Under the pieces are notes generated by a model. The model had not been told where the DNA came from. It saw only the letters and a list, made by a program, of their open reading frames with translations, and searched no databases. The position numbers and the translations under genes are program-made. A stretch of DNA of 64,000 bases from Antedon mediterranea (taxonomy: Eukaryota; Animalia; Echinodermata), in NCBI RefSeq assembly GCF_964355755.1, contig NC_092673.1, positions 16,611,548 through 16,675,547 on the forward strand. Direction: 5' to 3'. Shown in pieces: positions 1 through 64,000 of the stretch (the stretch's first letter is position 1; every line of letters begins with the position of its first letter).

Positions 1-63
1 AATTTTAGCGAAGACGAACTGGCTGCAGTCGACGACTTTAAATTTGTTATAGAAACGAAATGA
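1..63 (+). CDS. 3' end of an upstream ORF (partial)
   Basis: Frame 1 reads NFSEDELAAVDDFKFVIETK* and its TGA overlaps the next ATG (ATGA at 60-63), as in compact viral genomes. Confidence 0.4.
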   Translation, partial: NFSEDELAAVDDFKFVIETK

Positions 64-938
64 ATAAAAAACAAATAATTCTGATTCTATTTCTGTTTAT
101 TGCAAACAAGTCATTATGTACGTCGTCGCAGGTTGGTTACCTGAAAGACATAAATTATAGAAACGATGCACACGATACGTACGTTGTTATTCCAGACGAC
201 GCGTTAAACGTTTCCTCGTGCATTTCCTCTAGTCTCGAGAGTATTAGTTATGATGAAGTGTTTGTATCGAACGTGACTGTGCGACCGTTGTGCGGTAAAG
301 GCATCATAGTGACAGCGAATGATTGCACGTCGTTTTTGATCGGTGATCACGTTCACGTACAAGACTTTTCGTTTAAATGCAACAACTGGTCGCGTTCGTC
401 GTCTGCGCTGCGTCTCACAGGAGTCGGACGCGTGTACAACGTTACATTGGAGCGTCTCGGTGTACACGGTGGTGGTGGTGGTGGTGGTGGTGATGATGAT
501 GATGTAATGAATATCGATTCAGCGCCACCGCCCATACTCGTTCACGTATCACCGCTGTTGTCTGAAGAAACGTTGCGGGTACACAACGTGAGTTTAAACT
601 CGATCGTCGGTGGCTCTGTTGTGTTGAATCGACTGTATGGCTCGATGACAGTGTCTAGATCTACGCTCGTCGAGCGTGTAGAGTGTGTTCGACTGGAACT
701 CATCAGAAACGCCACCAAACTATTGGACTGGGACCGATGGATGTCGTTAGGCTGCTCCAGTACTGTACACGAAGACGACTGTGATTGTACACTAGAATTG
801 ATTACCTGTTGTACAGCGTTTTTAGTAGCGATCGTGTCTGTCTACGCAATATGCGCTGGAGCCAGAATGCACGTGCATAACCGCAAAGTGGCTGAAAGTG
901 CTCTGGCCGAAGATCATTCATTTCATCAATCAAAGTGA
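60..938 (+). CDS. Type I membrane glycoprotein, 292 aa
   Basis: Signal peptide (KQIILILFLFIA), several N-x-S/T sequons, beta-rich ectodomain, C-terminal TM (LITCCTAFLVAIVSVYAICAGA) and short tail. Confidence 0.7.
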   Translation: MNKKQIILILFLFIANKSLCTSSQVGYLKDINYRNDAHDTYVVIPDDALNVSSCISSSLESISYDEVFVSNVTVRPLCGKGIIVTANDCTSFLIGDHVHVQDFSFKCNNWSRSSSALRLTGVGRVYNVTLERLGVHGGGGGGGGDDDDVMNIDSAPPPILVHVSPLLSEETLRVHNVSLNSIVGGSVVLNRLYGSMTVSRSTLVERVECVRLELIRNATKLLDWDRWMSLGCSSTVHEDDCDCTLELITCCTAFLVAIVSVYAICAGARMHVHNRKVAESALAEDHSFHQSK

Positions 939-1621
939 AAAAAATGTTTGATTCGTTTTGCAAAGCGTCCGCGCGTCAAAGAATGACCGCCGGGATCAAG
1001 TCTGTGTAACTGATAGCACATTTCTCGATGCAAAGTTCTAAAGATGCGTTTTAATGTGGCCATATAATGAGAGACGAGAGGCCAAGTATTGTACAAAACC
1101 ACGACGGATATGATAAGATATCGCCGAATCACGTCCAAGATTAGATTTAGATGAAAGGCAAAGCAGATATCGTCCTGATAACTGACGGAGCAGTCACCGT
1201 GCGTCGGTTGCCATACGAGTAGATTCATTGGATAATAGACAAGATAACGAGTGAACGTTATCGAGTAAAACCATCGCATTTTGTCACAGAAAACGTATCC
1301 CATCGTTCTGTGAAATCCGTAACGTACGACTTGATACCAAGTTTGAAAAGCTTCGCATCCGTCGATGGTGTGCCACAGAGCCTGGAATTGATGCATGTAC
1401 ACGCGTAAACTTTTCTTCTTGGCTTGACTGATGATGATTCGCTCCACTTGTTTCGTTACAGCGGACAATACTTTACATACGTTGCCGACGATGGCTCTGG
1501 ACGCTACGATGACATAACTGATGAGACTGAACGTTATGAAAAGTATGATAGATATGTAGAAATACGGTTGAATGGGCAACCATCGATAAGCGCATTCGAA
1601 CAAGGCCAGTTTAATGCCCAT
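926..1621 (-). CDS. Multi-pass membrane protein, 231 aa
   Basis: ORF with hydrophobic segments (FYISIILFITFSLISYVIVA; YLIISVVVLY); 3' end overlaps the previous gene. Confidence 0.6.
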   Translation of the reverse strand: MGIKLALFECAYRWLPIQPYFYISIILFITFSLISYVIVASRAIVGNVCKVLSAVTKQVERIIISQAKKKSLRVYMHQFQALWHTIDGCEAFQTWYQVVRYGFHRTMGYVFCDKMRWFYSITFTRYLVYYPMNLLVWQPTHGDCSVSYQDDICFAFHLNLILDVIRRYLIISVVVLYNTWPLVSHYMATLKRIFRTLHREMCYQLHRLDPGGHSLTRGRFAKRIKHFFHFD

Positions 1622-1661
1622 AGTGTAGTGCGTGTGTGCGGTGGTTTTTTTTTTGTTTTTT

Positions 1662-2048
1662 TTAGAGACAAGCCTGAACGTACGCTAACATCGCTGCCGA
1701 TACACCACCGACGTACCGATACTCACACGAGAATCCGAAACGATCGTTGGGACACACGCAATAGTTACCGTCTGCGGCGTCAGAGTATACACATCGGCCA
1801 TTATGCGCTGTACACATCGTGCAGTTTACTGTTGTTTTAGGAATCGATTGTTTGCACACGGCTCCGGAGACGCCATCGCCTACACACACGCAATATTTCG
1901 ATACACCATCGTACTCCATTCGTCCACTGATGCCACACAACCGTTCGTTGCATGCGCTATTTCTTCCACGGGACACGTAGACAAGTAGCAACGTTATGCA
2001 TACGATTGTCAACAAAGTGATAGTGATAGTTTTGACTTCTAGAATCAT
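1662..2048 (-). CDS. Membrane-anchored or secreted protein with two EGF-like modules, 128 aa
   Basis: N-terminal hydrophobic segment; C-x-C-x5-G-x2-C patterns CVCVGDGVSGAVC and CVCPNDRFGFSC. Confidence 0.7.
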   Translation of the reverse strand: MILEVKTITITLLTIVCITLLLVYVSRGRNSACNERLCGISGRMEYDGVSKYCVCVGDGVSGAVCKQSIPKTTVNCTMCTAHNGRCVYSDAADGNYCVCPNDRFGFSCEYRYVGGVSAAMLAYVQACL

Positions 2049-2057
2049 AGTTTATTA

Positions 2058-2234
2058 TTATACAATTAGTGTTTGTTTACTGTGTTTGGTTTGTAAATGG
2101 AAGGTGCTTTTTTTTTTTGTTAATATTCTCGCGTAATGTACGACCAATGCTATTAATAACAGAATCAATAGCAAACAAATAGTGCTGACGATACAACATA
2201 CAGTATTTATGCGTGTATAAACAAACGAATCCAT
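2058..2234 (-). CDS. Small single-TM protein, about 58 aa
   Basis: ATG at 2234; TM VCCIVSTICLLLILLLIALVV; basic tail; co-oriented with the neighbouring membrane genes. Confidence 0.5.
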   Translation of the reverse strand: MDSFVYTRINTVCCIVSTICLLLILLLIALVVHYARILTKKKSTFHLQTKHSKQTLIV

Positions 2235-2764
2235 GTCTTTCTCACTCTCTCTCTCTCTCTCTCCTCCCTCGACATTCTCAATCACATTTATAGTCATAAC
2301 ATTCTGTCGTCGTCATCACGTTGAAAGAGAGAAAAACACAATATATATTTTTTTCTTTCAAACGTTTAATTTTATTGTCACTACTGTACTATTACTACAA
2401 TGTTTATTGCTGCATTGAATTGATTACTACTACAATATAATTTTAAGTTTTCTCAATGGATTCGTTGTTACTACGATTTAGTGTTACTGTCAAGAGGTAT
2501 CTTTCTATAAAACTATAGCAAGTTCGGTATACGTTTCTGTCTGCAGAAATGATGTACATATAGTATAGAGTGTGCTATATAGAGTATCTTGTGTAAACAT
2601 GTTTTGCCAACCGAAATGTTTAGTCTAGTGACTTTAACGTTGCGCACAGCCATCGGTTCAAGGTGTGTCAAGGACATGCATTTTTTTTTTCAATAGTTGA
2701 GAGAGAATATTTAGAGGGTTAGGTTTGTATAATTAGAAAGTACACTATCATGTAGCACAATTAA

Positions 2765-3130
2765 ATATTTTTTTATTATTATTATAATATTAATCTCCAT
2801 TCTTTAAGCTTTCGAAAAAATAATGTAACTTGCTTTATAATTTCTTTCAAGGCAATTAAGATATGACCCGATTTCAACAAAGCACTTCCGAATTCAACAA
2901 AGCACTTCCGAATTCAATAGATTATCAACAATTAGAAAACAGCCTTTGAAGATTTTACACCCTTAAACAATGAAACCTTAGTCTCTTGCGCTTTATAAAT
3001 GTTATTTATTATTTATTATTATTAATACGAATAAAGATTACACTTTAATTTCTTTTAATTTTATTATCATCTTCATATATAAAATCAACAATTAAAAATG
3101 CATAATTTTTATTGATTAATGGATTATTTT
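2765..3130 (+). mobile_element. Internal fragment of AT-rich repeat family R1
   Basis: Matches 43420-44010 directly and 27140-27545 as reverse complement (e.g. ggcaattaagatatgacccgatttcaacaaagcacttccgaattcaatagattatcaacaattagaaaacagcc). Confidence 0.8.
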
Positions 3131-4626
3131 AGTCCAGTCAAAAAATCACCCTCACCATGGTATAAGAACGTACCCTAATAAAATTTCATCCGTAGGTTCT
3201 ATGTATATAGGTAATAACATTTCTTGATGTTGCGTCTTGCAAAACTTGGGATTTTACGAGAAAATTAGACTTAATATTATTAGAAAGTATTTAATACTTA
3301 AAAAAGGAGAATTGGGTAATACAGTATGTAGTTTCTCGCGAATCTTACATCACACTCCAACATTCTCACTCTCTCTTTTATTTAGTGGAAAAACACTTTA
3401 ACTTTAGAATGCTTTGAATTCTGGAAGACGACTTCGAACTTAAAGAATCGTCATGAATGAAGTTTATTGGCTCAAACTTCACACATCGGTACGATGTGAA
3501 GGCCAGACGGATTCAGAGAGGATCAAACCGGCTCCTCCTCCCCATTGGCAGTGGGCAGCGGTGGGTGGCGGCGGGTGAAAGGGGAAAATGAAAAATGTTG
3601 ATTCAGACGAATGCCAACCAGCCCCTTTGATACGCTCTTAATAATTGTTGGAAAGTGAAAGTAGGTCTACTTGAGGTAGTATCTTTCGTATAGGAGGCGC
3701 GCCTACGCGAAATGGATTATCCTTAAATAATTGGTTCTTACTCTAATTAAGATTATAATCGCGAATGATAGTTCAAAATATGCAATGCATTGTGATATTC
3801 ACGCAAGTAGGCCTAATGCTGTGGAAAAAAAAGAATGTCCAAAATAAAACCAGCGGAACTATCTATCATTACGCTTCAGCAGATATACAAATATACACTT
3901 AATCCATCATGATGGTATACTGGAGGTTGTAATGTGTTTAAATATATACAATCCGTTTTTCCATGATAAAAAATATAAATACATTTGTGAAAATATAATA
4001 ATAATATTCTGCCTCTTGCAGAGGCAATAACTAACAAACCGCATCGGGTTTCGTATATTAATGCCGTGTACTGTGTAACCATCCGGCCATACAAGTCCGA
4101 TAAAAGTATGACAAAAACCGCATCGGGTTTCGTATATTAATGCCTTGTATATATATAATCATCCATACAAGTCCGATAAAAGTATGACGCGTGAGGGCGC
4201 ACTTTATTCTATGAAAGGCCATTTTGATTTGTACATTTTTAAACACATATCTGTAAATATTTTAGTTTATAATTGGGTTTTGTTTATAATTTTATGTATT
4301 TTATTATACAATTTATTGTAAACTATATTTAAATTTTTGTATAAACTATTAATTTTGTAGGTTTTTAGCTTTGTTAATGCATTTTTCAACGGGCGCTAAC
4401 GGCGTCTCGTAATTTCAGTCACGCTTCGTCGCATTTGCTGTACACAATAATACGACATGAGGCGGTTATAAATTGGGTATAAAAAGTCTAATTTTCTCGT
4501 AAAATCCCAAGTTTTGCAAGACGCAACCATCAAGAAATGTTATTACCTATATACATAGAACCTACGGATGAAATTTAATTAGGGTACGTTCTTATACCAT
4601 GGTGAGGGTGATTTTTTGACTGGACT
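3131..4626. mobile_element. Non-autonomous DNA transposon with about 140-bp TIRs (family R2)
   Basis: 3131-3272 (AGTCCAGTCAAAAAATCACCCTCACCATGG...) is the near-perfect reverse complement of 4484-4626. No coding capacity; no TSD evident. Confidence 0.8.
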
Positions 4627-5093
4627 GACGGTGTCAATATCCATGGGTGTCTAAGCAAACCGTATCCATGTCTCTCTCTCTCTCTCTTTATTTCTTCATC
4701 AACATTCTCACAATCACATAAAATTCTGTCGTCGTCGTCGTCATCGCGTTGGAAGAGAGAAAAAACACAATATTTTTTTTTTCTTTCAAACGTTTAATTG
4801 TATTATCACTACTATTACTACAATGTTTGTTGCGGCATTGAATTGATTATTACTACACTACAATTTTTAGTTTTCTTAATGAATTCGTTGTTACTATTAT
4901 ATTGAGGTAGACGCAACGTTAAAATTGCATTGAGTTGTACAATAAATTATAAATAGAAATAATCAAACGTTTAATTATTATTATTATCACTACTAATATT
5001 ACTACTACAATTACGGCATTGATTTGTACAATAAAAAATTACTAATACAAAATAAACTACAAAAACAACAACAATGTTTTTTTTTTTTTAAAG

Positions 5094-6668
5094 TCAATGG
5101 ATTCGTTGTTTTTTCTTAATATTGCCGCATTGAGGAAGACGCTTTCGTTTTGTCAGTTGTTGGCGCATCTCATCACGCAAAGTATCGGCCATCGAAAGCA
5201 AACTGTCTTGAAACGTAGAAACCATATCGGTTTCTCGTTTTTGCATATTTTCTATTACTTGTTGATATTTGATTTCTCTTTCTTCCGATTTGGTGATGTG
5301 ATTTTGGAATTCTATCAACATGTTATTGAATTGTGTTTGTAAAGTACTCAATTTGGTCTCTGTTTCGCGTAAATCTTGGCGTGCCTGCTCCAATTGGCTT
5401 ATCAGTTGTTGAATGCCAATGTTAGATGAGGGTATATTATTTACATCACTAATAAAACCTCTTGTTGAAGGATACTTGTCTATTAGAGAATCTTTTAAGA
5501 TTCGTTTTCGTTTGTACTCACATTTTTCTTTTAATTTCGTCATTTGATCTGATATCTGAAGAATGTTTATTATGGCAGTCCAATCACTGCTTGCATGTGA
5601 TTCCATCGCTCGTCCAACAAATCTAGCAAATAGTGTTTTGTTGATTGAATTGGTTTTGGCAATATTCGCAATGGCGGTGGCAACACCATTCTTTTTCTCC
5701 GATGCGCACGGTGTGGAAAAGGCACCGTGCAAAGTTATGGGATACTTCATGTCCGCACCGCAGTGATAGGTTCTTTTTTCTTGTTTATGCAATAACAATA
5801 TACGGTTGTTGTTGGTCACCGTAATTTGCAACTCTTCCAGTTTACCGTTGTCCAATTCGTTATCCAGAGTCAACTCTAGTCGCATGCGTCGTTTTACAGT
5901 TATCGGCATGATGGCGGCCGTATAGACAACTCCATTTGGAGTTCTAAGTCGAACGCCATTCATCGGCGGCGACGACGACGACGACGACGACGCAACATCA
6001 TCATCGCATTGTGGACTGTAGAGACAGCCGAGTGCCATATAGAAACAAATACGTTTCACGTCGCCATTTATTATGTCAAAAATCGGCACGGGCATCGTCG
6101 ATACATCGGCGCCGACAAAGTCAGCAACACAGTTTTTATTTCGTGAAGAAACGTTCATAAACACGTTGTCCCTACCGTATTGCTGCATTATTGTTTTCCT
6201 ATTGTCTTCTCCAAGTACACTCATGACTTGATTTTCAATTGTAGATTCGACAAGTCGCGATGATTCCAGAACACTTGCAACAACCGCGTACTCTTCTTCA
6301 CCGTCCGTACACATCAATAACATTGGCATCTCGTGCATACGTCCTTTTGCCTTTTGCAAAGATCCGATCATTCGACCGTATGATTGCGTTAGTGTATGTT
6401 CAGATCCATCGCAGAAAGCAATTAGTTTACCGAGACTGCCTCGAACATTTATCATCGTGTTTGCCTTTGTTGATTCTTGCGGCGTCGGTGGTGGTGGTGA
6501 TGGGTGTGGTTGTTGTTCTGATGCTATATCATCTTCTTGTTGGTACTCCATGAAAACTGGTTCGACCGGGTCTTGCAATTCCAACATTGCCGTCTTTAAT
6601 ATGTCGTCGTCTGTTGAATTGAACGCTAATAGGTTTTCTAAAAACATGTCCATATCGCAATGATCCAT
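5094..6668 (-). CDS. 524-aa protein with acidic/Pro-rich N-terminus, C-terminal coiled coil and basic NLS-like end; possible nuclear regulator
   Basis: First in-frame ATG at 6668; heptad region IQQLISQLEQARQDLRETETKLSTLQTQF; KRKR...KKKQR terminus; TATA and CCAAT upstream. Confidence 0.75.
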   Translation of the reverse strand: MDHCDMDMFLENLLAFNSTDDDILKTAMLELQDPVEPVFMEYQQEDDIASEQQPHPSPPPPTPQESTKANTMINVRGSLGKLIAFCDGSEHTLTQSYGRMIGSLQKAKGRMHEMPMLLMCTDGEEEYAVVASVLESSRLVESTIENQVMSVLGEDNRKTIMQQYGRDNVFMNVSSRNKNCVADFVGADVSTMPVPIFDIINGDVKRICFYMALGCLYSPQCDDDVASSSSSSSPPMNGVRLRTPNGVVYTAAIMPITVKRRMRLELTLDNELDNGKLEELQITVTNNNRILLLHKQEKRTYHCGADMKYPITLHGAFSTPCASEKKNGVATAIANIAKTNSINKTLFARFVGRAMESHASSDWTAIINILQISDQMTKLKEKCEYKRKRILKDSLIDKYPSTRGFISDVNNIPSSNIGIQQLISQLEQARQDLRETETKLSTLQTQFNNMLIEFQNHITKSEEREIKYQQVIENMQKRETDMVSTFQDSLLSMADTLRDEMRQQLTKRKRLPQCGNIKKKQRIH

Positions 6669-6703
6669 GATGACTACTGACGAATGCACGGTGAGCGAGT
6701 TAA

Positions 6704-6732
6704 CGTATATATAGACCCAAACAGCCAATCAA
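6704..6732 (-). promoter_or_regulatory. TATA plus CCAAT promoter between divergent genes (duplicated at about 13556-13584)
   Basis: TATATATA at 6706-6713 and GCCAATC at 6724-6730, 40-60 bp upstream of ATG 6668. Confidence 0.5.
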
Positions 6733-6893
6733 CGTCCAGCTTGAATAAGCGGTGTTGACTACCATTTGAAGATGATGCGTTGTTTTTTTGTTGTTTTTTT
6801 TGTTCACGCTGCTGTTTTTCGTAATGCAATAAGAGTATCGATTAGAGTGTATTTGTGTACGTGTACATTGGAGAGAAAGAGAATGCTTTTGTC

Positions 6894-7296
6894 ATGCAAT
6901 CTGTTTCCCGTATAGTGGCGAGAAGACCTAACAATTACCTGATTTCAGCTATACTCGTGACTTTATTATGCTGTATTCCATTCGGTATTATAGGAATCGT
7001 GTACAGCGTAGATGTAAGTAATCTATTTCCTCTACAACCTCATCCCATCACCACTTTTTTTTAAATTTTTTTAATCTATTTTAGTTTCTATTCTTTTACT
7101 TTTACAGAGTTCGAGAAAGTTCGACTACGGTGACAGTGAGGGTGCAGCCAGATCAGCACGATCGGCAAAGAGATGGTCTATTGCAGGATTGCTGTTTGGA
7201 ATCATCATCATCGTCGTCGTTTGCATCATATGGACCTTGAACTCAAGTCTACCTAATCATTCCACTCACCCTCCTTCGTTACAAGACATCATGTGA
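6894..7296 (+). CDS. CD225/dispanin (IFITM/PRRT-like) protein, 102 aa, two exons (6894-7013, 7108-7296)
   Basis: Exon 1 NYLISAILVTLLCCIPFGIIGIVYSVD|GTAAGT; TTTTACAG|exon 2 SSRKFDYGDSEGAARSARSAKRWSIAGLLFGIIIIVVVCII. Canonical CD225 motifs; phase-0 join. Confidence 0.9.
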
Positions 7297-7419
7297 TTCA
7301 AGCGAGAGGCAGTTGAAAACATTTGTATTTGATAATACATATATAACAGCGTTGTTGTTGTTGAATGATTATGTTTTTTTTTTTTTCAAAAATAAATAAT
7401 ATGTGCATATAAATAAGAA

Positions 7420-8345
7420 ATGACCAAGTTTAATGCGTTTACAATAAAATACATGCACTGTCCTTGGTGCGTGGGTATTGAAGAATAGTTTTGTCATAAA
7501 ACTGTTAAAGATCATTTCATACATCGAATGAATGCAATTGTCTTAAACGGCAAGTTAGATATTATAACGCGCCTCCTATAATGCGCACCTTTGGCAACTG
7601 TATCGGTATTGAAAATGTTTTGGCATCGTTTGCCATCGTATAATGAACCTTGGTATCAAGTTCTAAACCAATTTCAACTCACCCTCCTTCGTTAAAAGAT
7701 TATCATGTGATTGAGAGCGGTAGAGGTAATGAATTACTATTTCCTAATTTTATATACTGTAACATCTAAATGAACATTCTAGAATGTGTTTAGATTTTAA
7801 GAAACCGTGTATAATAATTATTATAAAAACATTCCAAAAGTATCTATTATTTTTGTTCTAAAGAATTATCGAACGAATGATTGATGATGACCAATGACCA
7901 TGACACTGTCCTCCTTTGTGCTGGGTGTATTGAAGAATAATTTTCTCATAAAACGGTTAAAGGGTCATTTCATATATCGACCAAATGCAAACGGGTACCA
8001 GTTTTCTGTCTCTTTTTTGTTCTAAAGAATTATCGATGACAGATGACCAAGTTGAATGCGTTTACAATAACAGCCACGCACTGTCCTCTTTGGTGCGCGT
8101 GTATTGAAGAATAATTTTCTCATAAAACTGTTAAAAGGGTCATTTCATACATCCAATGAATGCAAACGGGTACCAGTTTTCTGTCTCTTTTTTGTTCTAA
8201 ACAATGATGACAGATGACCAAGTTGAAAGCGTTTACAATAAGAGACATGCATTGTCCATTGGTGCGGGAGTATTGAAGAATGGTTTTGTCATACAACTGT
8301 TAAAGGGTCATTTCATACATCGAACCAATGCAATTGTCTTAAACG
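7420..8345. repeat. Diverged repeats of about 170-175 bp (about 4 copies; repeated again at about 9980-10340 and 14340-15300)
   Basis: Recurring gatgaccaagttgaatgcgtttacaataa...gtattgaagaata...aactgttaaagggtcatttcatacatc...aatgcaa. Confidence 0.8.
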
Positions 8346-11300
8346 GCAAGTTAGATAATATATCTCGCCTATAATGCGTGCCTCTGCCACTCGGTATTGA
8401 ATATGTTTAACCGTCATCATAAAATTTTCCAACATTATACAGTAACATGTACATGGACATTCTAGAATGTGTTTAGATTTTAAGAAACCGTGTATAATAA
8501 TTATTATAAGAACAATTAGAAACAATCCAAAAGTATGATTAGAAACTGTAATACCAATAGAGTAAGAAGTATCATCTAGAAGGTTACGAACATATCGTAT
8601 ACAAGGAAGAAGAGGGAACGGGTAGTGTTCTCTCTCCGTTTGGGTGAACTGAATGCTTGAAAACATTGACTCGCGCTGTTTCCTGAAGTATGCTATCATT
8701 AGAAACTGTAATCGAATAGAATAAGAAGTATGATCTGGAAAGTTATAAACATTATTGTATATATACAACAGGCGACGAATGCACGGCATGTATGCCTCTT
8801 ATTGATTGCACGACCGTATCAACTCGATCGGTAAAGAGACGGTGTATGTATCTACATGAACATTCTAGAATAAGAGTGTGTTTGGATTTAAGAAACCATG
8901 TATAATAATTATACAACGCGCGATGAATGCACGGCATGTTATGCATGTTACTGATTGCGCGGCTTACTCAACTTAACATTGACTATAATCGCGAATAAAC
9001 AATGCATTGTGATATCCGCGCAAGTAATGCTGTTAAAAAAAGAATGTCCAGAATATAGGCTAACCAGACAACTAGGAGATCATTACGCTTTAGCAGATAC
9101 AATACGGCGCTTCACTTAATCCATCATGATGGTAGACTGGAGGTTGTAATGTGTTTAAATATATACAATCCTTTTTTTGTTTCCATGATAAAAACTAGAA
9201 ATACATTTGTGAAAATATAATAATAAAAGTCTGCCTCTTGCAGAGGCAATAAACTAACAAACCGCATCGGGTTTCGTATATTAATGCCTTGTATATATAT
9301 AATCATCCATACAAGTCCGATAAAAGTATGACGCGTGAGGGCGCACTTTATTCTATGAAAGGCCATTTTGATTTGTACATTTTTAAACACATATCTGTAA
9401 ATATTTTAGTTTATAATTGGGTTTTCTTTATAATTTTATGTATTTTATTATACAATTTATTGTAAACTATATTTAAATTTTTGTATAAACTATTAATTTT
9501 GTAGGTTTTTAGCTTTGTTAATGCATTTTTCAACGGGCGCTAACGGCGTCTCGTAATTTCAGTCACGCTTCGTCGCATTCGCTGTACACAATAATACGAC
9601 ATGAGGCGGTTATAAATTGGGTATAACAAGTCTAATTTTCTCGTAAAATCCCAAGTTTTGCAAGACGCAACCATCAAGAAATGTTATTACCTATATACAT
9701 AGAACCTACGGATGAAATTTTATTAGGGTACGTTCTTATACCATGGTGAGGGTGATTTTTTGACTGGACTCAACATTCAATATCCATGGGTGTCTAAGCA
9801 AACCGTATCCATGTCTCTCTCTCTCTCTCTCTCTTTATCAACATTCTCACAATCACATAACATTCTGTCGTCGTCGTCATCGCGTTGGAAGAGAGAAAAA
9901 ACACAATATTTTTTTTTTCTTTCAAACGTTTAATTGTATTATCACTACTATTACTACAAATTGCGGCATTGAATTGATTAAATGAATGCAAACGGGTACC
10001 AGTTTTCTGTCTCTTTTTTGTTCTAAAGAATTATCGATGACAGATGACCAAGTCGAATGCGTTTACAATAACAGACACGCACTGTCCTCTTTGGTGCGCG
10101 TGTATTGAAGAATAATTTTCTCATAAAACTGTTAAAAGGGTCATTTCATACATCCAATGAATGCAAACGGGTACCAGTTTTCTGTCTCTTTTTTGTTCTA
10201 AACAATGATGACAGATGACCAAGTTGAAAGCGTTTACAATAAGAGACATGCATTGTCCATTGGTGCGGGAGTATTGAAGAATGGTTTTGTCATACAACTG
10301 TTAAAGGGTCATTTCATACATCGAACAAATGCAATTGTCTTAAACGGCAAGTTAGATAATATATCTCGCCTATAATGCGTGCCTCTGCCACTCGGTATTG
10401 AATATGTTTAACCGTCATCATAAAATTTTCCAACATTATACAGTAACATGTACATGGACATTCTAGAATGTGTTTAGATTTTAAGAAACCGTGTATAATA
10501 ATTATTATAAGAACAATCAGAAACATTCCAAAAGTATGATTAGAAACTGTAATACCAATAGAGTAAGAAGTATCATCTAGAAGGTTACGAACATATCGTA
10601 TACAAGAAGAGAGAACGGGTAGTGTTCTCTCTCCGTTTGGGTGAACTGAATGCTTGAAAACATTGACTCGCGCTGTTTCCTGAAGGATGCTATCATTAGA
10701 AACTGTAATCGAATAGAATAAGAAGTATGATCTGGAAAGTTATAAACATTATTGTATATATACAACACGCGATGCATGCACGGCATGTTATGCCTGTTAC
10801 TGATTGCGCGACCGTATCAACTCGATCGGTAAAAAGAGACGGTGTATTGCTTCTTCTCGAAGTAAACAATATTTTAAATTGGTTCTCTCGGTATACAACA
10901 CGCGATGAATGCACGGCATGTTATGCCTCTTATTGATTGCACGACCGTATCAACTCGATCGGTAAAGAGACGGTGTATGTATCTACATGAACATTCTAGA
11001 ATAAGAGTGTGTTTGGATTTAAGAAACCATGTATAATAATTATACAACGCGCGATGAATGCTCGGCATGTTATGCATGTTACTGATTGCGCGGCTTACTC
11101 AACTTAACATTGACTATAATCGCGAATAAACAATGCATTGTGATATCCGCGCAAGTAATGCTGTTAAAAAAAGAATGTCCAGAATATAGGCTAACCAGAC
11201 AACTAGGAGATCATTACGCTTTAGCAGATACAATACGGCGCTTCACTTAATCCATCATGATGGTAGACTGGAGGTTGTAATGTGTTTAAATATATACAAT

Positions 11301-12382
11301 CCTTTTTTTGTTTCCATGATAAAAACTAGAAATACATTTGTGAAAATATAATAATAAAAGTCTGCCTCTTGCAGAGGCAATAAACTAACAAACCGCATCG
11401 GGTTTCGTATATTAATGCCTTGTATATATATAATCATCCATACAAGTCCGATAAAAGTATGACGCGTGAGGGCGCACTTTATTCTATGAAAGGCCATTTT
11501 GATTTGTACATTTTTAAACACATATCTGTAAATATTTTAGTTTATAATTGGGTTTTCTTTATAATTTTATGTATTTTATTATACAATTTATTGTAAACTA
11601 TATTTAAATTTTTGTATAAACTATTAATTTTGTAGGTTTTTAGCTTTGTTATGGCATTTTTCAACGGGCGCTAACGGCGTCTCGTAATTTCAGTCACGCT
11701 TCGTCGCATTCGCTGTACACAATAATACGACATGAGGCGGTTATAAATTGGGTATAAAAAGTCTAATTTTCTCGTAAAATCCCAAGTTTTGCAAGACGCA
11801 ACCATCAAGAAATGTTATTACCTATATACATAGAACCTACGGATGAAATTTTATTAGGGTACGTTCTTATACCATGGTGAGGGTGATTTTTTGACTGGAC
11901 TCAACATTCAATATCCATGGGTGTCTAAGCAAACCGTATCCATGTCTCTCTCTCTCTCTTTATTTCTTCATCAACATTCTCACAATCACATAAAATTCTG
12001 TCGTCGTCGTCATCGCGTTGGAAGAGAGAAAAAACACAATATTTTTTTTTTCTTTCAAACGTTTAATTGTATTATCACTACTATTACTACAATGTTTATT
12101 GCGGCATTGAATTGATTATTACTACACTACAATTTTTAGTTTTCTTAATGAATTCGTTGTTACTATTATATTGAGGTAGACGCAACGTTAAAATTGCATT
12201 GATTTGTACAATAAATTATAAATAGAAATAATGAAACGTTTAATTATTATTATTATCACTACTACTATTACTACTACTACAATTACGGCATTGATTTGTA
12301 CAATAAAAAATTACTAACAACAAAATTACTACAAAATGGAAAAATGAAAAAAACAACAACAATGTTTTTTTTTTTTTTAAAG

Positions 12383-13520
12383 TCAATGGATTCGTTGTTT
12401 TTTCTTAATATTGCCGCATTGAGGAAGACGCTTTCGTTTTGTCAGTTGTTGGCGCATCTCATCACGCAAAGTATCGGCCATCGAAAGCAAACTGTCTTGA
12501 AACGTAGAAACCATATTGGTTTCTCGTTTTTGCATATTTTCTATTACTTGTTGATATTTGATTTCTCTTTCTTCCGATTTGGTGATGTGATTTTGGAATT
12601 CTATCAACATGTTATTGAATTGTGTTTGTAAAGTACTCAATTTGGTTTCTGTTTCACGTAAATCTTGGCGTGCCTGCTCCAATAGGCTTACGAGTTGTTG
12701 AATGCCAATGTTAGATGAGGGTAGATTATTTACATCACTAATAAAACTTCTCGTTGATGGATACTTGTCCATTAGAGAATCTTTTAAGATTCGTTTTCGT
12801 TTGTACTCACATTTTTCTTTTAATACCGTCATTTGATCTGATATCTGAAGAATGTTTATTATGGCAGTCCAATCACTGCTTGCATGTGATTCCATCGCTC
12901 GTCCAACAAATCTAGCAAATAGTGTTTTGTTGATTGAATTGGTTTTGGCAATATTCGCAATGGCGGTGGCAACACCATTCTTTTTCTCCGATGCGCACGG
13001 TGTGGAAAAGGCACCGTGCAAAGTTATGGGATACTTCATGTCCGCACCGCAGTGATAGGTTCTTTTTTCTTGTTTATGCAATAACAATATACGGTTGTTG
13101 TTGGTCACCGTAATTTGCAACTCTTCCAGTTTACCGTTGTCCAATTCGTTTTCCAGGGTCAACTCTAGTCAACTCTAGTCGCATGCGTCGTTTTACAGTT
13201 ATCGGCATGATGGCGGCCGTATGATTGCGTTAGTGTATGTTCAGATCCATCGCAGAAAGCAATTAGTTTACCGAGACTGCCTCGAACATTTATCATCGTG
13301 TTTGCCTTTGTTGATTCTTGCGGCGTCGGTGGTGGTGGTGGTGATGGGTGTGGTTGTTGTTCTTATGCTATATCATCTTCTTGTTGGTACTCCATGAAAA
13401 CTGGTTCGACCCGGTCGAACCAGTTTTCAATTCCAACATTGCCCTCTTTAATATGTCGTCGTCTGTTGAATTGAACGCTAATAGGTTTTCTAAAAACATG
13501 TCCATATCGCAATGATCCAT
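12383..13520 (-). pseudogene. Disrupted duplicate of the 524-aa gene
   Basis: 458-bp deletion between CCGTAT microhomologies (copy-1 positions 5918 and 6376), 10-bp tandem duplication AACTCTAGTC at 13161-13180, and a frameshifting palindrome at 13395-13429. Confidence 0.9.
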
Positions 13521-13745
13521 GATGACTACTGACGAATGCACGGTGAGCGAGTTAACGTATATATAGACCCAAACAGCCAATCAACGTCCAGCTTGAATAA
13601 GCGGTGTTGACTACCATTTGAAGATGATGCGTTGTTTTTTTGTTGTTTTTTTTGTTCACGCTGCTGTTTTTCGTAATGCAATAAGAGTATCGATTAGAGT
13701 GTATTTGTGTACGTGTACATTGGAGAGAAAGAGAATGCTTTTGTC

Positions 13746-14148
13746 ATGCAATCTGTTTCCCGTATAGTGGCGAGAAGACCTAACAATTACCTGATTTCAG
13801 CTATACTCGTGACTTTATTATGCTGTATTCCATTCGGTATTATAGGAATCGTGTACAGCGTAGATGTAAGTAATCTATTTCCTCTACAACCTCATCCCAT
13901 CACCACTTTTTTTTAAATTTTTTTAATCTATTTTAGTTTCTATTCTTTTACTTTTACAGAGTTCGAGAAAGTTCGACTACGGTGACAGTGAGGGTGCAGC
14001 CAGATCAGCACGATCGGCAAAGAGATGGTCTATTGCAGGATTGCTGTTTGGAATCATCATCATCGTCGTCGTTTGCATCATATGGACCTTGAACTCAAGT
14101 CTACCTAATCATTCCACTCACCCTCCTTCGTTACAAGACATCATGTGA
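13746..14148 (+). CDS. Second intact copy of the CD225/dispanin gene (exons 13746-13865, 13960-14148)
   Basis: Appears identical to 6894-7296 by eye, with the same splice sites. Confidence 0.88.
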
Positions 14149-15719
14149 TTCAAGCGAGAGGCAGTTGAAAACATTTGTATTTGATAATACATATATAACA
14201 GCGTTGTTGTTGTTGAATGATTATGTTTTTTTTTTTTTCAAAAATAAATAATATGTGCATATAAATAATTTTTTTCTGTCTTGCATTTTGGTACACGCAT
14301 TGTAATAATGTAATGATTTTGTTGTGGTAGTTTTTTTTTTCTAAAGAATTATCGAACGAATGCTAAATGACCAAGTTTAATGCGTTTACAATAAAATACA
14401 TGCACTGTCCTTGGTGCGTGGGTATTGAAGAATAGTTTTGTCATAAAACTGTTAAAGATCATTTCATACATCGAATGAATGCAATTGTCTTAAACGGCAA
14501 GTTAGATATTATAACGCGCCTCCTATAATGCGCACCTTTGGCAACTGTATCGGTATTGAAAATGTTTTGGCATCGTTTGCCATCGTATAATGAACCTTGG
14601 TATCAAGTTCTAAACCAATTTCAACTCACCCTCCTTCGTTAAAAGATTATCATGTGATTGAGAGCGGTAGAGGTAATGAATTACTATTTCCTAATTTTAT
14701 ATACTGTAACATCTAAATGAACATTCTAGAATGTGTTTAGATTTTAAGAAACCGTGTATAATAATTATTATAAAAACATTCCAAAAGTATCTATTATTTT
14801 TGTTCTAAAGAATTATCGAACGAATGATTGATGATGACCAAGTTGAATGCGTTTACAATAAGAGATATACACTGTCCTCCTTTGTGCTGGGTGTATTGAA
14901 GAATAATTTTCTCATAAAACGGTTAAAGGGTCATTTCATATATCGACCAAATGCAAACGGGTACCAGTTTTCTGTCTCTTTTTTGTTCTAAAGAATTATC
15001 GATGACAGATGACCAAGTTGAATGCGTTTACAATAACAGCCACGCACTGTCCTCTTTGGTGCGCGTGTATTGAAGAATAATTTTCTCATAAAACTGTTAA
15101 AAGGGTCATTTCATACATCCAATGAATGCAAACGGGTACCAGTTTTCTGTCTCTTTTTTGTTCTAAACAATGATGACAGATGACCAAGTTGAAAGCGTTT
15201 ACAATAAGAGACATGCATTGTCCATTGGTGCGGGAGTATTGAAGAATGGTTTTGTCATACAACTGTTAAAGGGTCATTTCATACATCGAACCAATGCAAT
15301 TGTCTTAAACGGCAAGTTAGATAATATATCTCGCCTATAATGCGTGCCTCTGTCACTCGGTATTGAATATGTTTAACCGTCATCATAAAATTTTCCAACA
15401 TTATACAGTAACATGTACATGGACATTCTAGAATGTGTTTAGATTTTAAGAAACCGTGTATAATAATTATTATAAGAACAATCAGAAACATTCCAAAAGT
15501 ATGATTAGAAACTGTAATACCAATAGAGTAAGAAGTATCATCTAAAAGGTTACGAACATATCGTATACAAGAAGAGGGAACGGGTAGTGTTCTCTCTCCG
15601 TTTGGGTGAACTGAATGCTTGAAAACATTGACTCGCGCTGTTTCCTGAAGTATGCTATCATTAGAAACTGTAATCGAATAGAATAAGAAGTATGATCTGG
15701 AAAGTTATAAACATTATTG

Positions 15720-18700
15720 TATATATACAACAGGCGACGAATGCACGGCATGTTATGCCTCTTATTGATTGCACGACCTTATCAGTTCATTCGGTAAAGA
15801 GACGGTGTATGTATCTACATGAACATTCTAGAATAAGAGTGTGTTTGGATTTAAGAAACCATGTATAATAATTATACAACACGCGATGAATGCACGGCAT
15901 GTTATGCATGTTACTGATTGCGCGGCCTTCCTTATCAGCTCGATTGGTAAGGAGACGGTGTATTGCTTCTTCTCGAAGTAAAAAAAAAAAAAAGATTTTC
16001 ATCCGTTCTCTCGATATACAACCCACGACAAATGCACGGCATGTTATGCCTCTTATTGATTGCACGACCTTATCAGTTAGTTCGGTAAAGAGACGGTGTA
16101 TGTATCTACATGAACATTCTAGAATAAGAGTGTTTTTGGATTTAAGAAACCATGTATAATAATTATACAACACGCGATGAATGCACGGCATGTTATGCCT
16201 GTTACTGATTGCGCGGCCTTATCAGCTCATTCGGTAAAGAGACGGTGTATTGCTTCTTCTCGAAGTAAAAAAAAAAAAAAAATATTTTCATTTGTTCTCT
16301 CGATATACAACACACGACGAATGCACGGCATGTTATGCCTCTTATTGATTGCACGACCTTATCAGTTCATTCGGTAAAGAGACGGTGTATGTATCTACAT
16401 GAACATTCTAGAATAAGAGTGTGTTTGGATTTAAGAAACCATGTATAATAATTATACAACACGCGATGAATGCACGGCATGTTATGCCTGTTACTGATTG
16501 CGCGGCCTTATCAGCTCATTCGGTAAAGAGACGGTGTATTGCTTATTCTCGAAGTAAACAATATTTTCATTTGTTCTCTCGATATACAACACACGACGAA
16601 TGCACGGCATGTTATGCCTGTTACTGATTGCGCGACCGTATCAACTCGATCGGTAAAGAGAGGGTGTATTGCTTCTTCTCGAAGTAAACAATATTTTCAT
16701 TTGTTCTCTCGGTATTCAACACGCGATGAATGCACGGCATGTTATGCCTCTTATTGATTGCACGACCGTATCAGTTCATTCGGTAAAGAGACGGTGTATG
16801 TATCTACATGAACATTCTAGAATAAGAGTGTGTTTGGATTTAAGAAACCATGTAGGCCTATAATAATTAATATAAGAACAATCAGGACCATTCCTGAAGT
16901 ATGCTATCATTAGAAACTGTAATCGAATAGAATAAGAAGTTTGATCTGGAAAGTTATAAACATTATTGTATATATACAACAGGCGACGAATGCACGGCAT
17001 GTTATGCCTCTTATTGATTGCACGATCGACCTTATCAGTTCATTCGGTAAAGAGACGGTGTATGTATCTACATGAACATTCTAGAATAAGAGTGTGTTTG
17101 TATTTAAGAAACCATGTATAATAATTATACAACACGCGATGAATGCACGGCATGTTATGCCTGTTATTCATTGCGCGACCGTATCAACTCGATCGGAAAA
17201 GAGACGGTGTATTGCTTATTCTGGAAGTAAAAAAAAAAATATTTTCATTTGTTCTCTCGGTATACAACACGCGATGAATGCACGGCATGTTATGCCTCTT
17301 ATTGATTGCACGACCGTATCAGTTAGTTCGGTAAAGAGACGGTGTATGTATCTACATGAACATTCTAGAATAAGAGTGTGTTTGGATTTAAGAAACCATG
17401 TATAATAATTATACAACACGCGATGAATGCACGGCATGTTATGCCTGTTATTCATTGCGCGACCGTATCAACTCGATCGGTAAAGAGACGGTGTATTGCT
17501 TATTCTCGAAGTAAAAAAAAAAATGTTCATTTGTTCTCTCGATATACAACCCACGACAAATGCACGGCATGTTATGCCTCTTATTGATTGCACGACCTTA
17601 TCAGTTAGTTCGGTAAGGAGACGGTATATGTATCTACATGAACATTCTAGAATAAGAGTGTGTTTGGATTTAAGAAACCATGTATAATAATTATACAACA
17701 CGCGATGAATGCACGGCATGTTATGCCTGTTACAGATTGCGCGGCCTTATCAGCTCATTCGGTAAAGAGACGGTGTATTGCTTATTCTCGAAGTAAACAA
17801 TATTTTCATTTGTTCTCTCGATATACAACACACGACGAATGCACGGCATGTTATGCCTGTTACTGATTGCGCGACCGTATCAACTCGATCGGTAAAGAGA
17901 GGGTGTATTGCTTCTTCTCGAAGTAAACAATATTTTCATTTGTTCTCTCGGTATTCAACACGCGATGAATGCACGGCATGTTATGCCTCTTATTGATTGC
18001 ACGACCGTATCAGTTCATTCGGTAAAGAGACGGTGTATGTATCTACATGAACATTCTAGAATAAGAGTGTGTTTGGATTTAAGAAACCATGTATAATAAT
18101 TATACAACACGCGATGAATGCACGGCATGTTATGCATGTTACTGATTGCGCGGCCTTATCAGCTCATTCGGTAAAGAGACGGTGTATTGCTTATTCTCGA
18201 AGTAAAAAAAAAAAAGATTTTCATCCGTTCTCTCGATATACAACCCACGACAAATGCACGGCATGTTATACCTCTTATTGATTGCACGACCTTATCAGTT
18301 CATTCGGTAAAGAGACGGTGTATGTATCTACATGAACATTCTAGAATAAGAGTGTGTTTGGATTTAAGAAACCATGTATAATAATTATACAACACGCGAT
18401 GAATGCACGGCATGTTATGCATGTTACTGATTGCGCGACCGTATCAACTCGATCGGTAAAGAGACGGTGTTATTGCTTATTCTCGAAGTAAAAAAAAAAA
18501 TATTTTCATTTGTTCTCTCGGTATACAACACGCGATGAATGCACGGCATGTTATACCTCTTATTGATTGCACAACCGTATCAACTCGATCGGTAAAGAGA
18601 CGGTGTATGTATCTACATGAACATTCTGGAATAAGAGTGTGTTTGGATTTAAGAAACCATGTATAATAATTATACAACACGCGATGAATGCACGGCATGT

Positions 18701-21470
18701 TATGCCTGTTACTGATTGCGCGGCCTTATCAGCTCATTCGGTAAAGAGACGGTGTATTGCTTCTTCTCGAAGTAAAAAAAAAAAAAAAGATTTTCATCCG
18801 TTCTCTCGATATACAACACACGACGAATGCACGGCATGTTATGCCTCTTATTGATTACACGACCTTATCAGTTCATTCGGTAAAGAGACGGTGTATGTAT
18901 CTACATGAACATTCTAGAATAAGAGTGTGTTTGGATTTAAGAAACCATGTATAATAATTATACAACACGCGATGAATGCACGGCATGTTATGCCTGTTAC
19001 TGATTGCGCGGCCTTATCAGCTCATCCGGTAATGAGACGGTGTATTGCTTCTTCTCGAAGTAAAAAAAAAAAAAGATTTTCATCCGTTCTCTCGATATAC
19101 AACAGGCGACGAATGCACGGCATGTTATGCCTCTTATTGATTGCACGACCTTATCAGTTCGTTCGGTAAAGAGACGGTGTATGTATCTACATGAACATTC
19201 TAGAATAAGAGTGTGTTTGGATTTAAGAAACCATGTATAATAATTATACAACACGCGATGAATGCACGGCATGTTATGCATGTTACTGATTGCGCGGCCT
19301 TCCTTATCAGTTCCATTGGCAAGGAGACGGTGTATTGCTTTTTCTCGAAGTAAAAAAAAAAAAAAGATTTTCATCCGTTCTCTCGATATACAATACACGA
19401 CAAATGCACGGCATGTTATGCCTCTTATTGATTACACGACCTTATCAGTTCATTCGGTAAAGAGACGGTGTATGTATCTACATGAACATTCTAGAATAAG
19501 AGTGTGTTTGGATTTAAGAAACCATGTATAATAATTATACAACACGCGATGAATGCACGGCATGTTATGCCTGTTACTGATTGCACGGCCTTATCAGCTC
19601 ATTCGGTAAAGAGACGGTGTATTGCTTATTCTCGAAGTAAACAATATTTTCATTTGTTCTCTCGATATACAACAGGCGACGAATGCACGGCATGTTATGC
19701 CTCTTATTGATTGCACGACCTTATCAGTTCATTCGGTAAAGAGACGGTGTATGTATCTACATGAACATTCTAGAATAAGAGTGTGTTTGGATTTAAGAAA
19801 CCATGTATAATAATTATACAACACGCGATGAATGCACGGCATGTTATGCATGTTACTGATTGCGCGGCCTTCCTTATCAGCTCCATTGGTAAGGAGACGG
19901 TGTATTGCTTCTTCTCGAAGTAAAAAAAAAAAAAAAAAATATTTTCATCCGTTCTCTCGATATACAACACATGACGTATGCACGGCATGTTATGCCTCTT
20001 ATTGATTGCACGACCTTATCAGTTAGTTCGGTAAAGAGACGGTGTATGTATCTACATGAACATTATAGAATAAGAGTGTGTTTGGATTTAAGAAACCATG
20101 TATAGGCCTAATAATTATACAACACGCGATGAATGCACGGCATGTTATGCCTGTTACTGATTGCACGGCCTTATCAATTCGATCGGTAAAGAGACGGTGT
20201 ATTGCTTATTCTCGAAGTAAACAATATTTTCATTTGTTCTCTCGGTATACAACACGCGATGAATGCACGGCATGTTATGCCTCTTATTGATTGCACGACC
20301 GTATCAACTCGATCGGTAAAGAGACGGTGTATGTATCTACATGAACATTCTAGAATAAGAGTGTGTTTGGATTTAAGAAACCATGTAGGCCTATAATAAT
20401 TAATATAAGAACAATCAGGACCATTCCTGAAGTATGCTATCATTAGAAACTGTAATCGAATAGAATAAGAAGTATGATCTGGAAAGTTATAAACATTATT
20501 GTATATATACAACAGGCGACGAATGCACGGCATGTTATGCCTCTTATTGATTGCACGACCTTATCAGTTCATTCGGTAAAGAGACGGTGTATGTATCTAC
20601 ATGAACATTCTAGAATAAGAGTGTGTTTGGTTTTAAGAAACCATGTCTAATAATTATACAACACGCGATGAATGCACGGCATGTTATGCATGTTACTGAT
20701 TGCGCGGCCTTCCTTATCAGCTCCATTGGTAAGGAGACGGTGTATTGCTTCTTCTCGAAGTAAAAAAAAAAAAAAGATTTTCATCCGTTCTCTCGATATA
20801 CAATCCACGACAAATGCACGGCATGTTATGCCTCTTATTGATTGCACGACCTTATCAGTTCATTCGGTAAAGAGACGGTGTATGTATCTACATGAACATT
20901 CTAGAATAAGAGTGTGTTTGGATTTAAGAAACCATGTATAATAATTATACAACACGCGATGAATGCACGGCATGTTATGCCTGTTACTGATTGCGCGGCC
21001 TTATCAGCTCGATCGGTAAAGAGACGGTGTGTTGCTTATTCTCGAAGTAAACAATATTTTCATTTGTTCTCTCGATATACAACACACGACGAATGCACGG
21101 CATGTTATGCCTGTTACTGATTGCACGACCTTATCAGCTCATTCGGTAAAGAGACGGTGTATTGCTTATTCTCGAAGTAAACAATATTTTCATTTGTTCT
21201 CTCGATATACAACGCACGACGAATGCACGGCATGTTATGCCTCTTATTGATTGCACGACCTTATCAGTTCATTCGGTAAAGAGACGGTGTATGTATTTAC
21301 ATGAACATTCTAGAATAAGAGTGTGTTTGGATTTAAGAAACCATGTATAATAATTAATATAAGAACAATCAGGATCATTCCTGAAGTATGCTATCATTAG
21401 AAACTGTAATCGAATAGAAAAAGAAGTATGATCTGGAAAGTTATAAACGTTATTGTATATAAGGGGGAAA
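15720..21470. repeat. Higher-order tandem array of 38 units: constant core of about 85 bp plus alternative tails (A 149 bp, B 130 bp, B' 133-146 bp, occasional C insert)
   Basis: 38 occurrences of ATGCACGGCATGTTAT counted from 15741 to 21223; 19 A-type units mostly alternate with B/B'. Stray units lie at about 8779, 8926, 10776, 10909 and 11057. Confidence 0.95.
15820..21315. promoter_or_regulatory. Multimerised heat-shock elements (nGAAnnTTCnnGAAn) within the satellite
   Basis: tGAAcaTTCtaGAAt in A tails (18 of 19 intact, one as TTCtgGAA) and TTCtcGAA in B tails; matches the HSF consensus. Function is inferred. Confidence 0.6.
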
Positions 21471-21797
21471 TATGTTCTCTCTTTTTGAAAACATTGACGC
21501 ACGCTGTCATTAGGCGTCAAAGTAAAGCTTTTATTTTTTTTTCTAAAACATTATCGAACGAATTCTAGATGGCCAAGTTGCTTGCGCGCTATCCTTCTTG
21601 TTGTGAACGTGAACTTTTAGAAACGAAATTTTTTTACAATAACAGTACACGTTGTTCTCGGTTAAAGTTGTTTTCTTTTTTTAATAAACTCTTTTCAAAA
21701 CAAAACTAATATAGATCGTCGAATGCTATGATTTATTATTGAAGAAACGTACTCTACCGTACACCTTTTATAAATACGAATGCTATAGTTTTGACTT

Positions 21798-22421
21798 TCA
21801 TTGCCATAGACTGATTTTGTTTTTTAAGTCGATTCTTCCACTTTTTTCCAATGCATTCATTAATGATTGCAGTTTGTCTGATTTTTGGCAGCATGAATCT
21901 CTCTTGCGCCATATAACAAGCATTTCTTGATTACGTTCCCGACTACAAATGTAATGAGCCTGACGTAAATCTTGTTGTTGAGCGAGTGAAATTCCTAAAT
22001 ATGTTGCTATCATTGACCAATCATTGCCCAGCTCTCTTGCCAACTCGGAAATACGCAGATCTGTGAGTGGTCCAAAGTCTTCACCTGAAACACACACAAA
22101 AAAAAATTAAAAAAAATAAGCTATTATAAATTTTTTATTTATTTATTTTTTTAAATTTTTTAATTTTTGTCATTTCTCAAGAATCATAATACCTTCGGTG
22201 AGCGTTTCACTCTGATCGTTGTTTTCATACACTATCTTTAATTCATCGTTGAAATGCGCTGACCGAGCACGTTTCAATGCTGAATATGACTCCTCGGCAA
22301 CATGCCTTTTAAAATTGTTCAACTTGGCATCAAAACCATCAGATACCTGGTTAATGTACAAGTTTTTGGCTTTAGACGTAGCATACCCCTGGTCTCCAAT
22401 TAAGCCCTGTTCTGAATCCAT
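21798..22421 (-). CDS. Death-domain protein, 171 aa, two exons (22421-22193, 22084-21798)
   Basis: Donor GAAG|GTATT and acceptor TTTCAG|GTGAA join in phase 1; 516 nt in total. C-terminal death domain LARELGNDWSMIATYLGIS...EMLVIWR...LMNALEKSGRIDL. Confidence 0.85.
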
Positions 22422-22446
22422 AACCAAACTTATGAAACGTGTGTGG

Positions 22447-22477
<31 letters not shown>

Positions 22478-22657
22478 CAAATTAATAATACACCAGCTGC
22501 ACAGGCTCATTTACATAACATAGCGGTCATCACAAACGCAAATCCTAGACCGGAACCGTACAAACGGGATTGTTGACAGAGAATCATTCCGGTACTATAA
22601 ATTGATGTGCGTATAAACGAGAAAGTCACTTCAAAAAAAGAAATATTGTTGAACAAG

Positions 22658-22990
22658 ATGTTAAAGAGAAACGGTGGTTTTGATGTTGATAAATTGATCG
22701 TTTTGGCCAAAAATTATTTGGAAAACGAGGAAAAAGTTGAACGTGAATATCCGGAAACATTTAGCAACGCAGAATTGAAAACTGAAATCAAGAATCAAGT
22801 TGATAAGGTGAAATGTCGCAGCGCCAAGTCATTACACGATCTGCTCGTGGGCATGTTTGAAGACGGCCACGTGAATGAGGGCCGCATTATTGTCACACTT
22901 CACGTTGCACGTGAATTTGCTAGTTCCAGTAAAAACAAGGAGGAATATTCTGAAACGTTAACCACATTTCTTAAGCAGTTATTGAAGTGA
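22658..22990 (+). CDS. Bcl-2-like protein, about 110 aa, no TM tail
   Basis: BH1-like MFEDGHVNEGRIIVTLHVAREF (compare LFxDGxNWGRIV); helical sequence; first ATG at 22658. Confidence 0.7.
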   Translation: MLKRNGGFDVDKLIVLAKNYLENEEKVEREYPETFSNAELKTEIKNQVDKVKCRSAKSLHDLLVGMFEDGHVNEGRIIVTLHVAREFASSSKNKEEYSETLTTFLKQLLK

Positions 22991-23043
22991 GTAATATTAG
23001 CGATCATATTGTGTGTGTGCGTGCGTGTTGCTGTAGTATTGCG

Positions 23044-25197
23044 ATGGCGTCCAGACGCAGGCACGGTTCTAATGAACGTCACGAAGACAGTAAGAAAGTA
23101 AGAAAACTTGATACTGTGTGGATATCATCTGATGATGAAGATGATGATGATGATGGACCTTCAACGTTAGCAAAATCTGCTACCGTAACACCTTTAAATT
23201 ATGAAATATTTCAACGGCCGCCGAATAACGTGCCCGAAATTGATTCGGAGACTGAAGTTCAACCGGAGCAGCAGCAGCATGCAGGTGATGTATACGACGA
23301 CGGGTTTTTGGAACGTGATACCGATTCGTCGTACAGAGTACAACACGACGACTCAAAAAATAAGATAAGAAATCTTCATTTTGTAAAAGATAAAGTAAGC
23401 GGCAACATTTGGTATAAAGTACCGAAATGGTTGGACGCAAACGCCGTAAACAACTTTACCAAAAGAAATGAACCGTTTACAATTGAAAACATCGTTTCGT
23501 TTACAAAACTGTCTGTGTACTTGAACAATACAATTGCTCTGGATAAAATCAAGCAAATGCTCATAAACACAGGCATTGTATTCCCAAAAATCTCAACGGA
23601 TACAATTGAAACAATTTCGAAAGAAGCGACAGTAATGTTTTTTGATCCGATTAGAACTGCAGTTGTACTCCAATTGATTCACGCGACAATCCAACGGGAA
23701 AAAGCATACGCAATATCGAGTGTCATTGCCGATTCGTTGATTTTCTGGGCACCGCTCATTCACGATTTGTTTGTTAAGAAACCAGATTTGATTTCCATGT
23801 GGATGTCTCAGATTCCGCCATGTTTCTTTGACAAATTACTGAGTCGAAACGCTCGCAAAAGCGGTTACAATGCAGACGTGAATCGGTTAGTGACCGTATG
23901 GGTTGCATCATTGCCCGACAACAAGATCAACGCGACAAGCATGGGCATTCTTCTCGACTCGTCCGTATTCTCGCCGTATAGAATGAACGAACACAACAAC
24001 AACGTCGTCGTCGATGATTTACGAACCACCGACAGAATCAAGACGCTCTTGAAAATGTCTGCTCGACCACCGGAACGTCAACTTGCCTGTCAGGACACAC
24101 CGAACGCATCTGTTTTTACCGTTCTTTCTTCCGGTGACGTGTACATGAATCATGCGTTCACAGGTACAACCATACTTGTCATTCGACCATTGTTTCATGA
24201 CGTAACAATAAAGGGCGTTTTAAGTTGCACGAGTAACAAGAACACACTGTACGCCGTCTTTGAAACAGATTTTCAAGTGTACGAGTGCACCAGAGAAACC
24301 CTGAACAAGGGCGGTATAGCAGAATGGACTAAAATTGGCGAAATGCCTGTCGTTTGCCGGCATCGTTGTGGAATGCAAATGTTTTGTTTTCTGGATAGAT
24401 TGCTAGTGTTTGTTGGTGGTAGATTCGAAACCGGCGCACCGACTGACATGTTAGACTTTCTAGGAACCGACATGAGTAGATGCGATACTGAAAAATATGG
24501 ATTCGTGTATGACACGATACGAAAAGAGTGGTTTGCTTTCAATACGACGTATCGTTATTACTCGAGTAAATGGTGCAAAGGAAACGAGTCAAACGGTGAA
24601 ATCGAACTGTTCACTATCGGCAACGTCATGTGCACTAGAGCTGAGCCTAAAACGGTTGTTTCTAAGCTTTCAATAATCTCGAGCCAATTGATGGCCGACG
24701 TTGACATTCCGAACAGAATACTTCCGTCTCGTTTCGTTGATAATTTTGCCAAATCATACATTCGACACTTGGACAAAAACACGTCGCTTATACACGACAG
24801 TGGACACATTTTTGTTGTCAACAATGAACATGTTTTTAAACGTAATGAAAAACACGGCCCGTGGTTCAGGCAAAAAGTCAGATCAACCGTAAAGTTTCCT
24901 TTTATTTACGACGTATTAGACGGAATACCACGCATGATTGGCGGTTACAACCCGGCAACAAGGTCTTGGCATTCTATGGCTCCAACCAAATTGAACAGGT
25001 TCGTAAAATTTGAAAACGCCGGACCTCGTCCTCCGTCACACGTCATATCAGCGTCTATACGAAGTGGATTCTCAAAACATTTTCATCACGTTTGCATGCC
25101 CGTTACAGAACATAATGAGACAAGACATTGGCCTTTGTTTTCGTTGGTATCGCTTTACATCAGAACCAATTGTGACGCATGGATACAGAGGCGTTGA
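23044..25197 (+). CDS. Divergent Kelch-repeat protein with helical (BACK-like) middle region, about 717 aa
   Basis: Kelch signatures W-x5-MP...RCG...LLVFVGG...YDTIRKEW and MIGGYNPATRSWHSMAP; N-terminal basic NLS and acidic run. Confidence 0.7.
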   Translation: MASRRRHGSNERHEDSKKVRKLDTVWISSDDEDDDDDGPSTLAKSATVTPLNYEIFQRPPNNVPEIDSETEVQPEQQQHAGDVYDDGFLERDTDSSYRVQHDDSKNKIRNLHFVKDKVSGNIWYKVPKWLDANAVNNFTKRNEPFTIENIVSFTKLSVYLNNTIALDKIKQMLINTGIVFPKISTDTIETISKEATVMFFDPIRTAVVLQLIHATIQREKAYAISSVIADSLIFWAPLIHDLFVKKPDLISMWMSQIPPCFFDKLLSRNARKSGYNADVNRLVTVWVASLPDNKINATSMGILLDSSVFSPYRMNEHNNNVVVDDLRTTDRIKTLLKMSARPPERQLACQDTPNASVFTVLSSGDVYMNHAFTGTTILVIRPLFHDVTIKGVLSCTSNKNTLYAVFETDFQVYECTRETLNKGGIAEWTKIGEMPVVCRHRCGMQMFCFLDRLLVFVGGRFETGAPTDMLDFLGTDMSRCDTEKYGFVYDTIRKEWFAFNTTYRYYSSKWCKGNESNGEIELFTIGNVMCTRAEPKTVVSKLSIISSQLMADVDIPNRILPSRFVDNFAKSYIRHLDKNTSLIHDSGHIFVVNNEHVFKRNEKHGPWFRQKVRSTVKFPFIYDVLDGIPRMIGGYNPATRSWHSMAPTKLNRFVKFENAGPRPPSHVISASIRSGFSKHFHHVCMPVTEHNETRHWPLFSLVSLYIRTNCDAWIQRR

Positions 25198-25694
25198 AAC
25201 ACATTTTACTACTACTACTCATACTACTACTACTACTTTACCACCATCGTTGTGTAATGTGCATCGATGAACGTCCGGACTTGTTAATTGGATCGGTGTA
25301 CGTTGACAGAGTATCGCCGTTTCTATATCACGACGCATGCATTAGAGAGAGCGAAAAATATGCGTGCATTGACATCATCGAAGACGGTACTCATATTGTT
25401 ACGTGTTGTGATGAATGCGGTCGATGGGACGGTATGAAATATTCTTTAGAAACGTGTAGCCTAAACCGATCGGCTGATGATCAATGGCTTCTCGTACCGG
25501 ACAATGATGGATGCGATCTGTTTGGTTCTCATTGCTTTTTTCCATTAGGTGAAAACGTGGGAAGGTGCGTTCCCGCTCTGTTTGGTTATCCAGAAACTAT
25601 TCCCGTATCGGATGAGTGCTTTCAACGATGTAATGTAGACGCGGCAGTATATGAGCCGATGTCGATAGAAATCTTGTGCGTATGCGACATTTAA
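25179..25694 (+). CDS. Secreted cysteine-rich protein, 171 aa
   Basis: Leucine-rich signal peptide, many cysteines, no TM segment. Confidence 0.65.
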   Translation: MDTEALKHILLLLLILLLLLYHHRCVMCIDERPDLLIGSVYVDRVSPFLYHDACIRESEKYACIDIIEDGTHIVTCCDECGRWDGMKYSLETCSLNRSADDQWLLVPDNDGCDLFGSHCFFPLGENVGRCVPALFGYPETIPVSDECFQRCNVDAAVYEPMSIEILCVCDI

Positions 25695-26270
25695 AAATTG
25701 TATATATACAGCACCAAACTTTAACTGCAATGCAACTATGTTATCTACATTGCTACATTAAGTAAATTGAAAAAAAAAAGGGGGGGGGGAGGAGAGGTTG
25801 GGGGTTTTTACGTAATAAGCTGTGTTTATCAGTTGATTTTATTTTGTACAATTTTACTATATCTTGTTTTGTATTCATTTGTGTAAAGTAATGATCTACT
25901 GTATGTATCGATGTAAATTGAGGGGGGGGGGAGGGGTAGGATAGTTGCTTTTGCCTTTTTTTACTTTTCTGTTAATTGTTATATTTTATATTGTGAAGGA
26001 TGCACCTTTGTGCTAAGTGTGCTAAAGATCTAAAGGTGTAATTCCAAATAAATAAATGCAAAACTTTTTGTATGTAATTCACTTTTATTTTAATGTTGTC
26101 ACTTTCTTATGGATTAATAAAAGAAAATAAATTTGATACAGCACATTTTTTTGTTTTTGTTTTTCTCTCTCTCTATCTCTCTCTCTCACTCATCTCGCTC
26201 TTATAGAAACTGATGTTAAGCATTACTAATGCGTTTTCCACATCTCCCCCCCCCCCCCGCGCGCGCGTCT

Positions 26271-27598
26271 ATATGGGTCGCGTCACAACTAAAGGAGCCG
26301 CCGGCCTTGTGTCGCAAAAGCTATAATATTGCTATAATTAGCTTTGAATGTTGGAATAGTCAATTTAAAATAATTATTTTTTTCTTACATATTCGACATA
26401 TTCAACTATTATAGTTTACTTGTCCTTAAAACTTAATTTTGTTCCAAAATACATACATTTTGACGTTTTTTTATAGACAATATTGTAAGGTTTTGTGTGG
26501 AATTCTGACTATTTCAGTCGTAAACGGCCGGCCAAAAATCATCTACCTTATTTTTCAATCGAATGTTCCCGCCTTTCCAAACATTGTCACAACTGGTATG
26601 GTTTTAAAGCTTGTAACGTCATCTTTCAGAATATCATGAATAAACATTTAAATATGCAATCATAGTCCAATCACAATCACTTTTATAAAGGCTTCGGCCT
26701 TAAATACAGCCAAACAAAAGGGACTAATCGCGTCCTCTGATTGGTCAATCACTTGTGAACGTGCGTAGACGTATTGTTTACTACCTTGGTAAGCTGTTCG
26801 CACGAGGTTTACAGTGTGCTACTACATTATTGTCCTACTTTAGTGTTATAATTTACAATCTTTTAATAAACTATACTATAATTCTTTTGCATCATTCAAA
26901 TTAATAGTTTGATATAATTAATAGAAATGTCAGAAATTCTGATAATGAACGATCAGAAAAAGTCATAGCTGACGCTTTAAATGCTAGCCTTCTTGCTAAT
27001 GCTAAAGCCTGGATGATGGGGATAGACGAAGATTCTGACGGCGAGGATAGTTATTGAAAACGAAGAAGAATGTGTAAGAATTTGTATAGGCCTAATCATG
27101 ATCTAGAGTAGAAGTGAGTTATGTTAACAGATTGTGTGTGCTCAAAATAATCCATTAATCAACATAATTATGTAATTTTTAATTGTTGTATTTTATATAT
27201 GAAGATGATAATAAAATTGAAAGAAATTAAAGTGTAATCTATACTCGTATTCATTGTTTAAGTGTTAAAAATTTCATGTAGATTCAGTAATAATAACTAA
27301 TGGTATCCAAGGCGAATGTGTTGTGGTTATTGAATAAAACCAATGTAATGGTCCACTGAACTTAAAAGGCTGTTTTCTAATTGTTGATAATCTATTGAAT
27401 TCGGAAGTAATCTATTGAATTCGGAAGTTCTTGGTTGAAATAGGGTCATATCTTAATTGCCTTGAAATAAATTATAAAGCAAGTTACATTATTTTTTTTT
27501 AGAAAGCTTAAAGAATGGAGATTAATATTATAATAATAATTTAAAAAAAAAAAAATAATTTCAACCCAAAGCTCCTTTTGTGGTGACACGACACATAT
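26271..27598. mobile_element. 1.33-kb non-autonomous TIR element (complete R1 copy)
   Basis: Left end ATATGGGTCGCGTCACAACTAAAGGAGC and right end GCTCCTTTTGTGGTGACACGACACATAT are imperfect inverted repeats. ATAT at both ends may be the TSD. The same terminus occurs at 43378. Confidence 0.75.
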
Positions 27599-27761
27599 CT
27601 CTTTTGTAAAATAGGATACAAACTAAACGTCGCCGCGCGTCTTTGGACACTCACACTCACACACACATTAGGCTATTATGGGGGGGGGGGGGGGGGGCGA
27701 GGGAAATGGTAGATATAAAAAGAGAAATTTTAACAGAAAAAAAAGCACAACAAAACGGGAA

Positions 27762-28562
27762 ATGATGCTGCGAAGATCAGTAACTGAAAAGCTGAGAATT
27801 CAAAGAACAGAATACTTTGAAGAGAGATTTAAACGAATTCTGTTGATCAAAGGCTACGATGTACATCGAGACGTTTACACAGACCATACCACTCACGAAA
27901 TTTATTATGACCATCAATGGTACATTCCGGGGGAAGCGGATGTCCGGATTTCGAAAAGTATGGACTTTCATCCAACGATAGCACACACGGACTTGTTAGG
28001 AAAACCGATATTGAAAATGATGATCGCATATCTACTCCAGGGAGCGAATATAGAATTCGCATACACTGGTCGACGTAGGCCTACGTATTTCATTGAGGAA
28101 TTGGACGAGTATCTGCAAAGAATTCGGTTGCAATACATCAAAGGCGTAATTGTACAGTTTTACGATTTTACAAAGACAGGAAAGAGGGAAGTCTTGACAA
28201 CTTTCTATCATAATGTACTGGATGGTATGGAACGTGAAATGACCAGAAAACACACTTTCCTACCGAAAACTCTGTGGGATGTAGTAGAGAACATTTACGT
28301 TCCACAGGGACTCTCTCCTCTTCCAAAGTCGTTTATAGCAGGCACGCAGATGGCTATGCAAAAGGAATATAAATTTATCATGAAGAAATTACATCCCCAC
28401 ATGACACCGGAGCTCATACAAGAATATTCTAAATTCACTACATCTGATATTCCGGACGACATTCGCATTTCCGAAAGATTCCGTCTAAAGAAGAGTGAAG
28501 AAGAAGCTGACAAAGACGATGTAATGAAGACATTTGTAATATTTCAAATTCATCATGATTGA
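27762..28562 (+). CDS. Hypothetical protein, about 266 aa
   Basis: Clean ORF; TATAAAA at about 27714; ATG at 27762; AATAAA at 28622. No family recognised. Confidence 0.7.
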   Translation: MMLRRSVTEKLRIQRTEYFEERFKRILLIKGYDVHRDVYTDHTTHEIYYDHQWYIPGEADVRISKSMDFHPTIAHTDLLGKPILKMMIAYLLQGANIEFAYTGRRRPTYFIEELDEYLQRIRLQYIKGVIVQFYDFTKTGKREVLTTFYHNVLDGMEREMTRKHTFLPKTLWDVVENIYVPQGLSPLPKSFIAGTQMAMQKEYKFIMKKLHPHMTPELIQEYSKFTTSDIPDDIRISERFRLKKSEEEADKDDVMKTFVIFQIHHD

Positions 28563-28713
28563 AAAAAAAAAAAAAAATTATAGAATGCATTTGCTTTTTC
28601 TTTTAATAATTCTTTTTCTCGAATAAATATCATTTTTATTACAGAACATTTTTGTTTTGTTATTATTATAAACACATGTTATGTATACTTGTTATATAAA
28701 AAAATCGATTTCT

Positions 28714-30042
28714 TCAACCCGTTTCAAGAAACATCTCAATGGGAACCAATACGCCTGGCTCGCGGACATACTCACAATCGAGCCAACGATAGCCGGATGT
28801 CTCGTACAATCGTTTAGCGAAAAGACGTTCGTCGAAGAAACACATATTATGTAAAGTTAACTTGACGACGTTGATGATTGGTGTCATGAATTCAGCCATG
28901 CCTGCCTCGTCGATATTCATTTCGATCAGGTTCAAATGCCTCAGTGCGGTGTTGGGGCTCGTTTCCATCTCACCGAACGGATCACCTTTGCAATTCTTTA
29001 TCGTTATCGTGTTCAGGTTCGGATGTTCCGACATGACAACAGAAAGAAAACCTTCGTCCACTATTGAATTTAGCAGAAACAAAGTGGTCAAAGAGTCCCA
29101 GCTCATCAATCGCAAGCCGACTGACATGTCGACTCGGTCATCCGTGTAGCCGTCCAACGAAAGTTCTAGAGAGGTTTCTTTTGAAGATTCGGCGAAATGG
29201 TCGATGGCCGCATTTAAACTGGTCCGATTGACCATCTGCATCCACACTGTGTCTTCTTTGTTTCGTGTGTAGGGACGAACCTTCAACACTTCGGTTTCTT
29301 TCCACACGGACGAGACTGTGATTAGGTTAAAGTAACGTCCAACATCTGCCCCGTTGGAGCGTCCGTCGTACACGATCAACAGCCTGTAGTTCAGATTTTG
29401 ATCCGTCTCCGTCATGTCGCAGTTGGTCAGTACCACGTAGTAGGTATATTTGCTAGAAAATCCATCGGGAACCAGGGTTTGGCGAACGTCGTCCAAGTGC
29501 ACTTTCATGTTTTTGCAATGTATCGATGAATGTCCTATTTTGTCCGACGGGATTAGTTGATTGGCAGCCGGGTGGAAAACAACACCGGTGCACGAGTCCA
29601 ATTCCAAATACTCCAAGCAGACCACCGTTTCTTCCAAGATGCGATGCAGTGTTCCCTCTCTAAAATGCACATTCTTCAGCACTAGGTTAGACATGTAGAA
29701 TTGCGGCAAAGTCGATTGCGAATCGAGAACCGGCTTAAACTTTCGCTTCACGCACATCAACAGGCTTCCGGCGGATGGTCGGCAGCTTTGAAACGTGTCA
29801 ACCGTACCGTGACGTTTACGTTTGCACAGTTGTACGGCCGCCTCGGTTGCGATCAATTCCAAATCGCCCAACAATCCGGTCATGTAGGGACTCGAGTTGG
29901 CCAACTCTAACTGAGACACGTAATCCATGAAGGAGAAAATGTACAGCAGCAATTCGGTCGGCAGGTTGCACAAATTACAACGGTCGTTCGTTCGTTTTTG
30001 ACATCGTTTCGCTCGTTTCCTTCTTTTTCTTCTTCCTGCCAT
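28714..30042 (-). CDS. F-box protein with LRR-like repeats, 442 aa
   Basis: Basic NLS then F-box LCNLPTELLLYIFSFMDYVSQLELANSS; LRR-like LEYLELDSC, LTTLFLLNS, LNTITIKNC, LRHLNL. Confidence 0.85.
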   Translation of the reverse strand: MAGRRKRRKRAKRCQKRTNDRCNLCNLPTELLLYIFSFMDYVSQLELANSSPYMTGLLGDLELIATEAAVQLCKRKRHGTVDTFQSCRPSAGSLLMCVKRKFKPVLDSQSTLPQFYMSNLVLKNVHFREGTLHRILEETVVCLEYLELDSCTGVVFHPAANQLIPSDKIGHSSIHCKNMKVHLDDVRQTLVPDGFSSKYTYYVVLTNCDMTETDQNLNYRLLIVYDGRSNGADVGRYFNLITVSSVWKETEVLKVRPYTRNKEDTVWMQMVNRTSLNAAIDHFAESSKETSLELSLDGYTDDRVDMSVGLRLMSWDSLTTLFLLNSIVDEGFLSVVMSEHPNLNTITIKNCKGDPFGEMETSPNTALRHLNLIEMNIDEAGMAEFMTPIINVVKLTLHNMCFFDERLFAKRLYETSGYRWLDCEYVREPGVLVPIEMFLETG

Positions 30043-30371
30043 TTTAATTCTTTTTAATTTTTTAATTTATTTATTTTTTAGATGTCTTTTCGGCAAAATC
30101 TGACATTCGACTGAGATGTTTTGGAAACGTCAAGTTCCATTTTATGCATTCTTAGCGAAACGAATAATTCGCTAGAGCGTATAGGTAAAGTATCTGAAAG
30201 GTATTCGAGCTTTTGCGTGCCTGATTCGATTTTGTATGCATGTGAACTAGTAATGCATCTGTTATCGAATACGTTTCGATATTATTATAGTAGGTTTTGT
30301 TTGTTTCTTGGCGGATTATAATGTATTTTAAACTCTATTATTTAGTCTTTATTATAATCCACAACAAACGC

Positions 30372-30720
30372 GGTGGGTATAATATTGCACCATCATTATT
30401 TTATGTGTGTGTGTATTAAACATAGCATCTAGGGTGAATATTAGTCTTTATATCGACGTCATCTACAACAAACGGTGGGTATCTGACGTATTTCATAACG
30501 CATCCAGATTGCAAGCGTGGGTATAATATTGCACCATCATTATTTTATGTGTGTGTGTGTATGTGTGTGTATTAAACATAGCATCTAGGGTGAATATTAG
30601 TCTTTATATCGACGTCATCTACAACAAACGGTGGGTATCTGACGTATTTCATAACGCATCCAGATTGCAACCGTAGGTATAATAATATTGCACCGCCATT
30701 ATTTTAGCATCTTACGTGTA
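30372..30720. repeat. Tandem duplication of about 145-155 bp in the divergent promoter region, with CRE-like sites
   Basis: Two copies plus a partial third of gtgggtataatattgcacc...atcGACGTCAtctacaacaaacggtgggtatcTGACGTatttc. Confidence 0.75.
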
Positions 30721-30814
30721 CTAAATATAGCTGACATCATCATGGGTAGGTGACATCATACAAGTATAATGTATTATAGTACGACTCTCCGTTTACAATC
30801 ACTATGCAAGAGAA

Positions 30815-33800
30815 ATGGATTTGATGACACTCGTAGTGTTTGTGCTCTCGACGACCAATGCAATGTCCATATTGTACGGTACGTTTTCGGCTGCTCAACA
30901 TAGGTTATCAATGTCTGATTATCACCGGGAGTTTTACAATCAAAACTCACGAGACATTTGGATGATGTAAGTAAAAAAAAAAATTGTTTTTCTGCTTCAT
31001 CTTCTTCTATTACTTTTCTAGTTACTTATGCATAGGTCACGTCTAGGCTAGGTAGGCCTAAATTGCATGTATTGCAAGTTGCTAGCCAGGTAGCGATTTT
31101 TTTTTTCGTACATAATTTGGGGACCCCTCATGAAACGTCACAAAATAAACATGAATAATTCATCAGTTAAATTTGTTTTTCCGTGTGCACCCAAGCGTAT
31201 AGCAACAAGAAGTGATTAAACTAAAGCGATACGATTCTTTCTACAGTAGAAAAAATTACGCGGCCTGGGATTCTAGGTCAATTCACGTGATTGCCTTCGC
31301 GCCCTCTTCTTCACACACACACCACTGGCATGCATAATGTGTCAAGGCTAATCGTAATTCTGCTATTTTATTATCAAACAATATGTACTCAAAGAAAAAT
31401 GCGCGTATATGAACACATGAGATGGGAAAGATTAGACCCACGAGAATAAAAAATGTATTTTTGTGTAATGTTTATTGTTTAATTTTGCTGACTTATATTA
31501 GTATTACTCGGACTGTGTCATACCTAACACACACACACACACACACACAGCTACTACTTGAATAGACCGTGGGTTTAGAGACTAACATTAGGCCTAATAC
31601 ATGTAGTATTAATAGAAACTATCATTTTTTAACACGTAATTCTTTAGTAATAAATTATATTAAAAACACCATAAACTAAAGGCTGATTATTTTGACAATC
31701 CACACAAAACGCCGTTATTCTTTTATGAAATTGCACGCCGCAACCACAGCGTAGATAGGCCTAGAATCGTACCGCGCGCGCACTTGTGTAATCACTTCTT
31801 GTTGCTATACGCTTCGGGTGCAAACGGAACAAGAACATTTTTATTAACTGATGAATTATTCATGTTTATTTTGTGACGTTTCATGAGGGGTCCCCAACTT
31901 ATGTACGAAAAACAAAATCGCAGCCAGGTAGGCCTGTCCCCCAAAATGTATTTTATTTTTACTGCTTTTGGAATACCTGTACATATACAGTCAATATATA
32001 AAGTGTTGCATGTAGTATGCCTATGGACTTAGTGAGTTATGTTTTGTATAATCCACTGTGTTGTTGCTGGTAATGTGTTTACATTGATATAGAAAAGTTA
32101 TAATTTTGAAATACATTGTATGTTTCTACGGTGGTTTCGTTATTGACAAAAAGTCATACCCCCTCTATAGTTTTAATCTTAATATTTCCATAACCTAACC
32201 AGAGAGGGCGCACTATAATAATAATAATAATATTTATTTGGAACAACACTTTTTTAACAGTGGCACACATGCGTAGATGGTGCGTCCATACCAATCACAA
32301 CATTAAAAATAAAAACTGAAACGAAAATAAAACATATTTGAGATAATGACATAAAATTTGACTCGAAAATATGAATATTCATGAGAAAATGTTAAATGAG
32401 CGGTTATTTTATCTTACTATGGGATGGCGAGAAAAAAAGCGTGTTTCTTCGAAGCCTGGTGAGTAGTTGAAATTTAGAGTGTAAATATGCTTAAAATTAG
32501 TAATTATTCAATGTAAAAATATGGTTAAATTTGGATATTTATATATAATTAGTTGTTAGTCACTTTAGGAACTGAGATTTATTTTATTTCGTAGGCAATT
32601 GTTACGAGAATTGTTAATATAAGGTTTCAGCTTGACGTGAACCGTATTTGAATTGTATACAGCATGGCCAAGATCGCCCCATCTAGTAGGCCTAGGCTAC
32701 CCCCACGACGTGGGTAGTCAGGTCCACTTACCAGGTTGACGCGACTTGGCTTGGCTTGTATATAAAGATAATGATTATTTTTGATTTAAAAAAAAATACA
32801 TTAGCCTAGGCTTAGTTTAGGTGATAATATTAATGTAAAATTTTAAAACTTAACATAGGCTAGCCTAGGTAGGATGGATATCTGGATGGGGTGGACTGGG
32901 TAATAATAATGATTAAATCAGCGATGATGTCCAGTATACTAGCTAGCCTAGGCCTAGTAGTAGTAGTAGTAGTAGTTAGTAGGCCTACTAGGAGGCTAGT
33001 ATATCCACCCATTAATTAATGAATTCAGTAATATAAAAGATACTGTTTAAATGGTATGTATATTATTTAACCTAAAACCGTTTGTTTTAATATTTATAGT
33101 ATTAAACAGTTTTTTTTAAAGGGTAATGAGGAAAAAATATGTACTTTTTACTTTAGTCAGCTTTGTCAAAATGTTTGTAGGCATAGGCCTAGTCCCTCTA
33201 TTTAAATAAATACTTGAGTTGACAACACTGCAGTTAAATTAATATTTACTGATCCAAACATGTCTTGGCATTTAAACAAATAACATATAATATTTTTTTT
33301 TCAGAACACATGGATGTGCTCCAATCAATATTGTCACAGTCAAAAGTGATGGGCATTGAAGTTAAATGAAAAGGGTAATTTGCATAGAACTATTCAGGTG
33401 TATTACAAAGGATGCCATGGTTTTGGCACAGAATGTATAAGAATATCAAATGACAGTTCTCCTACTATACATCCACAATAACAGGAATGAATTCAGTAAT
33501 ATAACAGATACTGTTTAAATGGTATGTATATTATTTAACCTATAACCATTTGTATTAATTCTTATAGTATTAAACAGTTTTTTTTTAAGTAAGTGAGGAA
33601 AAAATATGTACTTTTTACTTTAGTTACCTTTGTTTTGTAAGCATAGTCCCTCTATTTAAATTAATACTTCAGTTGACAATGCTGCAGTTAAATTAATATT
33701 TACTGAACCAAACATGTCTTGACATTTTAACAAATAACATATAATATTTTTTTTCAGAACACATGGATCAGCTGCAATCAATATTCATATACTGTTTAAA

Positions 33801-36800
33801 TGGTATGTATATAAACTAACATTTGTTTGAATATTTATATTAAACACTAATTAAGTGAAGAAAAAAGAAATGTAGGATGTTGTCTACAGTTAGTTGACAT
33901 AGCAGCACTTCAATCATCTACTGCTCTGCATAAATGTATGCAAGCACACCTAACTAAATTTTGTTTATACAGATATTTCCAATATTGCAACAGTTTGTTG
34001 ACATAGCAGCACTTCAACCATCTACTGTTCTGCATCTGCAAACAAAAACAAATATGTTGATAATACTATTATTTCTACAAAATCATCAAAGGTTTACTGA
34101 TGGTATTTAAAATGCATACTGTGCTTCCTTTTCACAGCATGTTTTATTTTTGCTTGTACTTCAGGTTGTGTGAAGATTAAGTGATTCTTCATCACTGACA
34201 TTGTTTTTGCCAGAACTGACTTTACACCATACAGACTTCTTTTTTTTTTTTGGTTAAATGACCAGTGAATAAGTTCACCCACCTGCTCATTTAACAAGCT
34301 GATTCCAACATGCCATCACTTTAAAAATTCCACAACATGAAATTCGAGCATGTGCAATTTTGGAGATATGTTGATCTCCAATTTTCTGCAGTTGGACATG
34401 AAGTCTGATATATTTGAAGCTGTAAGTAAATTAATATATAAATTTAATTAATTCTTTAATAAGCAGCTGAGTGATAGAAACTCAATTCAGATTTTTTTTT
34501 TTTTTTCTTACCAACAATATCAATTTCATTCTCAGTCATTGCATTGGTATGGTTGATTGCCTTGTGTATGTCTGAAAATTGGTGGAAGATAGGTGTATAA
34601 ATCAATTGTGATTGCAATTTTTCAAGAAATCCAATTGGGATATCTGAGCTTTGTTCCTCTAGAACCTGGTTTGATGCAGATGTTAGCTGGTGAATAATAT
34701 CAACCTGTGAACAATATTGTCAATTGGGTAAATATTCAAACATTGCAACATACAACACTTAGTTTTTTAATAATAGTATTGTCATTAAATTTAAACTGTA
34801 TACTATCTTAAGTAGATGGTGTATTGTTTATTTTTATAATCACCTGGCAACACTTGTGTACATGATTGCCTACAAAGGCCTTCCCATGATAGGCTTGACT
34901 AGGAACCTTGTTTTGTTTGGAGAACTTCCTCCATTGCACAAACAATTGGCCCAGTGCCCTATTTCAAACCTTTGTTCAATTTTGTTTCCTAAAAAAAATA
35001 CATAATCTGTGTAAACTACTTTTGAATAATTAATTATGCATTCAGAATACAGTATATGTATGTGTAATACTATTCGTACTTAACATGCCATGTCTTTGAT
35101 TTCTTGTTGCTTTTCAGCAATACTCATAATTTGTGTCTTTACAGAATCAGATGCTGATGCTTCTGATTTGCAGTTTAAAAATACAAGCGGAATTTCATCT
35201 TCTAGGTGGGAAATTTGTGCTTGCATATCTGAGATGTGCTTCATCAATGCTGAATTTGTTGCAGCCTGCTCTACAGTAATTTTGTCGAAATTATTGACAC
35301 CTCCATCGGAATTTTTTTTGCCTTAACCTGAAGATCTCTGAATCCAATGTGTGCATTTCATTTTCTAACAGGTCATATAATTTCTTAAACACTCCTAAAG
35401 AAATATGGAGGCTTGGTACAGATACCTGCAATAATAACACATTTTCAAATGTAACCTCAAGATTTTATATTAGTACTATTACTTTATTATTTCAGTACTT
35501 GTACAAGTGTCGGACTGTATTATGATACAAATTGGTGAGCAGCATCATCATGGTGTTGTAGTAGAAAGGATGATAGTAGACATCAATGAACAATGGTGTT
35601 TCATTTTATCATTCTCCATAATGTGTGTCATGGTCACCTAAAGGATGCACATTGGACAAATGATGCACTTCTACCGGGGGTCATATGGTAAGTCACACAA
35701 TTGATAAGTGCGATATTTCCTACATGGTTGATGTCAATAGGCACCATTGTTTTTCTGATTACACTCCTGTATACCTCCTTGGAGTTTACCATTCCATGAT
35801 CTTCAAATAATTGATAGTCTTCATTCAATGTCTTTATAATAGACCTGTGGTCTTTTGGAACATCACCTCTGCATATCTGATGTTTGGTATGATGGCAAAA
35901 GAGACTGCAGTACCTTCCTAATGAAAGATTTGAAATAACAATTAAGGTTTGTATACAATAAATTATAATTCACATTAAATGCATATTAAATAAGATACTG
36001 TGTCTTACCATTTGGTCCATTGAGGCCATACATCCCTGACAAAAACTCCTAGTCTCCAAAGAAAAAGAGACGAATTTTGTGGCCCCTTAAAGGAAAAAAA
36101 AAATTAAAATTAATACAGCACACAAAAAAAGATTGTTTTTTAAAAATTAAAATGATTTTAATGTTGAAGACATACCTCCATTCAGTTTCTTCGCATACAT
36201 CCGGAAATACCCTGCTGATGTTGATGGTATAATCTGCTGACTCAAACATTAGAATAACAATAATGTTGCGAAGGGCATTTGGTTTCTCTAGACTGCAAAT
36301 TTGCAGTTCAAATTTCCTACTGCCACCTCCTTTGTCACCTCCAAAAATTTGATCCATACTTCTTTGTTGTAGAACTTTAGATTGTTTAATCTGTAAGTGA
36401 AATATACAATATTGTATTTTATTGTTTGCATAAATTTGGAGTTACAAAATGTAAAATAAGCATGTTATTTACTCATGATGGTGGTCCAAGTAGGAAAACA
36501 TCAACCTCTCAATATTAATCACTGGCAAAACAGGGGCCAGAAAATATTACAAATGCATTCTCAGCATTTGCTGCATCGCTTTTTAAGATGAATTCATCCA
36601 TGGAACCATGTAAGTATCCATCTACAATATCCAATTGGTGATCTCGCATTTTGCCTTCTGATGCTATAACACCTGGTTTCACATATCTTGAATAGAATTT
36701 AGAATAACAATTGTAAAATGACATTTTAAAATACAGCTAATTAAAATGTTGATATATTATTTTATGCACCACTATTTTCTTAATTTTCATACTTGCCTTC

Positions 36801-39768
36801 TTAGTTTCAGAATTTGTTGCCAAGTAAGATCGCAGTCAGCTTTGATGGCCAGTGACCTGTCAACATCATCAATGATACCAATTGGTGGCAAGTTAGATTG
36901 CATTTTATGATTAAATTGAAGTTGAGCTGAATCATGCGATATTGAATTTCGTATGGTTGATAATTCATGGGTGCGTCAACTGAGGGTTCTTTTGCCAACA
37001 CAACTGCTGGATTTTGTAGCTTTTTGTCATAGTAGTAATTGTCATTGGCTGTAAGTAAAACATTCTTATATGTTTTATATTTACAAGATTTATTGTCAAA
37101 GTTTAATACCTTATTTATTCATGTTCAGGGAATGTGTTTTAATACAATATTGTGTGGTAGGGTAGTTTATTCCAATAAATTCGGTAACAAAACACCCTGC
37201 ATTGATAGTCAGTTTTTAAAAATATGTCTAAAATATATATACTATTATATATAATTTTTAGGTTCATTTGATTTGCCCATTATTCAATAAAATCTCTGTA
37301 CTTTGGTACAGTGGTTTTGTGAAAAATGTTGGCTTTCTAAAAAAAAATAACTCACCCTTCTATTTGTTGGTAACTCAATTTTTTTTTTTTTTTTTAGTGA
37401 TTTGGATACCAACTTCCTTGCAAATTGCTGGACAGGTTCGGGTATCTTCTCGCCAACAATTTCTTTGTTTATGGTCTTAATTGCATTGGTTACAGCATTA
37501 TACCGTTGCTCAGCCTCTGTTGTGCATTTATGCTGACTGCACTAGTTATACTTCAGACATTTCCCACACAACCGACATTGCAATTCAACCGTTTGCAAAG
37601 ATTGTTGTACCAGTAATGATGGTTTTTTTCATGTCACGTTCAAATGTTATCGGTGACGCACAGGCAAAACATGGGGAATGTATGTAGTCGAAGAGTACAG
37701 AACAATTGACAGAGACAGTACATACAAAAATGGTGGGAACACTGAGTTTCTGCATTATCAAGCGACAGAATATGTTTACAAATAGAACATTGAAACAAAG
37801 ACAGTGCTGATTGGTCATAAAGGGTGAATTGCTCAGTTAATGAATTGAATTTTAAATCTTGCATGAAAGTTTTTTTATTGAATTTTATCCTGTGACCTTG
37901 TTTCTGTTGATTTTCATAAAGATAACAAGCTGTGCACTGTAAATCATCATGTTGTCTCCAGATGTAAGGTGTAATTAATGTCGTTTGTTTGTATGCAGCT
38001 GATTGACAAGTATGACAAACATATGATGGATGAACATTTTTATCTTCTTCAACAATTTTAATGTTTAGAAAATTTAAAGTTTGTGTTTTGATGCTTTTAA
38101 GTTCATATTTTCAGTCAGAAATTTTGAATTTTATTCCACAAATTCTACAAATATTTAATAAAGATTCAGAATGGAAATCCATAATTAGTATTATTTGTAG
38201 GCCCTAGGCCTAATTAATTATGTAATTTTTGTAATCAGCAATTTATTTACACAACACAAATAATACAATGAAATACAGTAAAATGATAATGTAAATAAAG
38301 TTTTATGAACAGTACAGGTATAGTTCAGTGTTTCTCTCTCTCTCTGGCTAGGCATCTTAATATTATGCCAAAATACCCACATCAATTGTCATTAGAGTTT
38401 AAAAAAAAGTAGTCTTATTTACCAGGTGTGTAGAGCCTCTAACCAGTTTTTTACGTCAAAACGAAAACTTAAACGGTGAAAGAATAAATATTGAAAATGA
38501 TCGTTGAACAGTCAGTTTTTCGGTGAAGTGACTACTACTGTACTTTGCGCTTTTTATTGAGGGCGCTATTTATTTACAATTCTATCGAGTACGGCGGTCG
38601 TTAAAACAGTCGTACTATTTTTACTAATAACTGAATTAATATTGCATAATTTGAAGTATTACTTCATTGCTTGTTGTAAAACTAATATATTTACTTGTAA
38701 ATATTATTATTTGTTGTTAATATTTTATATTATGATTGTAACGTTTAATTTACTAGCTTAGTAATTATCGCTATCTCTGCGATGTTCGCTGGGCTCTCGC
38801 GTTCAGTCAAGCGTGCAAAACCTTAACAACAAAGGCTTTGGTTAGCATAAAAAATAAAAGCGCGTTGAAAACACACTTTATGTCCATAGTTACTATTATT
38901 CGAAACCACCGTTGCAACTATTGGTTCTTTAAAATAAAGCATTTCGCCATAAAAAGCATGCTTTATAACAGTTTATTACATAAGAGGGGCATAATATACA
39001 AAATTGAATTTACAGTAAAACTTTGGACAAAAACTGCTGCCACATTTTTTTTATTATTATAGTGATCGACTAACGTGTATAATTCTCGTCTATTTTAGGT
39101 GCATTCAGATGTGCGTAAGCTTAACGTTGCCATTGACCGCTGTTGCATTGAGCATGAAATCGGGTGTGATGTACGATCAATTGACGAGTAGTGAACAAGA
39201 AGTATACGTTACATTTGCTATTGCAACAGGAATGTTTTCCTTTATGTTTGTGGAGACTTTTATGTTCGGCTCTAGACGAAGAATAGGTCAATTACACTTT
39301 TATTTTACGGCCATTTTTTCATTATTCATATCAGTCGGTATGAAAAAGGATTATTCGATGAGTATACTATTTTTAACATCTCAAGGTAACAAGGCTACGC
39401 TTCGACTGCTACACTTGATGGAAGTGTATTGGAAACGTGAGAGGCCGAGAAAGACACAATATCAAGTGACCGTCTGCATACATACAGTACTTACTTTACT
39501 CTTTAATTTGATGTTTCCAATACTCTGCTTTTTTTCTCTGGTTTTACATAGGCACCGAAACACGTTCACTGAACTTTCCACAGAAGGTTACGTAATTTTC
39601 TGTACACTGCTCATTTTGATAGTCGTGTACAATACATCGTCTGTACTGTCAGCCGTCCGTCTATGTAAAAATATTTCTAATGATTTAAGTGAACCACAGT
39701 CTATCGAACTTACATCGACGGCTCCGCCTTCTTACGATGATGTGTTGGCAGAAACTGCCATCGTGTAA
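30815..39768 (+). CDS. Multi-pass (about 6-7 TM) membrane protein, 273 aa, with C-terminal PPxY; exons 30815-30966 and 39099-39768, 8.1-kb intron
   Basis: Exon 1 is 50 codons plus AT|GTAAGT. Acceptor TTTTAG|G TGC ATT CAG ATG completes a phase-2 codon in frame with ORF 39109-39768; 822 nt in total. Tail APPSYDDV. Confidence 0.7.
31093..31921. mobile_element. Mutator-type (MULE) non-autonomous element
   Basis: TIRs of about 135 bp (GCGATTTT...AAAATCGC) flanked by a 9-bp direct repeat AGCCAGGTA at 31084-31092 and 31922-31930. Confidence 0.85.
33018..33870 (+). repeat. Direct duplication at about 470-bp spacing, plus a partial third copy
   Basis: aatgaattcagtaatataa.agatactgtttaaatggtatgtatattatttaacc...ttttcagaacacatggat at about 33018 and 33487; partial at about 33790. 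Confidence 0.75.
33900..38182 (-). pseudogene. Multi-exon Chapaev transposase pseudogene (Chapa zinc domain, RING, DDE core)
   Basis: MDFHSESLLNICRICG, DKNVHPSYVCHTC, WRQHDDLQCTAC (Chapa); CSIC...CSHHFCMYC (RING); GGDKGGGS, FFGD*EFL..MYGLNG, VPSLHISLG, QAYHGKAFVGNH, SPKLHMLEFH, NEQVGELIH. Several stops and frameshifts. Confidence 0.85.
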
Positions 39769-39978
39769 AAAAAAAAAAATATGTATTTTAATCATTAGTA
39801 TTATAGAAATAAAAGAGAGAAAAGAAGAAACAGTTTTTTTGTGTGTGTGTCTTAATTTCAGTCACATAAACAACGACGACGAAAGAAATGATTGTAGTGT
39901 AACTTTATTTCATTTCCAAGAACCTTATTTGTAAACATTTTCTTATTCTAAATGGTTTTTTTTTTGTTGGTGGTAAGC

Positions 39979-41670
39979 TTAACATTTCTTCTGACGTTTA
40001 CTGTCTACGTTGTGAATGCTTTTCTTTCTCTTTTTTGGTTCATTAGGAACAACAGCAGAAGCAGCAGCATCTTCCGCTTCCTTATCTTTTTTTTTCTCCT
40101 CCTCTTCCTCCTCCTCCTCCTCCTCCTCATCCTCATCCTTTTCTAACTTGATGGCATCACGACGACGAGTTTCAGTTACTTCGATCGCACTATGATACTC
40201 TTCCAGTGTGTAGCCGGACATTTCACACGCCTGCTCTTCAGAAACGGCTTCTCGTCCGATTATGCCCTTTACGACGGCCAATATAGTTTCGGGACAGTCT
40301 TCGTTCTGACGCGCATAAAACTCTTGGTACGCCGTGTCGTTTTGCGATATCTTGCTTCCAAACAGATATCTTGGCGTAATGTCAACTCCTTTCTCGAGGT
40401 TGATGAGAGTAAGAAATCGATTAGCAGGCGATGCATTTTTGTCCGAATAGCATACGATACTCAGATCGGCACGCGCCAGATCACCAGTACCGATGGCCAA
40501 GCGCTGTTCGGAACTCATCGGCTGAAGTTGTTTACCGGGTACGAATCTGGCCACGTTTAGGTTCTTGTATCTTCGGTTTGTGGCGTTGTCGAGAAACAGT
40601 TTCTTGGACATGTCGGAAACGAACTTTAACGATGGATTGTTGTCTTCGAGCTCTTGTCGCGTGCAATCGCGTGCTTGTCTATAGCTTACGTTCGTCTTCA
40701 TCTTCACGTATGGATTCTTTGGAGATCCATCAAAGGGCATCTTGACTTTTTGATACACGCCTGCATTGTTAGCCACATCTTTCGATCCATGTTGACCCCT
40801 GAATTTCTTCATGATGCTGGTGATGCATCGTTTCGCGTCCACTTTGTCGACGCTGTGACAATCTTTGTAGGAGGCGTGTGACTTGCAGTTCACATGCGCC
40901 TCGAAACAATATTTCAACTGTACCATCATGAGTATAATGTTCAGTTTACAGAATCGCACACATCCGTTCAACGGATTTTGATGTCCGTTCACGGTTAGCA
41001 CGTACGCTGCGTTGTTTAGGTCGGTGGTGCCGAGTTGCTCCTCTCTCAACTGTTTGTCTTTGTTGACTTGTATCTTCTTCTGTAGCAGTTCGGCCGTGAG
41101 ATAATTGCCCAGTTCACTCAGACCAGATTCGGTAATGGCGAGCGATCCGGTGCTCATCGTTTTGCTCTCGTTGCCGTCACGATCAACAAACATGATGTTA
41201 AATTTCGAGCGCAATTGCTCCTTTTCGACGGCTTCGAGACGTATCGACTTGATTGAGAGAACGTCAAATTTTTGCCCGCAGTCCCATTTCTCGACCGATT
41301 CGAGCACTCTTTTGCCACTGTCGTCCAAAGACTCGTGTTTCTTGGCGGCACACTCTAGCATCGAGTAGAGAATTTTCACAAAGAGTGGCGTTTTTTTCAA
41401 GTTTTCGAAAAACGTATCAAAGTCACGTATCTTACTCTCGTTCCATTCGATCTTTTCGAATCCGGGAAACAGAGTGGAATCCATGACCATCTCATCGGTA
41501 CAATTCAATGTTCGAGGATCCAACGGCGACTTCCAATTCTTTCCCTTGTTCATAACCCATCTCAGATAGTCGGCAGAAAGTTTTTCGAAAGAAAGTTTAT
41601 CGTTTAGATACTCTTCTAGAGCTACTTCTTCGGCAGACAACGAGAATCGTAATTGCAATTGCCCTGACAT
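39979..41670 (-). CDS. Hypothetical protein of about 563 aa with acidic then basic (NLS-like) C-terminus
   Basis: Long ORF with viral-type composition; ATG at 41670 downstream of (GT)n/(TCG)n runs; CxxHxxCxxH-like stretch. No family recognised. Confidence 0.8.
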   Translation of the reverse strand: MSGQLQLRFSLSAEEVALEEYLNDKLSFEKLSADYLRWVMNKGKNWKSPLDPRTLNCTDEMVMDSTLFPGFEKIEWNESKIRDFDTFFENLKKTPLFVKILYSMLECAAKKHESLDDSGKRVLESVEKWDCGQKFDVLSIKSIRLEAVEKEQLRSKFNIMFVDRDGNESKTMSTGSLAITESGLSELGNYLTAELLQKKIQVNKDKQLREEQLGTTDLNNAAYVLTVNGHQNPLNGCVRFCKLNIILMMVQLKYCFEAHVNCKSHASYKDCHSVDKVDAKRCITSIMKKFRGQHGSKDVANNAGVYQKVKMPFDGSPKNPYVKMKTNVSYRQARDCTRQELEDNNPSLKFVSDMSKKLFLDNATNRRYKNLNVARFVPGKQLQPMSSEQRLAIGTGDLARADLSIVCYSDKNASPANRFLTLINLEKGVDITPRYLFGSKISQNDTAYQEFYARQNEDCPETILAVVKGIIGREAVSEEQACEMSGYTLEEYHSAIEVTETRRRDAIKLEKDEDEEEEEEEEEEEKKKDKEAEDAAASAVVPNEPKKRKKSIHNVDSKRQKKC

Positions 41671-41743
41671 GATGAACACTGATGTTGCGAATAAAAACAA
41701 AATTGGCCGTATTTAAGGACTTCTGACGACGACGACGACGACG

Positions 41744-41775
<32 letters not shown>

Positions 41776-41778
41776 GTT

Positions 41779-42270
41779 ATGGTTTCCTTAGTTTTCTCTT
41801 CATCGTTTGTAGCAATCTCGTCCGTCACTTTCCTCGTCATACTCTGTGCTTACACGCCCGATCTGCTACCGAAAACACGTCATTTTGGAAAATCTCGAAC
41901 CACCGACACATTACAGTTGAGCGGAGACTGTTTAAGTGCCACTCTCACGAACGCGAATCTTTCGTGCAGCATGCACGTCACCGACACTTTTTCTATATTG
42001 GCATCGGTTGTGTGCAGCAGCGTCCAAGGCGAGTGTAGTTTGTGTGGCGTGGTCGGAGAGTACGTGTACGTACGGTGTTACGACGATGATGGAAGGTTTG
42101 TATACGGTTCACTAGTGTTAACGAAAAAGCCACCACTTTTGTCGAGGTATCCCATATCTCCTCTCTTCAGAACGGTTAACAACAGGTTTGCGTACGCTAC
42201 GAGCAACGGCACGGTGGAGGAAAAAGTATTAAATAACAGAGACGGAGACTTGATGTTTAGATCAATATGA
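41779..42270 (+). CDS. Signal-anchored membrane protein, 163 aa
   Basis: N-terminal hydrophobic segment; Cys-containing beta-rich ectodomain; ATGA overlap with the next gene. Confidence 0.65.
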   Translation: MVSLVFSSSFVAISSVTFLVILCAYTPDLLPKTRHFGKSRTTDTLQLSGDCLSATLTNANLSCSMHVTDTFSILASVVCSSVQGECSLCGVVGEYVYVRCYDDDGRFVYGSLVLTKKPPLLSRYPISPLFRTVNNRFAYATSNGTVEEKVLNNRDGDLMFRSI

Positions 42271-43226
42271 ATCTTATCCGACTACGTACAATTCAACGCA
42301 TCACTTCTGCGTCCACTGTATGGGTGATACGGTCAAAGTATGCTCGACGAGGCAGCGTATCGTTGATCGCGTCTGCTGCATTCGTTCTGTTGTTGTACGA
42401 AACGTTCGCGGTCGAACGGTACCAGTTGTACGGCTGTCACAAACGCTACTCGGTCGGTCAGCAAGAATGCACCATTCAACAACGAAGCGGTTCAGACGGT
42501 CTGATGGTGACGTTGCGCGTCGTTGGAACGCTGTTGTTTTCTCTCTCGTTCTTGCCGTTAATCGTCTTGGAATGGTTGTTTGGAGCCAGACGAATGGCTG
42601 ATGTTATAGCCTGTGACCTAAAACATCATTACGACCGTATTATGGGTAGTAGTGGTGGTGGTGGTGGTACACGAGGAAATAATTTCTACGCGTTTTACGT
42701 TCGACAATTAGGATACACGGGCAGATTGTCTGGACAAGTTTTTGTTCGCAACGTAGTCGAGCGTGAAGTTTACTGGCGAAGAGTTTTAACGTGTCAGCTC
42801 GCCTCTATCTACCTTGAATGGATGTCATCTTCGTACGTCGTCGCACGATCAAGATTGCATAGAGTTAAGCTGGCCGTGAGAATTATCGTGGTTTTCTGTT
42901 CGATAGTAGTACCCGCCGCTGTGACACCAAACATTTCGATCGAACATCGAATTTGCGTTGGCGTTGCCGGAATTCTCTTTCACGTGGCTCCTTTGCACGC
43001 GTTCATCTTTCTGTTACCGTTCACCGGCTGGTGGTGGACGACCATCGTAGCTTGGATTATTTCTCACGTTATCGGCATTCTGCTTACAATTCGTAGCGAA
43101 CGAGTCGAGGAACTGGAAGCGGTGATGCGCAACTATAAACATCTCGATAGAAACAACGTGAACGATACAGTGTTTTTGATGTATCTAGGAGGAAAGAAGA
43201 AGTGGTCGCCTTCGTCGATGGCATAA
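42267..43226 (+). CDS. Multi-pass membrane protein, 319 aa
   Basis: About 5 hydrophobic segments; ATGA overlap with the upstream ORF. Confidence 0.7.
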   Translation: MNLIRLRTIQRITSASTVWVIRSKYARRGSVSLIASAAFVLLLYETFAVERYQLYGCHKRYSVGQQECTIQQRSGSDGLMVTLRVVGTLLFSLSFLPLIVLEWLFGARRMADVIACDLKHHYDRIMGSSGGGGGTRGNNFYAFYVRQLGYTGRLSGQVFVRNVVEREVYWRRVLTCQLASIYLEWMSSSYVVARSRLHRVKLAVRIIVVFCSIVVPAAVTPNISIEHRICVGVAGILFHVAPLHAFIFLLPFTGWWWTTIVAWIISHVIGILLTIRSERVEELEAVMRNYKHLDRNNVNDTVFLMYLGGKKKWSPSSMA

Positions 43227-43377
43227 ACGAGTATATAATATTATGTGCGTCCAAATGTTTAAAATTGCATTATTGACATTGGCATGATGACACCACTTAC
43301 AAATTAAAGCTACATTCAGATGTTTAATGAATTGCAGCAATCAATTGAATAATTACGACGTTTGTAAACTCAAGTAC

Positions 43378-44064
43378 ATATGGGTCGTGTCACCTACAAA
43401 AGGAGTTGAAATTTAAAAAAAAAAAAATGTATTATTATAATAATATTAATCTACATTAATCTATATAATATCTGTATATAATACTGTTAATATATATATA
43501 TATATATATATATTTATACATCTTATATGTTACGATATATATCTTTTATATTCTTGTCTTTTTGATGTTTATTCGTATTTTTATAAGATCTTGTATTTTT
43601 GTATTCATGACTTTTTATATATTTTCAATTAATTGTTTGAGAGCTTGTTAACAACGAAACGAATTTCCCTTTGGACCAATAAATTTCTGTATTCTGTATG
43701 TATTCTGTATTCTTTAAAACTTTCCAAAAAAATATTTAACTTGCTTTATAATTTCTTTCAAGACAATTAAGATATGACCCGATTTCAACAAAGCACTTCT
43801 AAATTCAATAGATTACTTCCGAATTCAATAGATTATCAACAATTAGAAAACAGCCTTTAAAGTTCAAGATACCATTAGTTATTATGTACACACTTAAACA
43901 ATGAATACGAATAAAGATTACGCTTTAATTTCTTTCAATTTTATTATCATCTTCATATATAAAATACAACAATTAAAAAATTGCATAATTATGTTGATTA
44001 ATGGATTATTTTGAGCACACAATCTGTTAACATAATTCACTTCTACTCTAGATCATGATTAGGC
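43378..44064 (+). mobile_element. Truncated R1 copy carrying a nested insertion (about 43458-43710) resembling a LINE 3' tail
   Basis: Terminus ATATGGGTCGTGTCACCTACAAAAGGAG; body matches R1; the insert ends AATTTCCCTTTGGACCAATAAA followed by (TTCTGTA)n. Confidence 0.7.
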
Positions 44065-44074
44065 TGATCCGCGC

Positions 44075-44640
44075 ACGCAATCAAATGAAGAGGCATAACA
44101 TGTCGTGCATTCGTCGCATGTTGTATGATGAGTAAATCAATTAAAATCTTTTTTTACTTCGGTAAGAAGTCAAAGCATTTGATTGTTTAACTTTTCAATG
44201 GGTATTCGTTCGATGTACATAATGCATTGGAACATTAAACATTTATGCAAAACTTATCTTCAAGACTTTCTTCACCAAGGGCAGTACACGTTTATTGTTA
44301 AAGTATTCAACATGTGGTGTTACGCATAACGTTCGTTCGATAATGTTTTAGAAAAATCAATCACAATGCGTGTTTAAAACACCGGGTCATACAAAATGAG
44401 AGAAATAAAAAGTATATATATTTAAACTGGACATATTATTTATTTAAAGAAAAAAAAAACATATTCATTCAATCCAACGATATAACAACGTGCATCATTG
44501 TCTGGCATGCTATAATACAAACGATTACTTCGACCTCAATGACAGTGTGCGTCAATGTTTAAGCATTCAGTTTACACACAAGAGAGAACATACATCCCCT
44601 TATACAAAATATGTTCATAACCTTCTAGATCATTCCTTAT
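44075..44640 (-). repeat. Diverged, inverted, single-copy homolog of the satellite unit and its flanking control region
   Basis: gaggcataacatgtcgtgcattcgtcgcatgttgtat is the reverse complement of the array core. 44335-44356 and 44540-44635 match the reverse complements of 21536-21562 and 21430-21512. Confidence 0.8.
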
Positions 44641-44659
44641 ACGGTACTTCTCACTCAAT

Positions 44660-45345
44660 ATTATCAATTCATTATCCCTTTATCCGCCCTTTATCAATTC
44701 ATTATCCCTTTATCGACAACATCGCGTTACAGAACTTCTATAATAAAACTAAAATATACCCATTTAGAAACAAAGTATAATTATTGTCTGTCACGCGGCG
44801 TGTAACGCAGGTATATTATCTGCCAATAGAGGGCGCACTACTTATTGTATTCGTTATCAGGACTACAAAATACTATACAAGCCGTTTAAATTATAATAAT
44901 ATCAATTCATTATCCCGGCCCTTCAATCGATAACAAACACTTTGTCTTCTATTAATATACCGTTTAGTATAACTTCGAATACACTTTTGTTAGTTTTTTT
45001 AATCAGGGTTCATTATCGAATACATCGTGTTAGAGAACAACTATAAGTTAGTAAATACAGTATATATTTTCTGTCACGACGTTTAATATCATAATACAGT
45101 CATATTATCTGTCAATAGAGGGCGCAATACTTATTTCTTTCGTTATCAGGACTACAATTAGTACTACACGGCGTTTAATTCATTATCCCTTTATCGAGAA
45201 CAAACACGCCGTCTTCTACGTTTAGTAAAACTTCGAATACACTTTTAATTCTGTATACTGTTTAGTTTACAAATTACACATTTTATTATCAATTCATTAT
45301 CCCTTTATCGAGAACATCGTGTTAGAGAACAACACGCCGTCGTTT
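44660..45345. promoter_or_regulatory. Cluster of short direct repeats (TCAATTCATTATCCCTTTATCG) and two CTCF-like motifs upstream of the DED genes
   Basis: About 5 copies of the motif; TGCCAATAGAGGGCGCACTA at 44821 and TGTCAATAGAGGGCGCAATA at 45110, in a duplication of about 290 bp. Confidence 0.5.
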
Positions 45346-45859
45346 ATATTAAAAGCATACATACCCGTTTAGATTACCAAATGCACTTTATTGTTATCGA
45401 TTAGATCGTATAGATTCTGTTAATTTCTTTTATTATTGATTAATGATTGTTAGCAAGAAACAAAAAAAAAAACAAAAACAGCACAGATTTTATAAGATAG
45501 GATTATTGTATTCATCAACATCACATGTATCTAAGTGATCAACTAACTGAACATGTTCTATGAAATTAAACTCTTTCAGACAACGAGTAATTGTATAATA
45601 ATAATTGTAATAATTCATCCAAATTACTTACCGTCTTCTACAGCTGCATAATCATCAAAAACTAATTCAGGAATATCGGGAGTATTAGAAGATTATAAGA
45701 TTGTTCAAGTGACGCATACGTCTCTTGATATTGACCAATTATTTTATCAAGTCTGTTATTGTGTTTAGTCAATTCAATTCGCATGTCTTTCCCAAATCTG
45801 TTGCCAAACTAAGAACAGCAGCATTGATTTCTTTTTTTTTTTTTTTTCGTTTCTCTGTT

Positions 45860-46300
45860 TGCATCCGCTCAAGTTCAGCAATGATTCTTGTATGTCCAGA
45901 TATCGGTCTACATCGTGGAGAATTGGAGAATATGAAAAAGGCAAACGATATATTTTACAGACTTTAGAAACGAGATTTGTTGTAACAAAAAAAAAAAGCT
46001 AGGATTGCTTATAGAACTATTTGAGTTGATAGGACATGGGTGTATGGCTGCTAAAATAAAACAGTATGCAACAACAACAGATTACGTCTCACCTTACAAA
46101 AAAAAAATCTTTCTCGTTTACCCCACAGACGTATGACAATTCATATTGCATCTGAAATGGGAGAGAGTGACATGAATATTTTAAAGCGGTTTCTAAAAGG
46201 CGAATTACCAACAGCAGAATTTTTTTGAGAATTCAATTGAGCTGTTTAGTGTGATGGAGAAAATGGGATACATCTTTTCTCGAAAAAATTGGAAAGGAAT
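45860..46300 (+). pseudogene. Tandem-DED (vFLIP-like) pseudogene, paralog of 46790-47475
   Basis: CPDIGLHRGELENMKKANDIFYRL*; LGLLIELFELIG...VSPY; CCCCACAG|A CGT ATG then RMTIHIASEMGESDMNILKRFL...ELFSVMEKMGYI. Stops, frameshifts and a lost donor. Confidence 0.75.
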
Positions 46301-46574
46301 AAAACAATTATCATATAATATCAGCAGTGACCGGGTTTAGACGAACTTTGTCACATGGTCTATGTTTTGGCCAGTCTACACCCAACTTTGAGACAATGCT
46401 ATTGTTTTTAGCTTGTCTCATCTTGCTTTTCACACCTATCAGAAACACTTCACTATTGTTCATGAGAAACAGCCAGTTTCAATCCCTCCCATTGTGTGAA
46501 CTTGCCATTGTTTCTGGCTTTCACACCAGTCCCACCCTTTCCACTTATATTCCAAGTTTCCTCGACTTTCTGCA

Positions 46575-46625
46575 TTCTCACTCCTGAAGACGATCAAAGC
46601 ATATTGATCGAAACGTCGAGAAACT
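46575..46625 (+). ncRNA. Minimal type I hammerhead ribozyme of Penelope-like type, within a probable pLTR fragment (about 46325-46700)
   Basis: CTGAAGA at 46584-46590, extra C, stem II GATCAA/TTGATC with AGCATA loop, GAAAC, GTC cleavage triplet at 46615-46617, palindromic ACGT stem III, stem I CTC/GAG. Confidence 0.75.
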
Positions 46626-46789
46626 CAACAGTTCTTTTCAGAACTAATACATCGAATACAACCGTTTTGTCATAACTTTCGTCATCACAAACAGTATACA
46701 AACGAAAACAATGACAACTGCAGCTGCTATGGCCACTTTCGACTACTTAAGAGAGAGAGAGAAAATCAGTCAGTTTATATTTGTTCACC

Positions 46790-47475
46790 ATGGGTGCAGG
46801 TAACGATAGCAAGACATTTACTGACGCAACCTATAGCAAATTGATTGTCGAACTAGACAGTGCACTGACAAAAACTGATGTCTGTAAACTCAAATACTTA
46901 TGTCTCGATAAAACGATCGGTCTTCGCTATGAAGAATTTGATGAAATCTCTTCATTCATTGAATTAGTTTCTCGTCTTGAAGGCATGAAGAAAGTATCAA
47001 AAATGAACTTAAACTTACTCGAAGAACTGCTGGGTAATATAGGCGAGATTGAAATGGCGTGTAGAGTAGAACGATACTTGCAGAAAAAAGCGATGCCTAT
47101 CATCTCACGGTATAGGTAAGTTTAATATTGATATTTGGTTTTTTTTTTCTTTTGTTTTTTTTTTGTTTTTTTAATATGGTCAGCAGAATCTTATTATTAT
47201 TATTTTATCTATTTTCATCTAGACGTATGCTTGTTGATATTGCTTCAAATATTGATAAAGAGCAAGTGAATGAATTGAAGAATCTTCTGAAAAGCTACAT
47301 GCCAAGAAAACACATAAAACGGATAAACAATTCGTTTGAGCTCTTTATCGAGTTGGAACATCTAGATTTCATATCAGAAAATAACGTAAATTTGATAGGC
47401 TCAATTGGAGATTTGTTGAACGATATGTATATAACTATCGCCATTATTGCCTATGGCGGATCACGATGTTGGTAG
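46790..47475 (+). CDS. vFLIP-like protein with two death-effector domains, 192 aa; exons 46790-47115 and 47223-47475
   Basis: CACC ATG G start; DED1 LTKTDVCKLKYLC...LNLLEELL; TAT AG|GTAAGT...CTAG|A CGT; DED2 IASNIDKEQVNELKNLL...ELFIELEHLDFISENNVNL; 579 nt; no caspase domain. Confidence 0.88.
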
Positions 47476-47585
47476 TATAGTGATAAAAAAAAAAGTTTAA
47501 AAAATTGGTGTTTCTATGTTATCATTGCAAGTAATGACGACGACGACGACGACGATGAGAGATATTATATTGTACATAATATTTA

Positions 47586-49449
47586 TTATTGAAATATGAA
47601 CAACAACAACAGAGATAAACATAATATTTTCGATGAAATGTTATAACCGGAGGAGGAGGTGGATGACGCACCACGCAGTTGGTCAGACGAGTGTATAGAG
47701 GTATTCGTTGCTGCTGCTGCTGCTGTAGTGGTGGTGGTGGTAGGTATGTCGATGATGCACGAATAAGCATCCTGCACTTTGTATAATGCCTTGTTTATGT
47801 ACAGAGCGGCTATGACACCGGTTATAGAATTACTTTCTTCGTCTACCTTTCCGACAATCACTGTAGTCGCATTCTTTGTAGTTGAAACGGTGTTGAACTC
47901 GTCGGTGGGTAACTTTTCTTCTTGTATGTAACCGGAGAACTTACATCGAACGTACAGTCTATTTCTGTAAACTTCAACATACGCCCATGTATTCGTGATG
48001 TACTGTTGCGTGCTTATAATCTGAACACGAAGGCCGGAAGGTGATTTGAATATAACGTGTAGATAATTGTCAACGAGTCGCGCGTTAAAATTTGTCGTAT
48101 CACTCTGATAGCTTAAAATGTTGCCGGAATTTCTTAGCGATATAAAGTAAAAAGAGACTGACGCTTTATCGATCATCAACGGCGGTGTTGTAAGCTTGAC
48201 GCAGTCTGTTTGATTCAAAAAGAAACTTTTCGATGACGACGGTTCGTACCATAATTGATAGTCTATCCTGGTGTCTACGTCGCGTAAAATCATATTCTCT
48301 GGCTCAATTTTGTCAACGACGGCCGGGCCGTCGTTGCAATCAGTGCGAAGATTCAAAGAATCCATCGTCCATCCGTTGATGGTGAAATCGGCGATAGTTC
48401 CATCGATCGACGGTAAACGATTGTTTGCGCCAATTATAAACACACCATCCTGTCGGTAAGGGGACTTAAATTCAGACGGTAGCCGTTGCCATCGACTAAC
48501 CACCTTCGAGTTTGAAGACAAGCGTACAAACCCCATGACCAATTCGAGAGTGTATTGATACCAAGTACCCTGCGTCATTCGTCCGATGTTTTTGATGACA
48601 GTCATACGCGACAAAGACACAAAACTGAACTTCAATCGTCCTCCCGGTACGACAACAATTGACATTCGTACGTCGGCACTGTATTCATACAGTAGTATTT
48701 GTCGTTTTTCGTCCACCGTATCCAGTTTAATGTAGAATTCGATGACCATTGTGTTTTCTATACGATTCAAAGTGGGAACGGTGAAGGAACGACAAGATTT
48801 CTTTTTCAAGTCAATTCTGAATGCAGACTCGAGTGGCGGTGCAGACGGTGTCGTCATGAACGTATCCTCGTCGACGACATCATCATCGTGTGTACACGTT
48901 TCGGCTATACTCGGTTGTAATTGAAGATTGTTTACTTTCAACATTGTCACTGTACCTACAATCGACTTTAAAGTATCACTTGCGCCCACCTTAAGCGTTG
49001 TCACCACATCGTTGGGCGTAAACCTTTTCGTCACTTGTGCCCATTCGTCAAAGGCCGTATTCAACGACAAGTACACTTGATTTCCTTTCCGTTTTATCAA
49101 CACCTGGTACCATTCTCGTATCGCAAGTTTTTCGATGCTGCTAAGTCGAGCCGTTTTCGACTTTGCTGTTGCCGAAGAGCCGCGGCTACGCAACTCTACG
49201 ACTAAATGGCCGTCTTCTATCAAGACGGACGGTCCGAACGCTTCGGCGTTGTTCACCACGTTGGAATACATGATTTGTCCGTCTTCTTTTTTCGTGAGTT
49301 TCAACAAGAATTTTACGTTCACCGTTTCATTGAACGTGTACAGGTCGTACGGATCGATATCGAATGCATAACAAGAATCGTTCGTCAACTTCATCTTCCA
49401 ATCGCCGATCAATGAAACCGTATGATCTGCTGTCGTTGCCCGTGCGTTT

Positions 49450-49480
<31 letters not shown>

Positions 49481-50777
49481 TTTCGTTGAATGTGCAGTCT
49501 GTAACCGTGTTGGGTTGCAGTAACCATCCATTAAACTGAAAGGATGCTATGCAACCGGTTATCGACTGTGTTCTATTGGTACTGCCCAAATGAAATGTAC
49601 CGTTCAAATCGAGGCTGGTACCGCCCATCGTATCGTTCAGCTTTGTCCAGCCACCGACGTTGAAATCCGAATCAATTCTAGCCTGATTACCGATTCTGGA
49701 AACGTCGAAATGATACCAATTTTCGACAACGAGCACATGATCGCTGACAACTGTCAGCGATCCAGAACCCATGTTAAATGTAGCGTTCAATCGACCGTCG
49801 ACGATACCCAAAAACATATAATCCTCGTTGCCACTGCTGTACAGAATCTGTCCATCGGCGTCTTTGTTTAGTTTTATGTAAAACGATAAGAACACTCTGT
49901 CCTGATAGTCGACGTCACTAGGCCATTGAAAAGTAGTAGAAACGGCGTGAGATAAGTGAAATGCACGTTCACCCTTTAGTAAATTTGCCCTGCTAACAGA
50001 TTGCGTTGCAGTAGCGCCACGTTCTCGTTGCTGCTGCTGATGCTCAGTTACTTTGCACGTCTTCAGATTCTGCGGTAAGAGGCGTTTACCGTTGAACTGG
50101 AACAAAGCGAGACACGCGCTCACCGATGGGAACGTATCGGACGCACCTATGCCGTACAGATTGTTTGTGTCGAGGCGAGTGTAGTTTCCGTGTACACTCG
50201 ACCAAGGTCCGAACAGACCGTTTGTTACGATTCTGGCCCACGATCCAACTCGTTTAACGGTGAAATGATACCATTTTCCAACTAAAACGTTCTCTCGACT
50301 CACCACCGTCAACGGTTTCGAGCCAAGATCAAATGTGGCAGCCAGTCGACTGTCCAAAATTCGTATAAACATGTAATCTTTGTCACTGTTGCTGTACAGA
50401 ATTTGCCCATCTCTCGATTCGTTCAATTTAATGTAAAACGACGCAGACATCTGCTGTCGATAGTCGACCTTGCTTTTGTTTGCAGACAAATCAAATTCCA
50501 GTCTAGTGTTAAGGTCCACGTTGAACGTCGACTCATCGTCAAATAAAACGGTAACGTTACTTTGTCTGTCGGTTGTTATCATGTCCAGCACCTCGTATTC
50601 TCCCTCCGAGTTTGGACACGCAAACTCTCCGTTTCGTTCTATGTTAAACATACTCTCGCTTGAACATATCAGCGTTCTGTTACCGTTCGCAAGTTGACCG
50701 TATGGCTTTCCGTGACGTATCACCTTGCCATCGCAATTTAAAAAAAATAGAAACATAAACAACAACATCATCATCAT
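47586..50777 (-). CDS. Surface glycoprotein with about 5 laminin-G domains and a probable GPI-anchor signal, 1063 aa
   Basis: Signal peptide; repeated SFYIKL...DGQILYS...FDLGS...WYHF...G.I..F.FNG modules; Ser/Thr stalk; terminal hydrophobic ILCLSLLLLFIFQ with no cytoplasmic tail; intronless. Confidence 0.9.
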
Positions 50778-50877
50778 CGTTTGTTAATTGTTAAAGACAT
50801 GTCGTTTAAACGTTAATAACTTTTTTCTTTTCGTGCATTGACGTGATCCACGTGGAAAAAAAAAAGAGGAAGAGAAG

Positions 50878-51573
50878 ATGATTTCCCACCAGCGACAAAT
50901 GCGTACCATATGCAATAGAATAGAAGAACGAAAGCGCCATTCGTTTGGATTATGCGTCCTGAAACCGTTGAGTGAATGCGTTGCCGACAATAATGCAGCA
51001 ACGGCGGACATGGACAAAAAATGTCTAACGTTCGTAAGCAACGTCAAGTCAACTCTAGAGTTTCTGTGTCGCCAAAGTAACATACGATTAGAGCCGTTTC
51101 AGAAGGAAATGTGTAACGCTGTCATAGCTGGACGATTCAACAAAGTGTTTGGAGATCGAGCGTCGAAGCTGAGAATTCCATCACTTTGCATACTCGGCGT
51201 ACTGTCCGACGAGGAGGCACAGTCGATGACCGAACCGGCTCGATGGCATCCGGCCGTACGACATTCTGCCGCTAGAAAGATAGACGAATTCAATAGAAAG
51301 TTTACGGTTGTCAGAGTGCCTCGACGTAGCGGCAAGAATCGCGCCGGTCAACTTGTGGTGGCATCTCTTCTTGTACACGAAAATAGTATATCCGTCGTTA
51401 ACTGGGCTCAGGATTTGAACTGCGCGCGTACCAATCGAGAAGACGTCATTCGTCTATTGGAGATGGCTCAACGACGATACGCGTTCACGTTCAAAGGTGT
51501 TCCGGATGGAGTACAAGTGTTGCAGTCTACGGGCACGACGGCAAACTTTAGAAGCAAAGCAAACACGGCAAAC
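50878..51573 (+). CDS. DNA-packaging terminase ATPase subunit (UL15/UL89-like), exon 1
   Basis: Adenine-binding LEPFQKE and Walker A VVRVPRRSGKN; ends ANTAN|GTGAGT in phase 0. Confidence 0.92.
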
Positions 51574-51605
51574 GTGAGTATTGTTGTTTTTATTTTTTTT
51601 GCATC

Positions 51606-52712
51606 ATGAGTCGCTCCGAGGCCTATCCAACGTTCCTTGCCGGTTTAACGTACATTTTCAAAAACACGTCCATCATCACCACCAGCCATCACGTGAAACT
51701 TGTCAATTTGATAGGCGCCTGCATTGGCACAGCATCGAAAACATCGTACAAAAATAAACTGGAACGATGCAACGAGCAACAGCGACGTCATTTCGATGCG
51801 GCCGTATCTATCGGTGGTGGTGGTGGTGATGATGATGATGATAGCATGACGCCCAAAACGGCGTTCGTCTACTATTTTCTCGATACACTCGCTCGGCCGT
51901 ATCACAGACACATTGCTGCCTACATAACAAATTTTGATGAGTTAATGCAATGGATGCAAGCTGATCGTCGTCGCCGACGCAACAACCACCACCACCACCA
52001 CCACCACCACCAGACGCGAAAACGGTCATCATTTGTGGTGCCCTTAACCGACAGAATACACGATTCGGCCATTCTCAAATGCATTCTGTTCCAATTGAAT
52101 CATGTGAAAAGAAAACCGTTGCATCCGATGATGAAAACAATTTTGGAGTTTACAAAGTCCAGTTGGCCGTTCAATCTAATGTTTGCCATACCGAATCGAT
52201 CAAATGCACTGGTAGAATGCGTTCTACTTTTAAACAAAACGCGCAATGAGAAATACTCTGTTTCGCTCATAACTCAAGCGCTGTCGTTATTAAGCAAAGA
52301 TGAACTATCCGAGATGAAGAGCATAATGTTTGTTCAGAAACGATGCTCTCAGATAGAATTCTTTTACGATCACAATCCAGCGGCATTTGGATCAGAATCG
52401 ATTGTTTTTTGTCGCTACTGTTATATAATTTTAACTTACGTAGATCTGAAGAACAGGCCACCGACAAAAGGGATGTATATCGACGAGAATTCTCTCTTAC
52501 CCACCTGTTACAACTGTCATTCGAGAAGATTGGCTTCTCTGTCGTTGGACGGTGCCGGTGTACGATTGACAGTTAAACAGCCCGATTTGGCAATGATGCG
52601 TTCGTGCCCTACTTGCAGTGAGATAACTTCTCGAACAATGTGCGTAACGTGTAAACGTATACAAGAAGAAGAAGAAGAAGAAGAAGAAGAAGAAGACAAA
52701 TTTGTTCTTTAG
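51606..52712 (+). CDS. 368-aa protein with four C-terminal CxxC pairs, UL49/ORF66-like candidate; nested in terminase intron 1
   Basis: FCRYC...TCYNCHSRRLASLSL...SCPTC...MCVTC. The family assignment is by motif resemblance only. Confidence 0.7.
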   Translation: MSRSEAYPTFLAGLTYIFKNTSIITTSHHVKLVNLIGACIGTASKTSYKNKLERCNEQQRRHFDAAVSIGGGGGDDDDDSMTPKTAFVYYFLDTLARPYHRHIAAYITNFDELMQWMQADRRRRRNNHHHHHHHHQTRKRSSFVVPLTDRIHDSAILKCILFQLNHVKRKPLHPMMKTILEFTKSSWPFNLMFAIPNRSNALVECVLLLNKTRNEKYSVSLITQALSLLSKDELSEMKSIMFVQKRCSQIEFFYDHNPAAFGSESIVFCRYCYIILTYVDLKNRPPTKGMYIDENSLLPTCYNCHSRRLASLSLDGAGVRLTVKQPDLAMMRSCPTCSEITSRTMCVTCKRIQEEEEEEEEEEDKFVL

Positions 52713-52733
52713 ATATTTTTTTTTTTATTATTA

Positions 52734-53306
52734 TCAAGAAGGTACTTTTGAGCGATTAGGTGGTTCGGGCAAGTTGACAAGTTTATTACAAATCTCTCGG
52801 TCGACGAGCTCACGTGCCAATGTATTGTCATCATCATTCAATTCGTCCTCATCGCTGCTATCATCATCATCATCATCGTCCAACAATCCTCGAATTGAAT
52901 CCATTGCAGTATTGTGTCTAAGTCGTCTGTTGTTAACGCTTCCTAAAAGTGAACATATCCTATTGGGATTCATGCTCTTCTCTGATTTTCTGAGAGAGTA
53001 ATCTTCCTCCTTGAGTCGATCGTATTGCAGCCTGTAAAACGTTCGTAATTTAGACGAAAGTGCATCTTTCTCCAACTTTAACATGGCGTTCTGAGACGTG
53101 GTCAACATTCGTTCATAATTCGACTTTCGTCTGATCAACGACGACAGCATTTTCGCATCAATTCCATTCTTCAAACCTGACTGTATACTTTCTTGCATTT
53201 GCATCGTCTTTTCGTCGAATGTGTGTTGCATGGCGGCAATGTTGCGCATAGATTCTACTCGTTTTTGTTCAATGGCTTCGCCTCTTCTTTTTCTTTTACC
53301 AAACAT
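52734..53306 (-). CDS. ESCRT-III Snf7/CHMP4-like protein, 190 aa; nested in terminase intron 1
   Basis: Basic N-half and acidic C-half. LSSLIRRKSNYERML compares with CHMP4 ALQALKRKKRYEKQL, and MNPNRICSLL with MDIDKVDELM; DEDEL; MIM2-like LPEPP. ATG at 53306. Confidence 0.7.
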   Translation of the reverse strand: MFGKRKRRGEAIEQKRVESMRNIAAMQHTFDEKTMQMQESIQSGLKNGIDAKMLSSLIRRKSNYERMLTTSQNAMLKLEKDALSSKLRTFYRLQYDRLKEEDYSLRKSEKSMNPNRICSLLGSVNNRRLRHNTAMDSIRGLLDDDDDDDSSDEDELNDDDNTLARELVDREICNKLVNLPEPPNRSKVPS

Positions 53307-53343
53307 GTTTGCGTGCTGATGCAATAAGGCAGCATAGCGCACA

Positions 53344-53745
53344 ATGAAACCATTTGCGCCGTTAATAGTGACTTTTACGATATTCGTCGTTGTTCTGTAC
53401 AGTCTTACGTCGAAATACAACTGGCAAGGGAATACGTACGATAAGGAGAAGATAAGCTACAAGCAACTGTTGACGTCCAATATAATTCTGTTTGCCATAA
53501 CGTTCTACAGTGGACTGAAATATCCTCTCATCAGATACTATTCGAGTTACTACGGTGGTGGCCGGGGTAGACTCATGTTCATGACAGAGACTTTACTTCG
53601 CATGACGGTAATGATGGGAATCGATTACAGAGTGCAGAACATTATCGTGTCGCAAATGTCATCGCGTCTGGCCATCATGTTTGGGGATATCATGTCGATC
53701 GTCATCGAAGCCAGTATGGAACAGTACACGCCTCACAGTGGGTGA
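53344..53745 (+). CDS. Small membrane protein, 133 aa
   Basis: ATG divergent from the Snf7-like gene; 2-3 hydrophobic segments; fills the gap between neighbouring genes. Confidence 0.55.
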   Translation: MKPFAPLIVTFTIFVVVLYSLTSKYNWQGNTYDKEKISYKQLLTSNIILFAITFYSGLKYPLIRYYSSYYGGGRGRLMFMTETLLRMTVMMGIDYRVQNIIVSQMSSRLAIMFGDIMSIVIEASMEQYTPHSG

Positions 53746-54500
53746 ATTCATCGATAGCGTACCGTACCGTATCCAGGCCACGCATGACTCTACAGCACGT
53801 TCATAGGTGAAATTGAGTACACGATCAGCGCGTTTAACAAGAAAACGTCTGTCATCGTAAAGAAAACAAAGTCCGTCTGCGCTTGGCATTCCGTCAAGAT
53901 CGCATCGATGGATCGTTAACGGACCACCTCCCGATACGGGCATGGACGAGAACATGTGCCAAATTAATAAACATTTGTACATGCTTGTAACTTGATCATC
54001 TTTATTTATTTCTGTTGTCGGTGTCATTTTTTTCAATCCATTCACGTAGTCACAGACTCTTTCCACGTCCACGTCACACGCCTCCATCCATTTCCTGAAC
54101 GCCGTTTCGTGTCCAATGATTGCCGGATCGACCACCGTACTTGGATCGACAACGAGACGAAAAAATGTACACGTTGCCGCTCTGCGTTCATCGTGTCTGT
54201 CCGGATTCGCCAACATACACTCGAGCAGGTTTCTACTCCAAACATCAAGATTACAATGCTCGAAACACGCGTACTGCTTGGACGCCATGCACCGACGGCG
54301 TTCGGCAAAACACAACAGTTTTGCAATCGATGCCGTACACTCGAGACTAATTGTTTTTGGCAACAACGTATAGCTAACGCACGATTCTACATATCGAATT
54401 TCTTTCTCGATTTCAATTCTAAGTTTTTCAACGGCATTCTTGACTCGTTTATCGATGCGTTTGGCAAAACCAAACTCATCGTAATAATTTGATGTTGATA

Positions 54501-54550
<50 letters not shown>

Positions 54551-55146
54551 GGTGGCGGTGATGATGATGCTGGAAGTGGAAATACAACGAGTGATGTCTC
54601 TTCTTTTTTTGCTGTTTGTTCTGTTGTTTCGCTGAATACGGTAGTGACAAGATGATGACACTCATCTGTAAGGTTTTCATCTTTAATTCTACACCAAAAA
54701 CATTTGTAGCCGACAATGGGACAGCATCCGATCGGCATTGCCGGTACGGTTCCCATTACAGTCACAAATCTCCAAATTGTTGATAATCTTTCGAGAATTT
54801 TGAAAGAGTGCACATTGGTCCAGGCAAAGAGAACATTGCGTTTCAATATACTGTCCATGTCGGCCATTGTACAACACTCGGACGTTATCGTGGTTGTGTC
54901 GAACAAGAGACGTTCGATGAGCGCAATGCATCGTGCGTAATAGAGAACATCTTGTTCATCGCCTTTTTTGGTACATATACTCTCCAAATTTCCTTTGAAT
55001 TCCTTCAACAATTCTTTCAAGTAAGCGTTGTCTTCTTCTTCTTCTTCGTCGTCGTCGTCGTGATGATGATGATGATGATGATGAGACCATTCTATCCATC
55101 TACGTTCAACGCGTGACTCTAAACTTTTCCATAAATCAAACGACAT
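53659..55146 (-). CDS. Hypothetical protein, 495 aa, with His/Asp/Glu and Pro/Ser runs
   Basis: Long ORF in terminase intron 1; Cys-rich patches; no family recognised. Confidence 0.75.
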
Positions 55147-55256
55147 AATCTAAAATATGGAGGTAATCAGTTGTCTCTCCTCTTCCTTCTTCTCCTTCTT
55201 CTGCTCATGTCGACGAGTATTCGCTATTAGATTGGTCAAGAGAAGATTGATTAGGA

Positions 55257-58200
55257 TTAGAAAGTTATCGGAGCTGGTAACTGGATCGTCTGTTGGGTCA
55301 AACATGGTGCTGCAGTGATTACCTTTGGATTGTGTCTAAGATTGTTTTCGAGAATACGTCCGACCAATTGTACATACCAATCTTTCTCCGACCAATCTAT
55401 ACGCATATCCTTGCCAAAAATTACGTATCGTGCATCACCTCTACGGCGATACTTGCACGAATTGTCTGACGCAAGAAAACAAATGGGAACGCTACTTTGA
55501 CTCGGTTTTACCAATGTCACGCCCGGTATTTTTCCCATGAACGAAATCACTTTCATTACAGTTCTATCGCCTTCGGTTACATTGCCTTTGCGTACGACCA
55601 TAGGCGCAAAATATGTCGAGCCACATCTGTCGGTCAATTTTGCTGCTGCTTCTACTGTTGATACATCTTCATCATCGGTGGAATTGATGTAATGTCTTGC
55701 TTGATTAATCACTTCGTTGAAAGTAAACTCTCCGGTTCCGAATAACTGATGATAGGACGTATTACTTGGACTGTAATCGACAACAAATTGTATTTTGTAT
55801 TCATCATCATCCTCATTGCCACCATTATGCTCATTATCATCATCATGTTCATCACCGTAATAGTCATGATTGTACTCAGCTTCATCGTATATCTCTTCCT
55901 CCTCCACTTTATCCTCTTCATCTTCATCATGATGTAACGTATATAACGAATGCGACGTACGTTTTTTATTGAAAAGTTTCCGTTGTAAGTTTGCAACCTG
56001 TCGTTCTCGTTCGCTGTTTGCAGTTTCAACTTTACTAGTTAAAAATTTAACATCAGACTTCAAATGTGCAATCTGTCCATCTTTATATAGATTTTGGCGC
56101 TTTTCTTGCTCCAATGACGCTTCGATATCTTTCATTCTTTCATGTAACACATCAGATCCACCATCTCCTCCTCCTCCACCGCCTCCGTCGCTTTGATTCT
56201 TTATGAATTCAGACAGTTTCAGATACGATTCGGATACTTTTCGCTGCGAATGTTCCAATTCCTTTTCGAGACTTTCGATGCGCTTTTGTGCAGTCAAGCT
56301 GTGATTTTTTAAAATAATTACCTGAGCGGCAAGAGAGGATATTTCTGTATTCTTGTCGTCGGATAACCGATGTGTTTCAGCTAAACTTTTTTCCTTGGCA
56401 GTAAACTTCTCTTGAAGTTTAGCGTTTTGCGTACACAACGAGTCACGAGCTTTTCGCGCTTCTTCTAGATCACGTATTGTCGACTTCAATTCTGTTTTGT
56501 GATTGCTCGACGCGTTCGCTGCCGACGTCAACTGTCGCTGTATAGCAGTGCTGTGTTCTTTCGCGACACGTTTCATCTCTGCGTCGTGTTTTTGTCCTAG
56601 TTTAGTTACTTCAGATTTCAGTTGTTTTTCGAGTCGATCACGTTCCTCGTCACGTTCCCGCGTGTGCTGTTTCTCGGCCTGTGTCAACATGTCGAGCATC
56701 TTCTTTTCAGTCTCTTTCTTCGTGCTCTGTTTAGCTTCCGACACGTACTCGGCGTGTGTCTCGATTGACTTTTTCAGTCGCTCTTCTAAACGTTTTCGAG
56801 TGAAATTGTCCTCTGCAGCTTTGCTCGTCAACTCTCGAACCTGTCTTTCCAACAGGACACGATGTTGAGCTGCTTTGTCACGCTCCATCTTCACTTCTTC
56901 AACACGTTTCTTCCATTCATCTATTTTTTCGTCGCCATCTCGTTTCAGTTGCGCTACCTTCTGTTCGGTCTCGACAAGAGTTTGTTTCAAATCATCTAGA
57001 TTCTTTTCGTGTTGAACCGCATCTAGATTCTTTTCGTGTTGAACCGAGTTTTGCCTCTTGTCCTGTTCTTCAATCTCCCTTCTCATTTCGTCCAGCTTGA
57101 TGGTGAACGTCGTGTTTGCGTTCATCAGTTTATTGTTGAGTTGTTCTCTTTGCAGATGCGCCGAATCGGTGGTCTGTTGCAAGTCACGACCGAGTTTCTG
57201 TACGTTTTTCTTCTCGTTTTGCAGCTCATTGTTCAATTTTCTCAGATCGGTCAAATACGCCTGCTCTCGAGATTTTAACATGTTCTCTGCATCATGTTTT
57301 AACGAAGCAGAGTTTATTTTTTCGGCATCAAGTTGCGACGCCAAATCGTCAACATGTCGGCTCATCAACTGTTCATTTTTTTGTACGCTCGACTGATACA
57401 ATCTGCTCTTTTCTTCGTACGTTTGCAAATCAGTTTCCAACTGTTGAATTCGCTGCCTGTACGTTGTCTCCGAAAGCGTGTTGGCCGTGTCCAATCTTCT
57501 GTTCAGCACGCGCAATTCACCAACTTCGTTTGTGAGCGCTTCGATGCGACGACTCGTCTGCTCGTCAACGTGTTCTTTTGACGATATCAATTCGGATTGC
57601 TTGCGCTTCAAAATCAATTCATGTGCGCGTGCTTCGTCCGTCTTTTTGTTAAGCAAGGCTTTTAGAGTGTCTGACTCGTCGACATTTTGCATTTCGGTGT
57701 CGTGAAGTTGTTGCTTCATTTCGTCCACCAAACGTTTACTGTTTCGCAGTTCGCCTTCGGTCTTGTCCAGTTTCGTTTCCAACTCTTTAATTTTTGCGTC
57801 GCTCACTCGCGTCTTTTTTTCATTTTCTCTCGTCGACTCTGCATTCCTGGTGGCCATGGTCTTCTTGAACTCTTCGTGTTCTACTCGTTGAGTCTCGAGC
57901 GTGTTCAAAGCCGTCCGTCGTTCTTCTTCGGCTTTTGCCTTTGTCCATTGCATGACTTCAATCTGCGATTGGGATTCGGCATTAGAATCGGGCTGAGATG
58001 ATATCCAATCTTCAATATCGTAGAGTTTTACGTGCATTGTACTATTGTGAGCGTTCACATCGTCCGAGATTTCACGCAATCTTTGAACGGTGTCTTCGTC
58101 CAAGATGGGCAAATCGTCGTTTGTTGAAGGTAAGATGCTGTTGGCCGTGTTCACGTAAGGAGCGAGCAGTTGACCGATGCTAGGTAAATCATCATCACCG

Positions 58201-60326
58201 TCACCTTCTTTTTCTTCTTCTTCTTCTTCTTCTTCTTCTTCTTCGTGTACAATTGCGGTGTTCACCGGCATGCTTGCTATGGCAATAGATTCGAGCACAG
58301 AAATTGTATCATCGGTGTGTGTACGCGTTTCGGTGTTCATCACCGCCGGCGTCGTACCCGATTCGAGCACAGAAAGTGTGTCTTGGGTGGTGTTTGCCGG
58401 CATGCTTGCTATGTCAATAGATTCGAGCACAGAAATTGCATCATCGGTGTGAGTAGTAAGCGCGTCAGCAGTTTCGGTGTTCATCACCGCCGGCGTCGTA
58501 CCAGATTCAAGCACAGAAAGTAGTGTGTCTTGGGTGGTATTTGCCGGCATACCTTCCATGATGACCAGAGGTTCGAGAACAGAAAGCGTATCTGATGCGT
58601 TTGTAGTACGCGCCTCGTCGTCGTCGTCGTCAACAGTTTCGGTGTTCACCTGCTGCTGCACCACCGACATATTATCAGCAGATTCTGTGTTCATCACCGG
58701 CATACGAGATTCAGAATCGGTAGTAGTGATGTTGGCGGCACGTTCACGCGCTTTAGCCTCCAAACTTAGCAGATGTTGGTAACTGAGTTGCGTTATTTCG
58801 AACCGACTTTGTTCGACCATTGCCATGCCTTCGGTGGCCGTGTCGAGTGAAATCTTGCGCGTTGATTCAGGAGATCTAACCGGTATATTGCAAAGAGCGT
58901 TGAGTAGAATAGCACATACGTTCGCCTCGTAATGGCAACAGTCTCTCCATGGCATGTCATCTTGTGCAGTGGGCGTTCCGAACGGAGGTCGTTCACATTG
59001 AAACGGTTTAAGTTCGTCGATCGTTCCAGTAACGAGTGCATGATCTCTTAGACGAATCTTGAGAAATTCGTGTTTTTTAATGTACGACACGAGCGCACCA
59101 AACAAATGGTCAAAGTCAATGTCCAAAGCATTTCTTTCGTATGGCGCAAAGTCCTCTTGTATCTTTTTTGCCAACTTTCTGATCCATTCGACGGTGGGAC
59201 GTTCCGCCGAGTCAACGGTCAACCACGGAGCATGTGCCGCGTTCCATTTACTCTCAGCTGCCGTGATTTCCGCGTCGATTCTTTCAAAGTTCCAACTGTT
59301 TGTGATCTCTTCACTCTGTCCCAACACGAGATTCCACATGTCGGCTCTGGCGAGCAGTGTAGCATCGCCGATGTGATGAACTATGCGATGTAGTACGAGG
59401 CAAGCGAAAATCATGTACAGATTCGGTCTTTTGTCGAACAGCGCGCACACGTATTTCATCAATCGAAACGTGGTTCCGATTTCCACGTTTTGAATGTGCG
59501 TACACGCTTTCAACAATCTCTCGAAATCATCTTTACTTAATCCGGTTTCGTTGAAGAGAGCATCACGATCGCTGGAATTGTTACCTTGCGTAGATGTGTA
59601 GTGTTTCAGAAAAAAATCTTTCATTGTCAGTCTATTGCCGGCCTGAAACTTTCCCAGCTGTAGAAACGATTTCTCTTTTCCTGCGCCGCCACCGCCTATT
59701 ACAGGCGACTGTGAATGTATACCTGGAACGGCAGTCATTGTTTTGAGATGTTTTGCAAAGTGTATCTTTTGTTGTATTAGATTACCGTCTTTGATGACGA
59801 TTGAGACCCGAACTTGTTTCGAATTTAGAAAGCTACCGCCGAGAAACAAACTGTCGCACAATTTACGCGTTCTCTCTTTCATGTCAGCATGTTTGTTGAT
59901 TTCTGTGATGATTTCAATCATTTTGATTATTTCACACAGACTTTCGTACAAGCTTTTAAGATTCTTTGCGTCGACAACAACTATGCGACCAGAAACGAAC
60001 GCGTTTGAAAACTGTTTTGAAAAGCCGTCCATTCGAAGTAGCTGCGCTTTTAGACCCAGCATGGATCCATCTGGAGGGTAGCCGGATCTGTAAGCAGTCG
60101 ATACCATTCTCATGAGCGTCGTTGTTGTGAGCGTCGGGTCTGCGAGTTCGTCGAGAACTCGTCCAAGATACGGCGTCATTTTTTTCGACTGTTTGCCAAC
60201 CTCTTTATTATCGTCCCGTCCTTTTCTCTTTGTCGGCCTCTGTCTAACAGCCGTCGTGTCCATCAACGTTTCGGTCTGTGATGATGTATACATGATGATG
60301 ATGATGATTGTCTTCGAATTTACCAT
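55257..60326 (-). CDS. Large coiled-coil protein (large-tegument-like), 1689 aa
   Basis: Globular N-terminal region, SVLES...MNTET internal repeats (about 58260-58700), a long heptad region, acidic linker and globular C-terminus; nested in terminase intron 1. Confidence 0.85.
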   Translation of the reverse strand: MVNSKTIIIIIMYTSSQTETLMDTTAVRQRPTKRKGRDDNKEVGKQSKKMTPYLGRVLDELADPTLTTTTLMRMVSTAYRSGYPPDGSMLGLKAQLLRMDGFSKQFSNAFVSGRIVVVDAKNLKSLYESLCEIIKMIEIITEINKHADMKERTRKLCDSLFLGGSFLNSKQVRVSIVIKDGNLIQQKIHFAKHLKTMTAVPGIHSQSPVIGGGGAGKEKSFLQLGKFQAGNRLTMKDFFLKHYTSTQGNNSSDRDALFNETGLSKDDFERLLKACTHIQNVEIGTTFRLMKYVCALFDKRPNLYMIFACLVLHRIVHHIGDATLLARADMWNLVLGQSEEITNSWNFERIDAEITAAESKWNAAHAPWLTVDSAERPTVEWIRKLAKKIQEDFAPYERNALDIDFDHLFGALVSYIKKHEFLKIRLRDHALVTGTIDELKPFQCERPPFGTPTAQDDMPWRDCCHYEANVCAILLNALCNIPVRSPESTRKISLDTATEGMAMVEQSRFEITQLSYQHLLSLEAKARERAANITTTDSESRMPVMNTESADNMSVVQQQVNTETVDDDDDEARTTNASDTLSVLEPLVIMEGMPANTTQDTLLSVLESGTTPAVMNTETADALTTHTDDAISVLESIDIASMPANTTQDTLSVLESGTTPAVMNTETRTHTDDTISVLESIAIASMPVNTAIVHEEEEEEEEEEEKEGDGDDDLPSIGQLLAPYVNTANSILPSTNDDLPILDEDTVQRLREISDDVNAHNSTMHVKLYDIEDWISSQPDSNAESQSQIEVMQWTKAKAEEERRTALNTLETQRVEHEEFKKTMATRNAESTRENEKKTRVSDAKIKELETKLDKTEGELRNSKRLVDEMKQQLHDTEMQNVDESDTLKALLNKKTDEARAHELILKRKQSELISSKEHVDEQTSRRIEALTNEVGELRVLNRRLDTANTLSETTYRQRIQQLETDLQTYEEKSRLYQSSVQKNEQLMSRHVDDLASQLDAEKINSASLKHDAENMLKSREQAYLTDLRKLNNELQNEKKNVQKLGRDLQQTTDSAHLQREQLNNKLMNANTTFTIKLDEMRREIEEQDKRQNSVQHEKNLDAVQHEKNLDDLKQTLVETEQKVAQLKRDGDEKIDEWKKRVEEVKMERDKAAQHRVLLERQVRELTSKAAEDNFTRKRLEERLKKSIETHAEYVSEAKQSTKKETEKKMLDMLTQAEKQHTRERDEERDRLEKQLKSEVTKLGQKHDAEMKRVAKEHSTAIQRQLTSAANASSNHKTELKSTIRDLEEARKARDSLCTQNAKLQEKFTAKEKSLAETHRLSDDKNTEISSLAAQVIILKNHSLTAQKRIESLEKELEHSQRKVSESYLKLSEFIKNQSDGGGGGGGDGGSDVLHERMKDIEASLEQEKRQNLYKDGQIAHLKSDVKFLTSKVETANSERERQVANLQRKLFNKKRTSHSLYTLHHDEDEEDKVEEEEIYDEAEYNHDYYGDEHDDDNEHNGGNEDDDEYKIQFVVDYSPSNTSYHQLFGTGEFTFNEVINQARHYINSTDDEDVSTVEAAAKLTDRCGSTYFAPMVVRKGNVTEGDRTVMKVISFMGKIPGVTLVKPSQSSVPICFLASDNSCKYRRRGDARYVIFGKDMRIDWSEKDWYVQLVGRILENNLRHNPKVITAAPCLTQQTIQLPAPITF

Positions 60327-60333
60327 TATGTCA

Positions 60334-60540
60334 TTAATGACATGTTGCGCATATACGTACGTCGTGTGAAGAAGAAGAAGAAGAAGAAGAAGAACGAGAA
60401 AATGTCATGGCGTCGATCGGCCGATGAACTAATTCAACGTAATTTCTGGTACATGACCACATCAACTGTAAATTCATCATCATCAACACCACCACCAACA
60501 ACAACAACAACAACAACGACACAATCATCATCATCATCAA
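60334..60540 (-). CDS. Possible small membrane or secreted protein, 68 aa
   Basis: Fills the gap between two minus-strand genes; hydrophobic N-terminus, but largely encoded by microsatellites. Confidence 0.3.
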   Translation of the reverse strand: MMMMMIVSLLLLLLLVVVLMMMNLQLMWSCTRNYVELVHRPIDAMTFSRSSSSSSSSSHDVRICATCH

Positions 60541-60597
60541 AATCGTTGTTGAAGAAAGAAAACGTAATCAAGAAGAAAAAACACAAACGAAAACGTA

Positions 60598-61494
60598 CTA
60601 AGATTCTCGATTTAATTTTGCCAAATGATAACGACAAATCTTTTCATTCGCCATGCTCTGTAACAACCTCGAGCACGCTGTCAGTTGAGAGGTCGACACC
60701 TGAAATATCGGAAACATCAACCGATCACCTGGCATGGGTTTCAGTTGAGGAAAGCGTGGTTTTAGAATGACGCTTTCCGCCGAACGAATACCATTCAACG
60801 TGCTCTTTAGTAAGTACACGACCGTTTCGTGACCGTTGCTGAGTAGAAAGTCTTTCTTGGAATATTGTAACGTCGAGTAGTACATAAACACCGACATAAC
60901 GTCGAAAATAAAGTCTACCACGTCGTCCAGCATGTTTTCCTCTGGAAGCGCTGTATCCGGTAATCTGTTTGCTGATACGTATTTTAGAAAGGTGTATCTG
61001 ATTACGGACACGATGTTCTGTTTGCCCATGTTCTCCAAAATCATTTCACAGGCCTTGTGTTCAAAGAAATTTACGTTGTTGTACTTGCATCGTTTCTTTC
61101 GATCGTACAATCGTTCCAGAACCTGACGTACGGTTGTGCCGAAACGAAACATTTTATCGTGTTTATTTCGCGTCGTTGTCATCTTTCTAACCTCTTGCAT
61201 GTTGTCGTATAGCGGCGTATCGAGTCCAACGACAATCGGTTCATATTCGTCTGTATAGAATTCTTTACCAGTCAATGCGCATCTTCGAGTGTTGTGATCT
61301 AAATTTTCCATGACGCAGTCTGCCGACAATGAACAGGTGTGCGTGCGTAGCGACGACATGCACACGAAATTCTCACCGTCTTGCATGGGTTGCACGAACG
61401 TACATCTATTCGGTACACATTCGTGAAGTTCGTCCACGTGATATATGTCGAAACGATTTGCTTGTAGATACGCGTTCAGAGCAGCTGTTGTCAT
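60598..61494 (-). CDS. UL92/ORF31- or VLTF2-like late transcription factor candidate, 298 aa
   Basis: HEC...C...FVCMSSLRTHTCSLSADC...RRCALTG matches the C-x5-H-x-C-x5-C-xn-CxxTG zinc signature. Confidence 0.75.
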   Translation of the reverse strand: MTTAALNAYLQANRFDIYHVDELHECVPNRCTFVQPMQDGENFVCMSSLRTHTCSLSADCVMENLDHNTRRCALTGKEFYTDEYEPIVVGLDTPLYDNMQEVRKMTTTRNKHDKMFRFGTTVRQVLERLYDRKKRCKYNNVNFFEHKACEMILENMGKQNIVSVIRYTFLKYVSANRLPDTALPEENMLDDVVDFIFDVMSVFMYYSTLQYSKKDFLLSNGHETVVYLLKSTLNGIRSAESVILKPRFPQLKPMPGDRLMFPIFQVSTSQLTACSRLLQSMANEKICRYHLAKLNRES

Positions 61495-61512
61495 CTTTAT
61501 TTTTGTTTTCAG

Positions 61513-62079
61513 GCTTCAAGAGGAACCGGTTGTGATATGGGATGGATGGACGAGTATCCGTGGATAAAGCAAACGGCTATGCTATCAACTCTGCCAATCT
61601 TTCAACCTAAGAACGTGTCGGTTCTTTTAACATCGTCGATGACTTCGAGTGATCACTGGTCGCAAGAGTTTGTGAATATTAAACACGATGGACGTGCACT
61701 GGTTAAATACATTACTCAGTCGTACCTGTGCGATGCGTGCTTCGAGAAAGGAACGCGAACAGTGTGCGCTCACAGGCGACATTTGGTACCGGAACACATT
61801 GATGGAAACGACGGTAATGTCGTTCAGCAGATGATGAACCTCATAGCCACCGGAAGCTATGAACTAGAGTGTATGGGCATTCCCGTCTGTTCACCGTCTT
61901 CACTCGCCGAGCGACTTTTTTCCGGTAAATTGCTAACCAAACTGTTTTCAGACGAAAGAAGATCCACCACAAGATCTGGCTTCTCATCGGGTCTGTTGAT
62001 TGGCGTCGATCCAACTCCGTCGGACGTGTCCGGCATTGGATTGGTTGCCGGTGTGTTAACGACGTCGGACGTTAGGCAG
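61513..62079 (+). CDS. Terminase exon 2
   Basis: TTTTCAG|ASRGTGCDMGWMDE (Walker B); VLLTSS coupling motif; YLCDAC...CAH; nuclease Asp in LLIGVDP...SGIGLV; ends VRQ|GTAAGT in phase 0. Confidence 0.92.
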
Positions 62080-62750
62080 GTAAGTCGAACGGATGGTATT
62101 TTGCACGCGGCGCCTCTGCTCTCCATAATTCTTCGAAGCGCGTACGTAGCGTGCCCTGGGAGCCCGGCCCGAATCGTAGACAGACCACCACAACAACTGG
62201 TATTCTGTACTCGATTTCGAATCGTTGCAACGGCCACGGCCAACGGTGATCCGCATCCGACGGAATGCCACATTGGTTGATCGTACGTGTTGGTCAACAG
62301 CTGTACGATGATATTGCGAATGCTATCTATTATCCAATGTTTATCGGTTGGCGTTGATGCTCTGTACTCACGTTCTACATCTGGTAAAAATGTCAAATTG
62401 AACATTTCTATTGCCTGTAAGAGAAACGTGTTCAATTGCGATATCTCTCGTTGTCGACCCAATTCAAATTGCGTGGCGGCCATCATTGCCGTTCTTGTGT
62501 AAGCCAGAATCGATTGTTTTTGTCGTTGTTCGACCATATCTTGTACGGTTGCATCATTCATTTCCACCAACAACACTGTCTCTCTACCACACGTTCTCAC
62601 AATCTTTTCGACAATAGGTAATGCGGATGCGTTAATCTCGTCCGTTATAGCCGCCTTGTCTATAGCGCTCTTCCATTCGAAAAACATTCTTTGTCGTTCT
62701 TGTAGAAATTCCAGATTGCAATACACGGGATGAAATGCATTCGTCAACAT
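61857..62750 (-). CDS. 297-aa protein antisense to terminase intron 2 and overlapping exon 2
   Basis: ATG at 62750; spans the intron and 223 nt of exon 2; contains GSPLAVAVATI. Confidence 0.7.
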   Translation of the reverse strand: MLTNAFHPVYCNLEFLQERQRMFFEWKSAIDKAAITDEINASALPIVEKIVRTCGRETVLLVEMNDATVQDMVEQRQKQSILAYTRTAMMAATQFELGRQREISQLNTFLLQAIEMFNLTFLPDVEREYRASTPTDKHWIIDSIRNIIVQLLTNTYDQPMWHSVGCGSPLAVAVATIRNRVQNTSCCGGLSTIRAGLPGHATYALRRIMESRGAACKIPSVRLTCLTSDVVNTPATNPMPDTSDGVGSTPINRPDEKPDLVVDLLSSENSLVSNLPEKSRSASEDGEQTGMPIHSSS

Positions 62751-62786
62751 TACGCTACCAATTGATTCTCTTTTTCCTTTTCTTTT

Positions 62787-62846
<60 letters not shown>

Positions 62847-62955
62847 ATACAGTTTCTCTCTCTCACTCTCTCTCTCTCTCCCTACTATACGTTGAGACGA
62901 ACAAAAGAAAAGAAAAGCATTTATTAATCGTAATAACCTTTATTTTACTACGCAG

Positions 62956-63489
62956 ATACTTGCTTTGAAACACCACGTTGCACATATGGATCGTATGGAT
63001 TCTTTACTGGACATGCACGCCCAACTAATAATAGACACGGTGAACAGGACCTTGGCTACGTACAATCAGTTGACATTCATGCCAGTTCGTGTGTACGTAG
63101 AACGTAATACATCGCACGCACACGCCGCTCGCATGGCCAAGCAAGTAACGGATCGTTTTGCCGGTACGTCAGTAGACATATCTTTCGAAAAGGAGAGACG
63201 TCGAACGGACGGGCGTAGGTGTGTCGGAATTTGGACAAGAGACAAAGGAAATCTGGTACATTTGTCACAAATGTTGCTGGAGAACGATCGAGTCGTGTTT
63301 GCACAAGACATCGATGACGGACAGATGAGCATTTTACAGGATCAACTGTGTAACTTCAGAAGACTCGTAAAATCCGACGGTAAAATCACGATAAGTGGAA
63401 AGACGGCTGGTGTTCGTGATGATCTTGCCATGACGTTTATTCTGTGGTTGGCGTGGACTTGCTTTCTTTCTAATAAAGTTTATCAATAA
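62956..63489 (+). CDS. Terminase exon 3 (RNase H-like nuclease)
   Basis: TACGCAG|ILALKHH; VRVYVERNTS; ISGKTAGVRDDLAMTFIL; stop within AATAAA. Confidence 0.92.
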   Translation: MLALKHHVAHMDRMDSLLDMHAQLIIDTVNRTLATYNQLTFMPVRVYVERNTSHAHAARMAKQVTDRFAGTSVDISFEKERRRTDGRRCVGIWTRDKGNLVHLSQMLLENDRVVFAQDIDDGQMSILQDQLCNFRRLVKSDGKITISGKTAGVRDDLAMTFILWLAWTCFLSNKVYQ

Positions 63490-63575
63490 AAAAAAAAAAA
63501 AAAAAAAAAAACAGTTTCAACTTCCTTTCTTTTGTCTACTTCTCGAGTCTATTTGCTTTTAAAATCGATACATGT

Positions 63576-64000
63576 CTATGTTCGATATTTCAAGAAGCCG
63601 ATTCCAGCCACAAACACAATTATCATCATCTTAATCATCAATTTCGATCGTACTCGTCGTGCTGAGGAGAAGGACGACGAGGAGGAGGAGGTGGAGGACG
63701 TTCGTCGTTCGCGCACATTTACTGCAACAAACAGCTCAATACCTTTCTCCGTTAATCTTGGTGCAATAATCAACTTTTGAAAGTTGACGCCAAACTTTTT
63801 ACGTAACTTTGAGATTATGGCTGGTAACCAGAAAGAAGTGTGAACATAGAATTTATAATGTATAGTTTCTGGCGTTTCGTACGTACACTCGGCCATCTCT
63901 AATTCTTTAGTACCGTTCACACCCATCACCGCCTCCTCTTCCTCCTCCTCCTCCTCCTCATCGTCGTCATCGTCTTCTTCTTCTTCTTCTTCTTCTTCTT
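63576..64000 (-). CDS. 3' part of a tail-anchored membrane protein that starts beyond the window
   Basis: Frame open from the window edge through an acidic run to the C-terminal TM LMIKMMIIVFVAGIGFL and tail KYRT. Confidence 0.65.
   Translation of the reverse strand, partial: EEEEEEEEDDDDDEEEEEEEEEAVMGVNGTKELEMAECTYETPETIHYKFYVHTSFWLPAIISKLRKKFGVNFQKLIIAPRLTEKGIELFVAVNVRERRTSSTSSSSSSFSSARRVRSKLMIKMMIIVFVAGIGFLKYRT

Follow-up and report, generated by a model that had tools for sequence, protein, structure and literature searches.

The window, a 64,000-nucleotide stretch of DNA analysed as a whole, carries on its plus strand three open reading frame pieces that we read as the exons of one gene. 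Exon 1 (50878..51573, + strand, 232 codons) holds the N-terminal ATPase half with Walker A. Exon 2 (61513..62079, + strand, 189 codons) holds Walker B, the coupling motif, a Cys/His cluster and the first nuclease Asp, and exon 3 (62956..63489, + strand, 177 codons plus stop) holds the remaining part of the RNase H-like nuclease. Intron 1 (51574..61512, + strand) spans 9.9 kb and contains at least five nested genes. Intron 2 (62080..62955, + strand) spans 876 nt and lies 24 codons past the first nuclease Asp. Both introns are in phase 0, each exon length is a multiple of three with no internal stop, and the predicted product has 598 aa. The donors, GTGAGT and GTAAGT, are both among the six perfect GTRAGT sites on the plus strand of positions 47501-63400, and the two acceptors are CAG behind pyrimidine-rich tracts. 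Five sites have 12 or more pyrimidines out of 14; acceptor 1 is one of them, whereas acceptor 2 falls short of this cut-off. The three pieces with their GT-AG borders and phase-0 joints had been proposed in a sequence-only reading, and this gene model held up, with homologues that match the three pieces one after another.

Exon 2 has 33 homologues, and the exon 2 profile (A1) recovers HSV pUL15 at E 4e-27. By blastp, exon 1 matches residues 110-299 of P0011, a 783-aa terminase (E 6e-10), and residues 59-235 of P0010 (E 2e-8); in P0011 the exon 2 match (residues 323-507) is colinear with that of exon 1. The match of exon 3 to terminase C-termini is weak (E 0.005-0.07), but that to exon 3 of the relatives L001, L002 and L004 is strong (43% identity to L001 and L002). 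In Pfam, exon 1 matched DNA_pack_N (PF02500, E 0.01) and exon 3 matched DNA_pack_C (PF02499, E 0.0012), both below the family cut-offs, and exon 3 of L001 and L002 exceeded the DNA_pack_C cut-off. PDB searches with the three exons as single sequences gave no match, and single-sequence fold predictions were too low for use (pLDDT 37 for exon 1 and 39 for the UL92-like protein described below). A sequence check confirmed the proposed motif order, which is that of TerL: Walker A, Walker B and the coupling motif come first, and then an RNase H-like nuclease carrying three acidic residues. The residue following the Walker A lysine is atypical of a P-loop; exon 1 was recovered from none of the relatives. 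Sequence evidence thus supports the three pieces as a spliced DNA-packaging (terminase) gene of a deeply divergent herpes-like virus.

We propose that the host spliceosome would join the three exons late in nuclear infection, either in cis over the 9.9 kb or by trans-splicing, for which mirusviruses provide a demonstrated case. The resulting ATPase-nuclease would pump DNA via the portal into an HK97-type capsid and cut the concatemer. Intron 1 may act as a gene-filled spacer that includes the gene for the UL92-like factor, which probably belongs to a viral late-transcription complex; intron 2 has a conserved antisense gene of its own. X9, a run guessed to be RNA, had low depth (18 of 30 bins), and neither terminase splice joint was among the 15 of its 26 joints listed, which does not bear on splicing in either direction. 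Runs X5 and X8 have no cover of 62081-63300, which likewise carries no weight.

Relatives, junctions and nested genes

In exon 2, four metagenome relatives (L001-L004) are 31-52% identical to the window copy. All four keep the second donor and the antisense gene of intron 2, and both acceptors and exon 3 are present in the three loci long enough (L001, L002 and L004), where intron 2 has the position that it has here. In 42 of 53 protein matches the alignment ends at the junction 2 column, which fits gene calls that run on into the intron. In L002, neither exon 1 nor the CxxC gene described below lies in the roughly 900 bases that precede the intron 1 gene block, so the cis layout is perhaps not general. 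IMG/VR scans with exon 2, A3, P0010, P0021 and A8 returned no relative, and a word-index search for longer proteins found none. Since the terminase pieces fall below Pfam cut-offs and gene callers are blind to introns, such elements would be missed by standard screens; an exon 2 profile together with the cassette of UL92, exon 2, nested gene and exon 3 offers a route to finding them.

Junction 1 was expected at the UL15/UL89 split, and it falls exactly on the orthoherpesvirus position. An AG precedes the equivalent codon in all 48 orthoherpes-type loci and in all three Cyprinivirus-sized loci. Orthoherpesviridae (HSV-1 UL15, HCMV UL89 and KSHV ORF29) share the phase-0 intron before Walker B and the catalytic order. 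They have a single intron of about 3.5 kb (PMC13595911), whereas intron 1 here is far longer and a second intron lies in the nuclease domain.

A UL92-like gene (60598..61494, - strand), predicted to encode a late transcription factor, starts 18 nt from acceptor 1. It scored 20.3 bits against PF03048 (cut-off 21), and its L001 orthologue scored 34.5 bits, above the cut-off. UL92 lies antisense beside the acceptor in 19 of 20 beta/gamma-type loci versus 2 of 28 alpha-type loci, and the window shows this late-transcription feature of beta/gamma-type Orthoherpesviridae, with UL92 on the opposite strand of the terminase intron close to exon 2. The other late-transcription factors UL49, UL79, UL87, UL91 and UL95 had no Pfam match among window ORFs.

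The remaining genes inside the introns have no PDB, Pfam or NCBIfam assignment. At the start of intron 1, on the terminase strand, lies a gene for a protein of 368 aa whose C-terminal part has four CxxC motifs (51606..52712, + strand; unmatched in Pfam, PDB, NCBIfam and Atlas) and which by eye resembles UL49. It is followed by genes for a 190-aa helical protein with an acidic tail (52734..53306, - strand; positional counterpart in L002, no support from Pfam or PDB), a 495-aa protein (53659..55146, - strand; syntenic in L002, no Pfam or PDB match) and a 1689-aa coiled-coil-rich protein (55257..60326, - strand; syntenic in L002). To the eye, the 190-aa protein looks Snf7/ESCRT-III-like. The main text of PMC10132985 did not bear out a Snf7 gene in mirusviruses. 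Atlas was blank for two proteins, and none of the 1150 ORFs that precede exon 2 in orthoherpes loci was matched by profiles A5, A6 and A7; at this sensitivity, the other intron genes of Orthoherpesviridae are unrelated to those here.

Intron 2 contains a conserved antisense gene (61857..62750, - strand), with homologues in all four relatives, whose tail overlaps exon 2 and whose position is MING-1-like. Mirusviruses also have a split terminase with a nested gene (PMC12768974). The mirusvirus-like loci L057, L065 and L066 have junction 2 at the same codon and phase, and the introns of L057 and L066 each hold an antisense ORF (165 and 215 aa, respectively) that would be MING-1. The label "mirusvirus-like" for these three loci follows from the terminase tree and the intron layout: among the three of five mirusvirus-like records that were searchable, RNA polymerase was seen only in L062, of the intronless type, the two intron-bearing records being small fragments. 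The likeness to the mirusviruses Okeanovirales and Styxvirales with MING-1 (PMC12768974) lies in the split near Walker B and in a fixed nuclease-part intron with an antisense gene. The window differs in that its host is likely an animal, exon 1 lies in cis at a distance of 9.9 kb, the introns number only two, the Pfam matches are of herpes type and the nested gene is longer (a core of about 220 aa versus 129-224 aa), without detectable homology. In HHalign, the nested gene against the mirusvirus-like nested ORFs gave a probability of 0.5% and E 0.11, and 2 of 100 column shuffles reached as high a score.

Splitting of the terminase with nested genes had been called a Herpesvirales hallmark. This does not hold, as the same arrangement occurs in mirusviruses (PMC12768974) and the malacoherpesvirus terminase gene lacks introns (PMC2994540). 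The locus instead joins a beta/gammaherpesvirus feature, UL92 beside exon 2, to one described only for mirusviruses, the gene-carrying nuclease intron. Junction 1 is the mammalian-herpesvirus break and junction 2 a mirusvirus-like one, so the virus has likely kept an ancestral layout linking both groups.

Phylogenetic placement

Terminase trees recovered a clade, here termed clade A, of about 11 relatives (46-81%) with support of 100/99. Clade A and the herpes-type rows were separated from the mirusvirus-like rows at 96/87, and at 92/90 in a longer tree, where the branch is not starred. Orthoherpes rows formed their own clade in both trees (100/100), and clade A was not nested in Orthoherpesviridae. 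Neither tree includes a malacoherpesvirus row, and sequence searches returned no recognised malacoherpesvirus sequence. On this sequence evidence, clade A is a well-supported unnamed lineage outside the sampled Ortho- and Alloherpesviridae, and it likely branches on the Herpesvirales side. The terminase phylogeny thus agrees with the earlier proposal of an undescribed lineage, while a position beside the mirusvirus-like rows was not rejected (AU test, p=0.36).

That position would suit a mirusvirus that infects animals, or a stem lineage that falls between herpesviruses and mirusviruses, an explanation that we regard as improbable. Its merits are the MING-1 layout of junction 2 and the nested antisense gene (PMC12768974), a short exon 3 that is closer to short mirusvirus-like nucleases than to alloherpes-like ones, and VLTF3, a related factor that mirusviruses encode according to a figure legend of PMC10132985. 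It conflicts with the herpes side of both trees, the nested gene's lack of detectable homology to mirusvirus-like ORFs and the synteny of UL92 with beta/gamma-type loci. It also conflicts with the Pfam matches, which are to DNA_pack_N, DNA_pack_C and Herpes_UL92 rather than to T4-type Terminase_6N, and with exon 1, which among the 33 homologues matched only the two alloherpes-like proteins of full length. Neither a mirusvirus capsid protein nor nucleocytovirus-like informational genes were found among the long window ORFs scanned.

A divergent member of a described family, whether an alloherpesvirus, a Teratorn-like element or a malacoherpesvirus, has in our view only a slim chance of accounting for the locus. 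Alloherpesviridae (SalHV-1 ORF72/80/82, EsHV-1 and IcHV-1) resemble it in their three exons, also known from WSHV-1 (PMC13030845, PMC12567609), and in a long, gene-filled first intron. They provide the best exon 1 matches, Cyprinivirus-sized genomes have junction 1 in common with it, and the alloherpes-like matches P0015 and P0029 break at the junction 2 column. However, monophyly of clade A with the alloherpes-like rows was rejected by the AU test (p=0.018, with three Cyprinivirus-type and three alloherpes-like rows as references), junction 2 is absent from the three Cyprinivirus-sized genomes, and the intron 1 genes differ; the primase of the alloherpesvirus long intron (PMC12567609) was not recognised in window ORFs. 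The alloherpes affinity previously drawn from the three exons is therefore not supported; mirusvirus-like viruses, too, share junction 2. Malacoherpesviridae and the amphioxus-associated herpesvirus are invertebrate herpesviruses, one of them probably integrated, and would suit the likely invertebrate host, but their terminases are intronless versus two introns here (PMC2994540). Teratorn is known to reside in chromosomes (PMC5601938), but its piggyBac transposase fusion was not seen. The suggested analogy to Teratorn accordingly found no footing: the sole transposase in view is broken, and no element ends were found.

Herpesvirales comprises three families with very few invertebrate members, and the order would become considerably broader with a clade of about a dozen relatives and its two sister clades. 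Tentatively, and as a possibility rather than our expectation, clade A and its sister clades B and C may be a fourth family-level branch of Herpesvirales that infects and endogenises in invertebrates. It would have kept the terminase locus of the herpesvirus/mirusvirus ancestor, with its two ancient introns, the first containing UL92 and the second a MING-1 homologue. If so, MING-1 extends beyond Mirusviricota, the beta/gamma late-transcription factor is ancestral to the order, and the two-exon orthoherpesvirus and intronless malacoherpesvirus genes represent intron losses. Two questions can now be tested: did MING-1 exist before herpesviruses and mirusviruses parted, and are the late-transcription factors ancestral in the order? 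A published survey also found divergent, embedded herpes-like elements in invertebrate assemblies and placed them by DNA polymerase only; its main text takes no account of introns and reports no terminase.

Host sequences and residence of the virus

The viral gene block is interrupted by a high-copy host repeat fragment (approximate limits 46300..46650, strand not assigned), recognised by bin depth and by loose ends in all four runs. Depth in the repeat bin reached 30,182 in X1 and 44,027 in X5, whereas the viral block had about 100 in X1 and 0-70 in X5. Depth over that block in X1 is flat near 100, and contig depth is here no measure of copy number. A fragmented, apparently intron-containing transposase relic (approximate limits 33000..38400, - strand) matches DUF1280 (PF06918, E 1.3e-7) and has an N-terminal Cys/His region. 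It is depleted in CpG (o/e 0-0.54, versus about 1.0-1.6 outside 32-38 kb). No target-site duplication was found at its candidate ends, and the element ends lie beyond the window. Tandem 285-nt repeats with segmental duplications make up 6 kb. We counted 23 microsatellites in 15.9 kb here versus none in L001 and L002 (35 kb with L004), and 13 homopolymer runs in 8143 aa versus none in L001 and L002 (9413 aa). Death, DED and laminin G domains scored above Pfam cut-offs, which points to an animal host. The host DNA is AGGCCT-rich, which might hint at an echinoderm, though we make no such claim. Contigs from a second organism are 96-99% identical across 27 of 30 bins. In addition, runs X1 and X5 contain a diverged exon 2 copy, and seven of its nine listed differences are synonymous third positions.

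We interpret the host repeats, the CpG-depleted relic, the microsatellite load and the near-identical copies in other organisms as signs that the virus is likely integrated in invertebrate chromosomes. The earlier claim of germline integration is to this extent retained as likely. Within the window, the search for a junction with host DNA, for an element end and for a target-site duplication came up empty. The same lineage and gene could also belong to a persistent episomal or replicating virus that was co-assembled with its host and acquired host transposons in the nucleus. Large DNA viruses such as baculoviruses can carry host transposons. The 64 kb are also free of any host gene or junction, the core ORFs are intact, and L001 and L002, from metagenomes and without microsatellites, have the appearance of free virus, so that not every member of the clade would be endogenous. 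An unintegrated virus fits poorly with several independent host-type insertions, a decayed transposase, repeat arrays with segmental duplications, a heavy microsatellite load, and near-identical copies and a shared diverged copy in two organisms, and we consider it unlikely. The reading that we find reasonably probable is that the gene encodes the large terminase subunit of an unnamed large-DNA-virus lineage, likely on the Herpesvirales side, with this copy probably in invertebrate chromosomes.

Genes for capsid or polymerase had been anticipated nearby; no major capsid, triplex, portal, protease, polymerase or helicase was recognised among the 29 long window ORFs. Rfam gave one chance match only. 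The tail of the high-copy repeat (46570-46650) may resemble a Penelope-type hammerhead.

Terminase exons and their predicted splice sites

The sequence-only reading had proposed a herpes-type terminase in three pieces, and these were recovered at window positions 50878-51573, 61513-62079 and 62956-63489 (+ strand). The exons measure 696, 567 and 534 nt, are free of stops, are each a multiple of three and join into a product of 598 aa. The donor sites read GTGAGT and GTAAGT, and each acceptor is a CAG behind a pyrimidine-rich tract. Pfam herpes terminase families matched both ends of the protein weakly, below their cut-offs. A search with exon 2 against 1.84 billion representatives returned 33 proteins (top identities 81%, 52% and 48%), and a profile built from 21 of these 33 rows retrieved HSV-1 pUL15 with an E value of 4e-27. 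Exon 1 aligned immediately 5' of the exon 2 region on the full-length terminases P0011 and P0010, and terminase C-termini aligned weakly with exon 3. We conclude that the three-piece terminase is a real gene. The residue following the Walker A lysine is atypical in the window's exon 1, and exon 1 was recovered from none of the relatives.

Four related metagenome loci were recovered: L001 and L002 (52% identity), L003 (38%) and L004 (31%). In L001, L002 and L004, exon 2 opens at the identical codon behind an AG and ends at a GT donor 23-25 codons past the first nuclease Asp; exon 3 likewise has an AG ahead of its identical first codon, and all these sites are in phase 0. The donor is also present in L003. 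Among 53 protein matches of judgeable length, 42 have alignments that end at the junction 2 column (62079/62956), which we read as gene calls probably extending into the intron; nine continue without an intron and two end early. Sequencing runs X1 and X5 carry a diverged exon 2 copy with nine listed differences, seven of them synonymous. The predicted splice model is conserved among the relatives.

Junction sites and the genes beside them

Junction 1 (51573/61513) had been placed at the split site of herpesvirus terminases, and this held: an AG precedes the equivalent codon in all 48 orthoherpes-type loci gathered by motif scan. Three of three loci from 290-295 kb genomes, including one with 100% identity to P0011, also have an AG directly before this codon, and junction 2 is absent in the same three. 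We take these genomes to be those of cyprinid herpesviruses.

An antisense gene 18 nt from acceptor 1 (60598-61494, -) scored 20.3 bits against Herpes_UL92 (cut-off 21), and its L001 orthologue scored 34.5 bits. With a profile built solely from the window, L001 and L002, 19 of 20 loci carrying the beta/gamma-type motif and 2 of 28 carrying the alpha-type motif had their best match antisense and at most 2.2 kb from the acceptor. The evidence is this overall placement pattern; individual scores were low, the best E among 1150 ORFs being 6e-4. UL92 is described, in the part of the source consulted, as one of six beta/gamma late transcription factors (PMC8360532), and splicing of KSHV ORF29 is covered in part of a further report (10.1101/2024.11.20.624617).

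The antisense gene in intron 2 (61857-62750, -) is kept in all four loci, L001-L004. Mirusviruses likewise have an antisense gene nested in a nuclease-coding intron, according to portions of PMC12768974. In those portions, mirusvirus terminases are split and trans-spliced, and MING-1 is nested at one fixed site of the nuclease region, with homologues undetectable outside Mirusviricota. Across 30 of the 271 MING-1 rows in the supplement (PMC12768974), the gene product ranges from 129 to 224 aa, and in 28 of the 28 rows among these with gene ids MING-1 lies on the opposite strand, taking f/r tags as strand. A motif scan gave us 11 mirusvirus-like terminase loci; three have a phase-0 intron at the junction 2 codon, and two of these introns contain antisense ORFs, 165 and 215 aa long, that are related to each other. 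Profile comparison of the nested families yielded a probability of 0.5% and an E value of 0.11, and 2 of 100 shuffles scored as high. We show that the predicted intron site and antisense layout are common to the window lineage and mirusvirus-like viruses. Because two alloherpes-like matches also stop at the junction 2 column, the site may predate all these groups. Mostly in the open literature, we found no account of a terminase locus that combines UL92 with a gene nested in the nuclease intron.

We infer that the virus most likely replicates in the nucleus and that late transcripts of the three exons would be joined by the host spliceosome. The joined product would be an ATPase-nuclease that fills and cuts, a role general to TerL in the part of PMC13595911 consulted, and the UL92-like protein would help turn on late genes, terminase included. 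Since three + strand AATAAA sites and a same-strand nested gene lie within intron 1, and exon 1 is absent beside the gene block in L002, trans-splicing is a realistic alternative.

Placement of the terminase

The exon 2 tree had 59 rows and 194 columns, after 18 of 77 rows had been removed as fragments or near-duplicates and one more earlier. The window fell inside a 10-row clade, clade A (support 100/99), which joined weakly (91/76) to two further clades, B and C (99/97 together). The neighbours of these three were the Ortho- and alloherpes-like rows, which grouped together (98/93), and clade A was separate from the 15 mirusvirus-like rows (96/87). In a tree of exons 2 and 3 (30 rows, 416 columns), support was 100/99 for clade A, 96/91 for ortho plus allo and 92/90 for the split from the mirusvirus-like rows. 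Both trees have long branches, an imposed root and no malacoherpesvirus among their rows. Grouping clade A with alloherpes-like rows was rejected (p=0.018); placing it beside mirusvirus-like rows was not (p=0.36).

Clade A matches derive from run and metagenome assemblies. None of 25 protein matches had an informative name, and three were labelled hypothetical. We found no description of clade A, mostly in the open literature. In the parts of the sources consulted, malacoherpesvirus and amphioxus element terminases are intronless (PMC2994540), whereas two introns are predicted here; SalHV-1 has a three-exon terminase (PMC13030845), as do EsHV-1 and WSHV-1, with primase within the long intron (PMC12567609). 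The herpes-like clades B and C (L003, L004, P0004-P0009, P0013, P0040-P0054; P0005, P0025, P0032) have the same exon layout, and CpG o/e is strongly depleted in L003 (0.29) and L004 (0.16), unlike in clade A.

Gene content, predicted host and probable integration

L002 shares with the window the arrangement of four other genes or their positional counterparts and additionally encodes an OTU-like protease, an Ig-domain membrane protein and a kinase. Conserved clade genes include one at 39979-41670 (-; L001 3731-5335, -; E 1.4e-8) and a multi-pass membrane protein at 42267-43226 (+; L002 13532-14557, +; E 1e-15). A helical protein with an acidic tail (52734-53306, -; L002 916-1557, -) resembles Snf7/ESCRT-III by eye, a likeness without support in databases. 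Capsid, portal and polymerase genes were looked for in the window and none was recognised. By eye, three unassigned L002 ORFs look portal-like (15902-17500, +), capsid triplex-like (15123-15914, -) and sliding clamp-like (19066-19905, +). Positions 1-850 of L002 are AT-rich and non-coding, adjoin a 53% GC viral block and are possibly host flank or an intergenic region.

Death, DED and laminin G domains above Pfam cut-offs, and Bcl-2 and F-box domains below them, point to an animal as the predicted host. At 46790-47472 (+), the DED domain (Pfam E 1e-12) is separated by what looks like a short intron from a further piece that is DED-like by eye; the two may form a spliced, vFLIP-like gene with tandem DEDs. 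A small cluster at 21798-22990 (Death-domain ORF, -; unknown ORF, -; Bcl-2-like ORF, +) is a probable anti-apoptotic module. A 1063-aa protein (47586-50777, -), encoded in head-to-head orientation to exon 1 of the terminase, has a signal peptide, repeated laminin G and a hydrophobic C-terminus and is possibly a surface attachment protein. The F-box protein, with a leucine-rich-like C-terminus (28714-30042, -), is probably host-derived.

We consider it probable that the element is integrated in the host genome, on account of its repeats, a transposase relic, microsatellites and homopolymers, and copies in other organisms. A repeat fragment at ~46.6 kb is ~300x as deep in X1 as the viral block and shows loose ends in 4 of 4 runs. 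The four best runs come from a single sample of a single study and may be the window's source. A fragmented DUF1280 transposase (~33-38.4 kb) has a CpG o/e of 0-0.54, against ~1.0-1.6 elsewhere. An AT-rich element of ~400 nt occurs three times in mixed orientation (2768-3130, 27090-27549, 43701-44064; 78-79% alike), a MITE-like element with 85-nt inverted arms (94%) once (31086-31928), and a tandem array of ~285-nt units in at least 20 copies at 15.6-21.5 kb, within 7400-21500. Microsatellites number 23 across the 15.9 kb core block, and the 8143 aa encoded by the window ORFs include 13 homopolymer runs; L001, L002 and L004 have none. Contigs of a second organism are 96-99% identical across 27 of 30 bins, and a third has fragments. 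Counting against integration, host genes, a host-virus junction and a target-site duplication were looked for in the window and none is in view, the core reading frames are unbroken, and two relatives (L001, L002) resemble free virus. Teratorn is described in the part of PMC5601938 consulted as a fusion between an alloherpesvirus and an active piggyBac; the suggested analogy to it found no support, and nothing in the window shows a fusion of this type.

A 14-nt perfect inverted pair starting CAC (32211 and 39064) flanks the transposase relic, with no target-site duplication at the pair. Such CAC-starting ends resemble those of Transib/Chapaev. The 7400-21500 region also contains kilobase segmental duplications of 96-99% identity, and an ORF at 5094-6668 is partly recopied at 12383-13168.
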